From NCBI GenBank assembly GCA_028699085.1, contig JAQVVF010000004.1, positions 2,143 through 66,142 of the forward strand: a DNA stretch of 64,000 nt, written 5' to 3'. The notes beneath the pieces are model-generated. The model searched no databases. It was not told the DNA's origin and saw nothing but the letters and a program-made list of their open reading frames with translations. The translations under genes were made by a program, and so were the position numbers. This document shows positions 1 to 64,000 of this stretch, piece after piece; within the stretch, counting starts at the first letter, position 1, and the number at the start of each line of letters is the position of its first letter. The DNA is from Patescibacteria group bacterium (GTDB taxonomy: Bacteria; Patescibacteriota; JABMPQ01; JAQVVF01).

Positions 1-92
1 TAGATAAAAGAATGTTTAAATAATCTCTTAAATTGATCGAACATAATTAGTTCAAATTTATATTAATTTCAAATTAACACAAAAATACTATT

Positions 93-120
93 TTGTGAAT
101 TATTGAAAAAATGCTAGAAT
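93..120 (+). promoter_or_regulatory. Candidate promoter (TTGTGA-16-TAGAAT) for the NHL-repeat gene
   Basis: TTGTGA at 93-98 and TAGAAT at 115-120, about 30 nt upstream of the ATG at 152. Same TTGTGA -35 variant as the Clp-operon promoter. Confidence 0.3.
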
Positions 121-151
121 ATAAACATTAAAATATATAATAAAAAACAAA

Positions 152-2434
152 ATGAAAAAAATAACTATTTTTGTTGCAGTAATCTTCATCTTATTTACTG
201 CAAATTCTTGTTTTGCAGCTTACGGAGATGTCTCAACATGGCTAAGTAGAATTTATGCCGGAGATGGCGGAGGCCCACTTGGTGCTTATTTTGATTTTCC
301 AGAAGATGTTATGTTTGATAATCAAGGCAATATGTTTATTGCAGATACCTATAACAATGTAATAAGAAAAGTTAATACCAATAATGTTACATCAACAGTT
401 GCAGGAACAGGATCATTCGGATATAGAGATGGTAATGCCTCATCAGCAAAATTCGGACAACCACGCGGCCTTGCTGTTTCTGGATCAACAGTCATTGTTG
501 CTGATACTTGGAATCAAAAAATTAGAAAAATCTCTGGCGGACGTGTTACAACAATCGTTAAAGACGATCTGCATTTTCCAAAAGGAGTCGCAATATATGG
601 GTCAACTGTTTATATCTCTGACAGCCTACACGGTGCCATCAAAAAGGTTTCAATTAACGGCGGCAAGGTTACTACAATTCAAAAAGGTCATGGCTTAATA
701 GAGCCAGAAAAACTTAAAGTTGATTCCTCTGGAAAATATCTCTATGTTGCCGATTACAAAGCTCACAAAATTTTTAAAGTAACAATTAGTGACGGGAACA
801 TTGAATTAATTGCTGGAAGCGGAGAAAGTGGTTACAAAGAAGGAATCGGCGCAAAAGCCGTTTTTCAAAATTCAGCTGGCGTTGTAATTGATGAAGAGCA
901 AAATACACTATTTGTAACGGATGGAAATGGATATACTGATCGAATTAGAAAAATAGATCTTGCAACAAAAGAGACCAGTCTAGTTGCTTGGGATTCTGAT
1001 ATGATTGGCATCAATTATCCAAAAGGTGTTGATATAAAAGGCGGACATGTTTATATCTGTAATATGGGCCTTGGCAACATTTATCGTTTTAATCGCTATA
1101 CCGGCATAATTAGAGACAAAGGAGAACTAATAGCCGGAAAAGATAGATTTCAAAATGATTTTGGCTCACAAAAAAAATCGTTAATAGGCTGGCCAACTTT
1201 TCCAATTTTTTCCAAAGACAAAAAATATATATATTTAGCAGAGAATAATTTAATTAGAAGAATTAAAATCTCTACAAAAAAAACTAAATTAATAACTGGC
1301 GATGTTGTCGATAATTATGTAGAAGCTATTGGCACGACTGCGCGCTTCAGTCATATCGGCATGATGGTTTTATCGAAAGATGGTCAAACAATTTACTTAG
1401 CAGATCAATGGAATAATAGAATTAGAAGTCTTAATCTTAATACTCTAGAAACAAATTTAATTTCAGGAGGAGGAGACACTAATTGTAGTGGACGTTCTTG
1501 CAACGGCTACAAAGAAGGCAATAAAAACAGTGCACGTTTTAGCAATCCTATTGGATTAGCAATTTCGCCAGATAATAAAAAACTTTATGTTGCCGATACG
1601 GCTAATGAAAGAATCAGAAAAGTTAATATCGCCACTGGAAAAACGTCTTTGATTGCAGGATCAGGAGTAACAGGTTTTGCTGATGGAATAGGTAATAAAG
1701 CAAAATTTAGTCGCCCGTATGGCCTCACAATCAACAAGGCAGGAACTAAATTATATGTTGCTGATTCATATAATAATAGGATTAGAGAAATTAATTTAAG
1801 TACAAAAAGAGTAACAACTCTTGCAGGAAATAATATCAGAGGCTATCGCGACGGTTATAAAGGGGATGCATCATTCTCAACGCCAAACTTTGTAATATTC
1901 GGCAACGATAAATTTCTATACACTTCGGAAGCAGGAACTCATAACATCAGAGTTATCGATCCAAAAAATGGTTTAGTAAAAACAATCACTGGAACAGACA
2001 CTCGAGGATTTCAAAACGGCAACAGGTATCATTCAGAGTTTAATAATCCATCAGGTCTACTTATAAGACCAAAAAAGGGCAAACTTTATGTAGCAGACAC
2101 CTGGAATGATTTAATACGAAAAGTTGATATTTCTGGCTCTCACCAATTCTACGAAAAAGCGCCAATTGTCACCGGAGTCTTGCCGACAAATCATTATCCA
2201 TATTCAGGCAATCCAAGCGAAACAAAATATCTTGATATAACTGGATACAATTTTATGTCTGCTGCAACTGTTTACTTTGGAAATTACAAAGCAAATAAGA
2301 CTTATTTTAAAAATGCTAATGCGTTAACAGCAGTAATTCCATTTGGTAAAATGCCAGGTGGAACATATGATGTTAAAGTCGTAAATATTGACGGACAGGA
2401 ATATACAAAAAGGGGTGCATTTGTAATCGAATAG
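152..2434 (+). CDS. Secreted NHL-repeat beta-propeller surface protein with C-terminal IPT/TIG-like Ig domain
   Basis: N-terminal signal peptide (MKKITIFVAVIFILFTANSCFA). More than 10 iterations of the NHL-type motif (..LYVAD..NNRIRKI/..GLA...). Final ~90 aa resemble an IPT/TIG Ig-like fold (YLDITGYNF...VKVVNIDGQ). Confidence 0.6.
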   Translation: MKKITIFVAVIFILFTANSCFAAYGDVSTWLSRIYAGDGGGPLGAYFDFPEDVMFDNQGNMFIADTYNNVIRKVNTNNVTSTVAGTGSFGYRDGNASSAKFGQPRGLAVSGSTVIVADTWNQKIRKISGGRVTTIVKDDLHFPKGVAIYGSTVYISDSLHGAIKKVSINGGKVTTIQKGHGLIEPEKLKVDSSGKYLYVADYKAHKIFKVTISDGNIELIAGSGESGYKEGIGAKAVFQNSAGVVIDEEQNTLFVTDGNGYTDRIRKIDLATKETSLVAWDSDMIGINYPKGVDIKGGHVYICNMGLGNIYRFNRYTGIIRDKGELIAGKDRFQNDFGSQKKSLIGWPTFPIFSKDKKYIYLAENNLIRRIKISTKKTKLITGDVVDNYVEAIGTTARFSHIGMMVLSKDGQTIYLADQWNNRIRSLNLNTLETNLISGGGDTNCSGRSCNGYKEGNKNSARFSNPIGLAISPDNKKLYVADTANERIRKVNIATGKTSLIAGSGVTGFADGIGNKAKFSRPYGLTINKAGTKLYVADSYNNRIREINLSTKRVTTLAGNNIRGYRDGYKGDASFSTPNFVIFGNDKFLYTSEAGTHNIRVIDPKNGLVKTITGTDTRGFQNGNRYHSEFNNPSGLLIRPKKGKLYVADTWNDLIRKVDISGSHQFYEKAPIVTGVLPTNHYPYSGNPSETKYLDITGYNFMSAATVYFGNYKANKTYFKNANALTAVIPFGKMPGGTYDVKVVNIDGQEYTKRGAFVIE

Positions 2435-2444
2435 TTTTTACTTT

Positions 2445-2453
2445 TGGTATAAT
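2445..2453 (+). promoter_or_regulatory. Extended -10 element (TGGTATAAT) upstream of the GT4 gene
   Basis: TGnTATAAT located 16 nt upstream of the ATG at 2470. Confidence 0.3.
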
Positions 2454-2469
2454 CGCAGAAAATAATTCT

Positions 2470-3651
2470 ATGAAATATAATATAATTATGTTTAACATGT
2501 CAGAATTTCGAGAATGGAAATCTGGCATTGTTAATCGCAACTATCATATTTTGCACAACCTACTAGAAAAAGATCAAATCAACAAGATATTTGCTGTAGA
2601 TTTTTTACCATACACAAAAAAAAGATCTTTAAGAATCTATCTTCAATCAATTTTAAAATCAACTGGCGGCAAAAGGATTTACATGGATTTAACATCAAAG
2701 CTTTCTCTGCATAGTGACAAGCTTTGTGTATATTCAACGATTGATTCAATATTCAGTGAAAAAAAAGTCTACAAAAAAATCAATAAAATAATCAAAAAGA
2801 AAAAAATATTTAATGACAAATATCCAATTTTAATTTGGTCATATTTTCCAATATTTTCAGGCTATTTTGATTTTTTCAAAAATTTTTCAGTTGTTAAAAC
2901 AATAAACATTTTTGATACTGTTGATAATTGGATGGAGCACCCAAATTTTACAGATTATAAAGAAAGATTAAAAAATAATTACGAAATAATCTCAAAAGAA
3001 TCAGATTATATTTTTACCGTCTCAAAAGATTTACTTAATCTTTTTCCAAAAGCAAAGAACAAAGAATGGATTCCAAATGGCGTAGATCTCAGCCATTTTG
3101 AGAAAAAGGCTGACAAAACAATTATTCATGCTGGTCATCCAATTATCGGCTATGTTGGCACAATTGAAAAAAGATTAGATTTTGAATTAATAAAATATTT
3201 AAGTCTTAAAAATCCTGAAAAATCAATCGTTCTAATTGGTCCAGTTTGGAAAAATGTCAAAGTTGACGAATTAAAATCACAAAATAATGTCCATTTTCTT
3301 GGCCGAAAATCTTATTCTGAACTTCCATATTATATAAATGAATTTAATGTTAGCATTATTCCCCATAAAGTCGACAAGTACACAAAATCGATGAATCCAT
3401 TAAAATTGTACGAATATCTTGCTTGTGGCAAACCAATTGTCACAACTCAAGTCGCTGGAGTCGAAAAATTTCAAGAGCTAATCTATGCAGCAAAAACAAA
3501 AGAAGAATTTAATGAAAAAATCAACCAAGCTTTAAAAGAAAATAACAAACAACTAGAAACAAAAAGGAAAGAATCTGTCCAAAATGAAAACTGGAAGAAT
3601 CGAGTCAATCAGATGCTCGAAAAAATTAACAATATAACCAATTCAAATTGA
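2470..3651 (+). CDS. Glycosyltransferase family 4 (GT-B fold)
   Basis: C-terminal GT4 signature region EYLACGKPIVTT with flanking E..E motif context. Typical length and architecture. Confidence 0.7.
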   Translation: MKYNIIMFNMSEFREWKSGIVNRNYHILHNLLEKDQINKIFAVDFLPYTKKRSLRIYLQSILKSTGGKRIYMDLTSKLSLHSDKLCVYSTIDSIFSEKKVYKKINKIIKKKKIFNDKYPILIWSYFPIFSGYFDFFKNFSVVKTINIFDTVDNWMEHPNFTDYKERLKNNYEIISKESDYIFTVSKDLLNLFPKAKNKEWIPNGVDLSHFEKKADKTIIHAGHPIIGYVGTIEKRLDFELIKYLSLKNPEKSIVLIGPVWKNVKVDELKSQNNVHFLGRKSYSELPYYINEFNVSIIPHKVDKYTKSMNPLKLYEYLACGKPIVTTQVAGVEKFQELIYAAKTKEEFNEKINQALKENNKQLETKRKESVQNENWKNRVNQMLEKINNITNSN

Positions 3652-5594
3652 ACAATCCAATACTCAAAAAATTTATATTTCCTATTATCATAATCGCAAT
3701 AGCGTTTCTTTTTTACTTTCCAAGTTTAAATGATAATTTTCTGTCTGATGACTACGATCACATTATGTTCGCCAGATCAGTTGATAATGTTAAAATGATT
3801 CCAGGTATTTTTAAAATTCCAGGCGATATGTATCGACCCGTCATGAATTTATCAATTGTTATTGATTATCTAATCTATCATTATCATCCGACAGGCTTTC
3901 ATTTTACCAGCCTGATGCTATTCATTCTTTCAAACCTTTTGATCTATGGAATAGTTAAAAAAATATCAAAAAATAATTTAATGGCCTTTTTTGCCAGCTT
4001 AATCTTTATCATTATTCCGAATCATTTTGAAACTATGATTTGGATTGGAGGCCGTACAGATCTTCTCGCATGCTTTTTTTATTTGCTAACAATTTATTTA
4101 TTTATTCAGTTCATTTATAAGCAAAAATATTCTTGGCTAATTTTATCTTATCTAACAGCTATTCCAACCTTTTTCAGCAAAGAGATCTCCATGACTTTAC
4201 CATTTGTTTTAGCTTTAATCTATTTATTTTATTTAAGAAAAGAATCAAAACTAAGCTTTAAAAAAGTATTTTTACTATGGCTTCCTTATATTTTATTACT
4301 AGCCATTTATTTGTTTATTCGAAAAGAAATTGTAGGTTCCTGGATTGGCGGATACAGACTATTTGGCGAAGTCTCATCAACTTCAATTTCGCCAAAATCA
4401 ATTCTATTACCATTTTACTTTGTAAAATATTTATTTAATTTCGAATATTTAGGAGCGTTTATTCCCAAATTAGCGAGTAATTTTTCAGCCAATATCATTT
4501 CATTTTCTGGAATAATTATTTTTACTATTTCTGCATTACTACTAAATCTAAAAAAACTTAAAGACTTAAGTTTTTGGAAAAATATTATTTTTTTAATTTT
4601 CATTATTTATTTCGTCTCAATTCCAAACTTTTCTATTTTGCCAGCCTTGAAATCGAATCTAATGAACACTCGAGTCTTATTCATTGCTTCAATTCCAATT
4701 GCTATTTTAATTTCTTACTTAATTTTTAATGATTTAAATAACAAGAAAAAAATTAAAATAGCTATAGCATCATTAATTTGTCTATTTTTCAGTATTGGTT
4801 TCTTCTTTAACTATATGCCATGGCACAAAGCTCAAACTAAAGCCAAAATTATATTAGATAGCATTGAACAATTGCATCCAGAATTTTCCAAAATTAGTTA
4901 TGCAACTTATGACAAAGAATTATTCTTCAAAAATCTGCCAGACAATATTTACGGCGCTTTCGTCTATCGAAATGGTTTTCCAGAAGCCTTAAGAATTAAA
5001 TTTAATAATAAAAAAATATTTGTTAATCCAAAAGAAAAAATAGTATGGGTAGTTAAAAGCAATAAAGATGCTATAACATCTCTCTGCAATTACAAAAAAA
5101 ATCCGCAAACAACTGGTATTCAAGTATTCAATTGGAATGATAAAGAGAACAAATTTGTTGAACAACATGATATTGCACAGAAACAAGAAAACAAAAAAAC
5201 ACTTAAACAGCAGTATCAAAATCAGATTAACGAATTTAATCAACAACTTAACAATTTAGCAATTGAACAATTTAACAACATAAATTCAAACGGAAAAACA
5301 ACAACTTTAAAAAGTCCTGAATTAAATTTTCCTCCGCAAATTATCGAACAATTTAGTTTTAAATTAGACGCCCAACAAAATACAATTGCTGACTTTTTAT
5401 GGCACGAAAAGAACAAAAAATTTGATGACAATAAAAATAATATCTTGGTCCCAATCAAAGCAGGGGATAATGAATACAAAATTGATTTAACTAAATGTCC
5501 AGCTTGGTTTACTTCAGATGATATTAATCAGTTTGAATTGATTCCAACTGAAAAAAAGCAAAAAATAAAAATAGAAAATATAGAATTAAAATAA
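3648..5594 (+). CDS. GT-C superfamily polytopic membrane glycosyltransferase (PMT/ArnT-like) with C-terminal soluble domain
   Basis: About 11 predicted TM helices in the first ~400 aa followed by a ~250 aa hydrophilic domain. Context next to GT2/GT4 genes and a second GT-C gene. Confidence 0.45.
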   Translation: MNNPILKKFIFPIIIIAIAFLFYFPSLNDNFLSDDYDHIMFARSVDNVKMIPGIFKIPGDMYRPVMNLSIVIDYLIYHYHPTGFHFTSLMLFILSNLLIYGIVKKISKNNLMAFFASLIFIIIPNHFETMIWIGGRTDLLACFFYLLTIYLFIQFIYKQKYSWLILSYLTAIPTFFSKEISMTLPFVLALIYLFYLRKESKLSFKKVFLLWLPYILLLAIYLFIRKEIVGSWIGGYRLFGEVSSTSISPKSILLPFYFVKYLFNFEYLGAFIPKLASNFSANIISFSGIIIFTISALLLNLKKLKDLSFWKNIIFLIFIIYFVSIPNFSILPALKSNLMNTRVLFIASIPIAILISYLIFNDLNNKKKIKIAIASLICLFFSIGFFFNYMPWHKAQTKAKIILDSIEQLHPEFSKISYATYDKELFFKNLPDNIYGAFVYRNGFPEALRIKFNNKKIFVNPKEKIVWVVKSNKDAITSLCNYKKNPQTTGIQVFNWNDKENKFVEQHDIAQKQENKKTLKQQYQNQINEFNQQLNNLAIEQFNNINSNGKTTTLKSPELNFPPQIIEQFSFKLDAQQNTIADFLWHEKNKKFDDNKNNILVPIKAGDNEYKIDLTKCPAWFTSDDINQFELIPTEKKQKIKIENIELK

Positions 5595-5601
5595 AATAAA
5601 C

Positions 5602-6516
5602 ATGTTACTATCCATTATTATCGTTAACTGGAACACCAAAGAATTATTGCGCAAATGCATTCAATCCATAATGTCTAATGCGCCTAGTTTTGATTACGAA
5701 ATAATTGTCATCGACAATGCATCATCAGATGGTTCAGCTGACATGTTAAAATATGAGCTTGCCAAAGATCAATATCTTGATCGTTTTGATTCTGTTACTA
5801 ATGCCCATGTCATTATTAATAAACAAAATCTTGGATTTGCCAAAGCAAATAATCAAGGTATTAAAAGAGCAAAAGGCGAGTACATCTTATTATTAAATCC
5901 AGATACCGAAGTCCAACATAATTGCTTGCAAAGAACTGTCAATTTTATGGCTCAGCATCAAGATATCGGCATTTTAGGATGTAAACTTTTAAATCCAGAC
6001 AAAACAGTTCAATCTTCAGTTCGAAGATTTCCAACTTTATCATCTCAAACTTTAATCCTTCTCAAACTTCACAATCTTTTTCCAAATCAAGCAACTTTGA
6101 GAAAATACTACATGACAGATTTTGATTATGAAAAAAACCAAGAAGTAGACCAAGTCATGGGCGCATATTTTTTAATCAACAAAAAAGTCATTAATAAAAT
6201 AGGCGAGTTAGATGAAAAATATTGGATCTGGTTTGAAGAAGTTGATTATTGCAAACAAGCAAAAGAAGCAAGCTTTAAAACATACTATTACAAAGATGCT
6301 GAAACAATCCATCAAAAAGCCCAAAGTTTTAATCAAGTTTTAGGAATAAAAAAACAAGTCTATCTAAACAACTCGCTTTTACATTATTTCAATAAATTTC
6401 ATTCCATATTTAGCGTTTTAGTAATTTTGTTTTTATATCCGATTAGCTTACTGCTAGCTTTGCTTGTTGATTTTGTAAAATTGTTCATTCCAGTCAAAAA
6501 GAAAAAGGACTTGTGA
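5602..6516 (+). CDS. Glycosyltransferase family 2
   Basis: N-terminal LSIIIVNWN...YEIIVIDNASSDGS (GT2 DxD-type nucleotide-sugar binding region). GT-A fold length. Confidence 0.8.
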   Translation: MLLSIIIVNWNTKELLRKCIQSIMSNAPSFDYEIIVIDNASSDGSADMLKYELAKDQYLDRFDSVTNAHVIINKQNLGFAKANNQGIKRAKGEYILLLNPDTEVQHNCLQRTVNFMAQHQDIGILGCKLLNPDKTVQSSVRRFPTLSSQTLILLKLHNLFPNQATLRKYYMTDFDYEKNQEVDQVMGAYFLINKKVINKIGELDEKYWIWFEEVDYCKQAKEASFKTYYYKDAETIHQKAQSFNQVLGIKKQVYLNNSLLHYFNKFHSIFSVLVILFLYPISLLLALLVDFVKLFIPVKKKKDL

Positions 6517-6517
6517 T

Positions 6518-8209
6518 TTAATCAATCTCGATCTTTTTAAATTCAACTTTTCCTTTTTTACTGCCAGAAAAATTCAATCTAACAATCTGCACCAAATCAT
6601 TTTTTCTTAAGTTTAAATCAAATTCATAAGCATGCCATTTTCCATCATTATGGATTTTTTTAATAACAGAATTGTCAGACAAAAAATCTTTATCGCCAAT
6701 ATATCGATATTCAACTTTCAGCTTTTTAAATTCAGCAGTCTTTAAATTTACGCTTAAACTTTTAACTAAATTTGTATCTAATCTCAAATTAGGATTGCTC
6801 CTCAAAAAAGAATTCTTCTTCTTAATATCTAAAACATAATTCTTGTTATTCTTTTTCCATTTTCCATATCTCGCAATCCATTTTTTAGATATCAAATTAT
6901 ATTTCTCATCATTAGAAATAATTTCTTTGTGATTATTTGTCCAATCAATATGTTTAAAAGCGTTTCGGTTTGACAACACTAAAATTACTAAAATAAAAAT
7001 AGGCAAAATATATTTTGCTTTAGAAAATAAAATATTTAGAGATAAAACAAAAGCTAGAGTTACTGAAAATAATGCTGGCAATAGATATCTTCCTTGTGGC
7101 TGATAATTATCAAGACTGTAATAAAAAGTCGTTAGAAATGTTACAACAAAAAACAAAAAAATTATCAAAATAATATTAAATTTTTCTCTTTGTTTCTTCC
7201 AGATTAAAAATAAAGAAATAGGCAACAATATCGCGATCAAAATCAAAAAGTAAAAGAAATAATCATAATATTTTGGATCAAATCCAATATTTGCATGCCC
7301 AAAAACTCCAACAAAATTTTTAACCAGCTCATTCAACCAAGTAATAAAATTATCAAAATCCCAAAGATCTCTATGTTGTCCTTTCCAAAATTTATTCGCA
7401 TATTCCAAACCAAAAATATCACCCACGAAAATCAAATTCCTAAATAACCACGCAAAGCAAATAATCACAGCAGGCGATAGTGTAAATTTCAAAAAGTTTT
7501 TAAAATTTCGCCTATTTTTCCAAAATACTAACGCCAAAAAGAATAAAACAGCTGGATATAAAGTCAATTTTGTTAAAAAAGCCATACTTGAAATTATTCC
7601 GCAAAATAACAAATCAAGATTAGCAAAGCTTTCGCAAACAAAAAGTCTGACAACAAAATAAATCATTATTATTCCCAACAAATTTGCCAAAACATCATTA
7701 TTTAAAACTCCAGAAATAAACAAAAACATTGGCCAAAAACTGTAAGCCAATGTTAAACTATAATATATCGTTCTTTTTCCCTTGAATAATAATTTAGCCG
7801 TTAAAAAAACAAAGATAATCGATAAAATACCCAAAAAACTAGAACAAAATCTCAGCAACTTAACTTCATTATCAATAGATATCTGATTTTTCAAAACCAA
7901 ATCAACTGGCGATAAAAATAGATAATATAATGGCGGTTGATGTGCTTCCCAAAAAGAAGTCTTATTGGTCAGAGTAGGAAAGTGATGATTATTATTTAAA
8001 AATCTGATATATTCAAAGTGACCGAACTCATCAGGAGCTGCAAATTTCTCAGTCTTAAAATTATAAATATTCGCGACAATTAAAAATATCCCACAAATCA
8101 GAATCAAGAAAATAGCATCAACTTTATTCTTCATATATCTTGAAAAACAATTTAACAATTTAACTCTACAGCAATTCGTCCTTATTTTATCATGAAAATA
8201 AAAAAACAA
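6518..8209 (-). CDS. GT-C membrane glycosyltransferase, ArnT/PMT_2-like (polyprenol-phosphate-sugar dependent)
   Basis: First periplasmic loop carries DEFGHFEYIRF...AHQPPLYY, which is the DE..H signature of ArnT/PMT family. Many TM helices plus a C-terminal soluble domain. The true start is probably the internal Met (MKNKVDAIFLI). Confidence 0.6.
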   Translation of the reverse strand: MFFYFHDKIRTNCCRVKLLNCFSRYMKNKVDAIFLILICGIFLIVANIYNFKTEKFAAPDEFGHFEYIRFLNNNHHFPTLTNKTSFWEAHQPPLYYLFLSPVDLVLKNQISIDNEVKLLRFCSSFLGILSIIFVFLTAKLLFKGKRTIYYSLTLAYSFWPMFLFISGVLNNDVLANLLGIIMIYFVVRLFVCESFANLDLLFCGIISSMAFLTKLTLYPAVLFFLALVFWKNRRNFKNFLKFTLSPAVIICFAWLFRNLIFVGDIFGLEYANKFWKGQHRDLWDFDNFITWLNELVKNFVGVFGHANIGFDPKYYDYFFYFLILIAILLPISLFLIWKKQREKFNIILIIFLFFVVTFLTTFYYSLDNYQPQGRYLLPALFSVTLAFVLSLNILFSKAKYILPIFILVILVLSNRNAFKHIDWTNNHKEIISNDEKYNLISKKWIARYGKWKKNNKNYVLDIKKKNSFLRSNPNLRLDTNLVKSLSVNLKTAEFKKLKVEYRYIGDKDFLSDNSVIKKIHNDGKWHAYEFDLNLRKNDLVQIVRLNFSGSKKGKVEFKKIEID

Positions 8210-9379
8210 TTAATACTAATTCTTTCAATAGTTATTTCATTAACTCCTTTTTTTGTTAATGCTCAAAATATTCAAGACTATATTAATAAAACATATAACC
8301 GCTATTCCAAACATTTTGACAAAAATGGCTGGCAATATAATCAACCAAATTATTCAATTAATAACAAACAGCCAAATAATGCTCGTGAATGGACAATGTT
8401 TGCATCATATTATTACAATCGAACTGACAAAAAGAAAGAAAAAAACCTAGTCATCTCGGCTTTAAATAATGCAGTTGCCGAACTTCAAGCCCGTCCAACA
8501 ATAACGCAATCATTCAATGATTCAATTGCCCATTTTTTAATTTACCAGCAAAAGGATTTATTAAACAAATCTGAAAAACAAAATTATTATTCCCAAGTAA
8601 AACAATCACTTTTTGCTCGAGCAAACATAAATGACACAGAAAATAGAGGAATTATTGCCGGAGTTTTAGATTCATATTTAGCTGACAAATTATACAGAGA
8701 CAAACAAATTGACAAACAACAGTTAGAACGACTTATTGATAAAAATAAACAGAAAATCTATAGAAGTGTTAAGCAATGCATAAATGAGGAAGGTTGGTAT
8801 TTTGAAGATAATCAAAAATATTTTTCTGCTCATTACCATGTCTTATCTGCTTATTTATTAATGTTTTATAGCGATTATTTTAATGATAAGGGCTATTTTG
8901 ATTTAGCTAAAAAGATGACTTCAAATATAAGAAAAATATCGTTTCAAAATGGATTCATTGAGGCAAAAATAGGTATGAGACCAGTTGGACTAGGTGCACA
9001 AACATATTTAATGCTTGGTTTATTAAATAAAAGATATGAGCATAAAGACTATAGTGTTTATTTAAATTACACCAAACATCGTTTCTTTAATGACAAATCA
9101 TCGCCTAACCGATTAGAATTTCATTCAACCATGGAAGGTTCATCACCAAATTATCATGATGATATCGGCTTTAGCTTAGTAGCGGAAATGTCCAAAATTA
9201 ACAAGCACATCAAAAAAACAAAATTCAAAAAAAAATCAAAAAATTTAATTTTAAAAACAAAAGAATATCAAGATAAGAGGTTTACAATTAAAAATTATGG
9301 TGGGATAATTATTATTAATGATAAAGAATTCCGACTTTCAACTCATGGCGATTACTCCAGAATTACTACTATAAAATAA
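8192..9379 (+). CDS. Secreted hypothetical protein
   Basis: Signal peptide MKIKKQLILILSIVISLTPFFVNA. No recognisable catalytic motif. Confidence 0.4.
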   Translation: MKIKKQLILILSIVISLTPFFVNAQNIQDYINKTYNRYSKHFDKNGWQYNQPNYSINNKQPNNAREWTMFASYYYNRTDKKKEKNLVISALNNAVAELQARPTITQSFNDSIAHFLIYQQKDLLNKSEKQNYYSQVKQSLFARANINDTENRGIIAGVLDSYLADKLYRDKQIDKQQLERLIDKNKQKIYRSVKQCINEEGWYFEDNQKYFSAHYHVLSAYLLMFYSDYFNDKGYFDLAKKMTSNIRKISFQNGFIEAKIGMRPVGLGAQTYLMLGLLNKRYEHKDYSVYLNYTKHRFFNDKSSPNRLEFHSTMEGSSPNYHDDIGFSLVAEMSKINKHIKKTKFKKKSKNLILKTKEYQDKRFTIKNYGGIIIINDKEFRLSTHGDYSRITTIK

Positions 9380-9406
9380 CCAATAAAAAAAGACTAGCAA
9401 CTAGTC

Positions 9407-10135
9407 TTAACCAAGAATGATCTTCAATAAAAGTGCAGTATCCATCAAATTATCAAACAAGTAATCAGGTGTTACAATAGCCAAACTTTCCTTAGAAACC
9501 AAGCCTGTAGCTACTCCAATTGTTTTCAAACCAACAACTTTACCAGCCTCAATATCTCTTGGAGTATCTCCAAACAAATATACTTTTTCTCTCGACGTCC
9601 ATTTATTCTGTTCATTCTTTCGCAATGCTGAAATAATCAAATCCGAACGTCGCAAAGCCTGATCGCCAAATTCGCTAATCCGAGCGAAACGAAATAAACC
9701 AGCCTTGCGCAACTTAAAACGAGCGATACCTCCTATTGCGCCAGTCACAATACCAATCATTACACCTTTCTGAAGAAGTGAAATAAAGAGATCTCTGACT
9801 CCTGGCAGAGGATGAATATCAATATTGGCATTTTCATTTACATAAAAATTGGTCATTTCCGTAAAAATTGCGTACAACATTTCTGGAGTAACAGTTTTTT
9901 CCTTTCTAGATTTTGCCAGCAAAGCATAAATCAATTGGGTATCTGTCAAACCATGATAGTCAATACCTTCCAAAGTAGCATCCCTAATTCCACAAAGCTT
10001 TTCCAAAGCCATAAAAACAGCACGAGCATGACCGCCATTATTGATACCGGACGGAATCAAGGTTCCATCCATATCAAACAAGGCCAATGCCCGGAACATA
10101 TAGTCATTATGACAAAATGCATTCTTTAGCGGCAT
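9407..10135 (-). CDS. HAD-superfamily hydrolase (phosphoglycolate-phosphatase-like)
   Basis: HAD motif I FDMDGTLI. The start is reassigned to the internal Met (MPLKNAF...), which is preceded by a strong SD GGAGGAGGAA. The track start at 10195 would leave no promoter space. Confidence 0.7.
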   Translation of the reverse strand: MPLKNAFCHNDYMFRALALFDMDGTLIPSGINNGGHARAVFMALEKLCGIRDATLEGIDYHGLTDTQLIYALLAKSRKEKTVTPEMLYAIFTEMTNFYVNENANIDIHPLPGVRDLFISLLQKGVMIGIVTGAIGGIARFKLRKAGLFRFARISEFGDQALRRSDLIISALRKNEQNKWTSREKVYLFGDTPRDIEAGKVVGLKTIGVATGLVSKESLAIVTPDYLFDNLMDTALLLKIILG

Positions 10136-10205
10136 TTCCTCCTCCTTCTCTATAATAAAGTACTGAGCAAAACTGACTGATAAAATATATAACAAATACT
10201 ATAAA

Positions 10206-11849
10206 TTGTCAAAGGATTATCAAAAAATAACATATAACAAAACAAATATAATGCCAAATTTTTTACAGCCAAAATTAATTTTAAAAATTACAGCAGTCTG
10301 CATTTTGTTTTACATTCTTTCTTTCCTTGCATACTTATTTCCAATCCTCAACAGCATAATTTTTTGGGTTATTATCATTGGCACTTTTGCGCTTGCAATA
10401 AAAAAGTTAGAATATGGTGTTTTTATCGTTCTTACGGAATTATTTATAGGAGCAAAAGGGTATCTATTTTCATTTGATTTTGGCGGCAGATTTGTTTTAT
10501 CAATTAGAATTGCTCTCTTTGCAATGGTTTTCTTAATCTGGTTAATCAAAAAAGCTAAAACATTTGAAGCTGGAAAATATAACTTTTTATATTCAAAATT
10601 TTTCATTCCTTTTTCAGTTTTAACAATTTTCATCTTAATCGGTTTTTCAACTGGATTAGTTAACGGTAATTATGCAAAAAATATATTTTTTGATGCAAAT
10701 GGATATTTTTATTTAGCTTTTATTTTTCCAATTTTTGATATTATTCATAACAAACTAAAAGTCAGAAAACTAATTCAATATTTAGTTGCCGGTAGTATAG
10801 CAATCTCAATTCTAACTTTTTATGTTTCGATTGGATTCACTATAATGCACCAAGAGGCAAGACCAGGCATGGCAGGAGCAAAATCAACAGAACAAACATT
10901 AGAATCAGAAGAAGCTGGCGAGTTTATGATCTCGCATTCCATTTTCGCTAAAGAAGAATTATTATCACGCGCTTTTTTTAGAAATCTAGATACTCCAAAA
11001 CCATACATTTATCGCTGGACACAAGATACTGGCATGGGCGAAATATCATATTTGACCGGACCATTTTTCCGTTTCTTTTCAGCAGGACAGCTCTATTCAG
11101 CTTTAGCTTTTATATTCTTGCTAGCTAAATTTCTGCAAAACAAGAAAATTGAGCTTAAAAACAATATTTTTCAACTTATAGTTGCAGCATTTTGTGGCTC
11201 TGCAGTAATTACTGGTTTTTCGAGAAGCTTATGGATTGGCGTAGTTTTCGCTTTAATATTTCTGCTCTTCAATATTTCAAAGAAAAGAGCACTAAAAATT
11301 GCACTTTATGGCATCGGCATTATATCTATAATAATCATAATTTTTGGAACGTTGTTGCCACAAGTTTATGATTTAGTAGGGAATAGGGTCGGAAGTATTT
11401 TTCAACCAAAAACAGAAGCAGCAGCCTCAAACCGCTACAATGTCTTAACTCCAGCTTTCGAAAAAATCAAACAACATCCAATCCTTGGATCAGGATTTGG
11501 AACAACAATTGAGTACACAAGCGTTGCTTTTGAAAAATATGGTACTGTCCGAGTATTCTCATTTGAATGGGCCTATCTTGATACTATAATTGAAATTGGA
11601 ATTTTAGGACTACTAGCTTACATTTGGTTTCTATATTCTATCTTTAAAGACGGTTACAAAACAAAAGAACCAGAAAACAAAAAACTAGTTATTTGTTTTT
11701 TAGCCGGAATTGTTTTAATATTATTTACTAATATCACAACTCCGTTTTTAAACCATCCGCTTGGAATTGGCTTTGTCCTAATCACTGCAGCAACAATTTT
11801 CGCTCTAGAAAAAATAAAAGGACAAACAATTTTAAATTTAAAATCATAA
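10206..11849 (+). CDS. O-antigen ligase / Wzy-like polytopic membrane protein
   Basis: About 12 TM helices with a central extracytoplasmic loop. Wzy_C-like segment around GFSRSLWIGVVFALIFL. Sits in a glycosyltransferase cluster. Confidence 0.5.
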   Translation: MSKDYQKITYNKTNIMPNFLQPKLILKITAVCILFYILSFLAYLFPILNSIIFWVIIIGTFALAIKKLEYGVFIVLTELFIGAKGYLFSFDFGGRFVLSIRIALFAMVFLIWLIKKAKTFEAGKYNFLYSKFFIPFSVLTIFILIGFSTGLVNGNYAKNIFFDANGYFYLAFIFPIFDIIHNKLKVRKLIQYLVAGSIAISILTFYVSIGFTIMHQEARPGMAGAKSTEQTLESEEAGEFMISHSIFAKEELLSRAFFRNLDTPKPYIYRWTQDTGMGEISYLTGPFFRFFSAGQLYSALAFIFLLAKFLQNKKIELKNNIFQLIVAAFCGSAVITGFSRSLWIGVVFALIFLLFNISKKRALKIALYGIGIISIIIIIFGTLLPQVYDLVGNRVGSIFQPKTEAAASNRYNVLTPAFEKIKQHPILGSGFGTTIEYTSVAFEKYGTVRVFSFEWAYLDTIIEIGILGLLAYIWFLYSIFKDGYKTKEPENKKLVICFLAGIVLILFTNITTPFLNHPLGIGFVLITAATIFALEKIKGQTILNLKS

Positions 11850-11868
11850 ATAACTTAATCTATTCAAA

Positions 11869-12429
11869 ATGATCTTATCTGACAAAGATATTAAAAGAGC
11901 ACTTCTCAATCGAGACATCACAATCACGCCATTCAACAAAAAATACATTCAGCCCGCATCAATTGATTTGCACATTGATAAACATTTTCTTGTCTATAAC
12001 ACAAATAAAAACTACGTCATTGACCCTAAAAAACCAATTGATATGATGATGGAGAAGATTACTATAGATAAAAACAAGCCTTTTGTTCTTCATCCTGGAG
12101 AATTCGCTTTAGGCTTAATTTATGAGACTACTGGCGTTTCTTCATCATATGTTGGCAGATTAGAAGGGAAAAGCTCAGTTGGCAGAATGGGACTGCTAAT
12201 TCATGTTACAGCTGGTTTTTTAGATCCAGGCAATTCACTAAAAATGACATTGGAACTTCATAATACTGCTAATCTTCCAATTTTGATTTATTATAAAATG
12301 CCAATTGCCCAAATGGCTTTCGAAAAAATTTCATCGCCATGCGAAAATCCTTATTCTAAAAAAAGAAATAATAAATATGTCGGAGATATTATGCCAATAG
12401 CTAGTCAAATGTGGAAGAACTTTGCATAA
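11869..12429 (+). CDS. dcd: dCTP deaminase
   Basis: Characteristic Dcd N-terminus MILSDKDIKRAL and dUTPase-like fold motifs. 186 aa. Confidence 0.85.
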   Translation: MILSDKDIKRALLNRDITITPFNKKYIQPASIDLHIDKHFLVYNTNKNYVIDPKKPIDMMMEKITIDKNKPFVLHPGEFALGLIYETTGVSSSYVGRLEGKSSVGRMGLLIHVTAGFLDPGNSLKMTLELHNTANLPILIYYKMPIAQMAFEKISSPCENPYSKKRNNKYVGDIMPIASQMWKNFA

Positions 12430-13444
12430 TAAATATATGACAGTTACAATCTCTCTTCTAAATTATAATAAAAAAAAATATCTAACTTATTGTTTAGATT
12501 CTATTTTAGAACAATCATATCAAGACATTGAAATATTTTTTGTTGACAATAATTCCACTGACAATTCATTTGAGTATCTAAAAAGTTATGCAGAACACAA
12601 ATATCCTTTATCAAAAATAAGATTTATCAGAAATCAAAAAAATTTAGGCTATTCAAAAGCTCATAATGAAGTCATAAAACAATCTAACGGAAAATTTGTA
12701 TTATGTTTGAATCCTGACATCATATTAGATAAAGATTATATAAAAAATTGCCTAGAAATCTTAAATCAAAATCCCAAAATTGGCGCGATTACTGGTAAAC
12801 TTTTTAAATGGAAATTCAGTCAAAACAAACAAACCAATATTATTGATTCCTGCGGACATAGAATTTTAAAAACCCATCGTATTACTGAATGGGGCAGTAA
12901 TCAAAAAAATTCGCAGGAATTTGAAACAATTAAAAAAATATTTAGTGTTTCCGGAGCTGCTCCAATATACCGTAAAGAAGCACTAGAGAACATTAAATAT
13001 AATAATGAATATTTCGATGAATCATTTTTTGCGTACAAAGAAGATATCGATTTATCATGGCGCTTACTTCATGCTGGCTGGGAAATTTGGTTTGATCATA
13101 AATCACATGCTTGGCATGATCGCTGGGAAACAGGCACAGAAAATTCTACTTTAAAAGTTATAAAACAAAGAAATAAAAAAACAGATTTTATCAACAAGTT
13201 ATCGTACCGAAATCATTTGCTTTTATTATATAAAAACGAATTCGCAAGTAATTTTCTAATTTACTTTCCTTGGATCTTCTTTTACGAACTTGGAAAATTT
13301 TTTTATACATTATTCCATGAACCAAAAAATCTCTCCGCTATCATTGATTTATTTAAACTTTGCAAATTGACCAAAGCAAAAAGAAATGCTATAATAAAAA
13401 ATAGCAAGATCAAGCCAAAAGATATCAGAAAATATATTCATTAG
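12422..13444 (+). CDS. Glycosyltransferase family 2
   Basis: VTISLLNYNKKKYL...IEIFFVDNNSTDNS GT2 N-terminal region. Confidence 0.8.
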   Translation: MHNKYMTVTISLLNYNKKKYLTYCLDSILEQSYQDIEIFFVDNNSTDNSFEYLKSYAEHKYPLSKIRFIRNQKNLGYSKAHNEVIKQSNGKFVLCLNPDIILDKDYIKNCLEILNQNPKIGAITGKLFKWKFSQNKQTNIIDSCGHRILKTHRITEWGSNQKNSQEFETIKKIFSVSGAAPIYRKEALENIKYNNEYFDESFFAYKEDIDLSWRLLHAGWEIWFDHKSHAWHDRWETGTENSTLKVIKQRNKKTDFINKLSYRNHLLLLYKNEFASNFLIYFPWIFFYELGKFFYTLFHEPKNLSAIIDLFKLCKLTKAKRNAIIKNSKIKPKDIRKYIH

Positions 13445-13498
13445 CTGCTAAATTCACATATTCGTGGATTAGTATTATTTGTATATTCGTTTATCTCT

Positions 13499-14362
13499 AT
13501 GCAACAAACAAAAGACCTATCAATAATAATTATAAATTACAAAACGCCATCGCATTTAAAGCAATGCATCAAATCTATAAAAAAGCATGCTCCAAAAATG
13601 GATTATGAAATTATTGTTGTCGATAATAATTCTCAAGATATAACTGTCCAGATGATCGAAGACGATTTTATGTATAATTATAAAAATCAAAAAATCAGCA
13701 ATGTTGAATTGATTGCCAATGATAAAAATTTAGGTTTTCCAAAAGCTGTCAATCAAGGAGTAAAAATGGCAAAAGGAAGATATATTTTGTTACTAAATCC
13801 TGATATCACTATTCTAGAAAACGCCCTTGAAAAAATGATAGCGTATTTAGAACAACATCAAGATGTTGCCGTTCTTGGACCCAAACTCATTAATCCGAAT
13901 GGATCAATCCAGCTTTCTTGTTTCAATAAATTTACATCTCCGGAATTAGTTTTATATCGAAGAACATTATTTGGAAAATTGAATCGAGCTAGAAAAATGC
14001 TTGATGATTTTACAATGAAATCATGGGATCATTTATCAGAAAAAGATGTCGCCTGGATTTTAGGTTCTTGTATGTTAATCAGTAAAAAGGCGATTGATAA
14101 AGTAGGAATTATGGACGAAAGATTTTTTATGTATATGGAAGATGTTGATTGGTGTAGAAGATTTTGGAAAGCAGGCTACAAAGTCAGATATTATCCAAAT
14201 GTAAAAATGGTTCATTATTATGCCAGAGCATCATCATCAGAATCAGGATTAGTAAAAGCAATGCTAAAAAAACAAACTCGAACTCACATCACGTCAGCCT
14301 TAAAATTTTTTCTAAAATATTTTGGACAAAAAGATGAACAATATCAAGCAGCCAGCAAATAA
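13499..14362 (+). CDS. Glycosyltransferase family 2
   Basis: LSIIIINYKTPSHL...YEIIVVDNNSQD. DxD-type motif region. Confidence 0.8.
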   Translation: MQQTKDLSIIIINYKTPSHLKQCIKSIKKHAPKMDYEIIVVDNNSQDITVQMIEDDFMYNYKNQKISNVELIANDKNLGFPKAVNQGVKMAKGRYILLLNPDITILENALEKMIAYLEQHQDVAVLGPKLINPNGSIQLSCFNKFTSPELVLYRRTLFGKLNRARKMLDDFTMKSWDHLSEKDVAWILGSCMLISKKAIDKVGIMDERFFMYMEDVDWCRRFWKAGYKVRYYPNVKMVHYYARASSSESGLVKAMLKKQTRTHITSALKFFLKYFGQKDEQYQAASK

Positions 14363-16256
14363 CGAAATAATAAAAAACAAAATAAAACCAGCTCACATTG
14401 TTCTCGGAATTATTGGTTTATTTATTTTGCTAATTCTTGGCAGTATCTATCCAAGCTTAAGTGCTTACAAATCAGCAATGCAAGGAAAAAATGATCTCAT
14501 GGACGCAGAAAAAGCTGTCAAAGATCAAAATTTTGCCCAAGCTGCAACAACATTAAAGAAATCAAGCGACAATTTCAGAAGGGCAAAAAACAATATGTAT
14601 TTTTTGGTTTGGTTAAAAATAATTCCTTATGTCGGAATTCAATACAGCGCAGCCGAACATCTTGTCAAAGCAGCATATAATATTACATCGGGACTTCAAG
14701 AAACAACCTTGTCTATCGAAAATATTATAAAACCACTTCAAGCAGAAAACGTAAAATCTGTTCGAGGAGTATCAGAAAATCAAAAAGCTGAAATTATTAA
14801 AAATATTTACAATGCATCACCAAATTTTGCCGAAAGCTCGAGCAAAATAAAAATGGCTGAAATTGAAATCAATCGCATTCCAACATTTTTAACATTACAA
14901 AAAATTACAGATATAAAAAATCAAGTTAATCAATATTTACCGATGATTAATGAAGTCATGGAACAAGTAGCTCAAGGCTCAAAACTGTTACCAGAAGCTT
15001 TAGGCTATCCAAATGAGCAAACTTATCTGTTTTTACTAGAAAATAATTCTGAATTGCGTCCAGGCGGAGGATTTATTGGAACTTATGGCATAATAAAAAT
15101 TAAAGATGGCGAATTAACAAAATTAAAAACTGATAATGTTTACAATTTAGACTATCCATCGAAAATTCAGGTGACTGCCCCATGGCAATTTGCAAAATAT
15201 GTTGATCCAAAAATTAAGTCCTGGTATCTTCGAGATTCTAACTGGTCACCTGATTTTCCAACGAATGCCGAAAAAGCAATTTGGTTTTATAAACAAGAAG
15301 GCGGAGAAGAAAAAAATATAGATGGAGTAGTTGCAATTACTCCGACTTTTATTGAATATCTGCTAGAAGTTATTGGACCAATCAAAGCCAGAGATGATAA
15401 ATTCACATCTGAAAATATTACCGAAAAAATTCAACAATATACAACTGGAGCATACGAAGGCAAAGTTGTAATTCTAGAACAAAAAACCAGAAAAGGAATA
15501 ATAGGCGATCTCTCTAAATCATTGCTTGGAAAAATATTTTTATTAAAAAAAGACAAATGGCCAGAAATGCTAAAGGCAGTTCAAAAAGGCTTTCAAGACA
15601 AACAAGCGCTTGTTTATTTTGCTGACAAGAATAAAGAAAAAATGCTTGAAAAAAATGGTTTAGCTGGATCAGTTAACCAAGACACTAAAAACAGCGACTA
15701 TTTGATGGTTGTTGATTCGAATATGGCAAGTTTAAAAACTGATCCTTATATGGATCGCACTATTGAATATATAGTTGAACCAAATGGACAAGCAAAAGTT
15801 GCCATTACCTATACAAATAATGCTGTTCCAGCACTTTTAGCAACAAGATATCGATCCTGGACCAGAATCTATGTTCCAAAAGGAAGTGAATTTATAAGCG
15901 TTGAAAATAATGAAAAAGGTCTCGATCTCTATAATTCTGAACAAAGCTATGAAATATCAGAAGATTTAAACAAATCAGTTTTTGGCACATTTATTAACAT
16001 CGAAACTCAAGAAACAAAAACAATTACATACAATTATATTTTACCAAAATATGTAAGAGATCAAGTCAAAAAGAAAGAGTACAAAATAATTGTTCAAAAA
16101 CAAGCTGGTGTCACTGACCAAGATTTAATAATAAATTATAACTCTAACGAACAAATTAATAATATTTCACCTGAAAACCTAGGAGAAATCAAAAATAATA
16201 AAGCAGTCTTTAAAACAAAGTTGCAAAGCGATAAAGAATTTACAATTAACTATTAA
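14322..16256 (+). CDS. DUF4012-domain protein with N-terminal membrane anchor
   Basis: Single N-terminal TM helix. DUF4012 hallmark LENNSELRPGGGFIGTYG. The family is commonly found in cell-wall polysaccharide loci. Confidence 0.6.
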   Translation: MDKKMNNIKQPANNEIIKNKIKPAHIVLGIIGLFILLILGSIYPSLSAYKSAMQGKNDLMDAEKAVKDQNFAQAATTLKKSSDNFRRAKNNMYFLVWLKIIPYVGIQYSAAEHLVKAAYNITSGLQETTLSIENIIKPLQAENVKSVRGVSENQKAEIIKNIYNASPNFAESSSKIKMAEIEINRIPTFLTLQKITDIKNQVNQYLPMINEVMEQVAQGSKLLPEALGYPNEQTYLFLLENNSELRPGGGFIGTYGIIKIKDGELTKLKTDNVYNLDYPSKIQVTAPWQFAKYVDPKIKSWYLRDSNWSPDFPTNAEKAIWFYKQEGGEEKNIDGVVAITPTFIEYLLEVIGPIKARDDKFTSENITEKIQQYTTGAYEGKVVILEQKTRKGIIGDLSKSLLGKIFLLKKDKWPEMLKAVQKGFQDKQALVYFADKNKEKMLEKNGLAGSVNQDTKNSDYLMVVDSNMASLKTDPYMDRTIEYIVEPNGQAKVAITYTNNAVPALLATRYRSWTRIYVPKGSEFISVENNEKGLDLYNSEQSYEISEDLNKSVFGTFINIETQETKTITYNYILPKYVRDQVKKKEYKIIVQKQAGVTDQDLIINYNSNEQINNISPENLGEIKNNKAVFKTKLQSDKEFTINY

Positions 16257-16274
16257 TTTTTTAACTATCAAAAA

Positions 16275-17501
16275 GTGTACAACAGACCACCTCAAAAAAA
16301 TAAAACTCTTCGAACTTACTTAATTTTAGTTGCCATTTTAACCAGTTTTACAATTGGTTTATTTACTGGCAGAAGTAAAGCAGTCACTCAAAACACTGCG
16401 CGTCAAATTAATCAAGTAGAAAATAAATATACCAAACAAACTGATAGCAAAGTTGATTTTGCAATATTTTGGGATGTTTGGGATCTACTTCAACAAAAAT
16501 TTATTCATCAACCACTTGATTGTAAAAAAATGGTTTACGGCGCAATCTCAGGCATGGTTAAATCATTAGAAGATCCTTATACTGCGTTTCTAAATCCAGA
16601 AGAGTCAAAAGAATTCTTGGATGAAATTGAAGGGAATTTGGAAGGTATTGGCGCTGAGTTAGGTATGAAAAATGAAGCTTTAACAATCATTTCGCCACTT
16701 TCAGATTCACCAGCAGAAAAAGCAGGTTTAAAACCAAACGATATTATCTTAAAAATCAATGATGAAGATACAGCTGACATGAATTTACTAGAAGCTGTTT
16801 CAAAAATCAGAGGCAAGGAAGGAACTCAAGTAAAATTAACTATTTACCATGATGGAGATAAAGATTCCAAAGAAGTTACATTGACTAGACAGAAAATTAC
16901 AATTAAAAGTGTTGAATGGGCATTGAAAAGCAATAATATAGCTTATCTAAAATTGGGATATTTTGGAAAAGATACAGCATCTGAATTCCAAAATGCTGTT
17001 AACCAAATTTTGCCACAAAATCCAAAAGGAATTATCTTAGATTTAAGGAATAATTCTGGCGGATATCTAGATAGCTCGATCGACATCATTAATTTTTTTA
17101 TTCCAAAAGGAAAAGTTGCTGCTATCGAATCTTTCAGCGATGGTAAAAAAGAAGAATTTAAAACAAAATCAAATGCGCCATTTGAAAACATACCAGTTGT
17201 CGTATTAATGAACAGCGGCTCAGCTAGCGCCTCTGAAATAGTTGCTGGAGCATTAAGAGATTTGCGGCAAATCAAATTAATTGGCGAAAAATCATTCGGT
17301 AAAGGCACCGTTCAGCAGCTAGAAGACCTTAAGGATGGCTCAACAGTCAAAATTAGCATCGCCGAATGGTTAACTCCAAATGGTACTAGTATTAATGGCA
17401 AAGGATTGGAGCCTGACATTAATATTGAACTAACTGAAAAGGATTACAATGAGAACAAAGACCCTCAATTAGACAAAGCAATTGAAGAATTACTAAAATA
17501 A
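16275..17501 (+). CDS. ctpA: Carboxy-terminal processing protease (S41) with PDZ domain
   Basis: PDZ region GAELGMKNEALTIISPL...GLKPNDIILKIN. S41 catalytic region LDLRNNSGGYL. Confidence 0.85.
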   Translation: MYNRPPQKNKTLRTYLILVAILTSFTIGLFTGRSKAVTQNTARQINQVENKYTKQTDSKVDFAIFWDVWDLLQQKFIHQPLDCKKMVYGAISGMVKSLEDPYTAFLNPEESKEFLDEIEGNLEGIGAELGMKNEALTIISPLSDSPAEKAGLKPNDIILKINDEDTADMNLLEAVSKIRGKEGTQVKLTIYHDGDKDSKEVTLTRQKITIKSVEWALKSNNIAYLKLGYFGKDTASEFQNAVNQILPQNPKGIILDLRNNSGGYLDSSIDIINFFIPKGKVAAIESFSDGKKEEFKTKSNAPFENIPVVVLMNSGSASASEIVAGALRDLRQIKLIGEKSFGKGTVQQLEDLKDGSTVKISIAEWLTPNGTSINGKGLEPDINIELTEKDYNENKDPQLDKAIEELLK

Positions 17502-17721
17502 CAGTTCATTATGCTTAAAAAAATTAATTAAAAAACATCCAGACCTTCATTCTCTAATAACAGGAATCGCTTTGATTATTTTCTGGCGAGGAATCTGGAT
17601 GCTCATGGACATTTACATATTTCCAAATAATGAGACTTTAAGTGCTATCACATCAATTGCAATTGGACTCTTTATTTTATATATTAACGACAGAAGATTA
17701 AAAGAGCTTTGTTAAAAACAT

Positions 17722-17952
17722 ATGCGTAAATTTCATCAACAATTCAAGCCTGTAAGACAAGCAGGTAGACTATTTTTTAAGAAAGAAACACCATTTTTAT
17801 ACAAACTGATTCCTATTGGCGCGATTTTCTATATACTTTTCCCCCTTGATTTTATTACCGACGTAGTGCCAGTTTTAGGCCAGCTTGATGATATTGCCAT
17901 CCTGACCGGCTCAATTGGCATCTTTAATTCTCTTGCCAAAAACAAAAATTAA
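17722..17952 (+). CDS. DUF1232/YkvA-like small membrane protein
   Basis: DFITDVVPVLGQLDDIAIL motif typical of DUF1232. Confidence 0.65.
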   Translation: MRKFHQQFKPVRQAGRLFFKKETPFLYKLIPIGAIFYILFPLDFITDVVPVLGQLDDIAILTGSIGIFNSLAKNKN

Positions 17953-17967
17953 GTATATTATAATATA

Positions 17968-18243
17968 ATGCTAAAAAGATTAGAGATTGCTATATCCGGT
18001 AAAGTCCAAGGCATTTTCTTTCGTCAATTTATTAAAGAAAATGCCGTGAATTTAAAACTTAACGGTTTTGTAGAAAATAAAGCAAATGGAACTGTAAAAG
18101 TTATAGCTGAAGGTGAGGAAGATAATCTACAAAAACTCATAGAATCTTGCAAGATCGGTCCAAAATTAGCTCGAATTGATGATCTCAAAATCAGTTGGTC
18201 GAAACCAACAAATGAATTCCAGGAATTTATTATAAAATATTAA
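17968..18243 (+). CDS. acyP: Acylphosphatase
   Basis: Signature ISGKVQGIFFR and GFVENKANGTVKVIAEG. 91 aa. Confidence 0.8.
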   Translation: MLKRLEIAISGKVQGIFFRQFIKENAVNLKLNGFVENKANGTVKVIAEGEEDNLQKLIESCKIGPKLARIDDLKISWSKPTNEFQEFIIKY

Positions 18244-18270
18244 ATCTTATAACTGTTAACTTATACCACA

Positions 18271-18717
18271 ATGAAAGTTGTACTAAAAAAGGATGTTGAA
18301 AAATTAGGCTTTGCAGGTGAAATAAAAGAAGTTACTTTAGGTTATGGTAAAAATTTTTTATTACCTCAAAAATTAGCTGTTTTAGCAACTGAAAAAGAAG
18401 TTCAAATTGCAAAACAGATGCAAGCTGAAATTAAGAAAAGAAAAGAAGAAGCTTTGAAACAAGCAAAAGAATTATCAGAAAAAATTAACAGCAAGGAAAT
18501 AAAAATTGCCTCCAAGGCTAACGAGGAAGGAATTTTGTTTGGCTCGATTACTGCAAAAGATATTTCAGAGAATATTAAAGAACAATTAAAATTAGATATC
18601 GACGAAAAAGTTGTAGCTCTAGCTTCTGCAATTAAAAACACAGGAGAATATGAAGTAAAATTAAAATTTGCTCCTGAAATTACAGCTGATATAAAAATTA
18701 TTGTAGTTAAAAAATAA
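18271..18717 (+). CDS. rplI: 50S ribosomal protein L9
   Basis: N-terminus MKVVLKKDVEKLGFAGEIKEVTLGYGKNFLLPQKLAV. 148 aa. Confidence 0.9.
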   Translation: MKVVLKKDVEKLGFAGEIKEVTLGYGKNFLLPQKLAVLATEKEVQIAKQMQAEIKKRKEEALKQAKELSEKINSKEIKIASKANEEGILFGSITAKDISENIKEQLKLDIDEKVVALASAIKNTGEYEVKLKFAPEITADIKIIVVKK

Positions 18718-18826
18718 AAGTTTATACAATTTCATTAATAAATTTAATAGGGCAGGGAAAATTTTCTGCCTTAATTAATTTTATATATAAATTTATCATA
18801 AAATAAAAATAATTTAACACTTATTC

Positions 18827-20455
18827 ATGCAACCAAAATACATCTTTATTACAGGAGGCGTAATTTCGTCATTAGGCAAAGGCATAACATCAGCATCAAT
18901 TGGAAAATTACTACAAGACCTAGGATTTAAAGTCGTAAATATTAAGTGCGAAATGTATGTCAATATTGATGCTGGAACAATTCGTCCAACAGAACATGGA
19001 GAAGTTTACGTTACAGAAGATGGCATGGAATGTGATCAGGATTTAGGAACATACGAAAGATTTTTAAATCAAGATATTACGAAAGAATGTTTTTTAACAA
19101 CTGGACAAATCTACCAAGAAGTCATCAGACGAGAACGTAATTTAGAATATGACGGAGAAGACGTAGAGGTTGTCCCACACGTTCCAAAAGAAATTATCAG
19201 AAGAATAAAAATAGCTACTGAAAAAAACAAAGCTGATTTTGCCATTGTGGAATTTGGCGGTACAGTCGGTGAATACCAGCAAGTTTTATTTCTCGAAGCA
19301 GATAGAATGATGAAGCATGAACTCAAAAAAGATATTCTCAACATTCACATTGCATATCTTCCAATTCCTCCAAGCGTTGGCGAAATGAAATCAAAACCAG
19401 CTCAATATTCTGTACGAACTTTATTCTCAGCAGGAATTGTTCCCGATATCTTTATTGGCAGATCAACAACATATATGGATCAACATCGTATGGAAGTATT
19501 ATCTCGAAATACAAATATTGCTTTAGAGAATATTTTTTCTAATCCAGATGTTAAATCAATTTATGAAGTCCCATTAATTTTAGCTAAACAAAAAGTCGCT
19601 GAATGTGTTTTGAATTTCTTTAACGTAAAACCAAGAAAAAGGGCAAGTCTTACAAATTGGAAAAAATTAGTAAAAATTATAAAAGAAACAAAAAAAGAAG
19701 TAAAAATTGGCATTGTAGGAAAATATTTTACCTCTGGAGATTTTTCTCAAGGAGATTCATATATTTCAGTTATAGAAGCAATAAAACATGCTTGCTGCGC
19801 AAACAATGTTACACCAATCATTAATTGGATTGATGCCGAAGCATTTGAAAAAAATCCTGAAAAAGTCATTGAACTTAAAGAGAATGACGGAATTATTGTC
19901 CCAGGCGGATACGGAAAAAGAGGAGTCGAAGGCAAAATTAATGCTGTAAAATTTGCTCGAGAAAATAAAATTCCATATTTAGGATTATGCTATGGATTGC
20001 AAATGGCTGTAATAGAATTTTCTAGAAACATTTGCAAAATTAAAGATGCAAACACAACAGAAAATGAACCAAATACCAAGAGCCCAGTAATTGATGTCAT
20101 GGAGGAGCAAAAAAAACTTCTCGCAAAAAAACAATATGGTGCTTCTAACAGATTAGGTGCCTATGAATGCAAAATTAAAAAAGATTCCAAAGCCTTCAAA
20201 GCATATGGCAAGGAAATTATCCAGGAACGCCATCGACATCGTTATGAAATAAACAATAAATATAAAGAAATTTTAGAAAAAAAAGGATTAAAGATTGTTG
20301 GAATAAATCCAAAATTAAATCTAGCTGAAATAATTGAACTTGATAATCATCCATGGTTTATCGGAACTCAATTCCATCCTGAATTTAAATCAAGACTAGA
20401 AAATCCACATCCACTTTTTGTCAATTTTATTAAAGCTGCAATTAAGAATAAATAG
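18827..20455 (+). CDS. pyrG: CTP synthase
   Basis: N-terminus KYIFITGGVISSLGKGITSAS. C-terminal glutamine amidotransferase domain (GLCYGLQ, HPEF). Confidence 0.95.
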   Translation: MQPKYIFITGGVISSLGKGITSASIGKLLQDLGFKVVNIKCEMYVNIDAGTIRPTEHGEVYVTEDGMECDQDLGTYERFLNQDITKECFLTTGQIYQEVIRRERNLEYDGEDVEVVPHVPKEIIRRIKIATEKNKADFAIVEFGGTVGEYQQVLFLEADRMMKHELKKDILNIHIAYLPIPPSVGEMKSKPAQYSVRTLFSAGIVPDIFIGRSTTYMDQHRMEVLSRNTNIALENIFSNPDVKSIYEVPLILAKQKVAECVLNFFNVKPRKRASLTNWKKLVKIIKETKKEVKIGIVGKYFTSGDFSQGDSYISVIEAIKHACCANNVTPIINWIDAEAFEKNPEKVIELKENDGIIVPGGYGKRGVEGKINAVKFARENKIPYLGLCYGLQMAVIEFSRNICKIKDANTTENEPNTKSPVIDVMEEQKKLLAKKQYGASNRLGAYECKIKKDSKAFKAYGKEIIQERHRHRYEINNKYKEILEKKGLKIVGINPKLNLAEIIELDNHPWFIGTQFHPEFKSRLENPHPLFVNFIKAAIKNK

Positions 20456-20460
20456 ATACT

Positions 20461-20490
20461 AAAAAATCGCCTCGTCAGCGATTTTTTTTA
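20461..20490. terminator. Bidirectional rho-independent terminator between pyrG (+) and rpmA (-)
   Basis: AAAAAATCGC-ctcgtca-GCGATTTTTTT: a 6-bp stem flanked by an A-run and a T-run between convergent genes. Confidence 0.6.
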
Positions 20491-20510
20491 ATTTGATATA
20501 TCTCTAAAGA

Positions 20511-20783
20511 TTATTTAACATTTACAAAACAAGTCTTTTTTAAACGACCATTGAATTTTTTCGTCATCTTTGAATTAAATTCTACAATACCATCTTTCAT
20601 AGCAAAAATTGTATCATCACAACCTTGTTTAACATTTTTACCAGGATAGTACTTCGTACCTCGCTGTCTGACAATAATATTGCCAGGTTTTACTTTTTCA
20701 CCAGCAAATTTCTTAACACCAAGGCGTTGCGATTGAGAATCGCGGCCAAGTTGGGTACTTCCGCCAGCTTTACGATGTGCCAT
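20511..20783 (-). CDS. rpmA: 50S ribosomal protein L27
   Basis: [51 protein letters not shown]. Confidence 0.9.
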
Positions 20784-20858
20784 ATATTTACAATATTAAT
20801 GATTAGTATATATAATAGAATAGCATCTAAAAAATAAAATGTCAATAAAACAAAAACA

Positions 20859-21296
20859 ATGCAAAAAATCAAAGTTTTTTTTATAAACAACAAAGATAAA
20901 ATTTTTTTGACTATTTGTGCAATACTAATTGCAACATGTAGCTTTGCTGCTGGTAAAATTTCTGTTGATAAAAAAACACCTCCGATTGAAATTAAAGAAA
21001 ATACATCAAAACAGCAAACAATAGAACCAGAAAATAAACAAATCCAACAAAACATAAATATTGCAGATACAACGCAACAACAGCCAAAACAAATACAAAA
21101 TAAACCTGAAAAATTAAAAGAAACAACAAAAAATACAAAAGATAATTGCGAATATGTTGCAAGCTCCAAAGGGCATAAGTATTATGAAGCAGACTCTTCA
21201 TCAGCAAAAAGTTTAAGTGAAAAAAACAAGATTTGCTTTCCAAACGAAAAGGAAGCTATGAAAGCAGGCTATGAACCAAGTGCCAGCATAAAATAA
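20859..21296 (+). CDS. Secreted low-complexity protein with C-terminal Ada-like (sunset-type) metal-binding-like motif
   Basis: Signal/anchor sequence, then a Q/K/E-rich linker. The C-terminus KGHKYYEADSSSAKSLSEKNKICFPNEKEAMKAGYEPS resembles the Ada Zn-binding/sunset pattern (K.YH...C...N..F.S..EA..AGY.P). Confidence 0.35.
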   Translation: MQKIKVFFINNKDKIFLTICAILIATCSFAAGKISVDKKTPPIEIKENTSKQQTIEPENKQIQQNINIADTTQQQPKQIQNKPEKLKETTKNTKDNCEYVASSKGHKYYEADSSSAKSLSEKNKICFPNEKEAMKAGYEPSASIK

Positions 21297-21300
21297 TAAC

Positions 21301-21330
21301 TTTACAAATCAAGCAAATTTATGCTATATT
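21301..21330 (+). promoter_or_regulatory. Candidate promoter (TTTACA-18-TATATT) upstream of iscS
   Basis: Hexamers read directly from the sequence. 18-nt spacer. Confidence 0.3.
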
Positions 21331-21367
21331 AGTCATATACAAAATTTTAATCTAAATTTTAAGATAC

Positions 21368-22534
21368 ATGATTTATTTAGACCATGCTGCAACAACGCCC
21401 TTAGATTCAGATGTTCTAAAAGCAATGCAGCCATATTTTAATAAACTTTTTGCCAATTCCGGCTCGATACATTCAGCCGGACAAGAAGCATTAGCAGGAA
21501 TAGACAAGGCTCGACAACAAGTAGCGCATTTTTTGAATTGTGAAACAAACGAGGTTATCTTTACTTCTGGAGCAACAGAAAGCAACAACCTAGCTTTAAC
21601 CGGAATCGTTGATGCATCAGACATCAAAAAACCACATATCATTACATCAAATATTGAACATCCAGCAATACTTGAAGTTGTTAAAAATCTCAAAAATAGG
21701 GGAGTTGAGGTAACAATTTTGCCAGTTGAACATGACGGAATTGTGAACACAAATGTTGTTCAAAAAGAAATTAAAGATAATACTATCTTAATTTCAATTA
21801 TGTATGCCAACAATGAAATTGGAACAGTTCAACCAATCAAAGAAATAGGCGAATTAATAAAAAAAATTAACGAGAAAAGAAAGAATAAAATCTACTTTCA
21901 TACTGATGCAACACAAGCAGCAGGATACTTAAATTGCGATACAAAAAGCTTAAAAACAGATCTTTTATCCTTATCAGGACACAAAATCTATGGACCAAAA
22001 GGCATAGGCGTCTTATTTGTAAAAAAGGGTACAAAGATAAAACCATTTCAATATGGCGGTCATCAAGAATTTAATCTAAGAGCAGGGACACTAAATACTC
22101 CTGGCATTGTAGGAATAGGCGAGGCATTATCGATAGTAAAAAAGAATAGGGACGTGAACAACAAAAGAGTTCAGCATCTTAGAGATAAATTAATTGAAAA
22201 AACACTAAAAGAGATTGAAGGATCACATCTAAATGGATCAAAAACAAAGCGTTTACCAAATAACGCAAACATTAGTTTTGATAAAATTGAAGGTGAAAGC
22301 ATTATGTTAAATCTAGATTTTGAAGGCATCGAAGTATCAACAGGATCAGCTTGTGCTTCTGGCTCATTGAGTCCTTCTTATGTTCTATTAGCTTTAGGTT
22401 TATCTCATTTACAGGCACATGGCAGTATTCGTTTTAGCTTTGGCAAAGAAAACACAATAGAAGACGTCAATAAAACAGTAGAAGCTCTTAAAAAAATCAT
22501 TAAAAGATTAAGACTAATCTCTCCAATCAAATAG
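21368..22534 (+). CDS. iscS: Cysteine desulfurase (IscS/NifS class)
   Basis: MIYLDHAATTP start. PLP-lysine region SLSGHKIYGPKGIG. Catalytic SxGSACxSG loop (STGSACASGS). Confidence 0.9.
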   Translation: MIYLDHAATTPLDSDVLKAMQPYFNKLFANSGSIHSAGQEALAGIDKARQQVAHFLNCETNEVIFTSGATESNNLALTGIVDASDIKKPHIITSNIEHPAILEVVKNLKNRGVEVTILPVEHDGIVNTNVVQKEIKDNTILISIMYANNEIGTVQPIKEIGELIKKINEKRKNKIYFHTDATQAAGYLNCDTKSLKTDLLSLSGHKIYGPKGIGVLFVKKGTKIKPFQYGGHQEFNLRAGTLNTPGIVGIGEALSIVKKNRDVNNKRVQHLRDKLIEKTLKEIEGSHLNGSKTKRLPNNANISFDKIEGESIMLNLDFEGIEVSTGSACASGSLSPSYVLLALGLSHLQAHGSIRFSFGKENTIEDVNKTVEALKKIIKRLRLISPIK

Positions 22535-22575
22535 ACAATTTAAAACTTTTATCTTTACATTTTAATTTTAAAAAT

Positions 22576-22947
22576 ATGCAATATTCAAATAAAGTAATAG
22601 GTCATTTTAAAAATCCTCACAATATGGGTGCAATAGAAAATCCAGATGGCCTTGGTCAGGTAGGTAACCCAGTCTGTGGGGATATGATGAAGCTTTACAT
22701 AAAAGTAAAAGATAATAAAATAGAAAATATAAAGTTCCAAACTTTGGGTTGTGCTGCAGCAATAGCTACATCCTCAATGATTACCGATCTTGCAAAAGGA
22801 AAAACATTAGAACAAGCAGAAAAAATATCAAGAAGTGACGTTTCAGATGCATTAGGAAAATTGCCCCCAATAAAAGAGCATTGTTCAAATCTAGCTGCAG
22901 ATGCCTTACACAGAGCTATTCAAGATTATAAAAAAAGAAACAAATAA
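22576..22947 (+). CDS. iscU: Fe-S cluster assembly scaffold NifU/IscU
   Basis: Conserved Cys residues in GNPVCGD, LGCAAAIATSSM and EHCSNLA. Confidence 0.85.
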   Translation: MQYSNKVIGHFKNPHNMGAIENPDGLGQVGNPVCGDMMKLYIKVKDNKIENIKFQTLGCAAAIATSSMITDLAKGKTLEQAEKISRSDVSDALGKLPPIKEHCSNLAADALHRAIQDYKKRNK

Positions 22948-22976
22948 TTCCTATATATTAGCTATCAGTTGTCAGA

Positions 22977-24437
22977 ATGTTAAAAACAAACAAAAAAAAC
23001 ATATTTTCAAGAATATTTTATTTTAAAATCAATAAAAGCGCTTTTTGCATTCTTACTTTGTTTTTTTTAATTGCTTTAGGATTTATCTTTGCTATAGCTT
23101 ATCAAGACCTCTATCAAATTTATGAAGTTTATACAATTAGAAATAATAATAGTACTGAACTTGTTCAACCAAACGAAAAAATTAAAATAAAATATAATAT
23201 TCCAATTTCCGAAAAAAAAGCCCAATCTTCATTTTCTATTTATCCTCAAATCAAAGGAAAAATCACCTGGGAAAGAAACTACCTTTTTGGCTACTCAAAA
23301 GTTTTAGTTTTTGCACCAGAAAAATATTTTGATGAAAACCAAAATTATTCCATCAAAATAGGGGATGTTGAAAGCATCTTTGGCACTAAAATTGGAAATC
23401 GTATCTATACTTTTTCTACAGTCAAGCCATTTAAAATCGTTGATACTTATCCAAAGAATGATCAAAAAGACATCAATGTTAATCCAGAAATAAAAGTCAC
23501 AGTTGATGGAATTGGCGATGCATTTGATTTTAATTTTAAACTTGAACCCTCAACAGAGCTCAAGGTTAAAGACAAGATTGAAGAAAATGGTCAAACAACT
23601 TATATTATTGATCCAGTTACTCAACTAGGACAGGGGATTGATTACACTTTTACAGTAAAACAAACCTATACACCAAACAAGAAAGCAGTAGACACAAAAA
23701 CCTTTCATTTTACGACACTATCACCAGTAGAAATTTCAAAAGTATTGCCAGAAGATAATGACCAAAATGTCCATGTCAAAAGAAAAGTATCTCTAGCTTT
23801 CAATAAGCCTGTCGATCATCAACAAGTAGAGAATAATTTTTCTTTGATGCCAGAAACAAAAGGGAATATTGGGTGGAAGGAAAACACCATGACCTTTACT
23901 CCAGAAGATAAATTTGCCAAAAATACCGAATATAAGATAAAAGTAATAGGCAATATCAAAAGCACACAAGATGAATCTTTCTTAGAAGGCGATAAAGAAT
24001 ACACATTCAAGACTAGAGATACTGATCAATATCCGCCGCAGCCAACTTGGGAACCAAAATATAAAGAAGGTAAATACATTCATGTTAATTTAGGTACTCA
24101 AACCCTTTATGCTTACGATAATGGGGAATTGATTGATTCATTTTTAATCTCTTCCGGCGTCTCAGCTTTCCCAACTCCAACAGGTGATTTCAAGGTTACT
24201 AGCAAAGTTCGATCAGCCAGAATGTCCCATACCTACGGTCCTGGCAATCCTAATAATTATGATCTACCTGGTGTCCCTTTTGTTTTAGCCTTTAATGGAC
24301 CTTATACAATTCATGGAACATATTGGCATAGTAATTTCGGCACACCAATGAGTCATGGCTGTGTGAACATGTATACGCCTGATGCAGAATGGGTCTATAA
24401 TTGGGCGCCAATTGATACGCCAGTTGTAATAGAATAG
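22977..24437 (+). CDS. L,D-transpeptidase (YkuD domain) with N-terminal TM anchor and Ig-like repeats
   Basis: C-terminal catalytic region IHGTYWHSNFGTPMSHGCVNM (His/Cys dyad of YkuD). Confidence 0.8.
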   Translation: MLKTNKKNIFSRIFYFKINKSAFCILTLFFLIALGFIFAIAYQDLYQIYEVYTIRNNNSTELVQPNEKIKIKYNIPISEKKAQSSFSIYPQIKGKITWERNYLFGYSKVLVFAPEKYFDENQNYSIKIGDVESIFGTKIGNRIYTFSTVKPFKIVDTYPKNDQKDINVNPEIKVTVDGIGDAFDFNFKLEPSTELKVKDKIEENGQTTYIIDPVTQLGQGIDYTFTVKQTYTPNKKAVDTKTFHFTTLSPVEISKVLPEDNDQNVHVKRKVSLAFNKPVDHQQVENNFSLMPETKGNIGWKENTMTFTPEDKFAKNTEYKIKVIGNIKSTQDESFLEGDKEYTFKTRDTDQYPPQPTWEPKYKEGKYIHVNLGTQTLYAYDNGELIDSFLISSGVSAFPTPTGDFKVTSKVRSARMSHTYGPGNPNNYDLPGVPFVLAFNGPYTIHGTYWHSNFGTPMSHGCVNMYTPDAEWVYNWAPIDTPVVIE

Positions 24438-24455
24438 AGAATCATAAAAAATTTT

Positions 24456-24485
24456 AAAACGCTAGAAACAATCTAGCGTTTTTTG
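24456..24485 (+). terminator. Rho-independent terminator after the L,D-transpeptidase gene
   Basis: AACGCTAG-aaacaat-CTAGCGTT followed by TTTT. Confidence 0.6.
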
Positions 24486-24515
24486 ATCATAAAAAAAGGA
24501 CCTAAAATAGATCCC

Positions 24516-24770
24516 TTACTCCTTTCTTGACCAAAGACCAATCACAACGATCTTGTGAAAAACACCATCTTTATCCATATAGCCAGGAACGTTACCATCA
24601 GCCCTAAGTTTATCAATCTCATCAAGTAATTCCAAAGCAATTTCAACCAAACTACTGATTGTATTACGATTAACACGAAGCATCAGCCTCTTTATCCAAG
24701 CATGCGCATCAACAGTGAAATCGATTGTTGTACGTATTTTTTTCTGCACTGGTTTTTTCATTCGAGACAT
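24516..24770 (-). CDS. Small ribbon-helix-helix-like protein (paralog A)
   Basis: KKIRTTIDFTVDAHAWIKRL beta-strand plus helix pattern. Strong SD AAGGAGG upstream. Paralogous to the adjacent ORF: shared ..SSL.E.AL...D.LDK....G.P.GY.D..G.F motif. Confidence 0.4.
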   Translation of the reverse strand: MSRMKKPVQKKIRTTIDFTVDAHAWIKRLMLRVNRNTISSLVEIALELLDEIDKLRADGNVPGYMDKDGVFHKIVVIGLWSRKE

Positions 24771-24783
24771 ATCTTTCCTCCTT

Positions 24784-25083
24784 TCAAGGAATGATTATCA
24801 TCAGCTCCTTAAAACTCCCATTGTCATCGCAGTAACCTAATGGCTTACCAGATAATTTTGCTTTATCAAGTGCATCAAATACGGCTAGAGCAACCTGTAT
24901 TGTTTCTGTTAAAGAACTATAACCTCTACGCCTCTGCAAACCAAGCAATAATTCCATATTAGAAATCGGTAATGCCAAATTTAATCTCGTAGTCTCAAAA
25001 GTTTTTTTCAGGCCTCGGCATCTTCTTCCTCCTTGTACAGGTAAACAGCTAATTAGTATAATAAAATATTGACAAGGCGTCAA
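24784..25083 (-). CDS. Small ribbon-helix-helix-like protein (paralog B), start codon uncertain
   Basis: KKTFETTRLNLALPISNMELLLGL...SSLTETIQVALAVFDALDKAKLSGKPLGYCDDNGSF aligns with paralog A. The N-terminal 25 aa of the track ORF are probably not translated. An SD GGAGGA lies internal, with an in-frame CTG and an out-of-frame ATG next to it. Confidence 0.3.
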   Translation of the reverse strand: MTPCQYFIILISCLPVQGGRRCRGLKKTFETTRLNLALPISNMELLLGLQRRRGYSSLTETIQVALAVFDALDKAKLSGKPLGYCDDNGSFKELMIIIP

Positions 25084-25694
25084 GAGAGGACAGGGAAGCA
25101 GTATTTAATTAATTATTTATACTAATTAATTAAGAGAATATAGAATAGTTTGTTAAACCTAAGACAGGATATACCTAAGAGTTACCGAATTATTTATGAA
25201 ATTAATTAAATAAATAGCATAAAAGATTAAATAAAATTTGTTTAAAGTTTGTCATTTTAGAAGAAAGCGCAGAGAGACATCACGTCGCACAATATATCTT
25301 TTACGACGTCTTTACTATAGAGACGACTCCCCTGGACATATTTTATTTTTTTAATTAATTATTATTATATCGTATTTAATAATTAATTATTAAATAATCT
25401 AAACTAACAAACAACCACACTACATTCTTATCACCTGCCTACTCATTTAATTATTTCTATTAATTAAATAAAATAATTAAATCTAACCCTCTGGCTAGAT
25501 CTATACAAACTAAAAATCTCTCCCACCCGTTATTTCCAAAAAAAGAGAGTAGTGTTATAAATAGTTTTTTAATAATTCTTAAATTTTTAACAAAAAACCA
25601 GGTAAATTAATACCTGGTTAGATATATAAAACGCTAGAATCGCCAAATTTTAACAAATTCCTTGCCCGCCGAAGCTTTAGCGAAAACGGATTGA
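25084..25694. repeat. Long (about 610 bp) noncoding region with iterated TAATTAATTATT motifs and a GC-rich core carrying an inverted repeat
   Basis: Exact 12-mer TAATTAATTATT at about 25106, 25352 and 25380, plus related TTAATTAA copies at about 25122 and 25460. Core 25261-25340 is GC-rich with ACGTCG...CGACGT inverted 16 nt apart. No ORF. This is unusual in an otherwise tightly packed window. Confidence 0.5.
25590..25620 (-). terminator. Rho-independent terminator downstream of the M23 peptidase gene (minus strand)
   Basis: AACCAGGTA-aattaa-TACCTGGTT: a 9-bp perfect stem. On the minus strand it is followed by a TTTTTTG run. Confidence 0.6.
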
Positions 25695-26891
25695 TTATTT
25701 CAAATATTTCATCGGATCAACTGGATTACCATTAATACGAACTTCAAAATGCAAATGTGGACCAGTTGTCATCCAACCCGCACCACGTGTTCCAGGCATA
25801 CCACCAGAAAGACCAATAACATCACCACGTTTTACATTAGATCCTTCAGCGACATAACATGCAGAAGCATGCCCAAAGACAGTCGAGAGTCCATTGCCAT
25901 GATAGAGAAGAATATAGCTATACCCTAGCCCAGCATCACTGTATTTTGCGACATATCCATCAGCAGGTGCATGCATCGGAGTGCCTTGTGGCGCAGGAAT
26001 ATCAATTGCATAATGCTGAATTCCCCAAAAAGAATAATAGCTAGAATCCATAAAATAAGCACTAATTCCTTGCACTGGATTTATCGGCCAACCTAGTTCA
26101 GCTCCACCAACATCTTGCCAGTTATCTTGAGTCGGATTATCTTGTTGCTGATTTCTAATTTGCTGTTCAATAGCATATATTTCATTATTTGCAGCATCTT
26201 GTTCCTCTTTCGCTTTCACCAATAACGCCTGAAACTCTTCTTCTTTATCTTCTGTTTGAGCCAACAGATTTTCTTTTCCCTCTTTTCTTCCACTTAATTC
26301 TTCTTTTTCAAAACTTAATTGATCATCCAGATTAGCTAAATCTTTGGCTTTAGAATCTAAATCCTTTTTATTGCTTTCCATTTCAACTTTAATTTTTTGA
26401 ACCTGATCTAATGTTTTCTGACCCTTATTTTCTAATGTTTCTAAATTATCTAACTGATCCAAAAATTGCGAAAAAGAATTATAGCCGAACAAAATCTCAA
26501 TTGGACTGACTTGATCATACTCATAAATCAATCTGATATACTCGCCTAATACTAATTTCTGTTTTGCAATTTCTTTCTTTTTCAAATCTATTTCAGATCT
26601 TAATTTCTCGATCTCTAAATTAGTTCTTTGAATTTCTGCCTGTGTCTTTTGTATTTGTGCCTTTGTCTTATCAATTTCCGTATCAATAATTGTAATTTGA
26701 TTTTTCAATGTAACTTGTTCGCTTTGTTTTTGATTTATTTCCTGCTCCAACTGTTGAATTTTATCTTCAATCTGCTGGATATCATTCTTTTTGGAATCTA
26801 GCTGAGAATTCAAATCAGCAGCAAAAACTTTGTAGCCAAAAGAAAATACTAATATTATCGCTAATGATAATGAAAATATTTTTTTAAACAT
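25695..26891 (-). CDS. Secreted coiled-coil M23 family metallopeptidase (EnvC/NlpD-like murein hydrolase or activator)
   Basis: Signal peptide and long coiled-coil. C-terminal M23 motifs HAPADGYV...GPHLHFEV. Confidence 0.8.
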   Translation of the reverse strand: MFKKIFSLSLAIILVFSFGYKVFAADLNSQLDSKKNDIQQIEDKIQQLEQEINQKQSEQVTLKNQITIIDTEIDKTKAQIQKTQAEIQRTNLEIEKLRSEIDLKKKEIAKQKLVLGEYIRLIYEYDQVSPIEILFGYNSFSQFLDQLDNLETLENKGQKTLDQVQKIKVEMESNKKDLDSKAKDLANLDDQLSFEKEELSGRKEGKENLLAQTEDKEEEFQALLVKAKEEQDAANNEIYAIEQQIRNQQQDNPTQDNWQDVGGAELGWPINPVQGISAYFMDSSYYSFWGIQHYAIDIPAPQGTPMHAPADGYVAKYSDAGLGYSYILLYHGNGLSTVFGHASACYVAEGSNVKRGDVIGLSGGMPGTRGAGWMTTGPHLHFEVRINGNPVDPMKYLK

Positions 26892-26915
26892 AGTTTTATT
26901 TTATTTTAAAATCTA

Positions 26916-28397
26916 TTATTTTAACAAATTTAAAGCCTGATCAAGACGTTTTAGAACTTCGTTTTTTCCTAGAACAAAAGCTACTTCAAAAGGCGATGGA
27001 GACTTCTTTTCTCCTGTCAAACAAGCTCTTAATGGCCATAGTAGCTCTCCCCTCTTGTCTTTTGCAATTTTAAGCAAAATCTTTTCAATACTATCTTTTG
27101 TCCAATCTTGTTCAGAAATATTACTTAATGCATCTTTAGACATGTTTAAAGACGTCTTTAATTCATCATAAGTCATTTTCTTCCACAACAATAATTCTTT
27201 TTCATAATTTATTTCCATAAAAAAGAATTTATTATTTTCACCAACTTCTGACAAATTATTTAATCTTTCTTTCTCAATTCCTAATACTTTTTTTAAATAT
27301 TCTTCAGTTTTTTGTTCAGTTTTCGCATTTTTATAAAAATCTTTTTGTTCAAAATAAGGCAAAGCTAATTTGTATAATTTGTCAGCAGACAAATTCTTAA
27401 TGTAATGGCTATTTATCCAATCTAGTTTTTTTAAATCAAATATTGCACCTGATTTATGAACCTTTTTTAAATCAAATTTCTCAACCAGTTGATCTAAATT
27501 AAAAAACTCTTCTTCACTCCCCTGCCCTGGATTCCAACCTAAAAAAGCTACAAAATTAATAATTGCATCTCTTAAATAACCCTTTTTAATATAATCTTCT
27601 ACTGAAACATCGCCTTGTCTTTTTGATAATTTTGTTCGATCAGGATTCAAAAGCAATGGCAAATGCGCAAAAAAAGGAACTTGCCAATCAAAATTATTAT
27701 ACAACTGAATATATTTGGGAGTACTAGAAATATACTCCTCGCCACGAATTACATGAGTAATCTCCATTAAATGATCATCAATAACATTTGCAAAATTATA
27801 AGTCGGATATCCATCAGATTTTAATAGAATCTGATCATCAAGCATATCATTTTTAATACTTATTTTACCTCTAATAAGGTCATTATATTCCGTAAAACCT
27901 GCGATTTCTATTTTTTGTCTAATTACAAATTTTTCATGATTTACTATTTTTTTATCTATTTCTTCTTTGGATAAATTTAAACATCTGCGATCATACATTG
28001 GTGCTCTGCCACTTTCAATTTGTTGTTTTCTCATCTCTTCTAATCTTTCTTCAGTACAAAAACAATAATATGCTTTTTCTTTTTTTACTAATTCCAAAGC
28101 ATGCTTTTTATAAATATCTAAACGTTCAGATTGAATATATGGACCAAAATCTCCTTTTTGAATTATATCGTTATTTTCAATAAAGACACCTTCGTCATAA
28201 TTTAAACCCGCCCAATTCAAAGTTATTATTAAATTATTTAAAGCACCCTCAACATATCTCTTTTTATCAGTGTCTTCAATTCTCAATACAAACTTTCCCT
28301 TATTTTGCTTAGCAAAAATATAGGCATACAATGCCGATCTAAAATTGCCAATATGCATATATCCAGTTGGTGATGGCGCAAATCTAGTTCTGACCAT
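26916..28397 (-). CDS. gltX: Glutamyl-tRNA synthetase
   Basis: RFAPSPTGYMHIGN (HIGH motif) and KLSKRQG (KMSKS motif). Confidence 0.9.
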   Translation of the reverse strand: MVRTRFAPSPTGYMHIGNFRSALYAYIFAKQNKGKFVLRIEDTDKKRYVEGALNNLIITLNWAGLNYDEGVFIENNDIIQKGDFGPYIQSERLDIYKKHALELVKKEKAYYCFCTEERLEEMRKQQIESGRAPMYDRRCLNLSKEEIDKKIVNHEKFVIRQKIEIAGFTEYNDLIRGKISIKNDMLDDQILLKSDGYPTYNFANVIDDHLMEITHVIRGEEYISSTPKYIQLYNNFDWQVPFFAHLPLLLNPDRTKLSKRQGDVSVEDYIKKGYLRDAIINFVAFLGWNPGQGSEEEFFNLDQLVEKFDLKKVHKSGAIFDLKKLDWINSHYIKNLSADKLYKLALPYFEQKDFYKNAKTEQKTEEYLKKVLGIEKERLNNLSEVGENNKFFFMEINYEKELLLWKKMTYDELKTSLNMSKDALSNISEQDWTKDSIEKILLKIAKDKRGELLWPLRACLTGEKKSPSPFEVAFVLGKNEVLKRLDQALNLLK

Positions 28398-29232
28398 AAT
28401 TATTCATTTTATATTTATAAACCTGTCTAACAAATCTAAATGTTGCAGTGATTATTCTGCCAATTCTTTGCGGTTGCAAAATTACCCGCCACAACCATTC
28501 TAAACCAATTTTCTGAAAAAATCTAGGGGCTCTTTTCGCTTTTCCTGCAATAAAATCAAATGATCCGCCGACACCCATTGCTAATTTTATCATTGATAAA
28601 TTTGGCAAGTTTCTAACAATCCATTTTTCCTGCTTAACTTGTCCAAAAGCTACAAATACAACATCTGCCTGAGACTTATTTATTAATTCCTGGATAACAT
28701 AATCATCGGCTTCTTGGTATAATCCTTCATAGACTCCGGCGATCTCTAAATTAGGGTAAACAGCTTTCATTTCTTTTGCTGTCTTCTCCCCTACTTTATC
28801 GTAACCACCCAAAAAAAAGATAGAACAATTATTTTGTTCAGACAATTTTGCGATATTCCACATTAAATCAACACCACTTATTCTCTCCGATAAAACAGTT
28901 CTACAAAATTTAGGATAAAAAATTAAACTAAGTCCACCTATAATTATTCTAAAATTTTCATTTATCCTAAGTAAAAATCTATTTTTCAAGTTCGATTTCC
29001 AACTCAGATATTTTGCTGCCCAAAGCATTCCGATACCATCAGGTATAGCTATACTAGAATTATTTAGTATCTGCTTAAAATCATCATCTTTTAAAGCTGC
29101 CATTACAAATTCAGGATTAACAGTTGAAATATATTTTTTATTATTCTCAAACAAAAATTTTTCAATCTGATGCTGAACTTGATTGATGGTTAGCTTGCTA
29201 ATTTTAACTCCTAAAATATCTACTTTTTCCAT
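28384..29232 (-). CDS. WecB/TagA/CpsF-family glycosyltransferase
   Basis: TagA-type N-terminus (VDILGVKIS...STVNPEF...IPDGIG) and C-terminal GVGGSFDFIAG...WRV. Confidence 0.8.
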   Translation of the reverse strand: MEKVDILGVKISKLTINQVQHQIEKFLFENNKKYISTVNPEFVMAALKDDDFKQILNNSSIAIPDGIGMLWAAKYLSWKSNLKNRFLLRINENFRIIIGGLSLIFYPKFCRTVLSERISGVDLMWNIAKLSEQNNCSIFFLGGYDKVGEKTAKEMKAVYPNLEIAGVYEGLYQEADDYVIQELINKSQADVVFVAFGQVKQEKWIVRNLPNLSMIKLAMGVGGSFDFIAGKAKRAPRFFQKIGLEWLWRVILQPQRIGRIITATFRFVRQVYKYKMNNYGQN

Positions 29233-29834
29233 AACTTATATTTTTCTAAAACTTTATACTCTGATCCTGTTCTCTTCAAAATACTTTGCATTAGATTAAT
29301 TTCAGTAATTATCCAAAATCCAGAAACTTTTCTTTTTTTAATTAAATTAATTTGGCTATTGCTAATTTTATTTATCCTTCCAAAAGTCAAATGCGCTTTG
29401 TATTTTCTTTTTTCTGGCTTAAAAAAAATATACTTACTTAATTCTTCGCCAATCATTTTTTGTAGATCTTCAATCTTATTATTGCTATCGATATTAAATA
29501 CAACTACTCGAGGATTTTTTTCATTCGGAAAAAAATCACAATCAGATAATTCGGCTCGAAAACATTCAAATCTTATTTTCAACAAAACATCTTTAAGTTT
29601 TTCGATTTCTTCATTACCTAAATAACCTAGAAAATACAAAGTTATGTGTAACTTTTTTCTTAGTTCCCATTTAACGCCTTTAAAATCAACAAAATGTTTT
29701 TGCGCTTTAGCTATCTTATCCTTTATGCTTTCAGAAACATTCAGAGAAATAAAAATACGTTTCTTTTTCATAATATAAGTATACCAAATATTTGAAGATT
29801 TACAAAAAAATGCTAAGATTAAAGCAAATGCCAT
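29220..29834 (-). CDS. thpR: RNA 2',3'-cyclic phosphodiesterase (2H phosphoesterase, LigT/ThpR)
   Basis: Two H-x-T-x motifs: HITLYFLG and HLTFGRI. Confidence 0.75.
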   Translation of the reverse strand: MAFALILAFFCKSSNIWYTYIMKKKRIFISLNVSESIKDKIAKAQKHFVDFKGVKWELRKKLHITLYFLGYLGNEEIEKLKDVLLKIRFECFRAELSDCDFFPNEKNPRVVVFNIDSNNKIEDLQKMIGEELSKYIFFKPEKRKYKAHLTFGRINKISNSQINLIKKRKVSGFWIITEINLMQSILKRTGSEYKVLEKYKLWKK

Positions 29835-30844
29835 ATTTTGAAACCATCATTATTGGCGCTGGACCAGCTGGGTTATTCGCAGCCAAAACGCTAGCTAAAC
29901 AAAAAAAACAAGTATTGGTCTTAGAAAAAAACTCTGAATTTGGAAAAAAGATCTGTGCAGGCGGTTTGACCCAGAAAGACATTGATTATTTTAAAATCCC
30001 AATTTCAATTTGTGATCAAAGTTTTAATTCTGCTAAACTAGTCATATTTAAAAAAATTGCTTATCTAAACCAAAACGAACCGTATTTATATACTATAGAA
30101 CGAGAAAAACTAGGAGGACATCTTTCAGAGCAAGCAAAACAAGCAGGCGCAATAATAAATACAAATTCAAATGTTATCTCAATAAAAAATAATTCAGTAA
30201 ATACAGATAAAGAACACTATACATTTAAGTATCTAATAGGTGCGGATGGCGCAAATTCTATAGTTCGAAAATTTTTAAGAATACCAACAAATAAAACTCT
30301 AACAACAATGCAAGTCCGAACAAATAAATTGTTCAAAGACTTCGAAATCCAAATTAACACGAAATTATTTGGTCCACATTATGCTTGGATCTTTCCGCAC
30401 AAAAATCACACTCGTTTTGGCACTGCTACTGATCAACAATATTTTTCAATTTCCAAATTAAGAAACAATTTTTTTCTCTGGCTAAAAAAATACAACGTCA
30501 CAGAAAAAGATATTGAGTCATTCCCAATTAATTACGATTTTAAGGGTATGCAATTTAATAACTTTTTCCTAGTTGGCGAAGCCGGTGGTTTTACTAACGG
30601 TTTAACTGGTGAAGGGATTTATAATGCTCTTCTATCAGGTCAAGAAGCTGCAAAAAAGATTATTGACCCAAATTATAACTATAGTATAAGATTTAAAAGA
30701 ATTTTAGAGCAAAAAAAGTTCTGTGAAAAATTTATGAATTTTTACAAAATCAGACCCTTAATTTATTTATTATATAAGTTACTTCCTTTTTATTGCAAAA
30801 ACAAAAATAGAAAATCAAAAATAATCAATTACTTTGCAAACTAA
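29792..30844 (+). CDS. FAD-dependent oxidoreductase, geranylgeranyl reductase family
   Basis: IIGAGPAGLFAA dinucleotide-binding motif, CAGGL, GADGANSIVRK. Confidence 0.6.
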   Translation: MKIYKKMLRLKQMPYFETIIIGAGPAGLFAAKTLAKQKKQVLVLEKNSEFGKKICAGGLTQKDIDYFKIPISICDQSFNSAKLVIFKKIAYLNQNEPYLYTIEREKLGGHLSEQAKQAGAIINTNSNVISIKNNSVNTDKEHYTFKYLIGADGANSIVRKFLRIPTNKTLTTMQVRTNKLFKDFEIQINTKLFGPHYAWIFPHKNHTRFGTATDQQYFSISKLRNNFFLWLKKYNVTEKDIESFPINYDFKGMQFNNFFLVGEAGGFTNGLTGEGIYNALLSGQEAAKKIIDPNYNYSIRFKRILEQKKFCEKFMNFYKIRPLIYLLYKLLPFYCKNKNRKSKIINYFAN

Positions 30845-32805
30845 TGCTACAAAACAGGTTATTTAATATTATTCCATCTATTAAATTACCGCCTGATAAA
30901 AATCAGGTTTTTTCTTATTTATCAAAAGAAAAATTATCTTTAGGTCAAGTTGTTGAGATTCCTTTCCGAGGTAAGAAAATAAAAGGTATTATTTATTCAC
31001 TGAACAATAAAAGTATTCAGGAGCTTGATTTCAAACCAAAAGAGATCATAAAGCAAGTAGAAAACATTTGTTTAACTACTAAACAAATAGAATTAGCAAA
31101 ATGGATTTCAGAATACTATCACACTTCTATTGCATCTGTAATAAAACTAATGCTTCCTCAATTGGTCAATCAAAGAACAAAAGATAAGAATACAAAACTA
31201 GCTACAATTCCTTATCCTAAATTAACAGAACAGCAACAAAAAATTTATGAAAAAATAAATTCAACAAAAAATTTCAGAGTCTTTTTAATTCATGGAGTAA
31301 CAGGCTCTGGCAAAACAGAAATTTATTTAAAATTAATTGAACAACAAATAAAATTAGATAAACAATCAATAGTTTTAGTTCCTGAAATTTCTTTAACACC
31401 TCAAACCATAAATCGATTTTCAGAACATTTTAATCAAGATCAAATTGCCATTTTACATTCAAAATTGTCTGCAGGAGAAAAATTTACACAATGGAAAAAA
31501 ATAAAATCAAACCAAGCAAAGATAATAATCGGACCAAGATCAGCAATCTTTGCACCAATACAAAATCTTGGAATTATCATTATTGACGAAGAACATGATT
31601 CATCTTACAAACAATATGATCAGAATCCTCGCTATCATGCAAGACATGCTGCCATAAAATTAGCAAGTTTATATAACGCAAATGTTGTCCTTGGATCAGC
31701 AACACCAAGCATTGAATCATATCACAACGCTTTCCAAAATATTTATTCACTTCTTAAATTGCCTGCTAGATTCACAGCGAATTCTGTAATGCCAAAAGTA
31801 AAAGTCGTTGATATGAGAGAAGAGTTCAAAAGAAAAAATTTCTCCATATTTTCAGAAAGCCTACAAAAAGAGCTAGAAACAATTATCAAGAATAATCGAC
31901 AAGCTTTGCTCTATATCAATCGTCGCGGTGTAGCAACTTTTGTCAATTGCCGAGATTGTGGCTATGTTGCTACATGCAAAAATTGTGATGTTCCACTTAC
32001 TTTTCATCTATACAAACAAAATTTAAGCTGTCATTACTGTGGCTACACTTTGCCAACTCCAATCTCCTGTCCTAAATGCAAAAGTCCAGCAATAAAATAT
32101 TTCGGAACCGGAACAGAAAAAGTCGAACAAGAGTTGCAAAAAATGTACAAATATGTTAAAATATTCAGGATGGATTCAGACACTACTCGTATCAAACATT
32201 CGCATACTCAAATCTATAATGATTTCAGGCTAAAGAAAGCCAATATCCTTATTGGTACTCAAATGATTACCAAGGGTTGGGATCTCGAAGGAGTTGATCT
32301 AGTTGGCGTAATCTCCTCTGATGTTGGGTTGAACCTTCCAGACTACAAAGCTCAAGAAAAAACTTTTCAACTTCTCACTCAGATAGCCGGAAGAACCGGC
32401 AGAGGAATCAATCCAGGCAAGGTAATTTTTCAAACATACAATCCAGAAAGCTTTGTTATCAAAACAGCAGCTAAACATGATTTTGTAAGTTTTTATAAAA
32501 AAGAGATAAAAAATCGCAAAGAACTTGATTATCCACCTTTTGTAAAATTAATTAAATTAATTTACAAGAATGCAGACCCAGACTTAGCTCAACATGAAGC
32601 ACAAAAATTATTTCAGAAACTTACAGCTTATGATTCGCAAGACATAACTTTACTAGGACCTGCACCATCATTTTTCCAAAAAATACAAGGCCGATATATC
32701 TGGCAAATAATCATCAAGTTTAAAAATCAAAAATTTAAAGATAATATTTTAAAACAAGTTTCAAATGATTGGATCATCGATGTTGATCCAGAAAGTTTAC
32801 TATAA
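30844..32805 (+). CDS. priA: Primosomal protein N' (replication restart helicase)
   Basis: Walker A GVTGSGKTE. DEEHD box. Double CxxC zinc-binding insert (CRDCGY...CKNCD...CHYCG...CPKC). Confidence 0.85.
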   Translation: MLQNRLFNIIPSIKLPPDKNQVFSYLSKEKLSLGQVVEIPFRGKKIKGIIYSLNNKSIQELDFKPKEIIKQVENICLTTKQIELAKWISEYYHTSIASVIKLMLPQLVNQRTKDKNTKLATIPYPKLTEQQQKIYEKINSTKNFRVFLIHGVTGSGKTEIYLKLIEQQIKLDKQSIVLVPEISLTPQTINRFSEHFNQDQIAILHSKLSAGEKFTQWKKIKSNQAKIIIGPRSAIFAPIQNLGIIIIDEEHDSSYKQYDQNPRYHARHAAIKLASLYNANVVLGSATPSIESYHNAFQNIYSLLKLPARFTANSVMPKVKVVDMREEFKRKNFSIFSESLQKELETIIKNNRQALLYINRRGVATFVNCRDCGYVATCKNCDVPLTFHLYKQNLSCHYCGYTLPTPISCPKCKSPAIKYFGTGTEKVEQELQKMYKYVKIFRMDSDTTRIKHSHTQIYNDFRLKKANILIGTQMITKGWDLEGVDLVGVISSDVGLNLPDYKAQEKTFQLLTQIAGRTGRGINPGKVIFQTYNPESFVIKTAAKHDFVSFYKKEIKNRKELDYPPFVKLIKLIYKNADPDLAQHEAQKLFQKLTAYDSQDITLLGPAPSFFQKIQGRYIWQIIIKFKNQKFKDNILKQVSNDWIIDVDPESLL

Positions 32806-32809
32806 AATA

Positions 32810-33241
32810 ATGAAAATAATCACTTATCCAAACGAAATACTTAGAAAAAAAGCTCAAGAAATTGACAATTTTTCGGATATCCAAAAAATTATTCCTGAAT
32901 TCAAAAAAACAATGCTTGAACACGATGGCATAGGTTTAGCTGCTCCGCAAATTGGAAAATCTATCAAAATGATTGCAATTCAAACTAAAGAAGGACCAAA
33001 AATTTTTATTAATCCAAAAATAATTTCAAAATCATTCAAAAAAGAAATCGCTGAAGAAGGATGTCTATCTTTACCAAAAATATTTGGCAAAGTTAAAAGA
33101 GCATACAAAGTTGCTGTAAAATTCCAAAATGAAAAAGGAATCCATTATAAAATTACAGTTAAAGGACTTTATGCTCGCGTTCTCCAACACGAAATAGATC
33201 ATTTAGATGGAATCCTATTTATTGATAAAATTATAAAATAA
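32810..33241 (+). CDS. def: Peptide deformylase
   Basis: GIGLAAPQIG, EGCLS and HEIDHLDG motifs. The start is moved to the internal Met (MKIITYPNEILRK) so that it follows the priA stop. Confidence 0.9.
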   Translation: MKIITYPNEILRKKAQEIDNFSDIQKIIPEFKKTMLEHDGIGLAAPQIGKSIKMIAIQTKEGPKIFINPKIISKSFKKEIAEEGCLSLPKIFGKVKRAYKVAVKFQNEKGIHYKITVKGLYARVLQHEIDHLDGILFIDKIIK

Positions 33242-34180
33242 ATGTTAAAAGATATAAAAACAATTTTTTTTGGAACTCCTGATTTCGCGGTCCCAACATT
33301 GAACATGTTGTTAAAAGAAACAAACATAATTGCTGTTATTACTCAGCCCGATAAAAAAGTTGGCCGTAAACAAATTATTCTGCCTTCCCCAATAAAAAAA
33401 GTTACAGTTAAAAATAACATCAAAATTCTTCAGCCTCAAAAAATAAAAGACAACAAAGATTTCATTAATCAGATCAAGGATCTTAATCCTGATATTATTA
33501 TTGTTGCTGCTTATGGAAAAATAATTCCGAAAGAAATTCTAGATCTGCCAAAATATGGCTGTATAAATATTCATGCCTCATTATTGCCTAAATATCGAGG
33601 TGCTTCTCCAATTCAGACAGCAATATTTAATGGCGAAAAAGAAACCGGTATTACAATTATGGTTATGAACGAAAAAATGGACGAAGGAGACATAATTGCG
33701 CAAATATCTGAAAAAATATATAATTATGATACCTCAGAAAGCTTGCACAATCGTCTATCAAAAATTGGAGCAAAATTCCTTCTAAAAATTTTACCAGATT
33801 ACATTAACAAAAAAATTACACCAAGACCTCAAGATAATAAACTAGCTACCTATACAAAAATTATCCAAAAAGAAGATGGCAAAATCAATTGGCAACAGGA
33901 TGCCAACAAAATCCTACGTCAAATAAATGCTTTTACTCCTTGGCCATCAGCATACACTTTCATAGGTCAAAAACGTTTTAAAATAATACAAGCAGAAGCT
34001 ATAAATCAGAATCCAAAAAGACAAGAAGGGACAACATTTATTTACGAAAATAAAATTGCCATCGCCTGCCAAAACAGCATTTTACTAATCAAAAAATGGC
34101 AACCAGAAGGAAAAAAAGAAATTTTAACAACAGATTATCTGTTTGGAAATAAAAATATTATAAATAAAATAGCAATCTAA
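33242..34180 (+). CDS. fmt: Methionyl-tRNA formyltransferase
   Basis: FFGTPDFAVPTL N-terminus and formyltransferase core (NIHASLLPKYRGASPI). Confidence 0.9.
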   Translation: MLKDIKTIFFGTPDFAVPTLNMLLKETNIIAVITQPDKKVGRKQIILPSPIKKVTVKNNIKILQPQKIKDNKDFINQIKDLNPDIIIVAAYGKIIPKEILDLPKYGCINIHASLLPKYRGASPIQTAIFNGEKETGITIMVMNEKMDEGDIIAQISEKIYNYDTSESLHNRLSKIGAKFLLKILPDYINKKITPRPQDNKLATYTKIIQKEDGKINWQQDANKILRQINAFTPWPSAYTFIGQKRFKIIQAEAINQNPKRQEGTTFIYENKIAIACQNSILLIKKWQPEGKKEILTTDYLFGNKNIINKIAI

Positions 34181-34990
34181 ATGTCTGAAACAAGACAAAA
34201 TGATAAAAAAGAGACAATAATGCTTATTTTTGCCGTTATAATTGTTGTTGGCGGCATGATCGCTTTTTTTGTTAAACCACAATGGAAAATTGATGTTAAA
34301 CCTATTAAAACCAATCAATCTTCCAATCTTAATGAAACAGGATCAACAATCCCTACGATTACTTCTTCTGAATTAAAAGATAAAATTGACAATCAAGAAA
34401 ATATTTATATTTTAGATGTTCAAAGCGAAGAAAACTATTTAACAAAACATATTCCAGGAGCAATCAACATTCCATATGAGCAATTAGAAGCAAGAATAAA
34501 AGAAGTTCCTAATAATAAAGAAATCATTATCTCCTGTACAAATAATAATACCTGTCAAACCTCAACAAAAGCTGCAGAATTATTATCTTCAAAAGGATTA
34601 AAAAATATAAAAGATTTTAAAGACGGAGTCAATGGATGGGAAGATCAAGATTATCCTATAATCTCTGGATTCGAAGCAATTTATAAAAGCATAAATGCAG
34701 ATCAACTCAAACAAAAAATTGATAACCAAGAAGACATTACCGTTCTAGACATTCGAGAAAAAGAAGATTATGACAAATCACATATAAAAAACGCAATTCA
34801 TATACCTTTTGAAGAAGTAGCAAATAGAATAAAAGAACTTCCAAGAAATAAAGAACTAATTATCTACGACGAAACTGGAAACCGAAGCAAATTAATAGTT
34901 GAAAGTCTAACAAAAAAAGGCTTTACGCAAGCGATTAACTTAATCAATGGCTACCCAGAATGGCAAAACAAAAACTATCCAATTGAATAA
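34181..34990 (+). CDS. Membrane-anchored tandem rhodanese-like domain protein
   Basis: N-terminal TM helix. Two rhodanese-fold repeats. The second active-site position is D (IIYDETGNRS), so it is likely non-catalytic. Confidence 0.6.
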   Translation: MSETRQNDKKETIMLIFAVIIVVGGMIAFFVKPQWKIDVKPIKTNQSSNLNETGSTIPTITSSELKDKIDNQENIYILDVQSEENYLTKHIPGAINIPYEQLEARIKEVPNNKEIIISCTNNNTCQTSTKAAELLSSKGLKNIKDFKDGVNGWEDQDYPIISGFEAIYKSINADQLKQKIDNQEDITVLDIREKEDYDKSHIKNAIHIPFEEVANRIKELPRNKELIIYDETGNRSKLIVESLTKKGFTQAINLINGYPEWQNKNYPIE

Positions 34991-35008
34991 AAATAAATAA
35001 TATCTAAA

Positions 35009-35040
35009 CAAAAAAAACCTCAATCACGAGGTTTTTTTAA
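35009..35040. terminator. Bidirectional terminator between rhodanese gene (+) and ahcY (-)
   Basis: AAAAAAAACCTC-aatcac-GAGGTTTTTTT. Confidence 0.6.
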
Positions 35041-35065
35041 TTTTAAATTTTTAATTTTGAATTTT

Positions 35066-37257
<2,192 letters not shown>

Positions 37258-37316
37258 AAATATAATTTTACTAATACAAAATAACTTTTTCTCGAGACAT
37301 CACAATCTTTAAATAG

Positions 37317-38072
37317 CTATCTTGTGCACTTTTTAATTATTTTTTTAGCTTTATCACCAACTGTTATCTTTAACTTATTATTGCCAATATATTGCAATAA
37401 ACACAACTTTTGTCTTTCTTCCAATTCATATCTTTTTAAACCTCTTTTATTAAGAATATCCTTTATTTCAATAGGCAAGGCAAAATTTAATTGATTAACA
37501 GAATAAAAAGTTCGCCTTGATATTTCTTTTATAATCAAATCCATAGAATGATCAACTATAATTTTTATCTCTGCCACAAGACTTTCAAAATAACCTGGTT
37601 TTTGTCTAGATTTAAGAAGATTTTCTTTAGAATCTGACATTTTTTCTCTGAACTCAAGAATCAATATATTCGGCACTGTTAATAAATCAGCCCATTCAGC
37701 TTCTATCTTATACAATTGATGCAATAACTTAACTATTTCTTGATTACCTTTCTTATTTAATTTTAATTTATGAACCTTAGACGTCATCTTTTTTATCTCT
37801 TTTGCTTTCTTTTCAATCTGTCTTAATAATTCAATACTGTATTTAGGCTTTTTTTCAATTAGACTATTTAATACAGATAGCGTTCTTTCAAAATTTTCTT
37901 TTTTCCAATAAAATATTCCATTCCCTTCTTTAATAACTGCATAAGCATTTTTAAAAAAAAATTTTATTCTTCTATTTCTGTTTTTACCAATCGAAAAACC
38001 TAATACAATAGGACAAAACTGTAATAAGTTAGTTTTTTCAAATTTTCTATAAATTTTATATATCTTTTTCAT
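37317..38072 (-). CDS. Hypothetical protein
   Basis: 251-aa Lys-rich ORF with no recognisable motif. Coding is assumed from length and operon position. Confidence 0.3.
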   Translation of the reverse strand: MKKIYKIYRKFEKTNLLQFCPIVLGFSIGKNRNRRIKFFFKNAYAVIKEGNGIFYWKKENFERTLSVLNSLIEKKPKYSIELLRQIEKKAKEIKKMTSKVHKLKLNKKGNQEIVKLLHQLYKIEAEWADLLTVPNILILEFREKMSDSKENLLKSRQKPGYFESLVAEIKIIVDHSMDLIIKEISRRTFYSVNQLNFALPIEIKDILNKRGLKRYELEERQKLCLLQYIGNNKLKITVGDKAKKIIKKCTR

Positions 38073-38192
38073 TTTCTTGCACCTAATAATTAATCTCTTT
38101 CCAAAAAAATGCTTTAAGAAAGTCGTATCTTATGTTAAACTCATTATATAATATCTACGTTTCTAGTAAATACCTTTTTAAAGCCAAAAAAT

Positions 38193-38918
38193 ATGGTTAG
38201 CATTGTTTTACCGACCTATAATGAAGTCGATAATTTCAAAAAAATAGTTCGCGAAATATTAACTGTTTTTCGAGATAATAATATTAATGGCAATATTATT
38301 ATTGTTGATGACAACTCTCCTGATCAAACAGGAGTAATGGCCCAAAGACTAAGTGAAAATATGCCCAAAACGCTCTATGTAATCAACAGAGAAGCAAAAA
38401 TGGGATTAGGATCCGCATATATCGCTGGATTTAAAAAAGCACTCTTCTTGGGCGCTGATTATATTTTTGAAATGGATGCTGACTTTTCTCACAATCCGCA
38501 TAGCATCCCCAGTTTTTTAAAGGCAATGAAAGATTCAGATCTAGTTATTGGCTCTCGTTATATTAATGGCGGCTCAACTAAAAATTGGGAACTTTATCGA
38601 AAATTAATTAGTCGATTTGGAACATTATATGCTAAAACAATCCTAAAACTTGAAATTAATGATCTTACTTCCGGATTTCGTTGCTATAAACGCCAAGTTT
38701 TAGAAAAAATCAACCTTGATCAAATTCAGTCTGATGGTTATTCTTTCCAAATTGAAATGGCTTTTAAAACAAAATTAGCAGGCTTTAAAATAAAAGAAAT
38801 ACCAATTGTCTTTGCTGATCGCAAAAATGGTATTTCAAAATTCTCTAAAAAGATATTTTGGGAAGCATTTACTGTTGTGTGGAAATTAAGATTTCAAAAT
38901 AAGGAAATAAAAAACTAA
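38193..38918 (+). CDS. Polyprenol-phosphate mannose/hexose synthase (GT2, Dpm1-like)
   Basis: VSIVLPTYNEVDN...IIVDDNSPDQTG and DADFSHNP motifs typical of Dpm1/Ppm1. Would supply donor for GT-C enzymes. Confidence 0.75.
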   Translation: MVSIVLPTYNEVDNFKKIVREILTVFRDNNINGNIIIVDDNSPDQTGVMAQRLSENMPKTLYVINREAKMGLGSAYIAGFKKALFLGADYIFEMDADFSHNPHSIPSFLKAMKDSDLVIGSRYINGGSTKNWELYRKLISRFGTLYAKTILKLEINDLTSGFRCYKRQVLEKINLDQIQSDGYSFQIEMAFKTKLAGFKIKEIPIVFADRKNGISKFSKKIFWEAFTVVWKLRFQNKEIKN

Positions 38919-39427
38919 TCTATCATTGCTAACAAATTGCCACATTTTTCGCATAACTTTGCTTCCTTAAGATCAGTATCAAGAATATTATTAGAAAAAT
39001 GCATTGGACATTTTTTATCTGGGCAATGGGATAATCCAAAATTATGGCCTAATTCGTGGATTGACTCTTTCAAAACCCTATTTGCAAATAATTTTTTATC
39101 CTTATCATGCAATCTAAATGTCGAAACAATGCTTTGTCTGCCTGGACAATCGCCTTGTCCAAAAATATAATTATATTCCAAAGCATATAGATCTTTATCA
39201 GTTACTATTAAAATTTTCTCCAAATCCTCAAATTCAATTTTCTGCATATCTAATAAAATTTTTTCTGCATCATATTGTTTCTTCTCTGGATTAAAAGCAA
39301 AATCAGGCACATCAACTGGCCCGATTTTTTTTATCCGAAAGTCAAAAATTTTCTGTAAGCCATTTTCAAAACCTATCCAATCAAAATTATCAACCTTGCC
39401 AGCTTCAAGAACATAAACACTATTCAT
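38915..39427 (-). CDS. Archaemetzincin-like zinc metalloprotease
   Basis: HELGHNFGLSHCPDKKCPMHFSNN...CEKCGN matches the archaemetzincin HExxHxxGxxHCx4CxMx17CxxC signature. Confidence 0.7.
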   Translation of the reverse strand: MNSVYVLEAGKVDNFDWIGFENGLQKIFDFRIKKIGPVDVPDFAFNPEKKQYDAEKILLDMQKIEFEDLEKILIVTDKDLYALEYNYIFGQGDCPGRQSIVSTFRLHDKDKKLFANRVLKESIHELGHNFGLSHCPDKKCPMHFSNNILDTDLKEAKLCEKCGNLLAMID

Positions 39428-39436
39428 AAAAATTAT

Positions 39437-42001
39437 TTATTGCTTCATATTATCAATATCCATCAAAGTAATTGTATACTCACTTCCTCTTTTAATCTCA
39501 CCAGTTAACATTTTCTTTGCCAAAATATTTTCAACATAATTTTGTATTGTACGCATGATTGGTCTTGCGCCCATCAAAGGATCAAAACCAAGCTCTGCCA
39601 ATCTCTCAATCCCAGGCTCATCAACTCTCAAAAAGATCCCTTTTTCTTGCTCTAATCTTTTGACTAATTTGCCTAACAACATCTTTGTAATTTGCAAAAC
39701 ATGCTCTTTTTCCAAAGGCTTAAAATATACAACAGAAGTAAATCTATTCAAAAATTCTGGCCTAAATATTCCTTCTGCTTGCAAATAATTAATTAGCCTT
39801 TCTTTTAATACAACTGGATCAAGATGTTGTTTTATTCCTTCTTGAATTAAATTAGCACCAGCATTAGAGGTTGCAATAATCATTGCATTATTAAATTTTA
39901 CTTTTCTGCCCAAAGAATCAGTTAGCCATCCTTCATCTAGCATTTGCAAAAACAAATTTAAAATATCTTTATGCGCTTTTTCAATTTCATCAAATAATAT
40001 AACTGTAAAAGGATTATCTTTTACTGCATTTGTTAATTCTCCGCCAGCTTTGGCTTCAGGAGTACCTGGAGGAGGTCCAATCAAACGGTAAACGCCAGAT
40101 AAATCTTGATATTCCGACATATCAAAACGAATCATTGATTTTTCTGAACCAAAATATGCTTCTGCCAATGCTTTTGTAGTTTCAGTTTTTCCAACACCAG
40201 TCGGACCTAAAAATAAAAAACTACCAACTGGCTTATTTCCTGCTTCAACACCAGACCTAGCCCTTCTTAATGCATTAGAAACAACTTTAATCGCCTCCTC
40301 TTGATCAACTACTCGCTTGTGCAAAAAATCCTCTAGATGCAATAACAATTGTTTTTCCGCACCTTCAGCCTCGCCAATCGGTGCCTTAACTTTTTTCTTC
40401 ATTAATGTCTCCACATGTCTCGGCAATACGATTGTTCCTCGACCAAATGCAGATGCAAATACGATTACTTCATTCAATAAATCAATTGCCTTTTCCGGAA
40501 AAGGCTTTGAATACAAAAATTGATCAGCTAATTTGTAAATCGATTTTAAAGCTGGATAACTCATAATTACTCCTCCTTGAGATTCTAACTTTGGAGCTAA
40601 GTCTTCTAGAATTCTTAGGGTTGTATTCTCATTTGGTTCAGCTATATCCAGAATCTCAAATTTGTCAGAAACTGCTGATCTTGTTTCTATGTATTGATGA
40701 AAGTCATCAGAATTTGCCGTTGAAACAAAATATAAATTTGGATTTTCCAAAAATGGCACTAAGACTTGAGAAGCATCAATTGATCCAACCTTTCCTTCTC
40801 CACTTCCAAATAACTTTTGGATATTATCAATAAACAAAACAATATTTCCTGCAACAACAGAATCAGACATTACGGCCTCTAGTCTTTCTATAATCTCGCC
40901 TGGAGTCTGCGCTCCTGCCAACAGCCTATCGACATCCAATTCAATCAGTCTTTTATTAGCCAAACTAGAATATGTAGTTCCTTCTAAAATTCTTTTTGCC
41001 AAACCCAAAACAACAGTTCTTTTACCAACGCCAGGAGCGCCAACTAAAATTATATTGTGATGAGTTGCTCGAACAAGGACATCCTCAATTTGATTAATAT
41101 CTTTTTCATGACCAATAATATGAAAAGAAAGCGCACCTCTCAATATTTCATCCGTTAAATCATGGCCAAACGCTCTTAAAGCTCTCGTGTAGCCATAAGC
41201 CCATTCTCTACCGATGCCACCTTTTCTTTTTATCTTGTCTGGATCAAAATTCTTCTCTTTTCTAAATTTATAAAAAGATGTTTCCCAATGGACAATATTA
41301 GCAATGTCTTCAATTTTCAAATTCAAATCAAACAAAATCTTTTTCATTAAAGGATCAAGAACAGACAATACAACGAAAACATCACCACAGCTAACTATTT
41401 CATGCCCCTCTAAATAACCCACTTCCAAAGCTTTTTCCAATATTTGTGATAAATCAACATATCCTTTTGATTTTCCTGATGCATATTTTTCAACATGTTT
41501 TTCTAAATCTATAACGCTTAAACCAGTACGATTGACAATAAATCTTATTGATTTTACTTTCAACAATTCCAATAGTAAATCAGAAGAATTAACCATGTTA
41601 TTCTTTTTGTCTTCACTCTTCTTCAAGGCATTAGAAATCGCAATCGCTAAATTTATTGACACAAAATCAGCCAGATTTATGTTTCCATTTTTCTTCGCAA
41701 TATCCAAAGCATCTTTTAAGGAAATTATTGGCTTTACATTTTTTACTCCAGATTCATAAAAAATATGGAATGACAGATAGAATAAAGAAATAGCTAGACT
41801 AATAATCGCCAATCCTAACATCCTACTATTAAAATTCAAATTATATAAACTTGAAAAATTATACAAAATGACAAATGCAAAAGAACATATTCCAAGTAAA
41901 TATACAAAAAAAGATAATATTTTAAATATAAAAACTCTTAAGAATTTTACTAATCTTGAATATCTAAAAATTTTAGATTTTCCTTCATCAAATACAATCA
42001 T
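39437..42001 (-). CDS. Membrane-anchored Clp/Hsp100-family double AAA+ ATPase (no M-domain, degenerate D1 Walker B)
   Basis: Two N-terminal TM helices and a Clp_N-like repeat region. D1 Walker A GAPGVGKRT with Walker B VLFIDNIQ (N replaces the catalytic E). D2 Walker A GPTGVGKTE with intact Walker B ILFDEIEKAH. Sensor/arginine-finger regions present. No coiled-coil M-domain and no IGF loop. Confidence 0.8.
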   Translation of the reverse strand: MIVFDEGKSKIFRYSRLVKFLRVFIFKILSFFVYLLGICSFAFVILYNFSSLYNLNFNSRMLGLAIISLAISLFYLSFHIFYESGVKNVKPIISLKDALDIAKKNGNINLADFVSINLAIAISNALKKSEDKKNNMVNSSDLLLELLKVKSIRFIVNRTGLSVIDLEKHVEKYASGKSKGYVDLSQILEKALEVGYLEGHEIVSCGDVFVVLSVLDPLMKKILFDLNLKIEDIANIVHWETSFYKFRKEKNFDPDKIKRKGGIGREWAYGYTRALRAFGHDLTDEILRGALSFHIIGHEKDINQIEDVLVRATHHNIILVGAPGVGKRTVVLGLAKRILEGTTYSSLANKRLIELDVDRLLAGAQTPGEIIERLEAVMSDSVVAGNIVLFIDNIQKLFGSGEGKVGSIDASQVLVPFLENPNLYFVSTANSDDFHQYIETRSAVSDKFEILDIAEPNENTTLRILEDLAPKLESQGGVIMSYPALKSIYKLADQFLYSKPFPEKAIDLLNEVIVFASAFGRGTIVLPRHVETLMKKKVKAPIGEAEGAEKQLLLHLEDFLHKRVVDQEEAIKVVSNALRRARSGVEAGNKPVGSFLFLGPTGVGKTETTKALAEAYFGSEKSMIRFDMSEYQDLSGVYRLIGPPPGTPEAKAGGELTNAVKDNPFTVILFDEIEKAHKDILNLFLQMLDEGWLTDSLGRKVKFNNAMIIATSNAGANLIQEGIKQHLDPVVLKERLINYLQAEGIFRPEFLNRFTSVVYFKPLEKEHVLQITKMLLGKLVKRLEQEKGIFLRVDEPGIERLAELGFDPLMGARPIMRTIQNYVENILAKKMLTGEIKRGSEYTITLMDIDNMKQ

Positions 42002-42049
42002 TTTTATTTTTTAATTATAACTTTTAATTTTTTACTTTTTACTTTTACC
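42002..42049 (-). promoter_or_regulatory. Related array of 7-nt-periodic GTAAAAA heptads immediately upstream of the Clp ATPase gene (minus strand)
   Basis: Minus-strand read: GGTAAAA GTAAAAA GTAAAAA ATTAAAA GTTATAA TTAAAAA ATAAAA, then the ATG. Shares GGTAAAAGT, GTAAAAAGTAAAAAAT and GTTATAA with the 55270-55335 element. Confidence 0.4.
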
Positions 42050-42424
42050 TTATCTAAGATACATAATACCAAACACAATTCCTTCGACTAACAACATCGG
42101 TAATAATAACCAAATAACTATCACCGATACTTCAAAACAAAGTAAAACCGAAAAACAAATTAAAAAAATCAATAGAGTTATCGATTTAATAACAAAACCG
42201 AACATCCTTGCAATCATATTTCCTCCCCAAACACCAAATCTTTCCTGCAAACTCATTCCTTCAGTCGAAACTACATCTCTTTTCCACGGCGCAAACAAAG
42301 TCGTTAAACAAATCCTTACTGAAAAAGTATCAGTCAAAACCAAAATAAATGCTCTTAAATATTTAAGCATTCTAATTAAACCATAAGAATACCACCATTC
42401 AATATAATCCAAAAAAATTTGCAT
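42050..42424 (-). CDS. Small polytopic membrane protein, unknown function
   Basis: About 4 TM helices. Operon position between the BON gene and the Clp gene. Confidence 0.4.
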   Translation of the reverse strand: MQIFLDYIEWWYSYGLIRMLKYLRAFILVLTDTFSVRICLTTLFAPWKRDVVSTEGMSLQERFGVWGGNMIARMFGFVIKSITLLIFLICFSVLLCFEVSVIVIWLLLPMLLVEGIVFGIMYLR

Positions 42425-42430
42425 TTTGTT

Positions 42431-42664
42431 TTATATTTTTTCTATTTGCAAATCATTATTAATTAATGCAACGCCAGGAATATCAGAAATTGTATCTTCT
42501 AAATCTTGTTTTTCCTCTAATGTTTCTACTGTCCCTGATAATGTCACTTTGCCTTCATTTACCTCAACGTTAACATTATCAGTCATTATGTCTTCTTCCT
42601 CCAAAAACGCTTTCTCAATATCCTGATAAATATCTTTATCAGAACGGTTTACAAAATCAGACAT
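42431..42664 (-). CDS. BON-domain protein
   Basis: VTLSGTVETLEEKQDLEDTISDIPGV is the BON domain pattern. 77 aa. Confidence 0.6.
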   Translation of the reverse strand: MSDFVNRSDKDIYQDIEKAFLEEEDIMTDNVNVEVNEGKVTLSGTVETLEEKQDLEDTISDIPGVALINNDLQIEKI

Positions 42665-42699
42665 ATTTTTAATTTATTTTTTAAATTACCATTTTTTAT

Positions 42700-42728
42700 A
42701 TTATATCAAAAATTACTAAATTTCACAA
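42700..42728 (-). promoter_or_regulatory. Candidate promoter (TTGTGA-17-TATAAT, minus strand) for the BON-membrane-Clp-archaemetzincin operon
   Basis: Minus-strand read: TTGTGAAATTTAGTAATTTTTGATATAAT. Lies upstream of the BON gene start at 42664. Preceded by TTGTAAAAGTAAA. Confidence 0.45.
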
Positions 42729-42741
42729 TTTACTTTTACAA

Positions 42742-44016
42742 CTACCAAGTCCAATTATTAAACCCCCAACGAAGCAACTTCTCAACTTCACTTGTCACTT
42801 GATAGTACGTAGAAGCTCCAATTACAACCGCAATTATTTCTTGATTATTTTTATCTCTTGCCTTGGTCATCAAATTCATTCCAATTTCTGGCAAATAACC
42901 TGTTTTTCCACCTAAAATATAGAGATTACTATTCAATAACGAATTTGTATTAGTAACACTAATTGTTTTACCTCCCAAGGTTTGATAAGAATAAGATTTT
43001 GTTGTTGATGCCTGCATAATTTTATATTTTTTCAATGCATCAATAGCAACTTTTGCATAATCTTTAGGAGTACAAGCATTCCGCCAATCCAAACCAGTTG
43101 GTTCATAAAAAGTACAAGAATTAGCTCCGACTTTTTTTGCTTTCTCATTCATTTTAACAGCAAAATTTGCATCACTCATTCCTGTTGCATGCGCTAAAGC
43201 ATTGGTTGCATTATTTGCTGATTTTACTAAAGAAGTATACAGCAAATCTTCAATTCTAATTCTATCTCCGACAGATAACCAAACACTCTGGCCTTCTGCA
43301 TCATCCCAAGGCTGATAAGTATAAATTTTATTTAAATCAATTCCAGACTCTAAAACAATATTGGAAGTCAAAATTTTTGTCATCGAAGCTAAAGTCATTT
43401 TTCGATCACAATCTTTGCAATACATTATTTTACCAGATTTAACATCCATCAATACTCCTCCTAAAGAATATATATCTGGGTCAGAAACGCCAGCTTTTTT
43501 AGTTGGCTCGACAATACTCGTTTTATTTTTCTTTTCTAAAACGACAATGTCTAGATCTTCAATATCAGTTTTAATAATTGCTAAATCTTTTTTGTCATCG
43601 ATTCTGCTTTTTAATTCATTCCATCTATTCTCATCAAAATCCCAATAAAATACGCCCTTTTTATTAAATGTCTGTGAATTAAATTTTAATAAAATTTTAA
43701 CCTTGCCTAATAAAACAAAATCATCAGTCTCATTAGAAATCTCATAACGATAGATATTACTGATTGCTTTGTAACCTGTAGGAATTCTATGCTCTTCTTT
43801 CGCTATTTTTTTAAACTTAATACTAATCTGTTCAGCATCAATCAAATTAGCTGGTATTTTTATTTTTACTCTCTTTGATTTGTTAAAAATTTGCTGAGAA
43901 ATAGCTAAATCAGTACTAGATAAATTATGGATTAATCCCCAATCATTTACCTTGGAATAGCCAAAATTAGGCAATATTAGCAAAAATCCCAGGATCAACA
44001 ACAGCTTTTTTTTCAT
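42742..44016 (-). CDS. D-alanyl-D-alanine carboxypeptidase (S11, PBP5-like) with N-terminal extra domain
   Basis: SxxK (LASMTKIL), SxN (KSANNA) and KTG (GGKTGY) motifs. Signal peptide. Confidence 0.75.
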   Translation of the reverse strand: MKKKLLLILGFLLILPNFGYSKVNDWGLIHNLSSTDLAISQQIFNKSKRVKIKIPANLIDAEQISIKFKKIAKEEHRIPTGYKAISNIYRYEISNETDDFVLLGKVKILLKFNSQTFNKKGVFYWDFDENRWNELKSRIDDKKDLAIIKTDIEDLDIVVLEKKNKTSIVEPTKKAGVSDPDIYSLGGVLMDVKSGKIMYCKDCDRKMTLASMTKILTSNIVLESGIDLNKIYTYQPWDDAEGQSVWLSVGDRIRIEDLLYTSLVKSANNATNALAHATGMSDANFAVKMNEKAKKVGANSCTFYEPTGLDWRNACTPKDYAKVAIDALKKYKIMQASTTKSYSYQTLGGKTISVTNTNSLLNSNLYILGGKTGYLPEIGMNLMTKARDKNNQEIIAVVIGASTYYQVTSEVEKLLRWGFNNWTW

Positions 44017-44047
44017 AATATGTATGATTTTTAATTAACAAATAGAA

Positions 44048-44076
44048 TTGACAATAATTTAATTTTGTCCTATACT
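44048..44076 (+). promoter_or_regulatory. Near-consensus sigma70-type promoter (TTGACA-17-TATACT) for the GC-rich Cys-rich gene
   Basis: TTGACA at 44048-44053, 17-nt spacer, TATACT at 44071-44076. Followed by a GC-rich leader with a 5-bp GC hairpin (GCCCC..GGGGC), then SD GGAGGA 7 nt before the ATG at 44138. Confidence 0.6.
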
Positions 44077-44137
44077 CGTTATATGTCGCTGTGAGGAGGC
44101 CCCAAGTGGATAAAGGGGCAAAACGGAGGAAAAGGGA

Positions 44138-44644
44138 ATGGATCTGAAAACTTTCATCTGTGTCGTCTTGTTTGTTGCCGGATTCGGTAGTTTGATTGCT
44201 TACGCTGATAATAATGATGTTGATCGTCTAATCTGTAACGGTGAACAAATTTGTATGCAAGAAATGCAACTTGGGAAAATTGACGAAAGGTTGGAAAGCG
44301 CCAGAGCTGATCTGCAGATGGCTGATAAAGCTTTGGGACAGATGATCCACTATGATGGCATTTGGCCCAAGACTGAAGAATCTCGGGACTGGTATCAAGG
44401 AAAACGCGGACTTGTTTGTTCCACCAATCGCAAAACAAAGCGTGAGATTCCCGTGGTTGAAAGAGATCTCAAAACTCTTCACTTTTCAAACCATGCTGGA
44501 ATTTCTAATCGCGCAAAACTAAAACTAGAAGACATTCAAACTGATCCAGTAATCAAATTCTTCCTCACTGATACGCCATGTCAGCGAGCTGAACAAGCTT
44601 GCAAGCACTTTGGCTGCACAGAGATTATCGAAGGCTCTTTGTAA
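44138..44644 (+). CDS. Secreted Cys-rich small protein, compositionally atypical (about 45-50% GC)
   Basis: Signal peptide MDLKTFICVVLFVAGFGSLIAYA. Six Cys in the mature part. Own promoter, SD and terminator. Segment GC is about 50% versus about 30% background (counted on 60-nt samples). Confidence 0.6.
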   Translation: MDLKTFICVVLFVAGFGSLIAYADNNDVDRLICNGEQICMQEMQLGKIDERLESARADLQMADKALGQMIHYDGIWPKTEESRDWYQGKRGLVCSTNRKTKREIPVVERDLKTLHFSNHAGISNRAKLKLEDIQTDPVIKFFLTDTPCQRAEQACKHFGCTEIIEGSL

Positions 44645-44645
44645 C

Positions 44646-44670
44646 TAACGCTATTCTTAGCGTTTTTTTA
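44646..44670 (+). terminator. Rho-independent terminator immediately after the Cys-rich gene
   Basis: AACGCTA-ttct-TAGCGTT followed by TTTTTTT, starting 2 nt after the stop codon. Confidence 0.6.
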
Positions 44671-44692
44671 TTTGTTTAGACTTAATTTTAGC

Positions 44693-44724
44693 AAAAAAAA
44701 TACAAAGTGTAAAACCTTGTATTC
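44693..44724 (-). terminator. Terminator-like hairpin downstream of nrdG (minus strand)
   Basis: Minus-strand read: AATACAAGG-ttttacac-TTTGTATT then an 8-U run. One G-U pair in the stem. Confidence 0.45.
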
Positions 44725-44734
44725 AATCCAAATA

Positions 44735-45457
44735 TTATCTTTCTTCAATAATCAGATCAGAATATTTTTGCTTTAATTTACTTAATAACAACGCCACATC
44801 AATCTTTTTACTTTGATCTAAATTAGGATCTAAATTTTTAATATATCTAATATTCTGCAGATAATATTTTTCGCCTTTTTTCAAATAGCTTGCCATTTCC
44901 ATAAAATCTTTTTCAACATGCTTCTGAGGATATACAGTTGTTCTAAATTCATGATCAACTCCAGATTCCTGAATTAATCTAAAAGATTTCAGACATTTCT
45001 CCACCAATAATTTACAACTATCAACTGGCAACTTGTTACTAGCAACAACCTCACCATAATTTTGCCAAGAAGATTTCAAATCCATTGCTACATAATCAAG
45101 CAATTTTTTATCAAATAGTTCTTTTAACATCTCTGGATTTGATCCATTCGTATCCAGTTTCACTGAATAATCAATCTTTTTTAACTTCGCAATAAAATCA
45201 ACTAAATCAGTTTGCAAAGTTGGCTCTCCCCCAGTTATACAAATCCCATCTAACATTTTTTTCTTTTCAACCAAATAGCCAAGGATTTCATCCTCGGTTA
45301 TTTGTGATTTATTTTTATTATCAAATACCAATTCTGGATTATGACAGAACGGACATCTAAAGTTGCATCCTTGCAGAAACACTATTGCGCAAATCTTGTC
45401 TGGGTATTCTAACAGGCTCAATTTTTGGAATCCCGCTATTTTCATAGCTATTTTCAT
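44735..45457 (-). CDS. nrdG: Anaerobic ribonucleoside-triphosphate reductase activating protein (radical SAM)
   Basis: CNFRCPFCHNPE radical-SAM cluster motif. Adjacent to nrdD. Confidence 0.85.
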   Translation of the reverse strand: MKIAMKIAGFQKLSLLEYPDKICAIVFLQGCNFRCPFCHNPELVFDNKNKSQITEDEILGYLVEKKKMLDGICITGGEPTLQTDLVDFIAKLKKIDYSVKLDTNGSNPEMLKELFDKKLLDYVAMDLKSSWQNYGEVVASNKLPVDSCKLLVEKCLKSFRLIQESGVDHEFRTTVYPQKHVEKDFMEMASYLKKGEKYYLQNIRYIKNLDPNLDQSKKIDVALLLSKLKQKYSDLIIEER

Positions 45458-47255
45458 ATTTTAAATTCTTGATTTCATATTCTTTGCGTTCTGAATACTC
45501 GCTTTGCTTACCTTTATTCCATTGTGAAACAGGCCTAAAATACCCCATCACTCTCGACCAAACTTCACATTCCTTTTCACAAATTGGACAATGCTTTTGC
45601 TCTCCATTCAAATAGCCATGTGTTGGACAAATACTAAATGTAGGAGTCATTGTAAAATATGGCAAACGATAATTTTCAGCAATTCTTTTTACCAAATCTC
45701 GACAGACTTTCCAGTTCATAATTCTTTCGCCTAAGAACATATGTAATACTGTTCCGCCCGTATATTTAGTCTGCAAATCATCTTGGTGATCAAGTGCTTC
45801 CATCGGATTATCCGTATAACTAACTGGTAAATGAGTAGAATTAGTATAATATGGTGCATCTTTTGTTCCAGCCTGAATAATATCTGGATATCTCTTTTGA
45901 TCTTCTTTGGCAAAACGATAAGTTGTTCCTTCCGCTGGAGTTGCTTCCAAATTATAAAAATTATTTGTTTCTTCTTGATAATCAGCTAGTTTTTTTCTCA
46001 TAAAATCTAGCACTTCAACAATAAATTTCTTTGATTCTGAATGAGAAATATCCTCGCCTAAAAAGTTAAGACATGCTTCGTTAGATCCATTTATGCCAAT
46101 TGTTGAAAAATGATTATGTAATGACCCAAGATAGCGCTTTGTATAAGGCAATAATCCTTTTTCCATATTTTCTTCAATCACTTTTCTTTTCATTTCCAAA
46201 GAAATTTTCGCTAAATCCATCAATTTTGCCAGCCTTTGTAAAAAGTCTTCTTTTGTTTTTGCTAAATATCCAATTCTTGCCAAATTGATTGTTACAACTC
46301 CGATACTGCCAGTCATTTCTGCAGAGCCAAATAAACCTCCGCCTTTTGCCTTTAATTCACGCAAATCTAGTTGCAATCTGCAACACATACTTCTCACGTC
46401 TGAAGGCTTTAAACTTGAATTTAAGAAATTCTGAAAATATGGAGTGCCATATTTAGCTGTCATTTCAAATAATAATTTCACGTTCTCGTTTTCCCAATCA
46501 AAATCTTTTGTAATATTATAAGTCGGAATTGGAAATGTAAAAATTCTACTTTTATTATCGCCTGTAATCATAGTTTCAATAAAAGCTTTGTTCACCATAT
46601 CCATTTCTTTCTGACAATCGCCATATGTAAAATCAACAACTTTTCCACCAATAACTGGCTTTCTTGTTCGCATATCTTCAGGACAGACCCAATCCAAAGT
46701 CACATTTGTAAATGGAGTCTGCGTTCCCCATCGAGATGGAACATTTAGATTAAAAACAAATTGCTGAATATTTTGTTTTACTTTTTCATAATCTAAATTA
46801 TCAATTTTTACAAATGGAGCTAAATAGGTATCAAAAGATGAGAAAGCTTGTGCGCCTGCCCATTCATTTTGCAATGTTCCTAGAAAATTAACCATTTGAC
46901 CCAAGGCTGTCTCTAAATGCTTTGCTGGTCCTGATTCAACTTTTCCCGAAACACCATTAAAGCCTTCTTCCAAAAGCTGTCTAATGCTCCATCCAGCGCA
47001 ATAACCTGAAAACATATCCAAATCATGAATATGATAATCACCATGAATATGAGCTTGTCCAACTTCCTTTGGATAAATCTTGTGGAGCCAATAGTTAGCT
47101 ACAACTTTTCCAGCAGTATTCAAAATCATACCGCCTAAAGAATATCCTTGGTTTGCATTAGCTGAAACTCGCCAATCCATTTTTCCTAGATATTCGTCAA
47201 TTGTTGACAAAACATCAACATTAATCTCTTTTTTTGTTTGTGTGTTTTCTTTCAT
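45357..47255 (-). CDS. nrdD: Anaerobic ribonucleoside-triphosphate reductase (class III)
   Basis: C-terminal Zn ribbon CPICEKEC and glycyl-radical motif RVMGYF. Overall length. Overlaps the annotated nrdG start by about 100 nt. Confidence 0.85.
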   Translation of the reverse strand: MKENTQTKKEINVDVLSTIDEYLGKMDWRVSANANQGYSLGGMILNTAGKVVANYWLHKIYPKEVGQAHIHGDYHIHDLDMFSGYCAGWSIRQLLEEGFNGVSGKVESGPAKHLETALGQMVNFLGTLQNEWAGAQAFSSFDTYLAPFVKIDNLDYEKVKQNIQQFVFNLNVPSRWGTQTPFTNVTLDWVCPEDMRTRKPVIGGKVVDFTYGDCQKEMDMVNKAFIETMITGDNKSRIFTFPIPTYNITKDFDWENENVKLLFEMTAKYGTPYFQNFLNSSLKPSDVRSMCCRLQLDLRELKAKGGGLFGSAEMTGSIGVVTINLARIGYLAKTKEDFLQRLAKLMDLAKISLEMKRKVIEENMEKGLLPYTKRYLGSLHNHFSTIGINGSNEACLNFLGEDISHSESKKFIVEVLDFMRKKLADYQEETNNFYNLEATPAEGTTYRFAKEDQKRYPDIIQAGTKDAPYYTNSTHLPVSYTDNPMEALDHQDDLQTKYTGGTVLHMFLGERIMNWKVCRDLVKRIAENYRLPYFTMTPTFSICPTHGYLNGEQKHCPICEKECEVWSRVMGYFRPVSQWNKGKQSEYSERKEYEIKNLKYENSYENSGIPKIEPVRIPRQDLRNSVSARMQL

Positions 47256-47360
47256 ATTTTAATTTTATTTTTTATATAAAAAATTATTTTTTAATAGAAT
47301 AATAATTTGCTCTACAGATTAAAAATCCTCATCATTAAAGATTTTCTTTAAAAATAGAGG

Positions 47361-47406
47361 ACAAAAAATAGCTGCAATGGAACAAGACATTACTAACAGC
47401 TATTTT
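47361..47406 (-). terminator. Hairpin plus U-run downstream of the cytochrome b5-like gene (minus strand)
   Basis: AATAGCTG...CAGCTATT: an 8-bp stem with a long (about 22 nt) loop and a U-run on the minus strand. Atypical loop length. Confidence 0.3.
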
Positions 47407-47513
47407 ATTTTTGTTTTAACAATTTATATTTGAAGCTTTTATTAGTCACCACAATTATAGCATAAGTTTTAAAAATGTTATCAACAAAAAAGTATGAAAT
47501 AAATCTTATTGCG

Positions 47514-48305
47514 TCATATAATATTGTCTTTTTGTTTTAATATAGCTAAATAATTCAAAATTTGTTTCAGATGCAAAATAATATGGATGATCGAAGAAAT
47601 CGCAAAAGCAACCGAAAAAGCCACGTGAATTGATTTTAAATTCAGTAATTCCCCCCAATAAGCATTATCAAAAAAAGCTAAATATAATCCTAAAAGGCCA
47701 GAAAAAATAAAAGTTATAAATAATACAACACTAGTAAATTTCGTTATTTTTAACTTAAACACAGGTTTATTAGAAGATAAAAGATAGATAATTCCTAAAA
47801 TAAGATAAATAAATAAAATAATTGCTACCGAAACAATTGCACTCGGATATTTGAATTCAATTGCATTCTGTTCAACTTCTTCTTTTGTTTTAATAGCAGT
47901 AGTTCCTAACTCTTCAGCTTGATTTACTTCTATTTTTGCTTCATTAGATATTTCATTTGCAACCACTTTTTCTGTTTTATTAACAATAGTTTCTTCCTGA
48001 AAATCACCAATATAATATTCCGTCAATAAATCATAAGATCTGATTTTATGGTCCTCTCCGATATTACCCTTTGTCGAAAAACCTTCAGTCGCATCAATTC
48101 CGCAATATGGCAACATCGAACCATCACCACTTGGATGCTGCCCCCCGAAATATGAAGTAACATCATAAACTTTGCCAGAAATTAACATCCAGCAATCTGT
48201 CGCCTTATTATGTTTTGAAATTTCATCTATAGTATAAGTCTTTGCAAATACAGGCAATGCAAAAAAACATAATACTGATAGAATCAAAATTGTTACTTTC
48301 TTCAT
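47514..48305 (-). CDS. Secreted/membrane-tethered cytochrome b5-like heme-binding domain protein
   Basis: Signal peptide. WMLISGKVYDVTSYFGGQHPSGDG...GIDATEGF...H (cyt b5-like pattern). C-terminal TM helices. Confidence 0.5.
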   Translation of the reverse strand: MKKVTILILSVLCFFALPVFAKTYTIDEISKHNKATDCWMLISGKVYDVTSYFGGQHPSGDGSMLPYCGIDATEGFSTKGNIGEDHKIRSYDLLTEYYIGDFQEETIVNKTEKVVANEISNEAKIEVNQAEELGTTAIKTKEEVEQNAIEFKYPSAIVSVAIILFIYLILGIIYLLSSNKPVFKLKITKFTSVVLFITFIFSGLLGLYLAFFDNAYWGELLNLKSIHVAFSVAFAISSIIHIILHLKQILNYLAILKQKDNII

Positions 48306-48354
48306 AATTTATATTTAATTTTTTAATATTCTAATTTTATTAAAAACAACTTTA

Positions 48355-48380
48355 AAAAAGCTGAAATTATTTAGCTTTAT
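48355..48380 (-). terminator. Hairpin overlapping the stop codon of the PQQ-type dehydrogenase gene (minus strand)
   Basis: AAAGCT-gaaattattt-AGCTTT with a U-run on the minus strand. Confidence 0.35.
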
Positions 48381-49683
48381 AAAAAACTCGATAAATAACA
48401 CCAGCTTTATCATCAGCAATATACATCACTCCATTATCTTTGATTAAAATTCCAGTCGGTCTTCCCAAAGCTTCCTTATTTTCTGTCAACCAGCCAGAAA
48501 TAAAATCAGAACTTTTTGGCTCACCTTTTTCATCAACAACATAATTGCCATCTTTATCCATATCATATTTTACAACCTTATAACCAGTTGGTTCAACCCT
48601 ATTCCAAGAACCATGGTATGCCACAACTAAATCATTCCGCGCATCTTCTGGAAAAGATTCTATATCTGGTACAAATTGCAATCCCAATGGAGCGGAATGA
48701 GCCTGGATATTAATATAAGAAGGACTATAATCTGGCTCTGTACAAACACCTGTTGGCACATTTTCCTTAAAGTTATTATCTCTAACATTTTTTCCATAAC
48801 AAAATGGCCAACCGTATTTTTTATTCTCTTTTATAATATTAATTTCATCTGGCGGTAAATTATCGCCTAGTAAATCTCTGCCCATTTCATCAGCATATAT
48901 TGCGCCTGTATTAGGATGCGCAGTCATAAAAACAGAATTCCGCAATCCTGATGCATAAATTTTCAAATCAGTACCATCTAAATTTGCTGACAAAATAGAA
49001 GCTCGCTTATTATCTTTTTCGTTGCAAACATTACAATCCGAGCCCACTGAAATCAATAATCTATTAGTTTTTGGATCAATTAATAATGTTCTTGTGAAAT
49101 GCTCGCCTTTATCAGGTAAATCAACTATTTTTCTCTGATTTTTAATCTCCATTTTATTAACATCATAATCATAAACAGAAACTTGGTTTGATTCTGCGAT
49201 ATATAATTTGCATTTATTCAAATCCTTACAATCAAAAGCAAGACCATGTGGTAAATTCAAATGGTCAGCTAAAATTTTTGTTTCTTCAGATTTTGAATTA
49301 TTATCTTTGTCAAGCAAAGCAACCACCTTTCCATTTTGAGTCAAGCTCACAATCAAATTTCCGTTCGGATCGGAGACTAAAACTCTTGGACTTCCCAAAT
49401 CTTTAGCATAAAGAGAAATTGAAAATCCATCCGGCAATTGCAATGGCATTTTTGTGTCATCAGCCACAAAAGATTCTTCTTTGTTTTGATTTACAACTAC
49501 ATTCTCTGAATTCTCAATTGTAGTTACGATATTTTCTTTTGCTGGTAAAATTGATGTCCATATTCCTCTTAGATTATGCCAATAAAAAATTCCTCCATAT
49601 GCCAATCCTCCAACTAAAAATGTAATAAAGATTACTAATAACACTTTTAGCCAACCTCGACTTTTTTTTATTTTTTCTTCCAT
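48367..49683 (-). CDS. PQQ-dependent sugar dehydrogenase-like beta-propeller (soluble GDH/sorbosone DH family)
   Basis: N-terminal anchor. Propeller blades with LPHGLAFD, SVYDYD and GILIKDNGVMYIADDKAGVIYRV patterns. Confidence 0.5.
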   Translation of the reverse strand: MEEKIKKSRGWLKVLLVIFITFLVGGLAYGGIFYWHNLRGIWTSILPAKENIVTTIENSENVVVNQNKEESFVADDTKMPLQLPDGFSISLYAKDLGSPRVLVSDPNGNLIVSLTQNGKVVALLDKDNNSKSEETKILADHLNLPHGLAFDCKDLNKCKLYIAESNQVSVYDYDVNKMEIKNQRKIVDLPDKGEHFTRTLLIDPKTNRLLISVGSDCNVCNEKDNKRASILSANLDGTDLKIYASGLRNSVFMTAHPNTGAIYADEMGRDLLGDNLPPDEINIIKENKKYGWPFCYGKNVRDNNFKENVPTGVCTEPDYSPSYINIQAHSAPLGLQFVPDIESFPEDARNDLVVAYHGSWNRVEPTGYKVVKYDMDKDGNYVVDEKGEPKSSDFISGWLTENKEALGRPTGILIKDNGVMYIADDKAGVIYRVFYKAK

Positions 49684-49693
49684 ATATTAATAA

Positions 49694-50443
49694 TTAAAAA
49701 AATAATAACTTTATTGCCAAAATAATAATTGCAATTATATAAACAATTCTAATCCATTTATTGCCATTTTTAATTGCAAATTTCACACCTAACAATGCTC
49801 CTAGAGAAATAAATATCGCAAACAGCAATCCCAATTTAAAATCAATTAAATCATTCAGATAAAAAATCACGCAAGCAATTCCAGATGAAAATAAATTAAT
49901 TACTTTTGTATCAAATGCCGATTGCAAAAAGCTCAAACCAAAAAATAAAATCAAAACATAAGTCAGAATCGTCACATATCCGCCACTAAAAAAACCGCCA
50001 TAAACTCCTAATGCAAAGACTAATATCAAGCCAATAACAATCTTCCAAATCGAAATATCATCATTTTCTTTCAGACCTATATCTTTTTTCACAAATAACG
50101 TGCTTGCTACCAAAACAATAATGACAGCAATAATCTTTTTTAAAATATCTTCATTAATATCTAAAACCAATTTTGCTCCCAAAAATGACGATATTAAAGT
50201 TATAATGACAAATAAAAATAACCACCAAAGATGCTGCTTCTTAATTTCTTTTCTAAAACCAAACATTCCACTCAAACTCAAAAAAATCAAAACCAACATA
50301 TTTGTTGCAATCGCAGTTTTGATATCCATGCCAGCATATATCAATAAGGGCACCATCACTAATGTTGTTCCACCAACTGACACGCTAAAAACTCCTACAA
50401 CAAAATAAATTATACAAAGTGCCAAAACAACTATTAGACTCAT
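49694..50443 (-). CDS. TauE/SafE-family (DUF81) anion exporter
   Basis: MVPLLIYAGMDIKTAIATNMLV and a repeated 4-TM architecture. Confidence 0.7.
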   Translation of the reverse strand: MSLIVVLALCIIYFVVGVFSVSVGGTTLVMVPLLIYAGMDIKTAIATNMLVLIFLSLSGMFGFRKEIKKQHLWWLFLFVIITLISSFLGAKLVLDINEDILKKIIAVIIVLVASTLFVKKDIGLKENDDISIWKIVIGLILVFALGVYGGFFSGGYVTILTYVLILFFGLSFLQSAFDTKVINLFSSGIACVIFYLNDLIDFKLGLLFAIFISLGALLGVKFAIKNGNKWIRIVYIIAIIILAIKLLFF

Positions 50444-51081
50444 TATTTTATACCTTTAATCTCTATTGCTTTTTCAATTGTATAATCTCCGACTCGCGTT
50501 CTTTGCAAATCAGCCAAATAACCGCCAGTTTTCAATTCTTTTCCAATATCTCGGCTTAAAGATCTGATATAAACGCCAGGCCCACAAACAACATTGATCT
50601 CAAGAATCGGCCAAGAATAATCTAGTATTTTAATATTTTTAATTTCCACTTCTCTCCCTTTCATTTCTAATTCTTGACCTTTTCTAGCATATTTATACGC
50701 CTCTTTACCTTTTATTTTTATCGCCGAATAAATTGGCGGAATCTGCATTATTTTGCCAATAAATTTTGGCAAGATTTTTTTAACATCATCTAAATTAGGG
50801 TTATTGCCTACTTCAATATTTTCTTTCTCACCTTCTTCATCATCAGTTGTACTATTTTGCCCTAATTTAATTTTCGCGATATACTCCTTTTCCTTTTTTA
50901 CTTGGTCAGCAATTTTTTTTGTTGACTCTCTACCAACTGCAATTACTAAAACTCCACTTGCCAATGGATCAAGTGTTCCTGCATGTCCAACTTTTTCACC
51001 TTTGTTTTCTCTCTTAATTATCTGGACAATATCATTTGATGTCGGGCCTTTTGGTTTATTAACTGCAAATATTCCTTTCAT
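50443..51081 (-). CDS. truB: tRNA pseudouridine(55) synthase (short form, no PUA domain)
   Basis: GHAGTLDPLASGVLVIAVG catalytic Asp motif. Confidence 0.8.
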   Translation of the reverse strand: MKGIFAVNKPKGPTSNDIVQIIKRENKGEKVGHAGTLDPLASGVLVIAVGRESTKKIADQVKKEKEYIAKIKLGQNSTTDDEEGEKENIEVGNNPNLDDVKKILPKFIGKIMQIPPIYSAIKIKGKEAYKYARKGQELEMKGREVEIKNIKILDYSWPILEINVVCGPGVYIRSLSRDIGKELKTGGYLADLQRTRVGDYTIEKAIEIKGIK

Positions 51082-51093
51082 AATTTATAGAAT

Positions 51094-54000
51094 TTAAGCT
51101 ACTTTCCTAACTTCATAACATCCATCTTTAATTTCATAACCATTAAAATTTAATGATGATTTTAATTTAACAACTTTTTCATCACTCGCCTGAGATTTTA
51201 CATAAGTATTAATTTTTTCACGATTACTCGTAGTTCCAGGTACACCAGTCACCAAAACTGATTTTAATTTTCGTCTCTTAGCAATTTTAGCCGCAGCATT
51301 ATAAACTTGCTCACAGAAACTGCTTGCCTGCAATTTATTCAAATATTCATCTCTTGGATTATTTGCCCGAACAATCAAATGACCTTCTCTCTCTATCAAA
51401 ACTACTCCGCCAATTATTTGACGCTTTTGCGGATCATTAGGATTAATCACAAATTTACAAGGCACTGCTTCTGGCCAATTTTTTAGCATTTGATCAATCC
51501 TAGTATAACAAGCTTCTGAATAATAACCACTTAATTCACCAACAAATCCACGATCTGGAATCATCGAAATTTCTTCCTGACTTCCTTCCAACGATGCTTC
51601 CATTCTCTGCATTGTTTCCACCATGTTATTCATTGTCAAAATTTTTCTCAAACGTCCAAAATCCTGAGCCGACGGCATCCAATCACCAAAATATTTTCTA
51701 GCTTCTTTTTTGGAACCTTTCAATACATGGTCTTTCAAAACATTCATTGTAATATCACGAACAAATTGAGCGCCTTCCAAATAAACTACACTATTATTTT
51801 GCATTGGCAATGGCAATTGTTCATAGCCAGAATGATTTGTCATCGCTTTATGAAATAATATTCTACGCATAAATGGCGATGTAAAATCATTCTCTTTCTT
51901 AATATTCAAACCCTCTTCACAATTCAATAGCGCTCGCAAAACATCATCCATCGAAGAACTGCTTTTTACTTTTGCCAATCCTGCTTCTAATACATCTGCT
52001 TTCTTTCTCATCGCTTTAAATCTTGCCTCATTAGCAGTTGTTAAATCCAAAGCACCTAATTCTTGCTGCCACATTTCAGCTATTTCATTCTTCATTCTAT
52101 CCAAGCCCTTTGCTTGAGTTAAATCATAAGCTCCCAAAAGATCTTGGCGAAAACGGCGATATTCTGCTACTACCTCTGGTCGTTGCAACGAATCCAAATT
52201 ATTTTTTACTCTTTCTACTTTCAAAGTCATAGTCTCATATCCAGCTGGCAGTTCTTTTATCTCGCCTTTATTTTCAGCCTCTGCAAATTGTCTATATACT
52301 GTTTCTAAATTTTTATCTGGCCTCGCCCACCTGCTTGTGTTAAACATTGTTCCAACTGCCAAAACATCATAATCAAAAGGCGTCATTTTTTCTGGAGATG
52401 GCAAATTACCGCTAATCAGATCTTCCTTGATTTGCAAAAGCCTAGTTTCCATTTCTGCAACCGAAGTCATTTTGTCTGCTATTTGCTCTGCTGGCAAAAC
52501 TTTTAATTCTCCTCTTTCCACTTTCTGCAAATTAGTAAAATACTGGTATAAACGCGGTGTCTGTTCTAAACCAAAACGCCCTACAAAAGCAGAAAAATCT
52601 GTAATTCCGCTTGCTGATAATTCGAAACCACAATCTTGATTACTTAAATAAACAAGATATGGCCGGACTTTATCATTTGCTGATCCAGTCAAAGCTTCCG
52701 GATAACGCCCTGTTACTTTTACCAATTCATCAAAAGCCTCAGGCGCTAATAACAAACGATATTGCTCTAATGAAAAAATTTGGACAACTTCTTTGGGAGT
52801 AAAAGCCATTGCATCCAGAATCTCTCGATCACTTTGATTTACAAAATCAGGATTCAATCTCGCCAAAGAATAATCAAAACCTTTACCTTTCTGCAATGAA
52901 TTAAAAACCATTACTCTAAGTTGTGTTTTACTTGGTCCGACTCCTAGTAATTCTTTAACTTTCTCAACTTCTGTTTTATTATTTTCTAAAGACGAGTAAA
53001 TCCTATCAATTTCTCCCTGCGTTAAATCCAAGTTCTTTACAATTTCTTGATCCGATAGATCCTTGAATTCTGGATTCATTCGCGCCAAAGCAAGAGCCAT
53101 TTCACCTTGCTGACTACCTAGTGATCTTATTAAACTTTCGCTCAATAATTTTTTACTAGGAGGCATTCCATATCGTTCATTCAATGTATTACAATTATTC
53201 ATTATTTTCGCCTTCTTTTCAGCCGGTAAAGTAAGTTGTTCTTGATCGTCTTGATGCTTAAGAATCAAATCACTATAAACTCCACTATAAAAATTTGCAT
53301 AAGCTAAATCAATTATTCTAGCTCTAGCTTCCTGATCCACGCCAAATTTTTCAATAAATCGATCTAATTTTTCAAAACTAAAATTATTATCTTCTACAAT
53401 ATAACGTAATCTAGCATCAATGATCTTATCAATCATGTTTCTGGAAATCCATTCTGCTTTTATCTGCCCTTTATCAACTGCTTGATACAGATAGTAATAG
53501 TCTAAAGGATCTATATATCTATGCTCTTCAGATTCTTTTTCAAGGCTTGCAACCATCTTGCCAACATAACCTTTCTGCTCATCTTCCGGCAAAGCTCCAA
53601 ATTTATCTTCAAAAAAATCCAAATTTTTTATTATCTTCTTTTCACTATATTGTTCAAACAATACTGTCTTTACATTATCAGGTATCTGATCTGGGAATTG
53701 GTCTGGATCCAGACCGGCTAAAGATTTCAAATCAACGCCATCTCTAATTACCGCTTCTGCAATTCTTAAAATATTTTCTTTTGGGTATTGCCAATGAAAC
53801 CAATGTCCAGTTTTAACTCTCTCCCTTGCCAAAACAGAAGGAGCCTTCTGGAGTAACATTTGCTCATACTCTTCTCTCATCTCATCATCATATTCTTGTT
53901 TACCATGTTTTTGTTTTGTTTCTTCATCAGCCATCATTGAAATTTGTCTAACACAAGATTGCATCAACGTTTCTCCAGTTTCAGTAAACCTTATTACTGG

Positions 54001-54621
54001 TTCATACTTCGATTTATAACCTTCTAAACCTCGATAAAAATTTACCATTCCATCAAAATTTTCAGCTTTTTTTAGCTCTAAAAATCTATTGAATAAAGAA
54101 TCATGCATCTGTCTTTGGACACCATCCCAGCTAATTCGATCAAAATCACGCTTATTTCTTCCATAATATGTTTCAATAACACTTTTTCCAAATCTAGGAA
54201 ACTTTAATTCCGAATATCTTTCAGCCCATGAAGCTTTGTCATTATAAATTTTCAAAGCCTCATCTAAATTACCACTTTTTAATAATCTTCTGATTTGTTT
54301 TACAGCACCGATATATTCTTTGGCTCGCTGTCTATTTTCAACATATTCTGATATTTTCTTTTCAAAACGACCATAAACAGTTTTTGCTTTTTCAGCAATA
54401 CCAGCTAATCTTCCTTTTGTTTTTTCATCAACAGAACTCTCATGGCTCTCAGCCACTTTTTCCGCAGATGACAAACCAGTTTCCTGGAGATTATCAACCC
54501 GCTGTCTCGCTTGTTCTAATCTCTGCTCCATTAATTTTTCAGGACTTAATTCTTGCTCCTTCTTTTTTTGTTCTTGTTGTTTTTCATGCTCCAAAATCGC
54601 AATATCTTCTTTACCAATCAT
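51094..54621 (-). CDS. Large (1175 aa) cytoplasmic protein of unknown function with internal repeats
   Basis: Long uninterrupted ORF. No signal peptide, P-loop or known catalytic motif. Internal ~37-aa repeat (LARMNPEFKDLSDQEIVKNL... and LARLNPDFVNQSDREILDAM...). GC about 35%, slightly above neighbours. Confidence 0.5.
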   Translation of the reverse strand: MIGKEDIAILEHEKQQEQKKKEQELSPEKLMEQRLEQARQRVDNLQETGLSSAEKVAESHESSVDEKTKGRLAGIAEKAKTVYGRFEKKISEYVENRQRAKEYIGAVKQIRRLLKSGNLDEALKIYNDKASWAERYSELKFPRFGKSVIETYYGRNKRDFDRISWDGVQRQMHDSLFNRFLELKKAENFDGMVNFYRGLEGYKSKYEPVIRFTETGETLMQSCVRQISMMADEETKQKHGKQEYDDEMREEYEQMLLQKAPSVLARERVKTGHWFHWQYPKENILRIAEAVIRDGVDLKSLAGLDPDQFPDQIPDNVKTVLFEQYSEKKIIKNLDFFEDKFGALPEDEQKGYVGKMVASLEKESEEHRYIDPLDYYYLYQAVDKGQIKAEWISRNMIDKIIDARLRYIVEDNNFSFEKLDRFIEKFGVDQEARARIIDLAYANFYSGVYSDLILKHQDDQEQLTLPAEKKAKIMNNCNTLNERYGMPPSKKLLSESLIRSLGSQQGEMALALARMNPEFKDLSDQEIVKNLDLTQGEIDRIYSSLENNKTEVEKVKELLGVGPSKTQLRVMVFNSLQKGKGFDYSLARLNPDFVNQSDREILDAMAFTPKEVVQIFSLEQYRLLLAPEAFDELVKVTGRYPEALTGSANDKVRPYLVYLSNQDCGFELSASGITDFSAFVGRFGLEQTPRLYQYFTNLQKVERGELKVLPAEQIADKMTSVAEMETRLLQIKEDLISGNLPSPEKMTPFDYDVLAVGTMFNTSRWARPDKNLETVYRQFAEAENKGEIKELPAGYETMTLKVERVKNNLDSLQRPEVVAEYRRFRQDLLGAYDLTQAKGLDRMKNEIAEMWQQELGALDLTTANEARFKAMRKKADVLEAGLAKVKSSSSMDDVLRALLNCEEGLNIKKENDFTSPFMRRILFHKAMTNHSGYEQLPLPMQNNSVVYLEGAQFVRDITMNVLKDHVLKGSKKEARKYFGDWMPSAQDFGRLRKILTMNNMVETMQRMEASLEGSQEEISMIPDRGFVGELSGYYSEACYTRIDQMLKNWPEAVPCKFVINPNDPQKRQIIGGVVLIEREGHLIVRANNPRDEYLNKLQASSFCEQVYNAAAKIAKRRKLKSVLVTGVPGTTSNREKINTYVKSQASDEKVVKLKSSLNFNGYEIKDGCYEVRKVA

Positions 54622-54625
54622 ATAT

Positions 54626-54799
54626 TTAATTTATTTTATTTATAATTTTTTTCTTTTTTGCCGCTATTAATTTCTTTTCAAAATCTTTAACAATTTTATT
54701 TTGTTCTTTTTTTAATTTATTCATTTCGATTAAAAATTCCTGCCAAGCTTTTTCGATTTCTTTATTCGAATTTTTATTTTCACTTATTTTTTTTGTCAT
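54626..54799 (-). CDS. Small Lys-rich ORF (57 aa), not in supplied track
   Basis: Own translation: MTKKISENKNSNKEIEKAWQEFLIEMNKLKKEQNKIVKDFEKKLIAAKKKKIINKIN. It fills the gap between the PEBP gene and the 1175-aa gene on the same strand. Confidence 0.25.
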   Translation of the reverse strand: MTKKISENKNSNKEIEKAWQEFLIEMNKLKKEQNKIVKDFEKKLIAAKKKKIINKIN

Positions 54800-54831
54800 T
54801 TTTTAATTTTTACTTTAAAACTTTATAACTC

Positions 54832-55269
54832 CTAACTTCGCTGGTATTTTCCAATTAGCTCGCATTTTTCAATCACATGTTCATTGATTGCTTGTTCAAG
54901 CTGATTAATATCAGTCCCTTCTTTTAAATTAAGCACTATATCTAAAGCGAATAATTTAAAAACATATCGATGTTCGCCAGAACCAGGACAAGGTCCTCCG
55001 TATCCAACCTCGCCAAAAGTTGTTTTTCCTAAAACAGCATTTTCTGGTATGCTATTTTCTTTTATTTCCAACAATTTTGGATTAATATTCCATACTGTCC
55101 AATGTGTCCAAGTGCCACTGGGAGAATCAGGATCATCAAAAATCAACGCTAAACTTTTTGCATTTTTTGGTACATCAAAAAATTTTAAAGGCGGATTTAC
55201 ATTTTCGCCATCACATGTATATTTAGCCGGAATACTTTCACCATTTTTAAAAATGCTTTCTATTAGCAT
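54832..55269 (-). CDS. PEBP-family protein (YbhB/YbcL-like)
   Basis: DDPDSPSGTWTHW and GYGGPCPGSGEHRYVFKLFALD motifs. Confidence 0.7.
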   Translation of the reverse strand: MLIESIFKNGESIPAKYTCDGENVNPPLKFFDVPKNAKSLALIFDDPDSPSGTWTHWTVWNINPKLLEIKENSIPENAVLGKTTFGEVGYGGPCPGSGEHRYVFKLFALDIVLNLKEGTDINQLEQAINEHVIEKCELIGKYQRS

Positions 55270-55335
55270 AAATTTAAATTATTTTTTACTTTTTACTTAT
55301 AACTTTTTACTTTTTAATTTTGACTTTTACCTTTT
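55270..55335 (-). promoter_or_regulatory. Array of seven 7-nt-periodic GTAAAAA-like heptads upstream of the PEBP gene (minus strand)
   Basis: Minus-strand read: GGTAAAA GTCAAAA TTAAAAA GTAAAAA GTTATAA GTAAAAA GTAAAAA, then ATAATTTAAATTT and the ATG. Confidence 0.4.
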
Positions 55336-55665
55336 TTAACGATTATCTCCACTTCCGTGCAATTTACCACGCTTTTTTCTAGACATTAATTTTTCCAAAT
55401 TAAATTGTGCTACGTCTTCCATTGATAATTTTAATTCTGAACAAACTGAAGCGATATACCAAAGAACATCGCCTAGCTCTTTTTTCATTTCTAATCTCTT
55501 TTCTTTATTAACCTTTCCCCCATCATCTCTAATTACTTTTTTCATTTTTTCAGCGACCTCTCCTGCTTCACCCATCAATCCTAAAGTCGGATAGACAAAA
55601 TTTTTACCTTTATCCGGATAAATTGCTGTTCTCCTTGCTTTTTTCTGATAATCATTAAAATTCAT
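55336..55665 (-). CDS. MazG-like nucleoside triphosphate pyrophosphohydrolase domain protein
   Basis: LGLMGEAGEVAEKMKK...ELGDVLWYIASV (EExxE/D motif pattern of the MazG/all-alpha NTP-PPase family). Confidence 0.6.
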   Translation of the reverse strand: MNFNDYQKKARRTAIYPDKGKNFVYPTLGLMGEAGEVAEKMKKVIRDDGGKVNKEKRLEMKKELGDVLWYIASVCSELKLSMEDVAQFNLEKLMSRKKRGKLHGSGDNR

Positions 55666-55730
55666 AAACTAAAATTAAATAATATACTTTAATTTTACCA
55701 AAAATAAGCAAAAAAAATAGACAAAATTGT

Positions 55731-56015
55731 CTATCTATGAAAGGTCTTCAAATAAATAATGTATCCGGCTAGTACGCTTCGAAAGAAATCTTTATTTAAT
55801 TGGTCATAAATTCTAACAAGTTGCTCTTGCAAAATTGGTTTTTCCTGATCAAGACAAGCATCAACTAAAAAATTGCCTAAAGATTCAAGAACTCCTTTTG
55901 CATGAAAATATTCATTAATATTTTGATATTCAGCCTTATCAAATTTTAAAGCAGTTTTTTCAAAAGATTCAAGCAATCCTTTAATCTGCATTTCGTCCCC
56001 CTTCTTGTTATTCAA
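55731..56015 (-). CDS. Hypothetical protein
   Basis: 94-aa ORF with no motif recognised. Confidence 0.3.
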   Translation of the reverse strand: MNNKKGDEMQIKGLLESFEKTALKFDKAEYQNINEYFHAKGVLESLGNFLVDACLDQEKPILQEQLVRIYDQLNKDFFRSVLAGYIIYLKTFHR

Positions 56016-56079
56016 AGAACGATATATTATACAAAAAAATCATAAAAAAGCAAGACCTTCTACCAAAAACATAAAAATA

Positions 56080-57423
56080 TTAATATTTTTCCAAATAATT
56101 GTCTTTTTCCCAGTCAGTCACCGCAATTCTAAAACTATCCCATTCTTTCATTTTAATATCATAATATTTTTTGAAAGTCGTCTCACCAAAAACATCCTGC
56201 AATAATCGATCATTTGCTAAATATCTTAATGATTCATATAGATTAGCTGGCAAAGTCTCAATTCCCCTATTTAACATCTCTTCATTAGTCATTTCATAAA
56301 CATTCTCTTCTACAGGATATGGTAGCAACATTTCATTTTCTATCCCATCAATTCCAGTAGCTAGCATTGTCGCAAAAGCTAAATATGGATTTGCGGCTGG
56401 ATCAGGACAGCGAAGTTCAGCTCGTGTCGAACTCGGCTTATTATCATTTACTCTTGGAATCCTAACCAAAGCCGAGCGATTGACTTGGCCCCAAGAAATA
56501 TAAACGGGCGCTTCATATCCCGAAACCAATCTTTTATAAGAATTCACAATTGGGTTTAAAATCGAATTCAAAGCTTTGATATGAAATAGTTGTCCAGCAA
56601 TAAATGATTTGCCTAATTCACTAATATGATAAAGTCCATTGGCATCATAAAAAGCATTTCTAGAATTAGTAAAAATACTTTGATGAACATGCATACCATT
56701 TCCAGCTAAACCAAAGAACGGTTTTGGCATGAAACTGACAAATAATCCATGCTTTCTAGCAATTTGTTTCAAGGCAATTTTGAAAGTCAATACCGAATCA
56801 GCAGTAATAATTGGATCACCATATTTAAAATCAATTTCATGTTGCCCTGATCCTACTTCATGATGCAAAGCCTCAACTTGAATTCCAAGTTTTTGAAGAG
56901 CTACAGTCATATCCTTACGCACTTCTGAATCCTCGTCAGTTGCATAATCAAAATATCCAGCATGATCATGAGGAAGCGGAATAATCTTGCCGTTCTCATC
57001 TCTTTTCAACAAATAAAATTCCAATTCCGGACCCACAAAATATTTAAAACCAAAAGCCAAAGCTTTTGCTACTTGTTTTTTTAAAATATATCTTGGATCG
57101 CTTTCGTAGGCCTCGCCATTTGGCTTATAGACATCACAAATAAATCTGGCTGTTACATTCCCATTATCAGTTGTCCAAGGTAGAATCGCAAAAGTCGATA
57201 AATCTAATTTTAAATACATATCGCTTTCGCAAATTCTCGCAAAACCTTCGATTGATGATCCATCAAACCAAATATTTTGATCAATTGCTTCTGGCAATTT
57301 TTGCATTGGAATTGTCACTGATTTTACATGACCTAATAAATCAGAAAACTGCAAATCAATAAATTTTACTTTTTCTCGCTCGCATAATGTCAATACTTCT
57401 TCTTTTGATTTTATTCTTTGCAT
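56080..57423 (-). CDS. glnA: Glutamine synthetase type I
   Basis: N-terminal beta-grasp (KFIDLQFSDLLGHVKSVTIP). Catalytic region with MHVHQS and NGMHVH-type motifs. 447 aa. Confidence 0.8.
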   Translation of the reverse strand: MQRIKSKEEVLTLCEREKVKFIDLQFSDLLGHVKSVTIPMQKLPEAIDQNIWFDGSSIEGFARICESDMYLKLDLSTFAILPWTTDNGNVTARFICDVYKPNGEAYESDPRYILKKQVAKALAFGFKYFVGPELEFYLLKRDENGKIIPLPHDHAGYFDYATDEDSEVRKDMTVALQKLGIQVEALHHEVGSGQHEIDFKYGDPIITADSVLTFKIALKQIARKHGLFVSFMPKPFFGLAGNGMHVHQSIFTNSRNAFYDANGLYHISELGKSFIAGQLFHIKALNSILNPIVNSYKRLVSGYEAPVYISWGQVNRSALVRIPRVNDNKPSSTRAELRCPDPAANPYLAFATMLATGIDGIENEMLLPYPVEENVYEMTNEEMLNRGIETLPANLYESLRYLANDRLLQDVFGETTFKKYYDIKMKEWDSFRIAVTDWEKDNYLEKY

Positions 57424-57535
57424 TTATTTTTTTGTTAATTAACAATTTATAATAACACAAAAATACAAGAAACAAAAAACAGCCTTTCAGCTGTTTTAAT
57501 TTTGTTATTTAGTTATTTTATATTTTGTTATTAGT

Positions 57536-58213
57536 TTAGCTAACTCTCTTTCCGTCTCTCATCTCAACAATTTTATTGCAATCTTTCGCTACTTCCATAT
57601 TATGAGTTACTAATAAAAAAGTTTGTTTATCTTCTCTGTTCAATTTTTTCATTAATTCAATAATTTCTAAAGATGTCTTTGTATCTAATTCACCTGTTGG
57701 CTCGTCAGCTAATATAATTGCTGGTTTGTTCATTAAAGCTCGAGCGATTGCCACTCTTTGCTGTTGTCCGCCTGATAATTCATTTGGCTTGTGATTCATT
57801 CTTGATTCTAGACCAACTAATTTTAATAATTCGATTGCTCTTTGCTTTCTTTCAGACATTTTCATTCCTCCGTATTTTCCAGCTAACATAATATTTTCCA
57901 AAGCTGATAATGCTGGAATTAAATTGAATCCTTGAAATACAAAACCAATTTTTTTAGCACGTAATTTATAAGCTTCTTTATCTTTCAAATCTGACATATC
58001 GATGCCATCAATAATTAAAGTACCTTCATCTGGTTTATCTAACAATCCAAAGATATGCATTAAAGTTGATTTACCAGATCCAGAAGGGCCAATAATTGCT
58101 GTAAATTCGCCTTCTTCGACATTCAAGTCAACTCCATTCAAAGCATGGACAATATTCGTCTTTGACATTTTATATATTTTCTTCAAGCCTTTGGCTTCAA
58201 TAACGTTTTTCAT
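57536..58213 (-). CDS. ABC transporter ATP-binding protein (MacB/LolD/FtsE-like)
   Basis: Walker A GPSGSGKST. Signature LSGGQQQRVAIARAL. Walker B ILADEPTG. Confidence 0.9.
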   Translation of the reverse strand: MKNVIEAKGLKKIYKMSKTNIVHALNGVDLNVEEGEFTAIIGPSGSGKSTLMHIFGLLDKPDEGTLIIDGIDMSDLKDKEAYKLRAKKIGFVFQGFNLIPALSALENIMLAGKYGGMKMSERKQRAIELLKLVGLESRMNHKPNELSGGQQQRVAIARALMNKPAIILADEPTGELDTKTSLEIIELMKKLNREDKQTFLLVTHNMEVAKDCNKIVEMRDGKRVS

Positions 58214-58225
58214 ATTTTTAAAAAT

Positions 58226-58253
58226 TTACTAGTTACTCGTTACTAATTACTAG
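58226..58253. repeat. Four perfect tandem heptads TTACTNN (minus strand: NNAGTAA) between the ABC permease and ATPase genes
   Basis: TTACTAG TTACTCG TTACTAA TTACTAG read directly, with a partial fifth copy AATTACA. Lies in the 42-nt intergenic gap of a minus-strand operon. Confidence 0.7.
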
Positions 58254-58255
58254 AA

Positions 58256-59557
58256 TTACATTTCTCTAATTGCTTTGATTACTTTCATCTTTGCTGCTTT
58301 AATTGCTGGCATTATGCCTGCAACAATTCCTAAAACAAAAGAGAATATTAATACTTGCAACAAAAATGTAAAATCAAGCAAAAATATTTCTGCGCCTGTT
58401 TCCGCCATTTTATTATTAAACACTACAATTAACAAAACTCCAATTCCAATACCTAATAATCCGCCTAAAGTTCCAATTACTCCAGCTTCCAAAGCATATT
58501 CTAAAGCAATAGATCTGTTAGATGCACCTAAAGATTTCTTGATTCCAATTTCTCTTGTTCTCTCTGAGATAGACATGATCATCGTATTAATAACTGAAAA
58601 ACTTCCAACCAACAAAGCTAATAATGCACCACCTAAAATCACTGCATTCATCATTGCCGAAGCTTTATCAATTTCCTCTCCCATTTTTTTAGGAGATAAT
58701 ACTATAACTTCATCTTTGAATTGATCTTTAATTCTATTCGCAACATCTTCGGAATTCACACCATCTTTCCAAGACACAGATCCCATTGTTGAAAGATCTT
58801 CCATTTTAAAAGCCTTAGCTTGCATTATTTGATCTCTTGTTGCTTTTGGTAAACTAGCTAATTCTCGAACAGAAATACTTGCAGCTTGGGCTTGCTGTTC
58901 TTTCAAAGATTTTAAGAATGGGTTTGATTCAACATATAATTCTCGAGTTGAATCCAAAGACATAAAAACATAGGAATCAGGTCCAGACATTGTTTTGTCT
59001 AAAATTCCAATAACCTTAAATTCCCTACCTCTAATTTTAACTTTGTCATCCAATTTCCATTTTTTGTCTAATGCAATTGTCGAACCAATCGCAATCACAT
59101 CATCAGGATCGCCTTCTTTAATCATTCTACCTTCTTTCATTTCCATTGTTTCCCAATTACGATTTTTAAAATCAGTTTTCAAATCCATACCTTCAATAGT
59201 AGCTGGTATGCCAAAACTCATCGAAGCTGGATCATCGGGATTTGGTTCGTCTAACGACATCTCGATTCCACCAGTTACAGCTTCCACACCTTCAACTTTA
59301 TCAATTTTGTTTAATGTATCAACTGGCAACATTGCACCCATTTGTCCCATCATGAAATCAGTACCTTTTGGTGCAATTGTTATTTGTCCTGTAATATATT
59401 TCTTTCCGCCATCAATCATCTTATTTAATTTTAATGCCATAGATCCCATTACAGTAAATGCAAAAATACCGATTGCAATACCAAAAATAGTTAATAATGT
59501 CCTAAATTTTCTCCTCCACAGATTTCTTAATATTTCTAACATATTATGTGTATACAT
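58256..59557 (-). CDS. ABC transporter permease, FtsX/MacB-type (N-terminal TM, large extracytoplasmic domain, C-terminal 3-TM FtsX domain)
   Basis: Topology and C-terminal FtsX-like segment. Paired with the upstream ATPase. Confidence 0.75.
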   Translation of the reverse strand: MYTHNMLEILRNLWRRKFRTLLTIFGIAIGIFAFTVMGSMALKLNKMIDGGKKYITGQITIAPKGTDFMMGQMGAMLPVDTLNKIDKVEGVEAVTGGIEMSLDEPNPDDPASMSFGIPATIEGMDLKTDFKNRNWETMEMKEGRMIKEGDPDDVIAIGSTIALDKKWKLDDKVKIRGREFKVIGILDKTMSGPDSYVFMSLDSTRELYVESNPFLKSLKEQQAQAASISVRELASLPKATRDQIMQAKAFKMEDLSTMGSVSWKDGVNSEDVANRIKDQFKDEVIVLSPKKMGEEIDKASAMMNAVILGGALLALLVGSFSVINTMIMSISERTREIGIKKSLGASNRSIALEYALEAGVIGTLGGLLGIGIGVLLIVVFNNKMAETGAEIFLLDFTFLLQVLIFSFVLGIVAGIMPAIKAAKMKVIKAIREM

Positions 59558-59654
59558 TAATAAATAACTTTTATAGTATAACTTACTTTAATTATAATCT
59601 CAACCTTATTTTATAACCTTTTCAAGCATCAATTAGTATATTATTATAATTAAT

Positions 59655-60209
59655 ATGTCACTTTTAAATATTCTTTTCATTGCCATAGCTTTGTCATTTG
59701 ATGCTATGGCAGTTGCAGCTGCTAATGGAGCGCATCATCATCAAATGGGAGCAAAAAAAGCTTTAAAAATTGCTTTCTATTTTGGCTTCTTTCAATTCTT
59801 AATGCCCTTAATTGGTTATATTCTTGGTTTTGGCTTAATTCAATTTATCTCTGGCGTTGATCACTGGATTGCATTTTTTCTTCTAGTTATTTTAGGAATA
59901 AAAATGTTGGTAGAATCATTCAAGAAAGAAGAGGAGAAAAAAATTGACATTCATAGTTTTAAGATTTTATTAACTCAATCAATTGCCACTAGCATTGACG
60001 CTCTAATTATCGGCGTTACTTTAGCTTTATTGCCAGTAAATATTTGGCTATCAGTTTCAATCATCGGCCTAACGACATTTATATTATCTCTAATTTCAAT
60101 TTATATTGGTAAAAAATGCGGTGAAAAATGGGGCAAAAAAGCTGAAATTATCGGCGGACTTGTTTTAATAAGTATTGGCTTAAAAATTTTGTTAGAACAT
60201 ATTTTATAA
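59655..60209 (+). CDS. mntP: Manganese efflux pump MntP family
   Basis: MSLLNILFIAIALSFDAMAVAAANG N-terminus and 6-TM repeat architecture of the MntP/DUF204 family. Confidence 0.7.
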   Translation: MSLLNILFIAIALSFDAMAVAAANGAHHHQMGAKKALKIAFYFGFFQFLMPLIGYILGFGLIQFISGVDHWIAFFLLVILGIKMLVESFKKEEEKKIDIHSFKILLTQSIATSIDALIIGVTLALLPVNIWLSVSIIGLTTFILSLISIYIGKKCGEKWGKKAEIIGGLVLISIGLKILLEHIL

Positions 60210-60225
60210 TAATAAAAGCAAATTT

Positions 60226-61038
60226 ATGGAAAATATCATTGAAGTGAAAAACTTAACAAAAAAATTCAATAAATTTATTGCAGTTGATAATATCAGCTTT
60301 GAAATTAAAAAAGGTGAAATTTTTGGTTTTTTAGGTCCAAATGGCGCTGGCAAATCAACAACCATCAGGATTTTAACTACTCTTTTACAACCTTCAGCAG
60401 GTGAAATTAATATTTCTGGATTTGATTTAAAAAAAGATCCAGATGATATCAGAAAGCAAATTGGCCTTGTTGCTGAAAAAATTATCCTTTATGATCGTCT
60501 TACTGCTCGCGAAAATTTAAAATTTTTTGGCCAACTTTTTCATCTTTCGAAACAAGAAATTGAAGAGCGAACTAAAAAATGGGTTGATCGATTAGATATG
60601 GCAAAATGGCTAGATGCGCAGGTTGGTACTTATTCAACAGGCATGAAGCAAAGAATTAATATTGTTCGTGCTTTATTAACTGAACCCAACATTCTTTTCC
60701 TTGACGAACCAACTTTAGGTCTAGATCCCCAAACATCAAATTTAATCAGAGAATTTATACAAGAATTAAATAAAAAAGGAATTACAATTTTATTAACAAC
60801 ACACGACATGCTAGAAGCTGATATTTTATCAAATAGGATAGCAATTATTGACCACGGAAAAATTGTTGCTTTAGATAATTCAGAAAATTTAAAAAAGTTA
60901 GTAACAGATAAAGAGAATCCAACTCTTCAAGATGTCTTTTTGAAAGTAACAGGAACACAAATCAGAGATAATGCAGATGGCAAAGTCGCTCCATCTGACA
61001 TGCATCGTTTTGGAGACAATAAAAACAGAGTCCGCTAG
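60226..61038 (+). CDS. ABC transporter ATP-binding protein (ABC-2 type)
   Basis: Walker A GPNGAGKSTT. Signature YSTGMKQRINIVRAL. Walker B LFLDEPT. Confidence 0.9.
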   Translation: MENIIEVKNLTKKFNKFIAVDNISFEIKKGEIFGFLGPNGAGKSTTIRILTTLLQPSAGEINISGFDLKKDPDDIRKQIGLVAEKIILYDRLTARENLKFFGQLFHLSKQEIEERTKKWVDRLDMAKWLDAQVGTYSTGMKQRINIVRALLTEPNILFLDEPTLGLDPQTSNLIREFIQELNKKGITILLTTHDMLEADILSNRIAIIDHGKIVALDNSENLKKLVTDKENPTLQDVFLKVTGTQIRDNADGKVAPSDMHRFGDNKNRVR

Positions 61039-61060
61039 TTTTACTTTTTAATTTTTTAAC

Positions 61061-62260
61061 ATGCAAACAATCAAAGATATATTACACATCGCAAAAAAAG
61101 ATTTGATCGAATTTTCCAGAGACAGGCTGCGTCTTGCTACATTCATTATTATGCCAATTTTTATGATGATTTTGACTGGTTTTATTTTTCCTAATCAAAA
61201 TACATTAAAAAATATTCCAATTGGCATCGCCAATTTAGATAATCAGCAATATAGCAATCAGCTTGTCACAATGATCACCGATTTAAAACAAGATGATCAG
61301 TTAGCATTTAAAACATCAACTTTTGATAGTATTGATGCAATAAAAAATGGCATAAAAAAACAAACAATTAGCGGCGGAATATTTATTCCTAAAGATTTTA
61401 CTTCTCAAATTAATGATAACAAACAACCAGAAGTAACAATTGTTGAAGACCAATCAAATCCACAAATTGGAGCTGTTGTTGATCAAATATTATCAAATAT
61501 GACTGCAGGACTTAGCCAACAAATCGGTATTCAAAAAACCGCCAAAATTATTATTGTTACAACTGCTCCTCAAGATCAAAAAAAGATTATGACTCAAGCT
61601 ACAGCAATCATGCAACCAATCAAATCAACAATTCAGGGTATTATTCCAGGCAATCCAAATTATTTTGAATTTGTTGCTCCAGGTATAATAGCTATGATTG
61701 TTATGACTGCTGTTTTAACAGGTCTTGCCGCTGCAATTTCTAAAGAAAAAGAAGATGGAACACTAGACGGCATTTTAATTTCGCCAATCAACAGATTAGC
61801 AATTATTTTAGGCAAAGCAACTGCTCAGTCTATCAGAGGCTTAATTCAAGGCGCAATTGTTTTACTACTCGCTGTCACTTTATTTGGAGTTTCTATACAT
61901 GGGAATATATTATTAATCACTTTTATTTTATTGCTTGGCATTTTTTCTTTTGTTGGCTTGGGAATTTTAGTATCAGCCATGGCTTCAGAACAAGAAACAG
62001 CAACGCAATTATTATTTATGTTCCAATTTCCAATGCTATTTTTGTCAGGCGTCTTTTTTCCAATTCTAATGATGCCAGAAATCATGCAGAAAATCGCCAA
62101 TATTATTCCTCTCACCTATGCTGTTAATGCATTAAGAAAAGTCATGGTCTTGGGAGCAAATTTTAATGAAGTCAGCAGTGAATTATCAATCCTATTTATT
62201 TTTGGTGCTGTGACTTTGACAATCGCTGTTCCAGTTTTCAAAAAAGTTATTACAAAATAA
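61061..62260 (+). CDS. ABC-2 family transporter permease
   Basis: N-terminal TM, large loop and C-terminal 5-TM bundle. Immediately follows the ATPase. Confidence 0.7.
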   Translation: MQTIKDILHIAKKDLIEFSRDRLRLATFIIMPIFMMILTGFIFPNQNTLKNIPIGIANLDNQQYSNQLVTMITDLKQDDQLAFKTSTFDSIDAIKNGIKKQTISGGIFIPKDFTSQINDNKQPEVTIVEDQSNPQIGAVVDQILSNMTAGLSQQIGIQKTAKIIIVTTAPQDQKKIMTQATAIMQPIKSTIQGIIPGNPNYFEFVAPGIIAMIVMTAVLTGLAAAISKEKEDGTLDGILISPINRLAIILGKATAQSIRGLIQGAIVLLLAVTLFGVSIHGNILLITFILLLGIFSFVGLGILVSAMASEQETATQLLFMFQFPMLFLSGVFFPILMMPEIMQKIANIIPLTYAVNALRKVMVLGANFNEVSSELSILFIFGAVTLTIAVPVFKKVITK

Positions 62261-62286
62261 TATTTAAAAAAATAACAAGTAAACCA

Positions 62287-62793
62287 ATGAGTGCAATGGA
62301 AAACGCTGGGCATATATTAATAAATATAATTTGGATACAAGGTGTTCTAGTAGATTTGATCATTTTTAAAGAACATCCAGAAATCATCAAATCATTTACA
62401 GCAACAAACAAATCGCAAAACCTTGGAAAATATAGACAAGAACACTGGAAAAAAAATTTTTCTGAAATAATAGAACGTCTAAAAAAATGCTTCCCTAAAA
62501 CACATCCAAGCTGGTTCGAAAGACTTAAATATTTTGCTGATATACGAAATGCAATTGCGCACGGACGAATTTTTGTTAATAAAGACTACATACTATACGA
62601 ACCAGATTCCGAACAAAAAACAAAAAAATTTGAAAAACATATTAAAAGAAAAAAACCAAAATCACAGACTATCCAAATCAAATTTGACGATAAAAATTTC
62701 AAAAAAGCATTAGATGGAATAATTGAATTTGACCAGAAATTTTTTCCAAGTATCTGCAAAAAAACAGGCATTAATTATAATCAAATAAAATAA
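62287..62793 (+). CDS. Small orphan protein with HEPN-like R-x4-H motif
   Basis: YFADIRNAIAHGRIF contains RNAIAH, an R(N)xxxH motif as in HEPN-domain families. No partner gene recognised. Weak call. Confidence 0.3.
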   Translation: MSAMENAGHILINIIWIQGVLVDLIIFKEHPEIIKSFTATNKSQNLGKYRQEHWKKNFSEIIERLKKCFPKTHPSWFERLKYFADIRNAIAHGRIFVNKDYILYEPDSEQKTKKFEKHIKRKKPKSQTIQIKFDDKNFKKALDGIIEFDQKFFPSICKKTGINYNQIK

Positions 62794-62846
62794 TTGGTAT
62801 TTAAAAAACAGCCTTTTCTAGGCTGTTTTGATAATAAATTTTAATT

Positions 62847-64000
62847 TTATTTTAATCCAATTGCAAAATAGTATTTCTTTTCTGGAAACTTGGTAAAATA
62901 TTTAACTGTGAAAGTGTTTTCTTTTCTATTTTGTACAATTTTTGACTCTACCCATCCATTCTTGACTAACTGCCATTTTGATTTATCAGTACGAAATTTT
63001 AATCTAAGATTTCTTTCTGATACTAAAGGATTTGCTTTTTTTAATCTTCTAACCTGTTTTTGGCTATATTTAAAAGTAGCTTTTATTTTATATGGCTTTC
63101 TTGCTTTATATAGGTTAGAAGTTAAAATCCATTCTTTGCGTAAAGCTTTTTGACTAACGTTTTGCCAATTTGAAGGATATCTGAGATATTTATTCCAATT
63201 TAATGTATACCATTTTTTTGTTAACCATTCCATTGGAATGCTCACAAAACTTATATCAGAATTTATTATGTGTTCGCTTGGTTGCTGTGGCAGAACAGGT
63301 TGGTCAGGTGATTGAGGTTGTGGCAAAATCGTATATGTTTCTGTTTTAGTAGTTTCAATATTTCCTAATATATCTACAGAAAAAAACTTTAAAGTAGTGT
63401 CACTAATGATATTAATAGGACTTATATATCGGCTTGAAAACACCGTTGGAGTAGAACCATCGGTAGTGTAATATGTACCAGATACTTGTGAATCATCATC
63501 AACGGAATTCAACACAACATCTTGTGAAGAGTAATATATTCCACCTGCTGGATTAACATTCGTAACTGGTGGTTTTGAATCAATAAACAATTTAGAAATT
63601 CCAACAGTATGACCTACGTATAGTTCATCAGCATAAACCTCTAAATCATTTACCGCTTGTTCCAAATTATTACCAACTTTTAACCAACTATTTCCATTCC
63701 ACTTTGTAATATAATTATTATTAATAATACCACCTGCATATCCTGTAAAATCTCCTCCAACATATAACTCATTATTATAAACAGCTAATGTCCGGCCTTT
63801 AACAATTGCAGAACCTAAACTTACCCATTCGCTCCCATTCCACTTTAATGTTCCATAATAATCATTTCTTATAGATACAATTATCTCACCATTATATATT
63901 TCGATATCATTAAGGTAAGTAATCATTGAATCATTAGGAACATCTGAAATAACTTCTGAACCAAGAGAACTCCATTGCATTCCATCCCATACATCAATAT
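62847..64000 (-). CDS. Surface protein with beta-propeller-like repeats and CHB_HEX_C-like domain, partial (N-terminus beyond window edge)
   Basis: GTYYTTDGSTPTVFSSRYISPI is the chitobiase/hexosaminidase C-terminal-like Fn3 motif. Upstream is a repeat-rich WNGSEW..LG.. propeller-like region. The reading frame runs to the window end. Confidence 0.5.
   Translation of the reverse strand, partial: IDVWDGMQWSSLGSEVISDVPNDSMITYLNDIEIYNGEIIVSIRNDYYGTLKWNGSEWVSLGSAIVKGRTLAVYNNELYVGGDFTGYAGGIINNNYITKWNGNSWLKVGNNLEQAVNDLEVYADELYVGHTVGISKLFIDSKPPVTNVNPAGGIYYSSQDVVLNSVDDDSQVSGTYYTTDGSTPTVFSSRYISPINIISDTTLKFFSVDILGNIETTKTETYTILPQPQSPDQPVLPQQPSEHIINSDISFVSIPMEWLTKKWYTLNWNKYLRYPSNWQNVSQKALRKEWILTSNLYKARKPYKIKATFKYSQKQVRRLKKANPLVSERNLRLKFRTDKSKWQLVKNGWVESKIVQNRKENTFTVKYFTKFPEKKYYFAIGLK

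Follow-up and report, generated by a model that had tools for sequence, protein, structure and literature searches.

The window, a stretch of 64,000 nucleotides from a Patescibacteria group bacterium, probably carries a chromosomal dif-type site at the replication terminus and, adjacent to it, an operon of ribbon-helix-helix (RHH) genes restricted to this lineage, with TTAATTAA palindromes as the putative operators. The 28-bp site lies at 25282–25309 (no strand assigned) and is most likely the Patescibacteria dif/Xer site. It was formerly noted as a GC-rich inverted-repeat core. The inverted repeat described then, ACGTCG-16 nt-CGACGT, is indeed found at these positions and has no second copy in the 64-kb window, even when three mismatches are tolerated.

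A conserved 28-bp site

On the minus strand the site reads ACGTCGTAAAA, GATATA, TTGTGCGACGT. The arms are at 25309–25299 and 25292–25282, and the 6-bp central region is at 25298–25293. The two inverted arms of about 11 bp and the 6-bp centre are of the size and architecture of dif. Within these limits the sequence is an imperfect 9+6+9 palindrome, where seven of nine positions of the 9-nt arm cores pair as an inverted repeat.

The exact 24-nt centre of the site is present in genomes of more than 120 species of Patescibacteria, which include Saccharibacteria, Paceibacteria and others; as the genome search required exact matches, this invariance is partly by construction. Among the 80 matches listed there is one per assembly. 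These more than 120 species carry no such RHH genes near the site. The original prediction had placed the GC-rich core within an iteron-like repeat region, but a phylum-wide dif-type site that occurs without the RHH genes does not belong to an iteron array.

A probable replication terminus

Genes converge on the site. This is the case for the nearest genes of at least 100 aa in 66 of 81 loci. Of 56 loci, 55 show a fall in AT skew across the site and 44 a fall in GC skew; on average, GC skew changes from +0.06 to −0.03, exactly at the site. The window itself has genes mostly on the plus strand before 24.4 kb and mostly on the minus strand after 25.7 kb. The skews shift at this point too, with GC skew to the left of the site near zero and not distinctly positive. 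The local orientation of genes and the local skew suggest that the window spans the replication terminus of a Patescibacteria (CPR) chromosome. Could the locus be an origin of replication? This was considered since two loci have a DnaA-box-like TTATCCACA nearby, but it was rejected because the genes converge on the site instead of diverging.

Comparison with known dif and Xer systems

The site was compared with the dif sequences of Escherichia coli, GGTGCGCATAATGTATATTATGTTAAAT, and Bacillus subtilis, ACTTCCTAGAATATATATTATGTAAACT (PMC3025954). It is identical to B. subtilis dif at 19 of 28 in-register positions (shuffle P ~1e-4) and to E. coli dif at 15 of 28; the E. coli and B. subtilis sequences also share 19 of 28. 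In canonical dif, the inner arm positions 7–12/17–22 form more than four pairs (PMC3025954). Only three Watson–Crick pairs are found at these positions in the Patescibacteria site, and its dyad symmetry resides in the outer positions 1–6/23–28. It is therefore classed as dif-type and not as canonical dif, because the inner-arm palindromy of the canonical XerCD type fails.

In other respects the site resembles dif of the XerCD systems. It is 28 bp in length with two arms of about 11 bp and an AT-rich 6-bp centre, is present once per locus, is found at the point of gene convergence and skew switch and is strongly conserved across the phylum. What differs are the Patescibacteria arms, GTCGTAAAA and TTGTGCGAC, and the outer rather than inner placement of the symmetry. 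The systems difSL/XerS of streptococci and difH/XerH of Helicobacter likewise have atypical dif sites, each used throughout an entire lineage, and in some of them the arms are more palindromic. In those systems the recombinase gene adjoins the site, whereas the ORFs within about 4–8 kb of the Patescibacteria site (120 loci) are without a tyrosine-recombinase motif; in a crude test, the box II motif was absent from 388 mid-size ORFs.

The Patescibacteria dif sequence and its pairing with RHH genes appear to be undescribed, although dif, integrative mobile elements exploiting Xer (IMEX) and RHH repressors are already known kinds. A literature search for the site sequence and for dif in Patescibacteria, CPR or Saccharibacteria returned nothing relevant; the site may be known elsewhere.

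Prophages integrated at the site

In 60 IMG/VR viral contigs the central 6 nt vary, with 28 variants, in a search that held the arms fixed and left only the centre free to vary. Seven contigs carry two sites, and in each of these both sites share one centre, GATATA or GGTATA. Arms that are kept and a centre that is variable yet identical between partner sites are characteristic of the core site of a tyrosine recombinase.

The seven contigs with two sites are L152, L163, L165, L179, L181, L184 and L186; the second site is situated 5.1–5.9 kb away and has only the centre and one arm in common with the first. Contig L163 is equivalent to L020, which has an empty site, plus a 5.5-kb insert. This insert has genes for a Zot-like ATPase (phrog_197, 6e-9) and for a rolling-circle Rep (PF23343, 2.5e-10), and its seven larger ORFs (all except three of 53–62 aa) have no match to the integrase families of Pfam and PHROGs. 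Inovirus-like prophages have a full site at one end and a half-site with an identical centre at the other, and tandem arrays of different inserted elements also occur. The insertion junctions show that integrase-less filamentous prophages integrate at the dif-type site.

An integrase-less element at the site, with one full and one degenerate junction, is what is found at targets of IMEX, e.g. CTXphi, VGJphi and TLC of Vibrio and the filamentous phages of Xanthomonas. The likeness extends to gene content, as these are filamentous-phage-like and integrase-less with a Zot-like ATPase and a rolling-circle Rep, to junctions that consist of a full site and a site degenerate in one arm with the same centre, and to tandem arrays. 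The differences are that the hosts are Patescibacteria and that the degenerate arm is not attributable to XerC or XerD.

By analogy with these systems, Xer-type tyrosine recombinases would exchange strands at the dif-type site and so resolve chromosome dimers. The two arms of about 11 bp would be bound by the recombinase, and the 6 bp between them would represent the overlap region; integrase-less filamentous prophages enter through this same site.

The paralogous RHH genes

Two small genes are found on the minus strand beside the site. ORF A (24516–24770) is intact and encodes 84 aa, with an RHH N-terminus and a C-terminal beta-hairpin; its Shine–Dalgarno sequence, GGAGGA, is at 24781–24776. 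ORF B (24784–25021) is a paralogue of ORF A and encodes 78 aa when intact, with GGAGGA at 25032–25027. That the two are paralogues, as first proposed, is supported by 25% identity over 77 residues (BLASTP, E=4e-9). Their modest GC enrichment is also borne out, at 35–40% compared with about 31% for the window. Two terminator hairpins follow ORF A on the minus strand, at 24517–24495 and 24482–24456, the second being also downstream of a converging YkuD gene.

ORF A is a genuine gene and is subject to purifying selection. Its dN/dS is 0.175 relative to the orthologue in L001, over about 0.77 synonymous substitutions per site; absence of such selection had been named as evidence against the RHH pair. 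ORF B has a different history. The 99-aa ORF listed by the program (24784–25083, minus strand) begins at a TTG that lies within the promoter. The original prediction found no in-frame ATG behind the Shine–Dalgarno sequence and offered a non-ATG start, a frameshift or decay. The frameshift and decay hold; the start, however, is an ATG, at 25021–25019 behind GGAGGA 25032–25027, which is thrown out of frame by an A7 run at 25002–25008 (minus strand). An intact 78-aa ORF B (MPRPEKPFETT..., orthologue P0003) is present in the sister-strain contigs L004–L006. In L001–L003 the gene is cleanly deleted, with the deletion end points at the two copies of the Shine–Dalgarno sequence. ORF B is dispensable and decaying: it is frameshifted here, intact in a sister strain and deleted in a third.

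The predicted RHH-type N-terminus is upheld by family-level comparisons. Taken singly, the ORFs of the window match no significant family in Pfam (including RHH_1), NCBIfam or PHROGs (including phrog_8557). At the family level, RHH_1 of Pfam is matched by six of 18 members (best 9.3e-6), and the best matches of the family profile among solved structures (PDB) are CopG (0.018), ParD (0.026) and NikR (0.47). An AlphaFold2 model of ORF A (pLDDT 85.9) has helices at 20–33 and 38–57; no strand is assigned to the N-terminal segment of this monomer, which is to be expected when the partner is absent. Superposition of the model on ParD, AtaR, CdbA and Arc gives 1.8–2.9 Å over 41–50 aligned positions, with Foldseek E-values that are not significant. 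The family displays the N-terminal strand-helix-helix and the profile similarity that define the RHH superfamily.

RHH repressors of the CopG/Arc/ParD type are as a rule autoregulatory and act as dimers on operators that are repeated or palindromic. The family described here is like them in the N-terminal strand-helix-helix, by sequence pattern, profile and model. It differs in an extra conserved C-terminal beta-hairpin (G..GY.D.DG.F) and in that no toxin or ParA-type partner gene is beside ORF A or ORF B. It is unannotated, related to phrog_8557 and without a Pfam family of its own. ORF A and ORF B are most likely a lineage-specific pair of phage-related, predicted DNA-binding RHH proteins. 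Near the site in about 180 other loci, no family member was found outside the lineage of the window. Scans of metagenome contigs for the lineage gave 600 raw matches to a protein pattern and 29 to a promoter pattern, and all of these were unrelated.

The phage connection raises the question of origin. Are the operon and its AT-rich flanks no more than what is left of the regulatory part of a mobile element that once integrated at dif and then decayed, with no present role in the host? Several findings are in keeping with this: 13 of 18 family members match phrog_8557, a family of unknown function (best 2.8e-15), and other members are found in phage-like contigs, which include a 273-kb contig with a PhiKZ-type capsid gene. 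The family is rare, with 21 matches in 1.84 billion proteins, the operon sits at an integration hot spot, and ORF B is polymorphic both in its presence and in its frameshift. A mere remnant is nevertheless somewhat unlikely, given the purifying selection on ORF A and the retention of operon position and promoter in three diverged, though related, lineages. No second half-site turned up in a search of the surroundings of the RHH block, and the AT-rich palindromes described below lie to both sides of dif, a pattern for which a one-sided insertion does not account.

The noncoding block and its palindromes

The noncoding block upstream of the operon spans 25084–25694. The earlier estimate of about 610 bp for the longest noncoding stretch is accurate, as it measures 611 bp (673 bp from the true start of ORF B), and a crude gene call of the window shows no longer real gap. 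At one end is the promoter of the RHH operon, a sigma-70-type sequence detected by consensus scan at 25055–25083 on the minus strand, with TTGACG at 25083–25078, a spacer of 17 nt and TATACT at 25060–25055. It is 200 nt from the dif-type site. The promoter is identical in L001 and L004–L006, and L010 keeps TTGACG-N17-TATACT. At the other edge, at 25596–25619 on the minus strand, is the terminator of an M23 (EnvC-like) peptidase gene, conserved in L001/L002. A short conserved ORF (MSLCAFF) is also present in the conserved noncoding stretch; it was discarded, not being kept in L005 or L010.

Between these boundaries are the AT-rich repeats. A TAATTA half-palindrome (25050–25055) overlaps the −10/+1 region of the promoter. 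An inverted pair, TTAATTAATTA-N7-TAATTAATTAA, is located at 25105–25133, 22–50 nt upstream of the −35 element, and is conserved in L001 and L004/L005. Distances from the dif centre are 90 nt for a TTAATTAA palindrome at 25202–25209, on the RHH side, and 59 and about 89 nt for TTAATTAA and TAATTAATTATT palindromes at 25351–25391, on the far side towards M23; a further TTAATTAA palindrome at 25460–25467, also on the far side, is 168 nt away. At least three exact copies of a repeat had been predicted; there are four exact copies of TAATTAATTATT in the region (25106 plus, 25352 plus, 25378 minus and 25380 plus) and one elsewhere.

Are these repeats more than the product of base composition? TTAATTAA is unremarkable across the whole window (12 observed, 13.6 expected). 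In the region it is found five times against 0.33 expected, a count reached by none of 2000 dinucleotide shuffles of the region, and its density is about 38 times that of other AT-rich DNA in the window. Furthermore, clusters of five or six copies are found only at dif loci with RHH genes, the about 180 others among some 185 loci having 0–2 copies.

The TTAATTAA palindromes are probably RHH operators, and the inverted pair at 25105–25133 is a probable one, although the far-side palindromes are unnecessary for simple autoregulation, which limits the operator reading. The original proposal of an autoregulated repressor pair with its operators is likely to hold for the AT-rich palindromes, but not for the GC-rich core, which is most probably a dif-type site instead. 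The sigma-70 promoter would drive a small operon of paralogous RHH proteins in this lineage only. Dimers of these proteins most likely bind the TTAATTAA palindromes and would therefore at least repress their own promoter.

Other origins had been put forward for the block. An iteron-type origin was rejected: the repeats are short palindromes and not phased direct iterons. No ParA-type partition gene or replication initiator is present among the annotated flanking ORFs, which thus lend no support to the notion of a partition or replication-control remnant.

Could the RHH proteins and the TTAATTAA array do more, and form an accessory complex around dif that gates Xer recombination, e.g. by blocking or licensing prophage integration? 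The palindromes flank dif on both sides and are roughly mirrored at about ±60, ±90 and ±170 nt in all three lineages. Their clusters occur only where RHH genes do, and within the phylum integrase-less prophages have a hot spot at dif. There is also a precedent in the plasmid sites cer and psi (bound by ArgR/PepA or ArcA/PepA), where arrays of protein-binding sites lie directly beside the Xer core; the putative motifs here differ in being on both sides of the core. Accessory DNA in cer and psi is confined to one side, and at chromosomal dif it is not required. However, the arrangement is limited to three related lineages, two of which either have lost ORF B or carry it in broken form; more than 120 species have dif and do without the RHH genes, and AT-rich palindromes could equally serve promoters or nucleoid proteins. 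Such a gating complex is therefore doubtful, and autoregulation by the RHH proteins is the preferred reading of the palindromes.

Other readings of the core

The 28-bp core might be a recombination or attachment site that does not serve in dimer resolution, e.g. an attB for a non-Xer enzyme such as a rolling-circle Rep or an unlinked integrase. Neither an Xer recombinase nor FtsK was found in the window, the 120 loci have no box II motif near the site, the symmetry pattern is unlike canonical dif, and the inserted elements carry an HUH-type Rep. Nonetheless, this is quite improbable. The site is conserved exactly across the phylum even without a prophage, as the empty site of L020 illustrates, it is at the terminus, and it resembles B. 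subtilis dif in register. The 11+6+11 structure, with a centre identical between partners, is moreover the signature of a tyrosine recombinase.

A small-RNA locus had also been suggested. Rfam 15 gave no match in the window at gathering score and none with E<0.3 in 24400–25800; on 18 other site-bearing loci it detected one tRNA only, and a tRNA/tmRNA scan of the window was negative. Folding energies of the core are ordinary on both strands (z=−1.9 on the gene strand and −0.9 on the other), with eight of 200 shuffles as stable. A covarying hairpin stem was considered and rejected, as pairing of the flanks barely exceeds that expected of independent columns. The proposal that the core encodes a conserved small RNA or forms its terminal hairpin, with a GTCG/CGAC stem plus flanks and an invariant 16-nt loop, is thus extremely unlikely: a hairpin can form, T-G (G-U in RNA) is the commonest flanking combination on this strand and the gene-strand z-score leans in its favour, but viral copies retain the arms and differ freely in the 6 nt at the middle of the supposed loop, half-sites mark prophage junctions, and a location between converging genes at a skew switch is left unexplained.

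Significance

A defined Patescibacteria dif provides a one-line terminus marker for thousands of fragmentary genomes of a very large, mostly uncultured group. The marker aids in the ordering of contigs, in checks of growth-rate estimates and in locating oriC by symmetry. The dif pattern is also a simple finder of integrated Xer-dependent elements, and it already retrieves inovirus-like prophages and tandem arrays. The RHH genes and palindromes around dif make up a small peculiarity that can be tested and that could be relevant to the protection or exploitation of the site. If the proteins and palindromes do form an accessory complex, they would represent a dedicated regulator of chromosomal dif, derived from a mobile element, that might act, for example, as a guard against filamentous prophages.

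A putative dif site at the centre of the locus

What is the GC-rich inverted repeat (25282-25309) that lies in the noncoding stretch 25084-25694, beside the small minus-strand genes ORF A and ORF B? This core is probably a Patescibacteria dif-type site, dif being the terminus site for Xer chromosome dimer resolution. This reading rests on conserved arms, an overlap that is free but matched between partners, and filamentous prophages that carry no integrase. The element dif is of a known kind, but its Patescibacteria version is apparently undescribed; we could not find a description in the searchable literature. The original prediction had offered an operator or iteron array, or a small RNA, as possibilities. 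There is no Rfam family for the core in the window or in 18 other site-bearing loci, and its folding energies are ordinary. The locus had been described accurately overall, and the ribbon-helix-helix (RHH) and frameshift parts of its interpretation stand, but its centre would instead be the chromosome's terminus recombination site.

The 24-mer GTCGTAAAAGATATATTGTGCGAC (minus strand, 25307-25284) aligns without a difference in the window and in the lineages of two relatives, L001 and L010. When one genome per species was scanned, exact copies came from at least 120 species, among them Saccharibacteria, Paceibacteria, Nomura-, Campbell- and Yonathbacteria, with one match per assembly among the 80 matches listed; sequences around it are otherwise unrelated from clade to clade. 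The core flanks form a conserved asymmetric extension, commonly AT...GT. A covarying stem in these flanks was considered and dropped, as pairing on counting was barely above the independent-column level. The exact site is also present in a contig labelled 'uncultured Pseudomonadales' (L025, CAZDRB010000004.1), which is probably mis-binned. In two loci (L033 and L125) a DnaA-box-like TTATCCACA is found ~40-60 nt past the site, which may be chance.

The core is an imperfect palindrome, GTCGTAAAA-GATATA-TTGTGCGAC, and with two flanking bases per side has an 11+6+11 bp layout. The 28-mer shares 19 in-register positions with Bacillus subtilis dif (shuffle P ~1e-4); Escherichia coli and B. subtilis dif also have 19 positions in common (sequences from PMC3025954). 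Its symmetry is in the outer and not the inner arm positions, a departure from one canonical dif criterion. No recombinase gene adjoining the site was found in the window or by a motif test of ORFs near the site in 120 loci.

Prophages at the site

Viral contigs were scanned with fixed arms and the six central bases free, which detected 60 contigs with 28 different centres. Seven contigs have another site, at a distance of 5.1-5.9 kb, in which just the centre and right arm are retained, e.g. TTCCTACTT-GATATA-TTGTGCGAC. Both centres are identical in each of these contigs, one pair being GGTATA. Contig L163 represents a Saccharimonas contig with an empty site (L020) plus a 5.5-kb insert that begins exactly at the site. 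The insert, an inovirus-like prophage (L163:2210-7756), carries genes for a Zot-like assembly ATPase and for a filamentous-phage (G2P) type of rolling-circle Rep; Pfam and PHROGs gave no integrase match for its seven larger ORFs. Inovirus-like prophages of ~5.1-5.9 kb are seen at the site in L163, L152, L165, L179, L181, L184 and L186, with two such elements in tandem in L179 and L184. Integrase-less filamentous prophages that exploit dif are known in Vibrio and Xanthomonas (PMC3025954), and inoviruses have been reported in CPR hosts (PMC6813254). The Patescibacteria site resembles the Vibrio and Xanthomonas systems in its fixed arms, its partner-matched free overlap and its prophages.

Genomic position

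In 66 of 81 loci, the site lies between converging genes (closest genes of at least 100 aa). Upstream, 96 of 104 loci have a gene on the strand of the site; downstream, 85 of 95 have one on the other strand. AT skew (55 of 56 loci) and GC skew (44 of 56) both fall across the site, which is exactly where the averaged skew profile switches sign. In Saccharibacteria (L014, L021, L024, L046, L074 and others), the site directly follows MraY-FtsW-MurG and an FtsQ-like gene (~310 aa) and faces a gene for a ~900-aa P-loop ATPase with TrwB/VirD4/HerA-type domains; a DNA translocase adjoining dif is suggestive. In the window's clade it follows an M23 peptidase gene and often faces a CAP-domain gene. As neighbours differ between clades, a single inherited gene order does not account for the position pattern. 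Within the window, the + strand carries most genes as far as 24.4 kb and the - strand most of those beyond 25.7 kb. GC skew drops from ~0 to values of -0.2 to -0.33, and the sign of AT skew switches. This switch looks like a replication terminus.

The RHH operon

In minus-strand order, an M23 (EnvC-like) peptidase gene comes first (end at 25695), with its terminator at 25619-25596. An AT-rich noncoding stretch leads to a sigma-70-type promoter (TTGACG 25083-25078, 17 nt, TATACT 25060-25055), then ORF B, ORF A (24770-24516, 84 aa), two terminators and a converging YkuD gene. A 13-nt direct repeat, TAAAACGCTAGAA (+ strand, 24455-24467 and 25627-25639), brackets the entire dif-plus-RHH block; one of its copies makes up half of a bidirectional terminator hairpin, and the repeat is kept in L001, not in L010. 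In L010 (1257-1888), the RHH pair and YkuD are separated by two additional small opposite-strand genes (106 aa, membrane-like, and 85 aa), which shows that the content of the stretch adjoining dif differs among lineages. L001, elsewhere collinear with the window, lacks ~1.6 kb at 29220-30844, with genes for a LigT-like 2'-5' RNA ligase (29220-29834, minus) and an FAD-dependent oxidoreductase (29792-30844, + strand).

ORF B is frameshifted, as had been suspected. The 99-aa version begins at a TTG within the promoter; the actual start is ATG 25021, with GGAGGA five nt before it, and a seven-A run (25002-25008) puts the gene out of frame. It is intact in three independent sister-strain assemblies, L004-L006 (MPRPEKPFETT..., 78 aa, P0003), where a one-base difference in an A-run puts the first ATG of ORF A out of frame. 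Frame states at the two runs (25002-25008; 24755-24765) are thus reciprocal, with B out and A in for the window and the reverse in L004-L006. Both runs sit just 3' of the start codons. The differences could be chance decay, homopolymer assembly error or slippage-prone switching. ORF B is absent altogether from the syntenic, more distant L001-L003 (~85% nucleotide identity). Its deletion (window 24784-25032 versus L001:8600-8640) joins two copies of AAGGAGGAA, which are both Shine-Dalgarno sequences, end points that would be as expected for recombination between short direct repeats.

The two ORFs are paralogues (25% identity, E=4e-9), and ORF A is under purifying selection (dN/dS 0.175 at dS 0.77 versus L001). 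Word-based searches recovered orthologues alone; a family profile run against 1.84 billion representative proteins gave 21 at E up to 1e-3, two of the family proteins found being tandem fusions of two copies. Most members are ~75 aa, with the pattern MPRP.K...T.RLNLDL...L.RL....ADS.SEVIRRAL.LYD......G......D.DG...E. The proposed RHH fold is supported by sequence profiles and modelling. Pfam RHH_1 is matched by 6 of 18 aligned members (best 9.3e-6), and the best solved relatives of the profile are CopG (0.018), ParD (0.026) and NikR. An AlphaFold2 model from the 18-sequence alignment (pLDDT 85.9) has helices at 20-33 and 38-57 and a C-terminal hairpin; the PDB structures that fit it best geometrically are the RHH proteins ParD, AtaR, CdbA and Arc, with 41-50 aligned positions superposing at 1.8-2.9 A and no significant Foldseek E-value.

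Of the 18 members, 13 have a match (best 2.8e-15) to the phage family phrog_8557, whose function is unknown; the two L010 orthologues score ~1e-5 and the window ORFs 0.13-0.21. Further members occur in phage-like contigs, one of 273 kb with a PhiKZ-type capsid gene. The nearest non-orthologous relative, P0004 (L007:5001-5234; phrog_8557 2.8e-15), is surrounded by small unknown genes on this 273-kb contig, L007, with its PhiKZ-type major capsid protein; L007 is probably a jumbo phage whose host has 51% GC. Among the neighbouring genes at the locus, the RHH pair has no toxin or ParA-type partner.

Palindromes and the possible role of the RHH proteins

The repeat enrichment originally noted is real: TTAATTAA has 5 copies in 611 bp versus 0.33 expected from shuffles of the same region, and is ~38x denser there than in the window's other AT-rich DNA. 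Of ~185 dif-type loci, the window, L001/L002 and L010 alone have clusters of 5-6 copies within 350 nt. These are exactly the loci with RHH genes; all others, equally AT-rich ones included, have 0-2 copies. Mainly because of this confinement, the palindromes are most likely RHH binding sites, one of the possibilities raised from sequence. A pair of copies arranged as TTAATTAATTA-N7-TAATTAATTAA precedes the -35 by 22-50 nt, and a TAATTA half-palindrome lies over the -10/+1 region, a placement that would fit autoregulation. Palindromes also flank dif on either side, the distances being roughly mirrored in all three lineages: -168, -89, -59 and +90, +166, +187 in the window; -179, -164, -92, -71 and +90, +166, +187 in L001; -151, -82, -58 and +78, +180 in L010. 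Autoregulation alone does not readily explain this mirrored arrangement.

Beside dif, the RHH operon is a phage-related addition specific to its lineage. It would most likely be a self-regulating repressor pair, one copy of which is being lost. Could the RHH proteins control recombination at dif? Such a putative role is unlikely, but if true would be an interesting outcome.

What the first reader, a model, noticed from the sequence alone, without database searches (positions are those of the whole stretch)
38915..42728. Operon coupling a membrane-anchored double-AAA+ Clp/Hsp100 ATPase with an archaemetzincin Zn-protease, a BON-domain protein and a small membrane protein
Four minus-strand genes sit with 6-48 nt gaps behind a single TTGTGA-17-TATAAT promoter at 42700-42728. 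They are the BON gene (42431-42664), a 4-TM membrane protein (42050-42424), the TM-anchored Clp ATPase (39437-42001) and an archaemetzincin (38915-39427, which starts 9 nt after Clp ends). A membrane-tethered AAA+ unfoldase followed directly by a small HExxH zinc protease resembles FtsH split into separate polypeptides. FtsH is a membrane anchor plus AAA+ plus M41 Zn-protease, whereas this uses a Clp-type two-ring motor and an archaemetzincin-type protease. I am not aware of a described Clp-archaemetzincin partnership. Archaemetzincin substrates are unknown in any organism. A BON domain is a membrane/lipid-binding module and would fit an envelope quality-control role. The arrangement could be a novel membrane protein quality-control or regulated-proteolysis module in reduced-genome bacteria.
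Basis: partly seen in the sequence, partly recalled or inferred. Interest (0 to 1): 0.65.

Follow-up and report, generated by a model that had tools for sequence, protein, structure and literature searches.

The report
Membrane Clp-like ATPase plus archaemetzincin
A Patescibacteria gene cluster pairs a membrane-anchored Clp-like ATPase that has lost its substrate-gripping loops with a small orphan membrane protein found next to it in every locus checked, and one lineage has added an archaemetzincin protease and a BON protein; this is interesting, but it is not the "split FtsH" first proposed.

Summary
The four minus-strand genes exist exactly as described, and profile searches confirm the archaemetzincin (M54), two-AAA Clp/Hsp100 and BON assignments. 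They probably form one operon: gaps are 6, 48 and 9 nt, and an extended -10 promoter upstream of BON is conserved in relatives.

The Clp is not a canonical unfoldase. D1 Walker A and B are degenerate. Neither ring has the canonical pore-loop tyrosine motif (0 of 117 homologues). There is no M-domain and no ClpP-docking loop.

The deeply conserved unit is the small membrane protein (TM4, motif FxPWKRD) plus the Clp. They were adjacent in all 12 distinct full loci examined, at down to 35% identity of the Clp N-terminal half. At least five independent lineages fuse them into one polypeptide.

Archaemetzincin and BON occur only in one subclade (Clp at least 43% identical). They are absent from 6 of 6 more distant TM4-Clp loci. 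None of 80 archaemetzincin loci from other lineages has a Clp nearby. Unrelated downstream genes are just as syntenic, so adjacency is weak evidence.

Best reading: an undescribed, D2-driven membrane AAA+ module, probably non-threading, that one lineage extended with AMZ and BON.

The parts
42700..42728 (-). Probable operon promoter: TTGTGA, 17-nt spacer, TG-extended TATAAT
   Evidence: 10 of 12 matches, TG present. The extended -10 is invariant in the window, L001, L004 and L007. The same site is the top hit in L001.
42431..42664 (-). 77-aa acidic single-BON-domain protein with no signal peptide or TM segment, so predicted cytoplasmic
   Evidence: Pfam BON 54.7 bits. No hydrophobic segment. 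Present only in the AMZ-containing subclade: 7 of 7 loci, against 0 of 6 outside it.
42050..42424 (-). TM4: 124-aa orphan helical membrane protein, the conserved partner of the Clp
   Evidence: No Pfam, NCBIfam, PADLOC or PHROG family. 749 homologues and 1,328 representatives at 50% identity. Directly upstream of Clp in all 12 distinct full loci. Fused to Clp in P0407, P0366, P0409, P0051 and P0339. AF2 pLDDT 91.8. No structural neighbour.
42272..42298 (-). Signature loop LFAPWKRDV of TM4 (family motif TLF[AQ]PWKRD)
   Evidence: W47, R49 and D50 are invariant, and F44, P46 and K48 at least 90% conserved, in 56 sequences. Translation.
39437..42001 (-). 854-aa membrane-anchored class-I Hsp100-like ATPase: TM hairpin, all-alpha N-domain, degenerate D1, intact D2
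   Evidence: Foldseek TM-score 0.82-0.85 (normalised by target) to ClpC, ClpB and ClpA protomers. Scores below every NCBIfam equivalog cutoff.
41744..41932 (-). Two-helix TM hairpin anchor of the Clp (residues 24-86)
   Evidence: Kyte-Doolittle segments 17-53 and 59-82. AF2 helices 24-49 and 55-86. K/R-rich flanks imply N-in, C-in topology (read from the sequence). Translation.
41015..41041 (-). D1 Walker A GAPGVGKRT, non-canonical (GK-R-T instead of GKT)
   Evidence: alignment to ClpB. 0 of 117 homologues have a canonical D1 Walker A.
40892..40918 (-). D1 pore-loop position AGAQTPGEI (canonical AGAKYRGEF), no tyrosine
   Evidence: 0 of 117 are KYR-like.
40817..40837 (-). D1 Walker B LFIDNIQ, with the catalytic Glu replaced by Asn
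   Evidence: Only 45 of 117 family members keep DE.
40181..40207 (-). D2 Walker A GPTGVGKTE, canonical
   Evidence: 117 of 117 canonical.
40040..40078 (-). D2 pore-loop position GPPPGTPEAKAGG (canonical GAPPGYVGYEEGG), no aromatic residue
   Evidence: 0 of 117 are GYVG-like. The loop sequence is conserved within the AMZ-linked subclade.
39974..40000 (-). D2 Walker B ILFDEIEKA, canonical
   Evidence: 117 of 117 have DE.
38915..39427 (-). 170-aa archaemetzincin (M54), predicted cytoplasmic and catalytically intact
   Evidence: NF033823 at 157.4 bits against cutoff 145. E = 2e-33 to M. kandleri AmzA 2x7m. No TM segment.
38942..39058 (-). AMZ active-site and Cys4 motif HELGHNFGLSHCPDKKCPMHF...CEKC
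   Evidence: Translation. Collinear without gaps with the solved AMZs. All motif residues are invariant in 10 relatives.

Best explanation
The locus is a lineage-specific four-gene operon built around a two-gene membrane AAA+ module found in every Patescibacteria locus examined. The core consists of TM4, a ~125-aa orphan helical membrane protein with an invariant FxPWKRD loop, and a Clp/Hsp100-derived ATPase held at the cytoplasmic face of the membrane by a two-helix hairpin. The two act as one physical unit. Only the D2 ring has a complete set of ATPase motifs. D1 is eroded, both rings lack the aromatic pore-loop paddles, and there is no M-domain and no ClpP-docking loop. From this I infer that the machine does not thread polypeptides hand over hand as ClpB, ClpC or FtsH do. 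It more likely uses D2 ATP turnover to remodel or switch a membrane-associated partner. In the window's subclade a cytoplasmic BON-domain protein and a catalytically intact, soluble archaemetzincin joined the same transcription unit. The most likely role for the AMZ is an accessory, site-specific (non-processive) peptidase acting on, or licensed by, this complex. Shown: gene content, motif states, TM4-Clp adjacency and fusions, and the subclade restriction of AMZ and BON. Inferred: co-transcription (about 0.75), a TM4-Clp complex (about 0.8), a non-threading mechanism (about 0.6), and a functional AMZ-Clp link (about 0.3).
For: Domain assignments. Motif states in 117 homologues: D1 Walker A canonical in 0; D1 Walker B DE in 45; D2 Walker A and B canonical in 117; KYR-like and GYVG-like pore loops in 0; ClpP tripeptide in 0; D1-lid to D2 linker 95-106 aa. 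RPEF.NR and GAR motifs are retained. The AF2 model (pLDDT 84) shows a TM hairpin, an all-alpha N-domain and no coiled coil, with an Hsp100 fold. TM4 is directly upstream of Clp in 12 distinct full loci at 35-100% identity of the Clp N-terminal half, with gaps from -25 to 138 nt and variable flanks. TM4-Clp fusions occur in 5 distinct representatives. Clp followed by AMZ is seen in 8 loci spanning 43-100% Clp identity, twice with an inserted gene: DUF2905 in L009 and PP2C in L013. BON and AMZ co-vary, 7 of 7 against 0 of 6. The extended -10 promoter is conserved, and no conserved internal promoter or genuine terminator was found. The AMZ motif is intact. Published AMZ structures have occluded active sites and no in vitro activity, and the authors suggest that activating factors may be needed (PMC3427221).
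Against: There is no transcript or protein data. The absence of canonical aromatic pore loops is strong but indirect evidence against threading. Within the AMZ-linked subclade the full-length D2 loop is itself conserved (PPGTPEAKAGG), so it may still contact a substrate. A few family members carry an aromatic residue in a loop (8 of 117 per ring; L105 has GSPAGY). Clp-AMZ adjacency is confined to one clade that may reflect a single acquisition. Functionally unrelated downstream genes are equally syntenic, so linkage may be historical rather than functional. The neighbourhood sample is small: 8 AMZ-linked and 6 AMZ-free loci.
Confidence: 0.6

Rival explanations
1. One reading: a split FtsH. The membrane-tethered Clp hexamer unfolds membrane or cytosolic proteins and hands them to the archaemetzincin for degradation, giving a dedicated quality-control protease. 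BON and TM4 would act as membrane adaptors.
For: The four genes are tightly packed behind one conserved promoter. AMZ starts 9 nt after Clp. Both face the cytoplasm. The AMZ catalytic motif is intact. Clp-AMZ linkage is kept down to 43% Clp identity. AMZs appear to need an activator (PMC3427221).
Against: The canonical aromatic pore-loop motif is missing in both rings, D1 is degenerate and there is no protease-docking loop. AMZ is a 170-aa enzyme, and nothing here indicates it forms a ring or chamber. AMZ is absent from 6 of 6 deeper TM4-Clp loci. 0 of 80 other AMZ loci have a Clp nearby. Only 1 of 6 AMZ-free loci has any peptidase after Clp.
Confidence: 0.12
2. AMZ and BON are bystanders. They were inserted once next to an ancestral TM4-Clp pair and have stayed there through the slow gene-order decay of these small genomes, with no functional tie to the ATPase.
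For: Downstream genes with unrelated functions (PfkB, AdoHcyase, rhodanese, Fmt, Def, PriA) keep the same order in the window, L004 and L009. NrdD-NrdG also stays near TM4-Clp across distant lineages. AMZ and Clp identities fall in parallel, as expected for vertical descent. Other genes can sit between Clp and AMZ. AMZ homologues elsewhere never sit beside a Clp.
Against: Gaps of 7-9 nt with no promoter or terminator make co-expression likely. The genes upstream of BON differ between genomes while the BON-TM4-Clp-AMZ block stays intact. BON, AMZ and a distinctive conserved D2 loop co-occur in the same subclade.
Confidence: 0.3
3. The Clp is simply this organism's ClpB/ClpC-type chaperone or disaggregase in a membrane-anchored form, still threading substrates through unconventional pore loops.
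For: The overall fold and the D2 machinery are canonical. The N-domain aligns with Clp N-domains: the ClpA model covers it from residue 117, and PF02861 hits appear in some homologues. Public annotations call it ClpC.
Against: It scores far below every equivalog cutoff (ClpB 525 against 1232; ClpA 471 against 993). There is no M-domain for DnaK or MecA coupling and no ClpP loop. KYR-like and GYVG-like loops are found in 0 of 117. From established ClpB and Hsp104 mutagenesis (my own knowledge), pore-loop tyrosines are required for disaggregation.
Confidence: 0.15

Closest known systems
Class-I Hsp100/Clp ATPases (ClpB, ClpC, ClpA)
   Same: N-domain plus two AAA+ modules plus D2-small. E about 1e-127 to T. 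thermophilus ClpB. Foldseek TM-score 0.82-0.85 (normalised by target), rmsd about 4 A, to ClpC, ClpB and ClpA protomers. D2 Walker A and B, the RPEF.NR arginine motif and the GAR sensor-2 are conserved.
   Different: N-terminal two-helix membrane hairpin. D1 Walker A non-canonical in 117 of 117, and D1 Walker B Glu lost here. No KYR or GYVG pore-loop motifs. No M-domain (95-106 aa linker). No IGF/IGL ClpP loop. Always paired with, or fused to, an orphan membrane protein.
FtsH (membrane-anchored AAA+ / M41 zinc protease)
   Same: A two-TM anchor with a cytoplasmic AAA+ domain, and a zinc HExxH peptidase encoded immediately downstream.
   Different: FtsH is one polypeptide with a single AAA+ ring, an aromatic pore loop and an M41 domain that forms the hexameric chamber (established knowledge). 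Here the protease is a separate 170-aa M54 enzyme, the ATPase lacks aromatic pore loops, and the protease is missing from 6 of 6 more distant loci.
Torsin with its LAP1/LULL1 cofactors (recalled from memory; a lead, not tested here)
   Same: A Clp-D2-related AAA+ that lacks aromatic pore loops, sits at a membrane and works with a small transmembrane cofactor.
   Different: Torsins have a single AAA+ domain, lack their own arginine finger and are eukaryotic and ER-lumenal. This protein has two rings, keeps the RPEF.NR motif and is bacterial and cytoplasmic. No homology between TM4 and LAP1 was found.
Archaemetzincins AmzA (M. kandleri 2x7m, A. fulgidus 3zvs) and AMZ-tk
   Same: Full HExxHxxGxxHC...CxM...CxxC motif, collinear without gaps with the solved structures. 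Above the NCBIfam family cutoff.
   Different: Bacterial (Patescibacteria) and encoded 9 nt after an AAA+ ATPase. No gene-context partner is reported in the two archaemetzincin papers consulted (PMC3427221, PMC4681839), and none was seen in 80 other loci.

Membership tests
Archaemetzincin (MEROPS M54) | Extended motif HExxHxxGxxHCx4CxM...CxxC (catalytic zinc site, Met-turn, Cys4 zinc site) | tested here: met
   HELGHNFGLSHCPDKKCPMHF...CEKC. Gap-free alignment to 2x7m and 3zvs. Motif residues are invariant in 10 relatives.
Archaemetzincin (MEROPS M54) | Profile score above the curated family threshold | tested here: met
   NF033823 at 157.4 bits against 145. PF07998 at 98.4 against 24.4. The non-proteolytic Myxococcus variant model scores 91 against 250, so it is not that.
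Archaemetzincin (MEROPS M54) | Zinc-dependent peptidase activity | not testable with these tools
   Needs enzyme assays. Published AMZs range from inactive (PMC3427221) to casein-degrading (PMC4681839).
Class-I Clp/Hsp100 | Two AAA+ modules plus the C-terminal D2-small domain | tested here: met
   AAA (317-431), AAA_lid_9, AAA_2 (590-756), ClpB_D2-small (763-843). Fold match.
Class-I Clp/Hsp100 | Clp_N double-repeat N-domain | tested here: inconclusive
   No PF02861 hit for this protein. The ClpA model aligns from residue 117, some homologues hit PF02861, and AF2 gives an all-alpha domain at 95-250.
Class-I Clp/Hsp100 | Functional Walker A and B in both rings | tested here: not met
   D1 has GKRT and DN. 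0 of 117 have a canonical D1 Walker A. D2 is intact in 117 of 117.
Class-I Clp/Hsp100 | Aromatic pore loops (D1 KYR, D2 GYVG) for substrate threading | tested here: not met
   QTP and GTPE at those positions. 0 of 117 have canonical loops.
ClpB / ClpC subfamilies | Coiled-coil M-domain inserted in D1 | tested here: not met
   Query residues 513 to 534 span ClpB residues 398 to 540. Linker is 95-106 aa family-wide. No coiled coil in the model.
ClpA / ClpC / ClpE (ClpP partners) | IGF/IGL-type ClpP-docking loop in D2 | tested here: not met
   No [ILVM]G[FLM] tripeptide in the relevant segment in 117 of 117.
ClpB, ClpA, ClpV, ClpG, ClpK equivalogs | NCBIfam equivalog score cutoffs | tested here: not met
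   525 against 1232; 471 against 993; 417 against 885; 410 against 1900; 398 against 1900.
FtsH-type AAA+ metalloprotease | AAA+ and M41 peptidase in one membrane-anchored polypeptide | tested here: not met
   No M41 domain. The protease is a separate M54 protein.
BON domain proteins | PF04972 domain above threshold | tested here: met
   54.7 bits against 27, covering 68 of 69 profile positions.
OsmY-like periplasmic BON proteins | Signal peptide or export, and tandem BON domains | tested here: not met
   A single domain with no hydrophobic N-terminus. OsmY model scores 27 against 174.
Operon (single transcription unit) | Same strand, short gaps, upstream promoter, no internal terminator | tested here: met
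   Gaps of 6, 48 and 9 nt. Conserved extended -10. The only internal 'terminator' lacks a T-run and lies in the conserved FPEKA coding sequence.
Operon (single transcription unit) | A transcript spanning the gene junctions | not testable with these tools
   Needs RT-PCR or metatranscriptome reads.
Known anti-phage defence systems (PADLOC) | Full-length matches to system components | tested here: not met
   Only generic AAA_2-domain similarity (DolB, PDC-M37B). AMZ, TM4 and BON have no hits.

The most novel reading that the evidence does not exclude
TM4-Clp is a bacterial, Torsin-like, non-threading membrane AAA+ machine found across Patescibacteria. In one lineage it has recruited an archaemetzincin as a dedicated effector whose occluded active site is opened, or whose substrate is presented, by the ATPase. 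That would be the first physiological partner and context for any archaemetzincin.
Probability: 0.2. Interest if true: 0.8.

Novelty: new variant of a known kind. Interest (0 to 1): 0.55.

Why it matters
Three reasons. First, it defines a large family specific to Patescibacteria: at least 1,300 TM4 representatives at 50% identity, and hundreds of Clp homologues. The family consists of membrane-anchored Hsp100 derivatives with a dead D1 ring and no aromatic pore loops, always paired with, or fused to, an orphan membrane protein. This raises the question of what a Clp scaffold does once it has lost its threading apparatus, in organisms whose envelope and host-attachment biology is poorly understood. 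Second, archaemetzincins have had no known substrate or partner since their discovery, and purified enzymes show occluded active sites. A conserved operon with an AAA+ ATPase gives a concrete, testable candidate activator, although the genomic support is limited to one clade. Third, these genes are currently annotated as 'ClpC', which would lead readers to assume ClpP-coupled proteolysis that the sequence does not support.

Tried and rejected
I used it only as supporting evidence.
4. The TM4 model has no structural neighbour in the PDB (best E = 2.4). The AFDB50 library was unavailable.
No multimer prediction was possible, so Clp-AMZ and Clp-TM4 contacts remain untested.
6. PADLOC and PHROGs gave nothing beyond generic AAA similarity, so a defence-system or phage origin is rejected.
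7. An internal promoter in the TM4-Clp gap is rejected: the window's TATAAT there is not conserved.
8. The terminator-like hairpin inside clp is rejected: it has no T-run and lies in the conserved FPEKA coding sequence.
9. A recurring 'Clp followed by some peptidase' theme is rejected: 1 of 6 AMZ-free loci.
10. Literature searches found no description of this Clp family or of a Clp-AMZ link.
11. My own earlier reading that no homologue has any aromatic residue in the pore loops was wrong. It is corrected to 8 of 117 per loop, none of them canonical.

Full report
OBSERVATION. The gaps are 6, 48 and 9 nt. The AMZ stop overlaps the end of a convergent GT2 glycosyltransferase gene. Profile searches confirm Peptidase_M54 and NCBIfam archaemetzincin (157 bits against a cutoff of 145), AAA, AAA_lid_9, AAA_2 and ClpB_D2-small, and BON. 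The membrane protein matches no Pfam, NCBIfam, PADLOC or PHROG family. Public names attached to identical proteins place the contig in Patescibacteria.

PROMOTER. Promoter-like sites in this AT-rich DNA are no more frequent than chance (36 found, 31.6 expected). The specific site at 42700-42728 is different. It has a TG-extended -10 that is invariant in four relatives whose surrounding intergenic sequence has diverged, and the same site is the best hit in L001. A TATAAT in the TM4-Clp gap is not conserved. The only internal terminator-like hairpin lacks a T-run and encodes the conserved FPEKA motif. One transcription unit is therefore likely but unproven.

THE CLP IS NOT A CANONICAL UNFOLDASE. 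I aligned it to ClpB structures.
- D1 Walker A is GKRT rather than GKT.
- D1 Walker B is DN rather than DE.
- The D1 pore loop reads QTP where ClpB has KYR.
- The D2 pore loop reads GTPEAKA where ClpB has GYVGYEE.
- The whole M-domain is missing: query residues 513 to 534 span ClpB residues 398 to 540.

These features run through the family. Among 117 full-length homologues:
- None has a canonical D1 Walker A.
- 45 keep the D1 Walker B Glu.
- All 117 keep D2 Walker A and B. RPEF.NR and GAR are also conserved.
- None has a KYR-like or GYVG-like loop. Eight per ring have some aromatic residue at non-canonical positions.
- None has a ClpP-docking tripeptide.
- The D1-lid to D2 spacing is 95-106 aa.

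The protein falls far below every NCBIfam equivalog cutoff. An AF2 model (pLDDT 84) shows two long N-terminal helices (24-49 and 55-86) matching the hydrophobic segments, an all-alpha N-domain, D1 and D2, with no coiled coil. It superposes on ClpC, ClpB and ClpA protomers at TM-score 0.82-0.85 normalised by target. K/R-rich flanks imply that both ends of the hairpin, and so the ATPase, are cytoplasmic. This is read from the sequence. By established ClpB and Hsp104 mutagenesis (my own knowledge), loss of the pore-loop tyrosines abolishes threading. I therefore infer a D2-driven, non-threading machine.

THE CONSERVED PARTNER IS THE SMALL MEMBRANE PROTEIN. TM4 carries an invariant FxPWKRD loop. 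It has 749 homologues in the word-indexed search and 1,328 representatives at 50% identity in the exhaustive profile search. Nearly all are 100-170 aa, and wherever a source name is given it is Patescibacteria.

In every full locus examined, TM4 lies directly upstream of the Clp. These are the window, L001, L004, L007, L015, L009, L010, L017, L021, L022, L103, L104 and L105. They span 35-100% identity over the Clp N-terminal half, and the last three were reached through distant TM4 homologues (36-40% TM4 identity). Gaps run from -25 to 138 nt, and the flanking genes differ.

Five distinct representatives are TM4-Clp fusions: P0407 at 890 aa, P0366 at 796, P0409 at 742, and the partial P0051 and P0339. 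This is Rosetta-stone evidence for a physical unit. The TM4 model is confident (pLDDT 91.8) and all-helical, and it has no structural neighbour in the PDB.

AMZ AND BON ARE LINEAGE-SPECIFIC ADDITIONS. Clp followed by AMZ is seen in 8 loci.
- The window, L001, L004, L007 and L015 have Clp 65-100% identical.
- L009 (47%) has DUF2905 inserted between Clp and AMZ.
- L010 (43%) has AMZ directly after Clp.
- L013 has a PP2C gene inserted between them. Its Clp fragment groups with this subclade.

A ninth case is inferred from shared contig length. BON is present in all 7 of these loci that have upstream sequence. The six more distant TM4-Clp loci have neither AMZ nor BON within 6-8 kb. What follows Clp there is variable: unknown genes, a pseudopilin, and once a C39-like peptidase.

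From the AMZ side, the 80 closest relatives in JGI metagenomes (28-48% identity) have no Clp, TM4 or BON within 6 kb, and neither does P0131. AMZ and Clp identities decline in parallel, which fits a single acquisition followed by vertical descent.

An important caveat applies. Downstream genes of unrelated function (PfkB, AdoHcyase, rhodanese, Fmt, Def, PriA) keep the same order in the window, L004 and L009. NrdD-NrdG remains near TM4-Clp even in distant lineages. Conserved adjacency in these genomes is therefore weak evidence of function. In favour of a link: the genes upstream of BON differ among subclade members while the four-gene block stays intact. The AMZ-linked subclade also shares a distinctive, conserved, full-length D2 loop (PPGTPEA[KR]AGG), whereas most other members have short variable loops.

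THE AMZ ITSELF. It is collinear, without gaps, with the crystallised M. kandleri and A. fulgidus enzymes through the whole HExxHxxGxxHC...CxM...CxxC motif. All motif residues are invariant among relatives. It has no TM segment or signal peptide. [quoted passage not shown] AMZ-tk degrades casein and self-cleaves (PMC4681839). The physiological role of archaemetzincins is unknown, and neither paper reports a gene-context partner.

MECHANISM. I commit to the following, with rough probabilities.
- TM4 plus Clp form a membrane-embedded AAA+ complex powered by D2 (about 0.8 for the complex).
- The complex remodels or switches a membrane-associated client rather than threading it (about 0.6, inferred).
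- In this lineage the operon also supplies a cytoplasmic BON protein, possibly binding the inner leaflet (speculative).
- It also supplies an intact archaemetzincin, which acts as an accessory, site-specific peptidase linked to the complex (about 0.3).

A processive split-FtsH degradation machine is unlikely (about 0.12). A pure bystander relationship for AMZ and BON remains a serious rival (about 0.3).

COMPARISON AND NOVELTY. The Clp is an Hsp100 by fold and homology, but it fails the defining functional features of ClpB, ClpC and ClpA: both rings active, aromatic pore loops, and an M-domain or a ClpP loop. It resembles FtsH only in having a two-TM anchor and a neighbouring zinc peptidase. 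The nearest functional analogy I can recall is Torsin with its transmembrane cofactors, which I did not test. Literature searches found no description of this family or of a Clp-archaemetzincin link. I rate it a new variant of a known kind, with interest 0.55. The TM4-Clp module is the more solid and broader discovery. The AMZ link is the more exciting but weaker one.

Noticed in passing
L021, L022, L103, L104, L105 (upstream of TM4); window 44735-47255: There is long-range synteny across distant Patescibacteria. NrdD-NrdG lies within a few kb of TM4-Clp in L021, L022 and L103 (NrdG alone is visible in L104), and the window has NrdD-NrdG at 44735-47255. In AMZ-free loci a CsoR-like repressor (Trns_repr_metal), a ~49-aa opposite-strand ORF and a 65-72-aa Fer4_13/15 ferredoxin recur just upstream. 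The ferredoxin occupies the slot that BON holds in the window's clade.
   Followed up: partly
window 44138-44644 (+): A 168-aa ORF with a hydrophobic N-terminus and several cysteines lies between PBP and NrdG. It has no Pfam or PHROG family. Relatives carry an equally unannotated 154-186-aa gene in the same slot.
   Followed up: partly
window 51094-54621 (-): A 1175-aa ORF has no Pfam family at E <= 1e-5.
   Followed up: no
window 1-64000: No Rfam family reaches its gathering score anywhere in the 64 kb. That means no tRNA, rRNA or riboswitch.
   Followed up: partly
L001 5298-5427: In this relative the TM4-Clp spacer is expanded to 130 nt and filled with repeated TTAGCAAAT / ATTTGCAAAT-like motifs that the window's 48-nt spacer lacks. 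It could be an operator array or a small repeat insertion.
   Followed up: no
L009 6217-6459; L013 288-1679: Other genes can sit between Clp and AMZ: a DUF2905 small membrane protein in L009, overlapping the AMZ start by 4 nt, and a 463-aa PP2C-family phosphatase in L013.
   Followed up: partly
L105 9191-9997: In a Berkelbacteria genome the gene after TM4-Clp is a Peptidase_C39_2 cysteine peptidase. This Clp also keeps a Tyr in its D2 loop (GSPAGY).
   Followed up: partly
window 40488-40505; L001 6924-6941: A perfect 7-bp hairpin (GCCTTTTCCGGAAAAGGC) inside clp is flagged as terminator-like and is conserved in L001. It encodes the conserved PFPEKA motif and lacks a T-run, so it is probably a coding-sequence coincidence.
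   Followed up: partly
window 3648-16256 and 22977-24437: The first third of the window is rich in envelope-glycan genes: two PMT_2 glycosyltransferases, a Wzy_C O-antigen-ligase-like protein and DUF4012. There is also a YkuD L,D-transpeptidase with Ig-like domains. YkuD genes also sit near TM4-Clp in L103-L105.
   Followed up: no
window 45357-45457: The listed NrdD and NrdG ORFs overlap by 101 nt. The true NrdG start is probably further downstream, since relatives show overlaps of about 20 nt.
   Followed up: no

Follow-up and report, generated by a model that had tools for sequence, protein, structure and literature searches.

The textbook example of tyrosine-mediated polypeptide threading is provided by the Hsp100 proteins. 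Other two-ring AAA+ proteins, such as NSF (inactive D2) and PEX1/PEX6 (inactive D1), divide the labour so that one ring is catalytic and the other serves structure and assembly. We know of no described Hsp100 protein with a naturally dead D1, and literature searches found none; nor did they return a paper describing a family of transmembrane (TM) Hsp100 proteins with a 125-residue partner. FtsH is a bacterial AAA+ protein anchored by two N-terminal TM helices, whose single classical-clade AAA module carries an aromatic pore loop and is fused to an M41 peptidase. Torsin, which works with LAP1/LULL1 in the eukaryotic ER and nuclear envelope, is a Clp/Hsp100-related AAA+ protein characterized by N-terminal hydrophobic membrane association, the absence of aromatic pore loops and membrane-spanning cofactors (PMC5425593).

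The ATPase described here shares with FtsH the anchor of two N-terminal TM helices, but has a pair of Hsp100-type modules and lacks a fused peptidase (a Pfam scan finds no peptidase domain in it). It belongs to a large Patescibacteria (CPR) family with four traits, namely a TM hairpin, a degenerate first AAA+ module (D1), a second module (D2) without the pore-loop tyrosine and a partner gene upstream. All four are present in the window (the whole 64-kb stretch of DNA that was analysed) and across the relatives.

39437..42001, minus strand: gene for the membrane-anchored two-ring Clp/Hsp100-like ATPase, 854 aa, ATG start (from the list of open reading frames)

The protein is a member of the class-I (two-ring) Clp/Hsp100 superfamily, consisting of two tandem AAA+ modules and a Clp_N-type domain. 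Four Pfam domains lie above the gathering score, AAA (residues 317-431), AAA_lid_9, AAA_2 (590-756) and ClpB_D2-small (763-843), and the same four were found in 30/30 relatives scanned. The AF2 model (pLDDT 87, pTM 0.82) matches ClpC/ClpB protomers in Foldseek with a target-normalized TM score of ~0.83, the best matches being ClpC structures. ClpB and ClpA are the top NCBIfam matches, and ClpB is also the closest PDB sequence match. The equivalog cut-offs are not reached for ClpB (TIGR03346, 525.2 versus 1232.1; PRK10865, 455.9 versus 1417), for ClpA (471.1 versus 993.15 and 358.5 versus 1350) or for ClpV/TssH (416.5 versus 884.95), and the ClpG and ClpK exception models are equally out of reach (410 and 398 versus 1900). 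No T6SS genes occur among the annotated neighbours of the ATPase in the window or at the relatives' loci. With all equivalog scores far under cut-off and the diagnostic motifs missing (see below), the first-pass annotation was right to set the protein apart from canonical ClpB, ClpC and ClpA. The idea of an ordinary orthologue of one of these, of a decaying pseudogene or of assembly errors is refuted by the scores, the intact reading frame and the recurrence of the deviations, and is given next to no weight; the occurrence of the same deviations in 120 independent relatives, together with the strong conservation of D2, rules out the pseudogene and assembly-error readings. An anti-phage defence role was also rejected, because PADLOC gives only partial, generic AAA-domain matches for the ATPase (PDC-M37B, DolB, TRIP13).

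Sequence features were compared between a family set of 120 relatives and, as controls, 64 canonical Clp proteins that came out of the same scan. When genome contigs were scanned with the family alignment, about 70 of the 80 loci recovered were canonical ClpB/C/A of other phyla, as the D2 motifs are common to all Clp proteins, and these were re-used as controls.

The N-terminal part of the ATPase contains the following elements.

41861..41947, minus strand: TM helix 1 (residues 19-47; hydropathy peak 2.59; AF2 helix 24-53)
41756..41818, minus strand: TM helix 2 (residues 62-82; hydropathy peak 2.05; AF2 helix 59-86)
41216..41731, minus strand: diverged double Clp_N-type N-domain (residues 91-262; by hhalign profile-profile comparison)

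The two helices form a TM hairpin that tethers the ATPase to the cytoplasmic membrane with its body in the cytoplasm, an orientation inferred from relatives. Both segments, which had already been picked out as TM helices on first reading, are peaks of Kyte-Doolittle hydropathy in 19-residue windows as well as helices in the AF2 model, and no peak downstream of them exceeds 1.61. Comparable hydrophobic segments are found at the N-terminus of 115/120 relatives; the other five look N-terminally truncated, as they are shorter (522-773 aa). Six basic residues (K8, K10, R13, R16, K19 and R22) lie within residues 1-22, ahead of TM helix 1, as the positive-inside rule would lead one to expect of an N-terminus in the cytoplasm. 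The notion that the hairpin is a diverged copy of the small partner was rejected (hhalign probability 0.5%). The N-domain aligns with the N-domains of 53 canonical Clp proteins in hhalign with a probability of 97.6% (E 3e-12, 131 columns). Pfam Clp_N is undetected in the ATPase and in 30 relatives, and the domain is found by profile-profile comparison alone.

The first AAA+ module then follows.

40442..41116, minus strand: degenerate D1 AAA+ module (residues 296-520; motifs from the alignment to ClpB)
41015-41041, minus strand: D1 Walker A, GAPGVGKRT, with Thr replaced by Arg
40889-40918, minus strand: D1 pore loop, AGAQTPGEII, without Tyr
40823-40840, minus strand: D1 Walker B, VLFIDN
40655-40672, minus strand: D1 arginine-finger site, VSDKFE

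Relative to the canonical motifs, D1 of the ATPase has GKR for GKT, DN for DE, DK for RR and, in the pore loop, QTP for KYR, while the P-loop lysine K327 and the Walker B aspartate D392 are retained. The DE to DN change of Walker B had been proposed in the first-pass annotation and is upheld by a gap-free HMMER alignment to ClpB structures ('ivlfidniqklfgsg' against 'vilfidelhtvvgag'), which puts N393 at the position of the catalytic glutamate, a residue found in 64/64 canonical Clp controls. The change is not a sequencing error, since close relatives carry DN, DG, DH or NN and never DE; among the 17 relatives listed at ≥50% identity these pairs occur 10, 2, 5 and 1 times, respectively. Over the 120 relatives as a whole, the catalytic position holds Glu in 55 sequences, Asn in 26, Asp in 22, Gly in 8 and His in 5. 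On the sharing of DN by orthologues, a point raised on first reading, DE is never seen in close relatives, distant ones often retain it, and DN is a clade-level state.

The remaining D1 motifs also set the family apart from the controls. Walker A has its Thr/Ser in 1/120 relatives as against 63/64 controls, and Lys or Arg occupies the Thr position in 111/120. An aromatic pore-loop residue is found in 0/120 relatives and 62/64 controls, the loop of the relatives being variable and acidic, and the two arginine fingers are kept in 1/120 and 4/120 relatives as against 64/64 each in the controls. A lysine is conserved at the second arginine-finger position in the clade of the ATPase (xDKF/xEKF). 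On these motifs D1 is predicted to be unable to hydrolyse ATP in the normal way, and it looks like a degenerate scaffold ring, given that the Mg-coordinating Walker A threonine is an arginine and that both trans arginine fingers are gone. About half of the wider family has the Walker B glutamate, and Saccharibacteria members retain GK[ST], so D1 may be less dead in some members. A two-ring AAA+ protein with one inactive ring is reminiscent of NSF and PEX1/PEX6; these differ in belonging to the classical AAA clade, in being soluble and in keeping the pore-loop aromatics in the active ring.

The linker and the second module come next.

40400..40465, minus strand: short D1-D2 linker (residues 513-534; 22 residues), at the position of the M-domain of ClpB and ClpC
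39467..40366, minus strand: D2 AAA+ module (residues 546-845; by motif alignment), catalytic motifs intact and pore-loop Tyr gone
40184-40207, minus strand: D2 Walker A, GPTGVGKT, invariant in 120/120 relatives
40034-40081, minus strand: D2 pore loop, IGPPPGTPEAKAGGEL, as against IGAPPGYVGYEEGGQL in the controls
39986-40000, minus strand: D2 Walker B, ILFDE, invariant in 120/120 relatives
39743-39763, minus strand: D2 arginine finger, RPEFLNR, invariant in 120/120 relatives

All 120 relatives have the GPTGVGKT and DE motifs, sensor-1 N713, arginine finger R753 and sensor-2 R813, in agreement with the first impression that D2 looks fully active. Column conservation of the majority residue falls from 0.74 in the large part of D2 to 0.59 in D1, 0.48 in the N-domain and 0.44 in the TM region; by this measure D2 is the most conserved part of the ATPase family, with all of its catalytic residues kept. 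The exception in D2 is the pore loop, in which the tyrosine is found in 0/120 relatives and 64/64 controls (GYVGY becomes GTPEA in the ATPase). At this pore-loop-1 segment 96/120 relatives show a six-residue alignment gap. In the clade of the ATPase the loop is full-length and conserved (GTPEA[KE]AGG), so some pore function may persist there. With the aromatic residue missing from both rings in 120/120 relatives, the family as a whole argues against classical threading.

The linker of 22 residues compares with ~80 in ClpC-type controls and with residues 398-540 of ClpB, and is 19-30 residues long in 120/120 relatives. Between D2 sensor-1 and the arginine finger, the ClpP-docking tripeptide [ILMV]G[FLM] is absent from the ATPase and from 120/120 relatives, and is present in ClpC/ClpA-type controls. 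The alignments to ClpB structures and to the 64 canonical Clp proteins, a comparison with Clp families that the first-pass annotation had called for, therefore sustain its D1 substitution together with its missing M-domain and its missing IGF/LGF ClpP loop. A regular-expression search of the 64-kb window, as distinct from the whole genome, found no ClpP, FtsH or Lon signatures.

The overall likeness to ClpB/Hsp104 lies in the two AAA+ modules, the ClpB_D2-small domain and a segment after D2 sensor-1 that is ClpB-like in length and without the ClpP loop; the ATPase differs in having a membrane anchor and a degenerate D1, and in lacking the M-domain and the pore-loop tyrosine of either ring. The absence of the M-domain implies that there is no coupling to DnaK. 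With ClpC/ClpA it shares the double Clp_N-type N-domain, the ClpA-like short D1-D2 linker and the overall protomer fold, but D1 is degenerate and the IGL/VGF ClpP-docking loop, the ClpC M-domain, UVR and the pore-loop tyrosine are missing. The ATPase is therefore neither a ClpB disaggregase nor a ClpP partner, and it is probably not a classical threading unfoldase.

These motifs bear directly on how the two rings could work. One proposal, made on first reading, is a membrane-bound holdase/unfoldase in which D1 binds but cannot hydrolyse ATP and serves as a natural 'trap' ring, holding substrates while D2 works. It draws on the asparagine at the aligned Walker B glutamate position, on the retention of K327, D392 and, within the clade, the lysine of the second arginine-finger position, and on the intact D2; D2 of NSF is a known ring that binds nucleotide without hydrolysing it. 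However, the analogy to a substrate-trap mutation presumes a D1 that binds Mg-ATP normally, and this is undercut across the family by the basic residue in place of the Mg2+-ligating Walker A threonine and by the loss of both arginine fingers, while neither ring offers an aromatic pore-loop residue to hold or thread a polypeptide. The membrane anchoring and the predicted lack of hydrolysis in D1 survive from this proposal, whereas its ATP-binding premise and the gripping of substrate in the pore are not supported by the residues present, and such a trap ring is considered unlikely.

A processive motor for membrane-protein extraction and unfolding, like Msp1 or FtsH, might instead grip its clients through non-aromatic loops or through the N-domain and the partner. 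The membrane anchor, which would place the entry face towards the bilayer and so resemble FtsH and Msp1, the full-length D2 loop conserved in the clade and the full set of motor residues in D2 would suit such a machine. The six-residue gap at the D2 pore loop in most of the family and the variable, acidic D1 loop would not, and canonical threading relatives keep the D2 tyrosine in 64/64 cases; we regard this motor as decidedly unlikely.

A small gene lies directly upstream of the ATPase.

42050..42424, minus strand: conserved predicted membrane partner, 124 aa, 48 bp upstream of the ATPase, annotated 'hypothetical protein'

The partner has no Pfam, NCBIfam or PADLOC matches, and its AF2 model (pLDDT 87.7) is a helical hairpin. 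Homologues, which make up 1402 representative clusters, are directly upstream of the ATPase in 15 of the 16 distinct loci from Patescibacteria and one gene removed in the remaining locus; these 16 loci span 31-70% ATPase identity. In four sequences (L073, P0284, P0322 and P0385) the partner is fused to the ATPase; one further hydrophobic segment comes with some of the fusions, and none with L073. The partner profile matches nothing at the loci of canonical Clp proteins from the scan that gave the controls, and its only match outside recognized family loci is the L073 fusion. The conserved partner gene was overlooked in the first-pass annotation, as were the Walker A Thr to Arg change and the losses of the arginine fingers and pore tyrosines.

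Tn-seq of Southlakia epibionticum covers SEML1_0700 (860 aa) and SEML1_0701 (127 aa, overlapping upstream), both called NE/NE/GD, with reads dropping from 4124 to 1638 and from 258 to 51, respectively; a separate canonical ClpC (SEML1_0512) and ClpP (SEML1_0493) are also encoded (PMC10633639, Table S1). SEML1_0700/0701 are likely orthologues of the ATPase and partner, matched by size, Pfam coordinates and synteny rather than by sequence; these likely Saccharibacteria orthologues share a mild fitness defect. From the adjacency, the fusions and the matching Tn-seq calls we infer that the small partner is an obligate subunit of the ATPase.

Two further genes flank the pair.

42431..42664, minus strand: 77-aa BON-domain protein (Pfam BON, E 1.3e-14), 6 bp upstream of the partner, a putative clade-specific operon member
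38915..39427, minus strand: 170-aa archaemetzincin, peptidase M54 (Pfam Peptidase_M54, E 7e-28), 9 bp downstream of the ATPase

The BON gene has the same position in loci L081 and L090 and is absent from L091 and from distant loci. Ahead of it lies a promoter-like site at 42728-42700, from a promoter/terminator scan that overall is not above chance. PADLOC gives zero matches for the BON and M54 proteins, as for the partner. The M54 protein retains HExxHxxGxxH and passes the NCBIfam archaemetzincin cut-off (157 versus 145), and the order ATPase then M54 recurs in four loci (the window, L090, L091 and L081) at 51-100% ATPase identity. A split FtsH-like AAA+ protease, formed in this clade from the ATPase and the M54 protein, could be read from this order. 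However, none of the more distant loci has the M54 gene next to the ATPase, and a docking motif is neither known nor found. The flanking GT2 and PEP-utiliser genes are equally syntenic in the four loci, so the adjacency may reflect conserved gene order only. Such a protease is very unlikely, and M54 is best described as a clade-specific neighbour with a putative, unproven functional link.

Genes of the cell wall and of division are frequent neighbours across the family's loci. The genes mraZ-rsmH-ftsI are downstream of the ATPase in L001, L083, L087/88 and L089 (directly after it in L001 and L083), MurT adjoins the locus in L005 and in Southlakia, an LCP-family gene in L004, and an S11 D-Ala-D-Ala peptidase gene in the window and in L090. 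Other loci have unrelated neighbours (NrdD/G, ribosomal L10/L12, TatC), and the association with the envelope, drawn from gene neighbourhood in small, compact genomes, could be coincidental.

Taken together, we favour, with a probability of about 0.6, an undescribed Hsp100 subfamily found throughout Patescibacteria, forming a membrane machine that is driven by D2, scaffolded by D1, equipped with a small subunit and probably non-threading. Like its relatives, the ATPase would assemble into a ring, whose N-domain/D1 side would be turned to the membrane. D1 would act as a non-catalytic assembly scaffold and D2 as the only motor, while the small partner would be a stoichiometric membrane subunit serving as anchor, adaptor or regulator. 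The machine would operate without DnaK or ClpP. As pore-loop aromatics are absent, the machine would probably use ATP-driven conformational change to remodel or release membrane-associated clients, in place of processive tyrosine-mediated threading. In the most speculative step, these clients would belong to the biogenesis of the cell envelope or the division machinery.

The closest functional analogy to the ATPase and its partner may be Torsin with LAP1/LULL1, as an analogy and not as membership. Torsin has a single AAA+ module and no arginine finger of its own, receiving one from a degenerate cofactor of AAA+ fold, whereas the present ATPase has two modules, an invariant D2 arginine finger (R753) and a degenerate D1 within its own chain, and its partner is small and helical. 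That the pair is a two-component, Torsin-like, non-threading membrane AAA+ machine for envelope or division biogenesis, made of an ATPase with a dead D1 and a 125-aa subunit, is possible and is put forward tentatively, on balance being doubtful. If true, Torsin and its cofactors would have an equivalent in bacteria, and the Hsp100 proteins would gain a new mechanistic class; an analogue simpler than Torsin could also be informative about how Torsin works.

In CPR genomes, the name 'Clp protease ATP-binding subunit' is probably wrong for thousands of genes, and at least 1400 clusters of 'hypothetical protein' become linked to a specific ATPase partner. The system is open to study in genetically tractable Saccharibacteria. 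What the family has acquired is an anchor in the membrane and a subunit of its own; what it has given up is the catalytic site of D1, the domain for DnaK coupling and the ClpP loop. With a D2 motor under strong selection in the absence of pore tyrosines, it tests what an Hsp100 ring does without threading.

The ATPase is clearly, by its sequence, a member of the Clp/Hsp100 superfamily. Its gene lies in the window (G+C ~30%) among the following features:

38193-38918, plus strand: GT2 glycosyltransferase, convergent
38915-39427, minus strand: archaemetzincin (peptidase M54; HELGHNFGLSH), 9 bp downstream of the ATPase
39437-42001, minus strand: the ATPase, 854 aa, ATG start
42050-42424, minus strand: the partner, 124 aa, 48 bp upstream of the ATPase
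42431-42664, minus strand: stand-alone BON-domain protein, 77 aa, 6 bp upstream of the partner
42742-44016, minus strand: S11 D-Ala-D-Ala carboxypeptidase or endopeptidase, heading the gene string
44138-44644, plus strand: 168-aa ORF with several Cys and a signal-like hydrophobic stretch at its N-terminus
44735-45457, minus strand: putative radical-SAM activase of NrdD
45357-47255, minus strand: putative anaerobic ribonucleotide reductase NrdD
51094-54621: 1175-aa ORF

Pfam matches AAA (residues 317-431), AAA_lid_9, AAA_2 (590-756) and ClpB_D2-small (763-843), an order that reads as the class-I Clp/Hsp100 layout. The AlphaFold2 model (pLDDT 87, pTM 0.82) aligns in Foldseek with ClpC, ClpB and ClpA protomers (target-normalised TM score ~0.83). 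Residues 91-262, preceding the first AAA+ module (D1), have no Pfam match and, when aligned with 53 canonical Clp proteins, match their double Clp_N domain (97.6% probability, E 3e-12). NCBIfam equivalog scores fall far under the cut-offs for ClpB (525 vs 1232), ClpA (471 vs 993), TssH (416 vs 885) and ClpG/ClpK (~400 vs 1900), and the defining features of ClpB, ClpA/C, ClpV and ClpG/K are wanting, in keeping with the first-pass annotation, which had set the protein apart from canonical ClpB, ClpC and ClpA.

The N-terminus contains two hydrophobic segments (residues 19-47 and 62-82) with Kyte-Doolittle peaks of 2.59 and 2.05, the remainder of the protein reaching at most 1.61. Both are modelled as helices (24-53 and 59-86), and N-terminal hydrophobic segments recur in 115 of 120 relatives, this sample being the best 120 of 290 proteins retrieved at E <= 1e-10; the two transmembrane helices proposed earlier are thereby supported. 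The sampled proteins are nearly all 820-870 aa long; five lack a hydrophobic N-terminus and, at a shorter 522-773 aa, look truncated at this end. Lys and Arg abound in residues 1-22, from which the positive-inside rule would predict a cytoplasmic N-terminus and, past the hairpin, a cytoplasmic ATPase body.

In the HMMER alignment to solved ClpB structures, 'ivlfidniqklfgsg' of the query lies over ClpB 'vilfidelhtvvgag', which puts N393 at the catalytic Glu position of D1 and confirms the reported DE to DN change. The changes in the D1 Walker A, the D1 Arg fingers and the pore loops of both modules had not been listed before. All were compared with 64 canonical Clp proteins from the same genome scan.

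Motifs in the query, the family (best 120 of 290) and the 64 canonical controls
D1 Walker A: canonical GVGKT, query GVGKR (Mg-ligand Thr lost); Thr/Ser in 1/120 of family (Lys 74, Arg 37), 63/64 controls
D1 pore loop: canonical KYRGEFE, query QTPGEII; aromatic in 0/120, 62/64
D1 Walker B: Glu in 55/120 (N 26, D 22, G 8, H 5), 64/64
D1 Arg fingers: canonical ERRF, query SDKF; first finger in 1/120, 64/64; second in 4/120, 64/64
D2 pore loop: canonical GYVGYEEGG, query GTPEAKAGG; Tyr in 0/120, 64/64

The second module (D2) does look active, as had been suggested: the query retains an intact Walker A, Walker B (DE), sensor-1, Arg finger and sensor-2, and 120/120 family members have the Walker B Glu, the sensor-1 Asn, the Arg finger and the sensor-2 Arg. 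Two absences noted in the first-pass annotation also hold. Nothing in the aligned query corresponds to the M-domain (ClpB residues 398-540), and the D1-D2 linker is 19-30 residues in all 120 relatives. The IGL/VGF ClpP loop of ClpA and ClpC is located past D2 sensor-1; there the query has a segment of ClpB-like length without this tripeptide, and a ClpP-type tripeptide is found in 0/120 relatives.

The D2 pore loop shows a six-residue alignment gap in 96/120 members; in the query's clade (at least 50% identity) it is full-length with a conserved GTPEA[KE]AGG. Conservation by majority residue falls from D2-large (0.74) through D1 (0.59) and the N-domain (0.48) to the transmembrane region (0.44). 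This, with the recurrence of the deviations across the family, argues for conserved states and rules out sequencing error or gene decay as their source. Among the 17 listed relatives at >=50% identity the Walker B pair is DN (10), DG (2), DH (5) or NN (1) and never DE, so the expectation that orthologues share DN holds in part for close relatives, whereas 55/120 of the wider family keep Glu. DN is thus a clade-level state, and D1 of the family as a whole shows several further kinds of degeneration.

Every taxon name given among the 120 is a Patescibacteria lineage or plain 'bacterium'. Saccharibacteria members (loci L004, L005, L021 and L027 of the genome scan) retain GK[ST], the canonical form of the D1 Walker A, and often DE as well, yet their Arg fingers and the pore-loop tyrosines of both modules are missing; D1 decay therefore differs among lineages. 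Further TM-anchored Clp-like proteins with a degenerate D1 and no pore-loop Tyr occur at L003 (344-2851; N-terminal CxxC...CxxC zinc ribbon), L038 (8001-9860) and L055 (8001-9542), on contigs of 47-54% G+C whose MAGs carry the label 'uncultured Gammaproteobacteria'. L038 and L055 showed no partner gene. Either the family reaches beyond Patescibacteria or these bins are mislabelled.

The partner, a membrane protein, has no match in Pfam, NCBIfam or PADLOC. At relatives' loci (ATPase identity 38-70%) a 124-132-aa gene without Pfam match lies immediately upstream of the ATPase, and the encoded proteins are homologues in which W10, F34, S35, T42, W47, N69, R73, G76, W105 and P109 are invariant. 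A partner profile also matches directly upstream of the ATPase at Patescibacteria loci of the genome scan and finds nothing beside canonical Clp genes, its sole other match being the L073 fusion. The two genes are adjacent in 15/16 distinct loci, one gene intervening in the other. Clustered at 90% identity the partner family forms 835 groups, and at 50% it has 1402 representatives; wherever a name is given, it is 'hypothetical protein'. In four sequences partner and family-type ATPase make up one fused chain, with the partner at its N-terminal end (L073:2257-4716; P0284, 824 aa; P0322 and P0385, both incomplete). Gene fusions are classical evidence of two proteins acting together; partner and ATPase are genetically coupled.

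In the query's clade the order S11 peptidase, BON, partner, ATPase, M54 recurs wholly or mostly in L090, L091 and L081 (BON in L081 and L090, S11 in L090). BON and M54 are not found at more distant loci, the ATPase-M54 order being conserved only inside the clade. BON domains are usually periplasmic or membrane-binding; this one has no obvious signal peptide or TM helix. The S11 peptidase carries an ~170-aa N-terminal extension without domain match. The M54 3' end overlaps the glycosyltransferase end by 4 bp. The putative NrdD and activase ORFs overlap by ~100 bp (span 44735-47255); their assignment comes from matching NrdD/radical-SAM Pfam domains that precede the partner-ATPase pair in L082 and L092. 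The 168-aa ORF is the lone plus-strand gene in a long minus-strand run, with a terminator-like hairpin 3' of it (44647-44664). GC skew is persistently negative from ~24 kb on, in agreement with minus-strand predominance, and no tRNA or tmRNA genes were found in the 64-kb window.

The mraZ-rsmH-ftsL-ftsI division/cell-wall cluster is found downstream of the pair at four independent Patescibacteria loci (L001, 10712-14062; L083, 7621-11481; L087/88, 10737-12541 on L087; L089, 8709-11973), directly so in L001 and L083. The pair adjoins murT in L005, an LCP-family gene in L004 and tatC in L027. What the pair does in the cell is hinted at only by this recurrent but loose association with division and cell-wall genes, a weak clue.

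Transposon data from Southlakia epibionticum list SEML1_0700, an 'AAA family ATPase' of 860 aa (AAA 276-381, AAA_2 544-706, D2-small 713-792), whose start is overlapped by SEML1_0701, a 127-aa hypothetical protein (Table S1, PMC10633639). The Pfam coordinates fit the TM-anchored family and a divergent murT adjoins, as in L005; size, coordinates and synteny hint at putative orthologues of ATPase and partner. Calls from P0 to P2 are NE, NE and GD for both, and the normalised reads drop from 4124 to 1638 (SEML1_0700) and from 258 to 51 (SEML1_0701) (PMC10633639). A canonical ClpC (two Clp_N plus UVR) and a ClpP are encoded in this genome too, and neither is essential (PMC10633639). This suggests that the family is an additional paralogue rather than a replacement, at least in Saccharibacteria.

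From known Hsp100 ring architecture, the ATPase would form a ring with its N-domain/D1 face towards the membrane, D1 serving as assembly scaffold, D2 as sole motor and the partner as membrane subunit. The first-pass trap ring, in which D1 binds ATP without hydrolysing it, survives in weakened form only: K327 and D392 remain, so that nucleotide binding by D1 is possible, but the ring has lost its Mg-ligand Thr and its Arg fingers. Canonical Hsp100 relatives all thread substrates by the pore-loop Tyr that this family lacks. Torsin, a membrane-associated Clp-related ATPase with membrane cofactors, likewise has no aromatic pore loops and is thought not to thread (PMC5425593). By this analogy, ATP-driven remodelling or release of membrane-associated clients is favoured over processive unfolding, and the earlier holdase/unfoldase reading is less likely as it stood, pore-loop aromatics being absent in both rings.

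The literature covered by the searches holds no account of a membrane-anchored Hsp100, of the family or of its partner. The two genes are classed here as an undescribed CPR-wide two-gene module. Its cellular role is what we infer; the anatomy, with an intact D2 site, a degenerate D1 site and M-domain, ClpP loop and pore-loop aromatics all missing, is solid and surprising for the field.

Follow-up and report, generated by a model that had tools for sequence, protein, structure and literature searches.

Braun's lipoprotein Lpp of E. coli is a small, very abundant helical envelope protein, produced from a strongly expressed monocistronic gene. In Bacteroidia, rpsU (bS21) is a single SD-bearing gene in SD-poor genomes. 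Generic three-helix bundles, such as the spectrin repeat, PhoU, the BAG domain and the cytosolic domain of CorA, belong to cytoplasmic proteins. In the AT-rich, reduced genome of Buchnera aphidicola, highly expressed genes have more C-ending codons (PMC1636365).

Gene X, our label for the ORF at 44138-44644 on the plus strand (168 aa), was compared with these systems. The ORF lies in a 64-kb window, the whole stretch of DNA that was analysed. Like Lpp, the predicted product is short, secreted and helical, and the gene is monocistronic with a strong promoter, a good ribosome binding site, a 5' stem-loop, a tight terminator and atypical codons. Unlike Lpp, X has neither a lipobox nor a lipid anchor, Pfam and NCBIfam gave no sequence or family relation, and its abundance is presumed. 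The conserved canonical SD on one gene, with almost none elsewhere, resembles the case of rpsU; X is, in contrast, a predicted secreted, non-ribosomal protein and an autoregulatory logic is not evident. As in the B. aphidicola exception (PMC1636365), C-ending codons are enriched (C3 of 0.22 versus 0.14 in same-strand genes) and ATA, TTA and AGA are avoided, but the bias does not extend to the one ribosomal-protein gene of the window, and two lineages with X lack the shift. The generic three-helix bundles have only 4-15% identity to X, and the signal peptide and conserved cysteines of X set it apart from these cytoplasmic proteins.

X is located between two genes on the minus strand. Divergent from X is an S11 D-Ala-D-Ala carboxypeptidase gene with an N-terminal extension (42742-44016; Pfam PF00768, E = 5e-43). 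This gene leads a conserved S11-BON-hyp124-ClpB-like-M54 block, which is also present in L001, L007, L010 and L013. Convergent with X is nrdG, encoding the anaerobic ribonucleotide reductase activase (44735-45382; Radical_SAM and Fer4_12 Pfam matches). The original prediction had described this arrangement: a 168-aa ORF between a PBP5-like gene and nrdG, a TTGACA-17-TATACT promoter, a GCCCC...GGGGC leader hairpin, an SD that most other genes lack, a tight terminator after the stop codon, an AYA signal cleaved before D, six Cys in 145 mature residues and no visible recombinase. Each of these features was recovered, and a secreted, Cys-containing protein with strong expression signals is a plausible product.

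The ORF is genuinely protein-coding. Differences to the orthologue in L006 are distributed as 2/2/21 over codon positions 1/2/3, and those to L001 as 36/25/77. The dN/dS values are 0.07-0.24.

The locus is conserved in one Patescibacteria clade. X occupies the same slot in L012, L001, L005, L010, L013/L014, L017, L007 and L009. It is convergent with nrdG at all recovered loci and, at loci with an assembled S11 flank, divergent from the S11 gene. All S11 orthologues of at least 56% identity with enough contig have X adjoining. The syntenic X proteins span from 97% down to 27-28% identity; NrdD identity stays at 77-87% where that of X drops to 27-28%. X evolves faster than the neighbouring genes, and no other gene of the locus diverges as fast. 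Synonymous divergence (dS) of the window from L001 or L010 amounts to about 1.0-1.2.

The protein begins with a predicted signal peptide of residues 1-23 (MDLKTFICVVLFVAGFGSLIAYA; 44138-44206, plus strand), with signal peptidase I cleavage after AYA. Its layout comprises MDLK, TFICVVLFVAGFGSLI and AYA followed by D. The hydrophobicity profile places the hydrophobic core at residues 3-13, and all 9 family members have A21 and A23 at the -3 and -1 positions. A lipobox was not found in the N-terminus. The product has the tripartite organisation of a Sec signal and hence is predicted to be a signal peptidase I substrate. The mature protein (44207-44644, plus strand; 145 aa and stop codon) has 16.6 kDa, a pI of 5.8 and six Cys.

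An AlphaFold2 model of X had a pLDDT of 85.7 and a pTM of 0.73, and five models agreed at 84-86. The mature fold, a three-helix bundle to which a short helix is added at the C-terminus, is modelled with confidence. Two cysteines, C94 and C148, are invariant in the family and probably form a disulfide. C33, C39 and C155 are retained in the closer subgroup, and C160 is present in three members only. A conserved motif reads Y72-x-G-x-W76...W85.

Searches for relatives remained within the clade. Among 1.84 billion protein representatives, seven matches were obtained: five full-length family members and two marginal matches to long proteins. Four of the five full-length members were traced to the same locus type. 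Neither 1.8 billion representatives nor 5.8 billion clusters contained a homologue from outside the clade. Scans of IMG/VR viral contigs and JGI metagenome contigs yielded no relatives of X, and a genome-contig scan recovered only the MAG already known. The best Pfam match was DUF5564 with E = 0.09, below its cut-off, and NCBIfam gave no match that was significant or shared between members. PDB sequence profiles gave at best a low-complexity helical match of 36 residues to the SNAP-25 coiled coil (E = 0.006), and Foldseek with the model had 0 matches with E below 0.1. The X proteins are an undescribed, fast-evolving, clade-restricted orphan family. They add a putative secreted protein family to the repertoire of ultra-small uncultured bacteria.

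Upstream of the -35 box of X, the divergent intergenic region common to X and the S11 carboxypeptidase gene contains a conserved block at 44017-44047 (ATATGtATGATTTTTAATTAACAA...), which on the opposite strand directly precedes the S11 start codon. The block is near-identical in the window and L001 despite a dS of about 1, is recognisable in L005, L010 and L013 and is presumably functional. On the minus strand, the -35 box of a candidate S11 promoter (TTGTCA-16-AAAAAT, 44054-44027) coincides in part with that of X.

The sigma-70-type promoter of X (44048-44076, plus strand) consists of the -35 box TTGACA at 44048-44053, a 17-nt spacer and the -10 box TATACT at 44071-44076. It matches the consensus at 11 of 12 positions. 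Such matches are not rare in the window, and their number is not significant by itself (5 versus 6.3±2.6 in shuffles). TTGACA and TATAMT are invariant in seven aligned loci, including those at 27-28% protein identity, and are also present in L013. A leader of about 55 nt (44083-44137, plus strand), whose start is predicted from the -10 position, carries a hairpin and the SD. The hairpin at 44099-44119 has a 5-bp G+C stem, GCCCC/GGGGC, and its folding alone is not significant (z = -0.9). The arms are retained with differing loops in the window, L006, L001 and L005. In L010 and L013 the arms are GUCCC/GGGAC, a double change from C-G to U-A. This change was read directly from the sequences, since the MAFFT alignment displaces the 3' arm by one column in L010 and L013. 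The hairpin is missing from L007 and L009. Promoter and leader hairpin are credible only because the relatives conserve them.

The SD, GGAGG at 44125-44129, is located 8 nt before the ATG. ACGGAGG is retained in the five loci nearest to the window and in L013; L007 and L009 have GGAGG or GGAGGG. Among the 57 main ORFs, X is the sole SD carrier, and the other 56 lack even a 4-mer core at -23 to -4. X is one of very few SD-bearing genes in an otherwise SD-less genome. A literature search on SD usage in Patescibacteria returned nothing relevant. A genome nearly devoid of SD sites with few conserved exceptions provides a small, testable handle on translation initiation in this lineage. Other SD-bearing genes are a HAD hydrolase (9407-10132) and two small ORFs at about 24.5-25.0 kb, all of them GC-richer.

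Downstream of the stop codon, an intrinsic terminator (44647-44671, plus strand) has a 7-bp stem AACGCTA/TAGCGTT (44647-44664), a 4-nt loop and a T7 run. The terminator scan and folding gave -7.9 kcal/mol and z = -3.2. The stem is kept in L001, L005 and L013 with changed loops. The transcription unit of X is monocistronic and bounded by its own promoter and terminators.

X is the strongest compositional outlier among the 57 ORFs of the window. The GC content is about 42.2% versus 31.1±2.7% (z = 4.2) and GC3 is 0.379 versus 0.227±0.028 (z = 5.4), each against 57 other scored ORFs. The sliding scan placed the highest-GC 507-nt stretch of the window at 44091 onwards (z = 3.2). The compositional atypicality proposed originally is real, also in comparison with same-strand genes. 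A GC content of about 50% was claimed as well; this value holds for a 68-nt leader stretch and one 100-nt window (0.49), not for the ORF.

Three components account for the GC-richness. The first is the amino acid composition, the least AT-driven in the window. None of the 57 ORFs has a lower FYMINK share (27.4% versus 38.3±4.9%). Encoding the same protein with the codon usage of the genome gives a GC of 0.360±0.011, between the gene mean of 0.311 and the observed 0.425. Amino acid composition, which is conserved across the family, constitutes about 40% of the GC excess. The second component is a shift of synonymous codons from A-ending to C- and G-ending. Relative to same-strand genes, the z values are +3.6 for C3, +4.8 for G3 (0.16 versus 0.08) and -3.2 for A3 (0.26 versus 0.42). 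TTA is used in 0 of 15, ATA in 0 of 13 and AGA in 2 of 10 cases. The third component is strand orientation, which inflates the contrast to the neighbours: third positions in this genome have a strong strand-specific bias and the neighbours are on the other strand from X, so the difference appears exaggerated. A purely gene-specific C3 excess was rejected, since about half of the contrast to the neighbours is strand bias in the same-strand comparison.

The excess is not uniform in the clade. Seven lineages were scored; X has the highest GC of the locus in six of them and ranks among the highest in the seventh. Its GC3 ranges from 0.29 to 0.50 among lineages. In L007 and L013 a synonymous GC excess is absent, and the GC3 of X about equals that of the same-strand control gene. 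On the window and L006 branches, the two youngest, polarisation of third-position changes gave 8 GC>AT versus 8 AT>GC; with this balance, at low power, no ongoing amelioration is visible. Only this shallow pair was used; for deep branches, parsimony gave W>S 20 versus S>W 12 and was discarded as biased. L9, the sole ribosomal-protein gene in the window, has a low GC3 (0.15) and no SD, so that expression is not seen to raise GC3 generally in this genome.

We consider X, with a probability of about 0.7, to be a native, vertically inherited, single-copy gene of a small CPR clade that probably encodes an abundant extracytoplasmic protein, and not an island. X would be transcribed alone from its conserved sigma-70 promoter into an mRNA with leader stem-loop, SD and its own terminator. 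The product would be exported via Sec and cut after AYA, yielding a three-helix bundle of about 16.6 kDa. The C94-C148 disulfide probably staples the bundle. The most likely role would be in the cell envelope or at the interface to a host or neighbour, as an abundant extracytoplasmic protein. Coding status, synteny, the narrow distribution, conserved expression signals, the split of the composition and a confident fold are observed; high expression, secretion, the disulfide and the biological role are inferred. Three observations oppose this explanation. The synonymous GC shift is not universal, with L007 and L013 as exceptions; rapid protein evolution is unusual under strong selection; and L9 has neither a high GC3 nor an SD.

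A bolder version is tentative and, on balance, doubtful. It regards X as a gene of privileged expression in a genome that has essentially given up SD initiation. In a handful of genes, X among them, selection would maintain a canonical SD, a consensus promoter, GC-shifted codons and a 5' hairpin that acts as a stabiliser. The fast-evolving, disulfide-stapled three-helix-bundle product would be the dominant secreted or surface protein of the clade and would act at the host or partner interface or, together with the S11 operon, in the cell wall.

An ancient horizontal acquisition is unlikely, yet several features agree with it. X would have entered the clade ancestor from a GC-richer, SD-using donor, kept part of the foreign composition together with imported promoter, SD and terminator, and diverged past recognition of the donor family. 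The rank of X as the strongest GC and GC3 outlier of the window, the SD in an SD-less genome, the higher GC of the other SD-bearing genes and the confinement of an orphan family to the clade would all fit, and uneven amelioration would produce the GC3 spread. However, neither the protein representatives and clusters nor the viral contigs contained a donor or outside homologue. Synonymous sites turned over about once between the closer lineages and more often between the deeper ones, and recent changes are balanced. The invariance of promoter and SD points to present-day selection and not to a relic. The part of the GC excess that resides in the family-conserved amino acid composition is also at odds with a foreign remnant.

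Recombination-driven GC enrichment appears improbable. A fast-evolving surface gene would be exchanged between strains, and GC-biased gene conversion would lift GC3 without selection for expression. The fast divergence of X, the joint rise of C3 and G3 against same-strand genes and the variable size of the GC3 excess among lineages are compatible with this mechanism. It leaves the amino acid part of the GC excess unexplained, and it is opposed by a dN/dS well under 1 and by flanking intergenic DNA that is AT-rich and highly conserved.

The original prediction favoured a recently acquired foreign single-gene island between the S11 gene and nrdG that might encode a toxin, bacteriocin or effector. 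Atypical composition and self-contained expression signals led to this reading, which is refuted by synteny and has a probability close to nil. Each of the eight related loci, from 97% to 27% protein identity, has X in exactly this place instead of an empty site. Recombinase, integrase or transposase ORFs flanking X were not found, nor was a tRNA gene. The search for target-site duplications and inverted repeats around X gave A/T-rich matches at chance level only; the sole flanking repeat is a 14-nt A/T-rich match with one copy inside the S11 coding sequence. A toxin or bacteriocin role is unsupported: the gene is monocistronic, has no immunity or export partner, has S11 and nrdG as neighbours in all lineages and has no viral or other outside homologue. 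Virtually no weight remains for a structured non-coding RNA or an antisense gene in the GC-rich stretch with the 168-aa ORF as incidental: in AT-rich genomes a GC-rich island is often an RNA gene and the antisense strand of X has long stop-free runs (94 and 84 aa), but the RNA-gene idea was dropped because Rfam searches of the region gave no match at E <=1 or at the gathering threshold and ARAGORN found 0 tRNA in the 64-kb window, and it is further disfavoured by an unremarkable fold of the whole transcript (z = -1.15 versus shuffled), by codon-periodic substitutions in the sense frame and by antisense open frames that vary in length and frame among orthologues.

Atypical GC and good expression signals are not equivalent to recent horizontal transfer at this locus, which removes a false lead, and part of the GC contrast to the neighbours is an effect of strand orientation. 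The biology of such ultra-small bacteria depends on contact with other cells. Rapid evolution and probably strong expression make the X family a reasonable candidate for the surface or host interface and a target for metaproteomics.

A second hairpin between X and nrdG, at 44690-44724 on the minus strand (-10.8 kcal/mol, z = -3.95), is convergent to X and represents the terminator of the nrdD-nrdG operon, not of X. Equivalent hairpins with other stem sequences are present in L001 and L013. The start of nrdG is likely at 45382 rather than at 45457; in L012 and L017 the gene is called at 215 aa.

The 168-aa ORF at 44138-44644 (+), gene X, is best read as a native, clade-restricted orphan gene and not as a foreign island. 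It lies between the S11 D-Ala-D-Ala carboxypeptidase gene (42742-44016, -) and the radical-SAM gene nrdG (44735-45382, -), which is followed by nrdD. The expression signals named in the original prediction are present: a near-consensus promoter TTGACA-17-TATACT with 11 of 12 consensus positions (44048-44076, +), a leader hairpin GCCCC-N11-GGGGC (44099-44119, +), a canonical Shine-Dalgarno (SD) site GGAGG 8 nt before the ATG (44125-44129, +) and a tight terminator with a 7-bp stem and T7 (44647-44671, +; significant folding, z = -3.2). A second, convergent hairpin (44690-44724, -) terminates nrdG. Promoter and leader hairpin are not significant alone: the window has five promoter matches of at least 11/12 versus 6.3±2.6 in shuffles, and the hairpin has a folding z of -0.9.

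Both gain credibility from their conservation among relatives. The -35 TTGACA and -10 TATAMT are invariant in seven aligned loci, even at 27-28% protein identity, and occur in the related locus L013 as well. The closer lineages also share a block just upstream of the promoter, ATATG(t)ATGATTTTTAATTAACAA. The hairpin arms GCCCC/GGGGC are retained in four lineages with differing loops and read GUCCC/GGGAC in L010 and L013, one compensatory C-G to U-A change; the hairpin is absent from L007 and L009. A GGAGG-type SD is kept in all lineages, and the terminator stem is conserved. The gene appears to have, and to have kept, what it needs for strong expression of its own. A candidate S11-operon promoter (-) has a -35 TTGTCA overlapping the TTGACA of X (44048-44054) within a divergent promoter region at 44027-44076. 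With this shared -35, the two units may compete for RNA polymerase. An S11 mRNA started at the candidate promoter would carry a leader just a few nucleotides long.

The GC-richness of X was confirmed by sliding-window and per-ORF statistics as the top outlier of the 64 kb. The predicted value of about 50% holds locally, for the preceding 68 nt (50%) and the best 100-nt stretch (0.49), but the ORF itself has 42.2%, versus 31.0% for the window. The highest-GC 507-nt window starts at 44091. Against 57 other scored ORFs, z is 4.2 for GC and 5.4 for third-position GC (GC3). Part of this lies in the protein: the share of AT-codon amino acids (FYMINK) is 27.4%, the lowest of 57 ORFs (versus 38.3±4.9%), and re-coding the protein with genome codon usage yields a GC of 0.360±0.011, between the gene mean (0.311) and the observed 0.425. 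Another part lies in the codons. GC3 is 0.377, a value reached by 0 of 5000 simulations, versus 0.235±0.030 expected; TTA is used in 0 of 15 and ATA in 0 of 13 cases, AGA in only 2 of 10.

Strand adds to the contrast. Cumulative GC skew falls monotonically across the window, which therefore lies in one replichore, and each strand carries 28 genes. Third positions hold A 0.42, C 0.14, G 0.08 and T 0.36 in plus-strand genes versus A 0.36, C 0.06, G 0.17 and T 0.41 in minus-strand genes. This bias inflates compositional contrast between opposite-strand neighbours, and since X is a lone plus-strand gene among minus-strand neighbours, the C3 difference between them and X is exaggerated. Compared with same-strand genes, X still stands out (C3 z = +3.6, G3 z = +4.8, A3 z = -3.2). 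In six of seven lineages, X exceeds every other gene of the locus in total GC (0.376-0.437); in L007, at 0.391, it falls just short of two small neighbouring genes (0.394, 0.413). GC3 is clearly raised in the window (0.38), L006 (0.39), L005 (0.50), L010 (0.36), L009 (0.41) and L001 (0.39-0.41, varying with the start used), and is close to a same-strand GT2 control in L013 (0.31) and L007 (0.29). Outgroup-polarised third-position changes on the two youngest branches number eight GC>AT and eight AT>GC, where amelioration would predict about 2:1; at this low power, no decay towards genomic composition is visible. In Buchnera, an AT-rich reduced genome, highly expressed genes prefer C-ending codons (PMC1636365). 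Unlike this precedent, the single ribosomal-protein gene of the window, L9, has a GC3 of 0.15 and no C-ending preference. The composition of X is best explained by resistance of protein and codons to genomic AT pressure, plus the strand effect, and not by foreign origin.

The SD is exceptional. X is the sole bearer of an SD core among 57 main ORFs; the 56 others have no GGAG, GAGG or AGGA at -23 to -4, as predicted for the native genes. When GGAGG was searched for ahead of start codons, only three genes (10145, 24781 and 25032, all -) came up besides X (44125, +). The genome is essentially free of SD sites, and the near-absence with a few conserved exceptions is of interest in itself. The other SD-bearing genes, a HAD hydrolase and two small ORFs, are also among the GC-richest. 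An ancient transfer of X into the ancestor of the clade would explain both its SD and the GC-richness of these few genes, but is unlikely, and no donor emerged from 5.8 billion protein clusters or from a profile search of 1.84 billion representatives.

X is among the fastest-evolving proteins of the locus, as its identities lie far below those of its neighbours. Compared with the window, X is 66% identical in L001 (neighbouring genes 66-95%), 47% in L010 (77-91%) and 28% in L007 (43-79%, the neighbour range for L007 and L009 together); between L007 and L009, X shares 28% and NrdD 86.5%. Between the window and L001 or L010, neighbouring genes show 77-95% identity and a dS of about 1.0-1.2. Only against L001, the closest comparison, do the Cyt-b5 protein and NrdG diverge as much as X; at every greater depth X clearly leads. 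With a dN/dS of 0.18-0.24, where the other genes have 0.03-0.20, X ranks among the highest of the locus and is still under purifying selection. GC-biased gene conversion at a fast-evolving surface gene would be a minor rival to the native reading.

The searches of protein clusters and representatives recovered only a handful of relatives, with 97, 66, 57, 47, 30, 26, 27 and 26% identity. Pfam, NCBIfam and PDB-sequence searches gave no significant match, and IMG/VR and JGI metagenome contigs held nothing related. The family is thus far undescribed and has a very narrow distribution; the MAGs that bear a label are "uncultured Candidatus Saccharibacteria bacterium" and "Patescibacteria group bacterium". 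Every relative with a readable contig has X in the same slot and orientation: L012 (identical protein), L017 (a 97% S11 relative), L001, L005, L010, L013 and L014, L007 and L009. X converges with nrdG in each case and, wherever the S11 flank was assembled, diverges from S11, and the wider order M54-ClpB-like-hyp124-BON-S11 / X / nrdG-nrdD is also kept. S11 orthologue identities fall abruptly from 56-59% to 34%; those of at least 56% with enough contig all adjoin X, and the 34% orthologue has a different context without X. Neither a tRNA nor a recombinase gene flanks X, and no target-site duplication beside it is credible. A recent insertion, as originally predicted, is effectively excluded by this shared position.

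X is a protein-coding gene. Differences at codon positions 1/2/3 are 2/2/21 to the 97% relative and 36/25/77 to the 66% relative, with a dN/dS of 0.07-0.24 among orthologue comparisons. An RNA gene is effectively excluded by this periodicity, the lack of matches in Rfam (E of 1 or less) and ARAGORN, and a 590-nt transcript folding no better than shuffles (z = -1.15). Antisense open frames, created by the GC-richness, are not conserved in orthologues. Annotated N-terminal extensions in two relatives (P0002, P0003) are artefacts; such an extension would start right where transcription is predicted to start, and in the window a TAA within the hairpin loop closes its frame.

The product would be an exported three-helix-bundle protein. 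Residues 1-23 form a typical predicted Sec signal with an invariant A-x-A, and the mature protein (145 aa, 16.6 kDa, pI 5.8) has six Cys, in line with the original prediction. AlphaFold with nine sequences, after a shallower first run, gave five models that agree (pLDDT 84-86, pTM 0.73; 120 residues above pLDDT 90), with helices at 37-72, 80-115 and 120-142 and a short one at 146-156. Invariant across the family are Q41, Y72, W76, W85, C94, L111, I122, A126, C148 and A151, a pattern that suggests a disulfide between C94 and C148 and, where the first helix turns into the second, an aromatic cluster; the remaining Cys are subgroup-specific. Structure searches returned only generic helical bundles. 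Export, likely abundance, rapid evolution and conserved linkage to a cell-wall carboxypeptidase operon point to a probable role in the envelope or at the cell-cell interface; a bacteriocin locus is effectively excluded. A lineage-specific secreted protein gene is an ordinary kind of object, and X is of interest as a candidate major secreted protein of a Patescibacteria clade.

The HAD-family hydrolase gene (9407-10132, -; 241 aa, Pfam HAD_2 E = 1.5e-14) ranks second in the window for GC (0.376). Its strong SD AGAAGGAGGAGGAAATG and TTGACA-17-TATATT promoter (10212-10184) match the design of X. The two tandem small ORFs (24516-24770 and ~24787-25021, -; ~80-84 aa, a strong SD each) lack a Pfam match and are paralogous (25% identity, pairwise E 4e-9). 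In the upstream copy, an A7 run (25002-25008) contains a frameshift that breaks the ORF; it could be due to slippage or an assembly error, or mark a pseudogene. At 25084-25694 lie ~600 bp of very AT-rich sequence that has no ORF and no Rfam match, is full of TTAATTAA-like repeats and has slightly GC-richer flanks.

At nrdG, the longest ORF starts at 45457 (-) with a 100-nt overlap with nrdD; gene calls in near-identical contigs choose 45382 (215 aa). Between the X and nrdG terminators, L001, L005 and L013 have an extra AT-rich spacer of 70-150 nt, which the window lacks (only ~25 nt). The ClpB/ClpC-like double AAA+ protein (39437-42001, -; 854 aa) is conserved in all related loci (71-92% identity); its first ~90 residues look like transmembrane segments, so it would be membrane-anchored.
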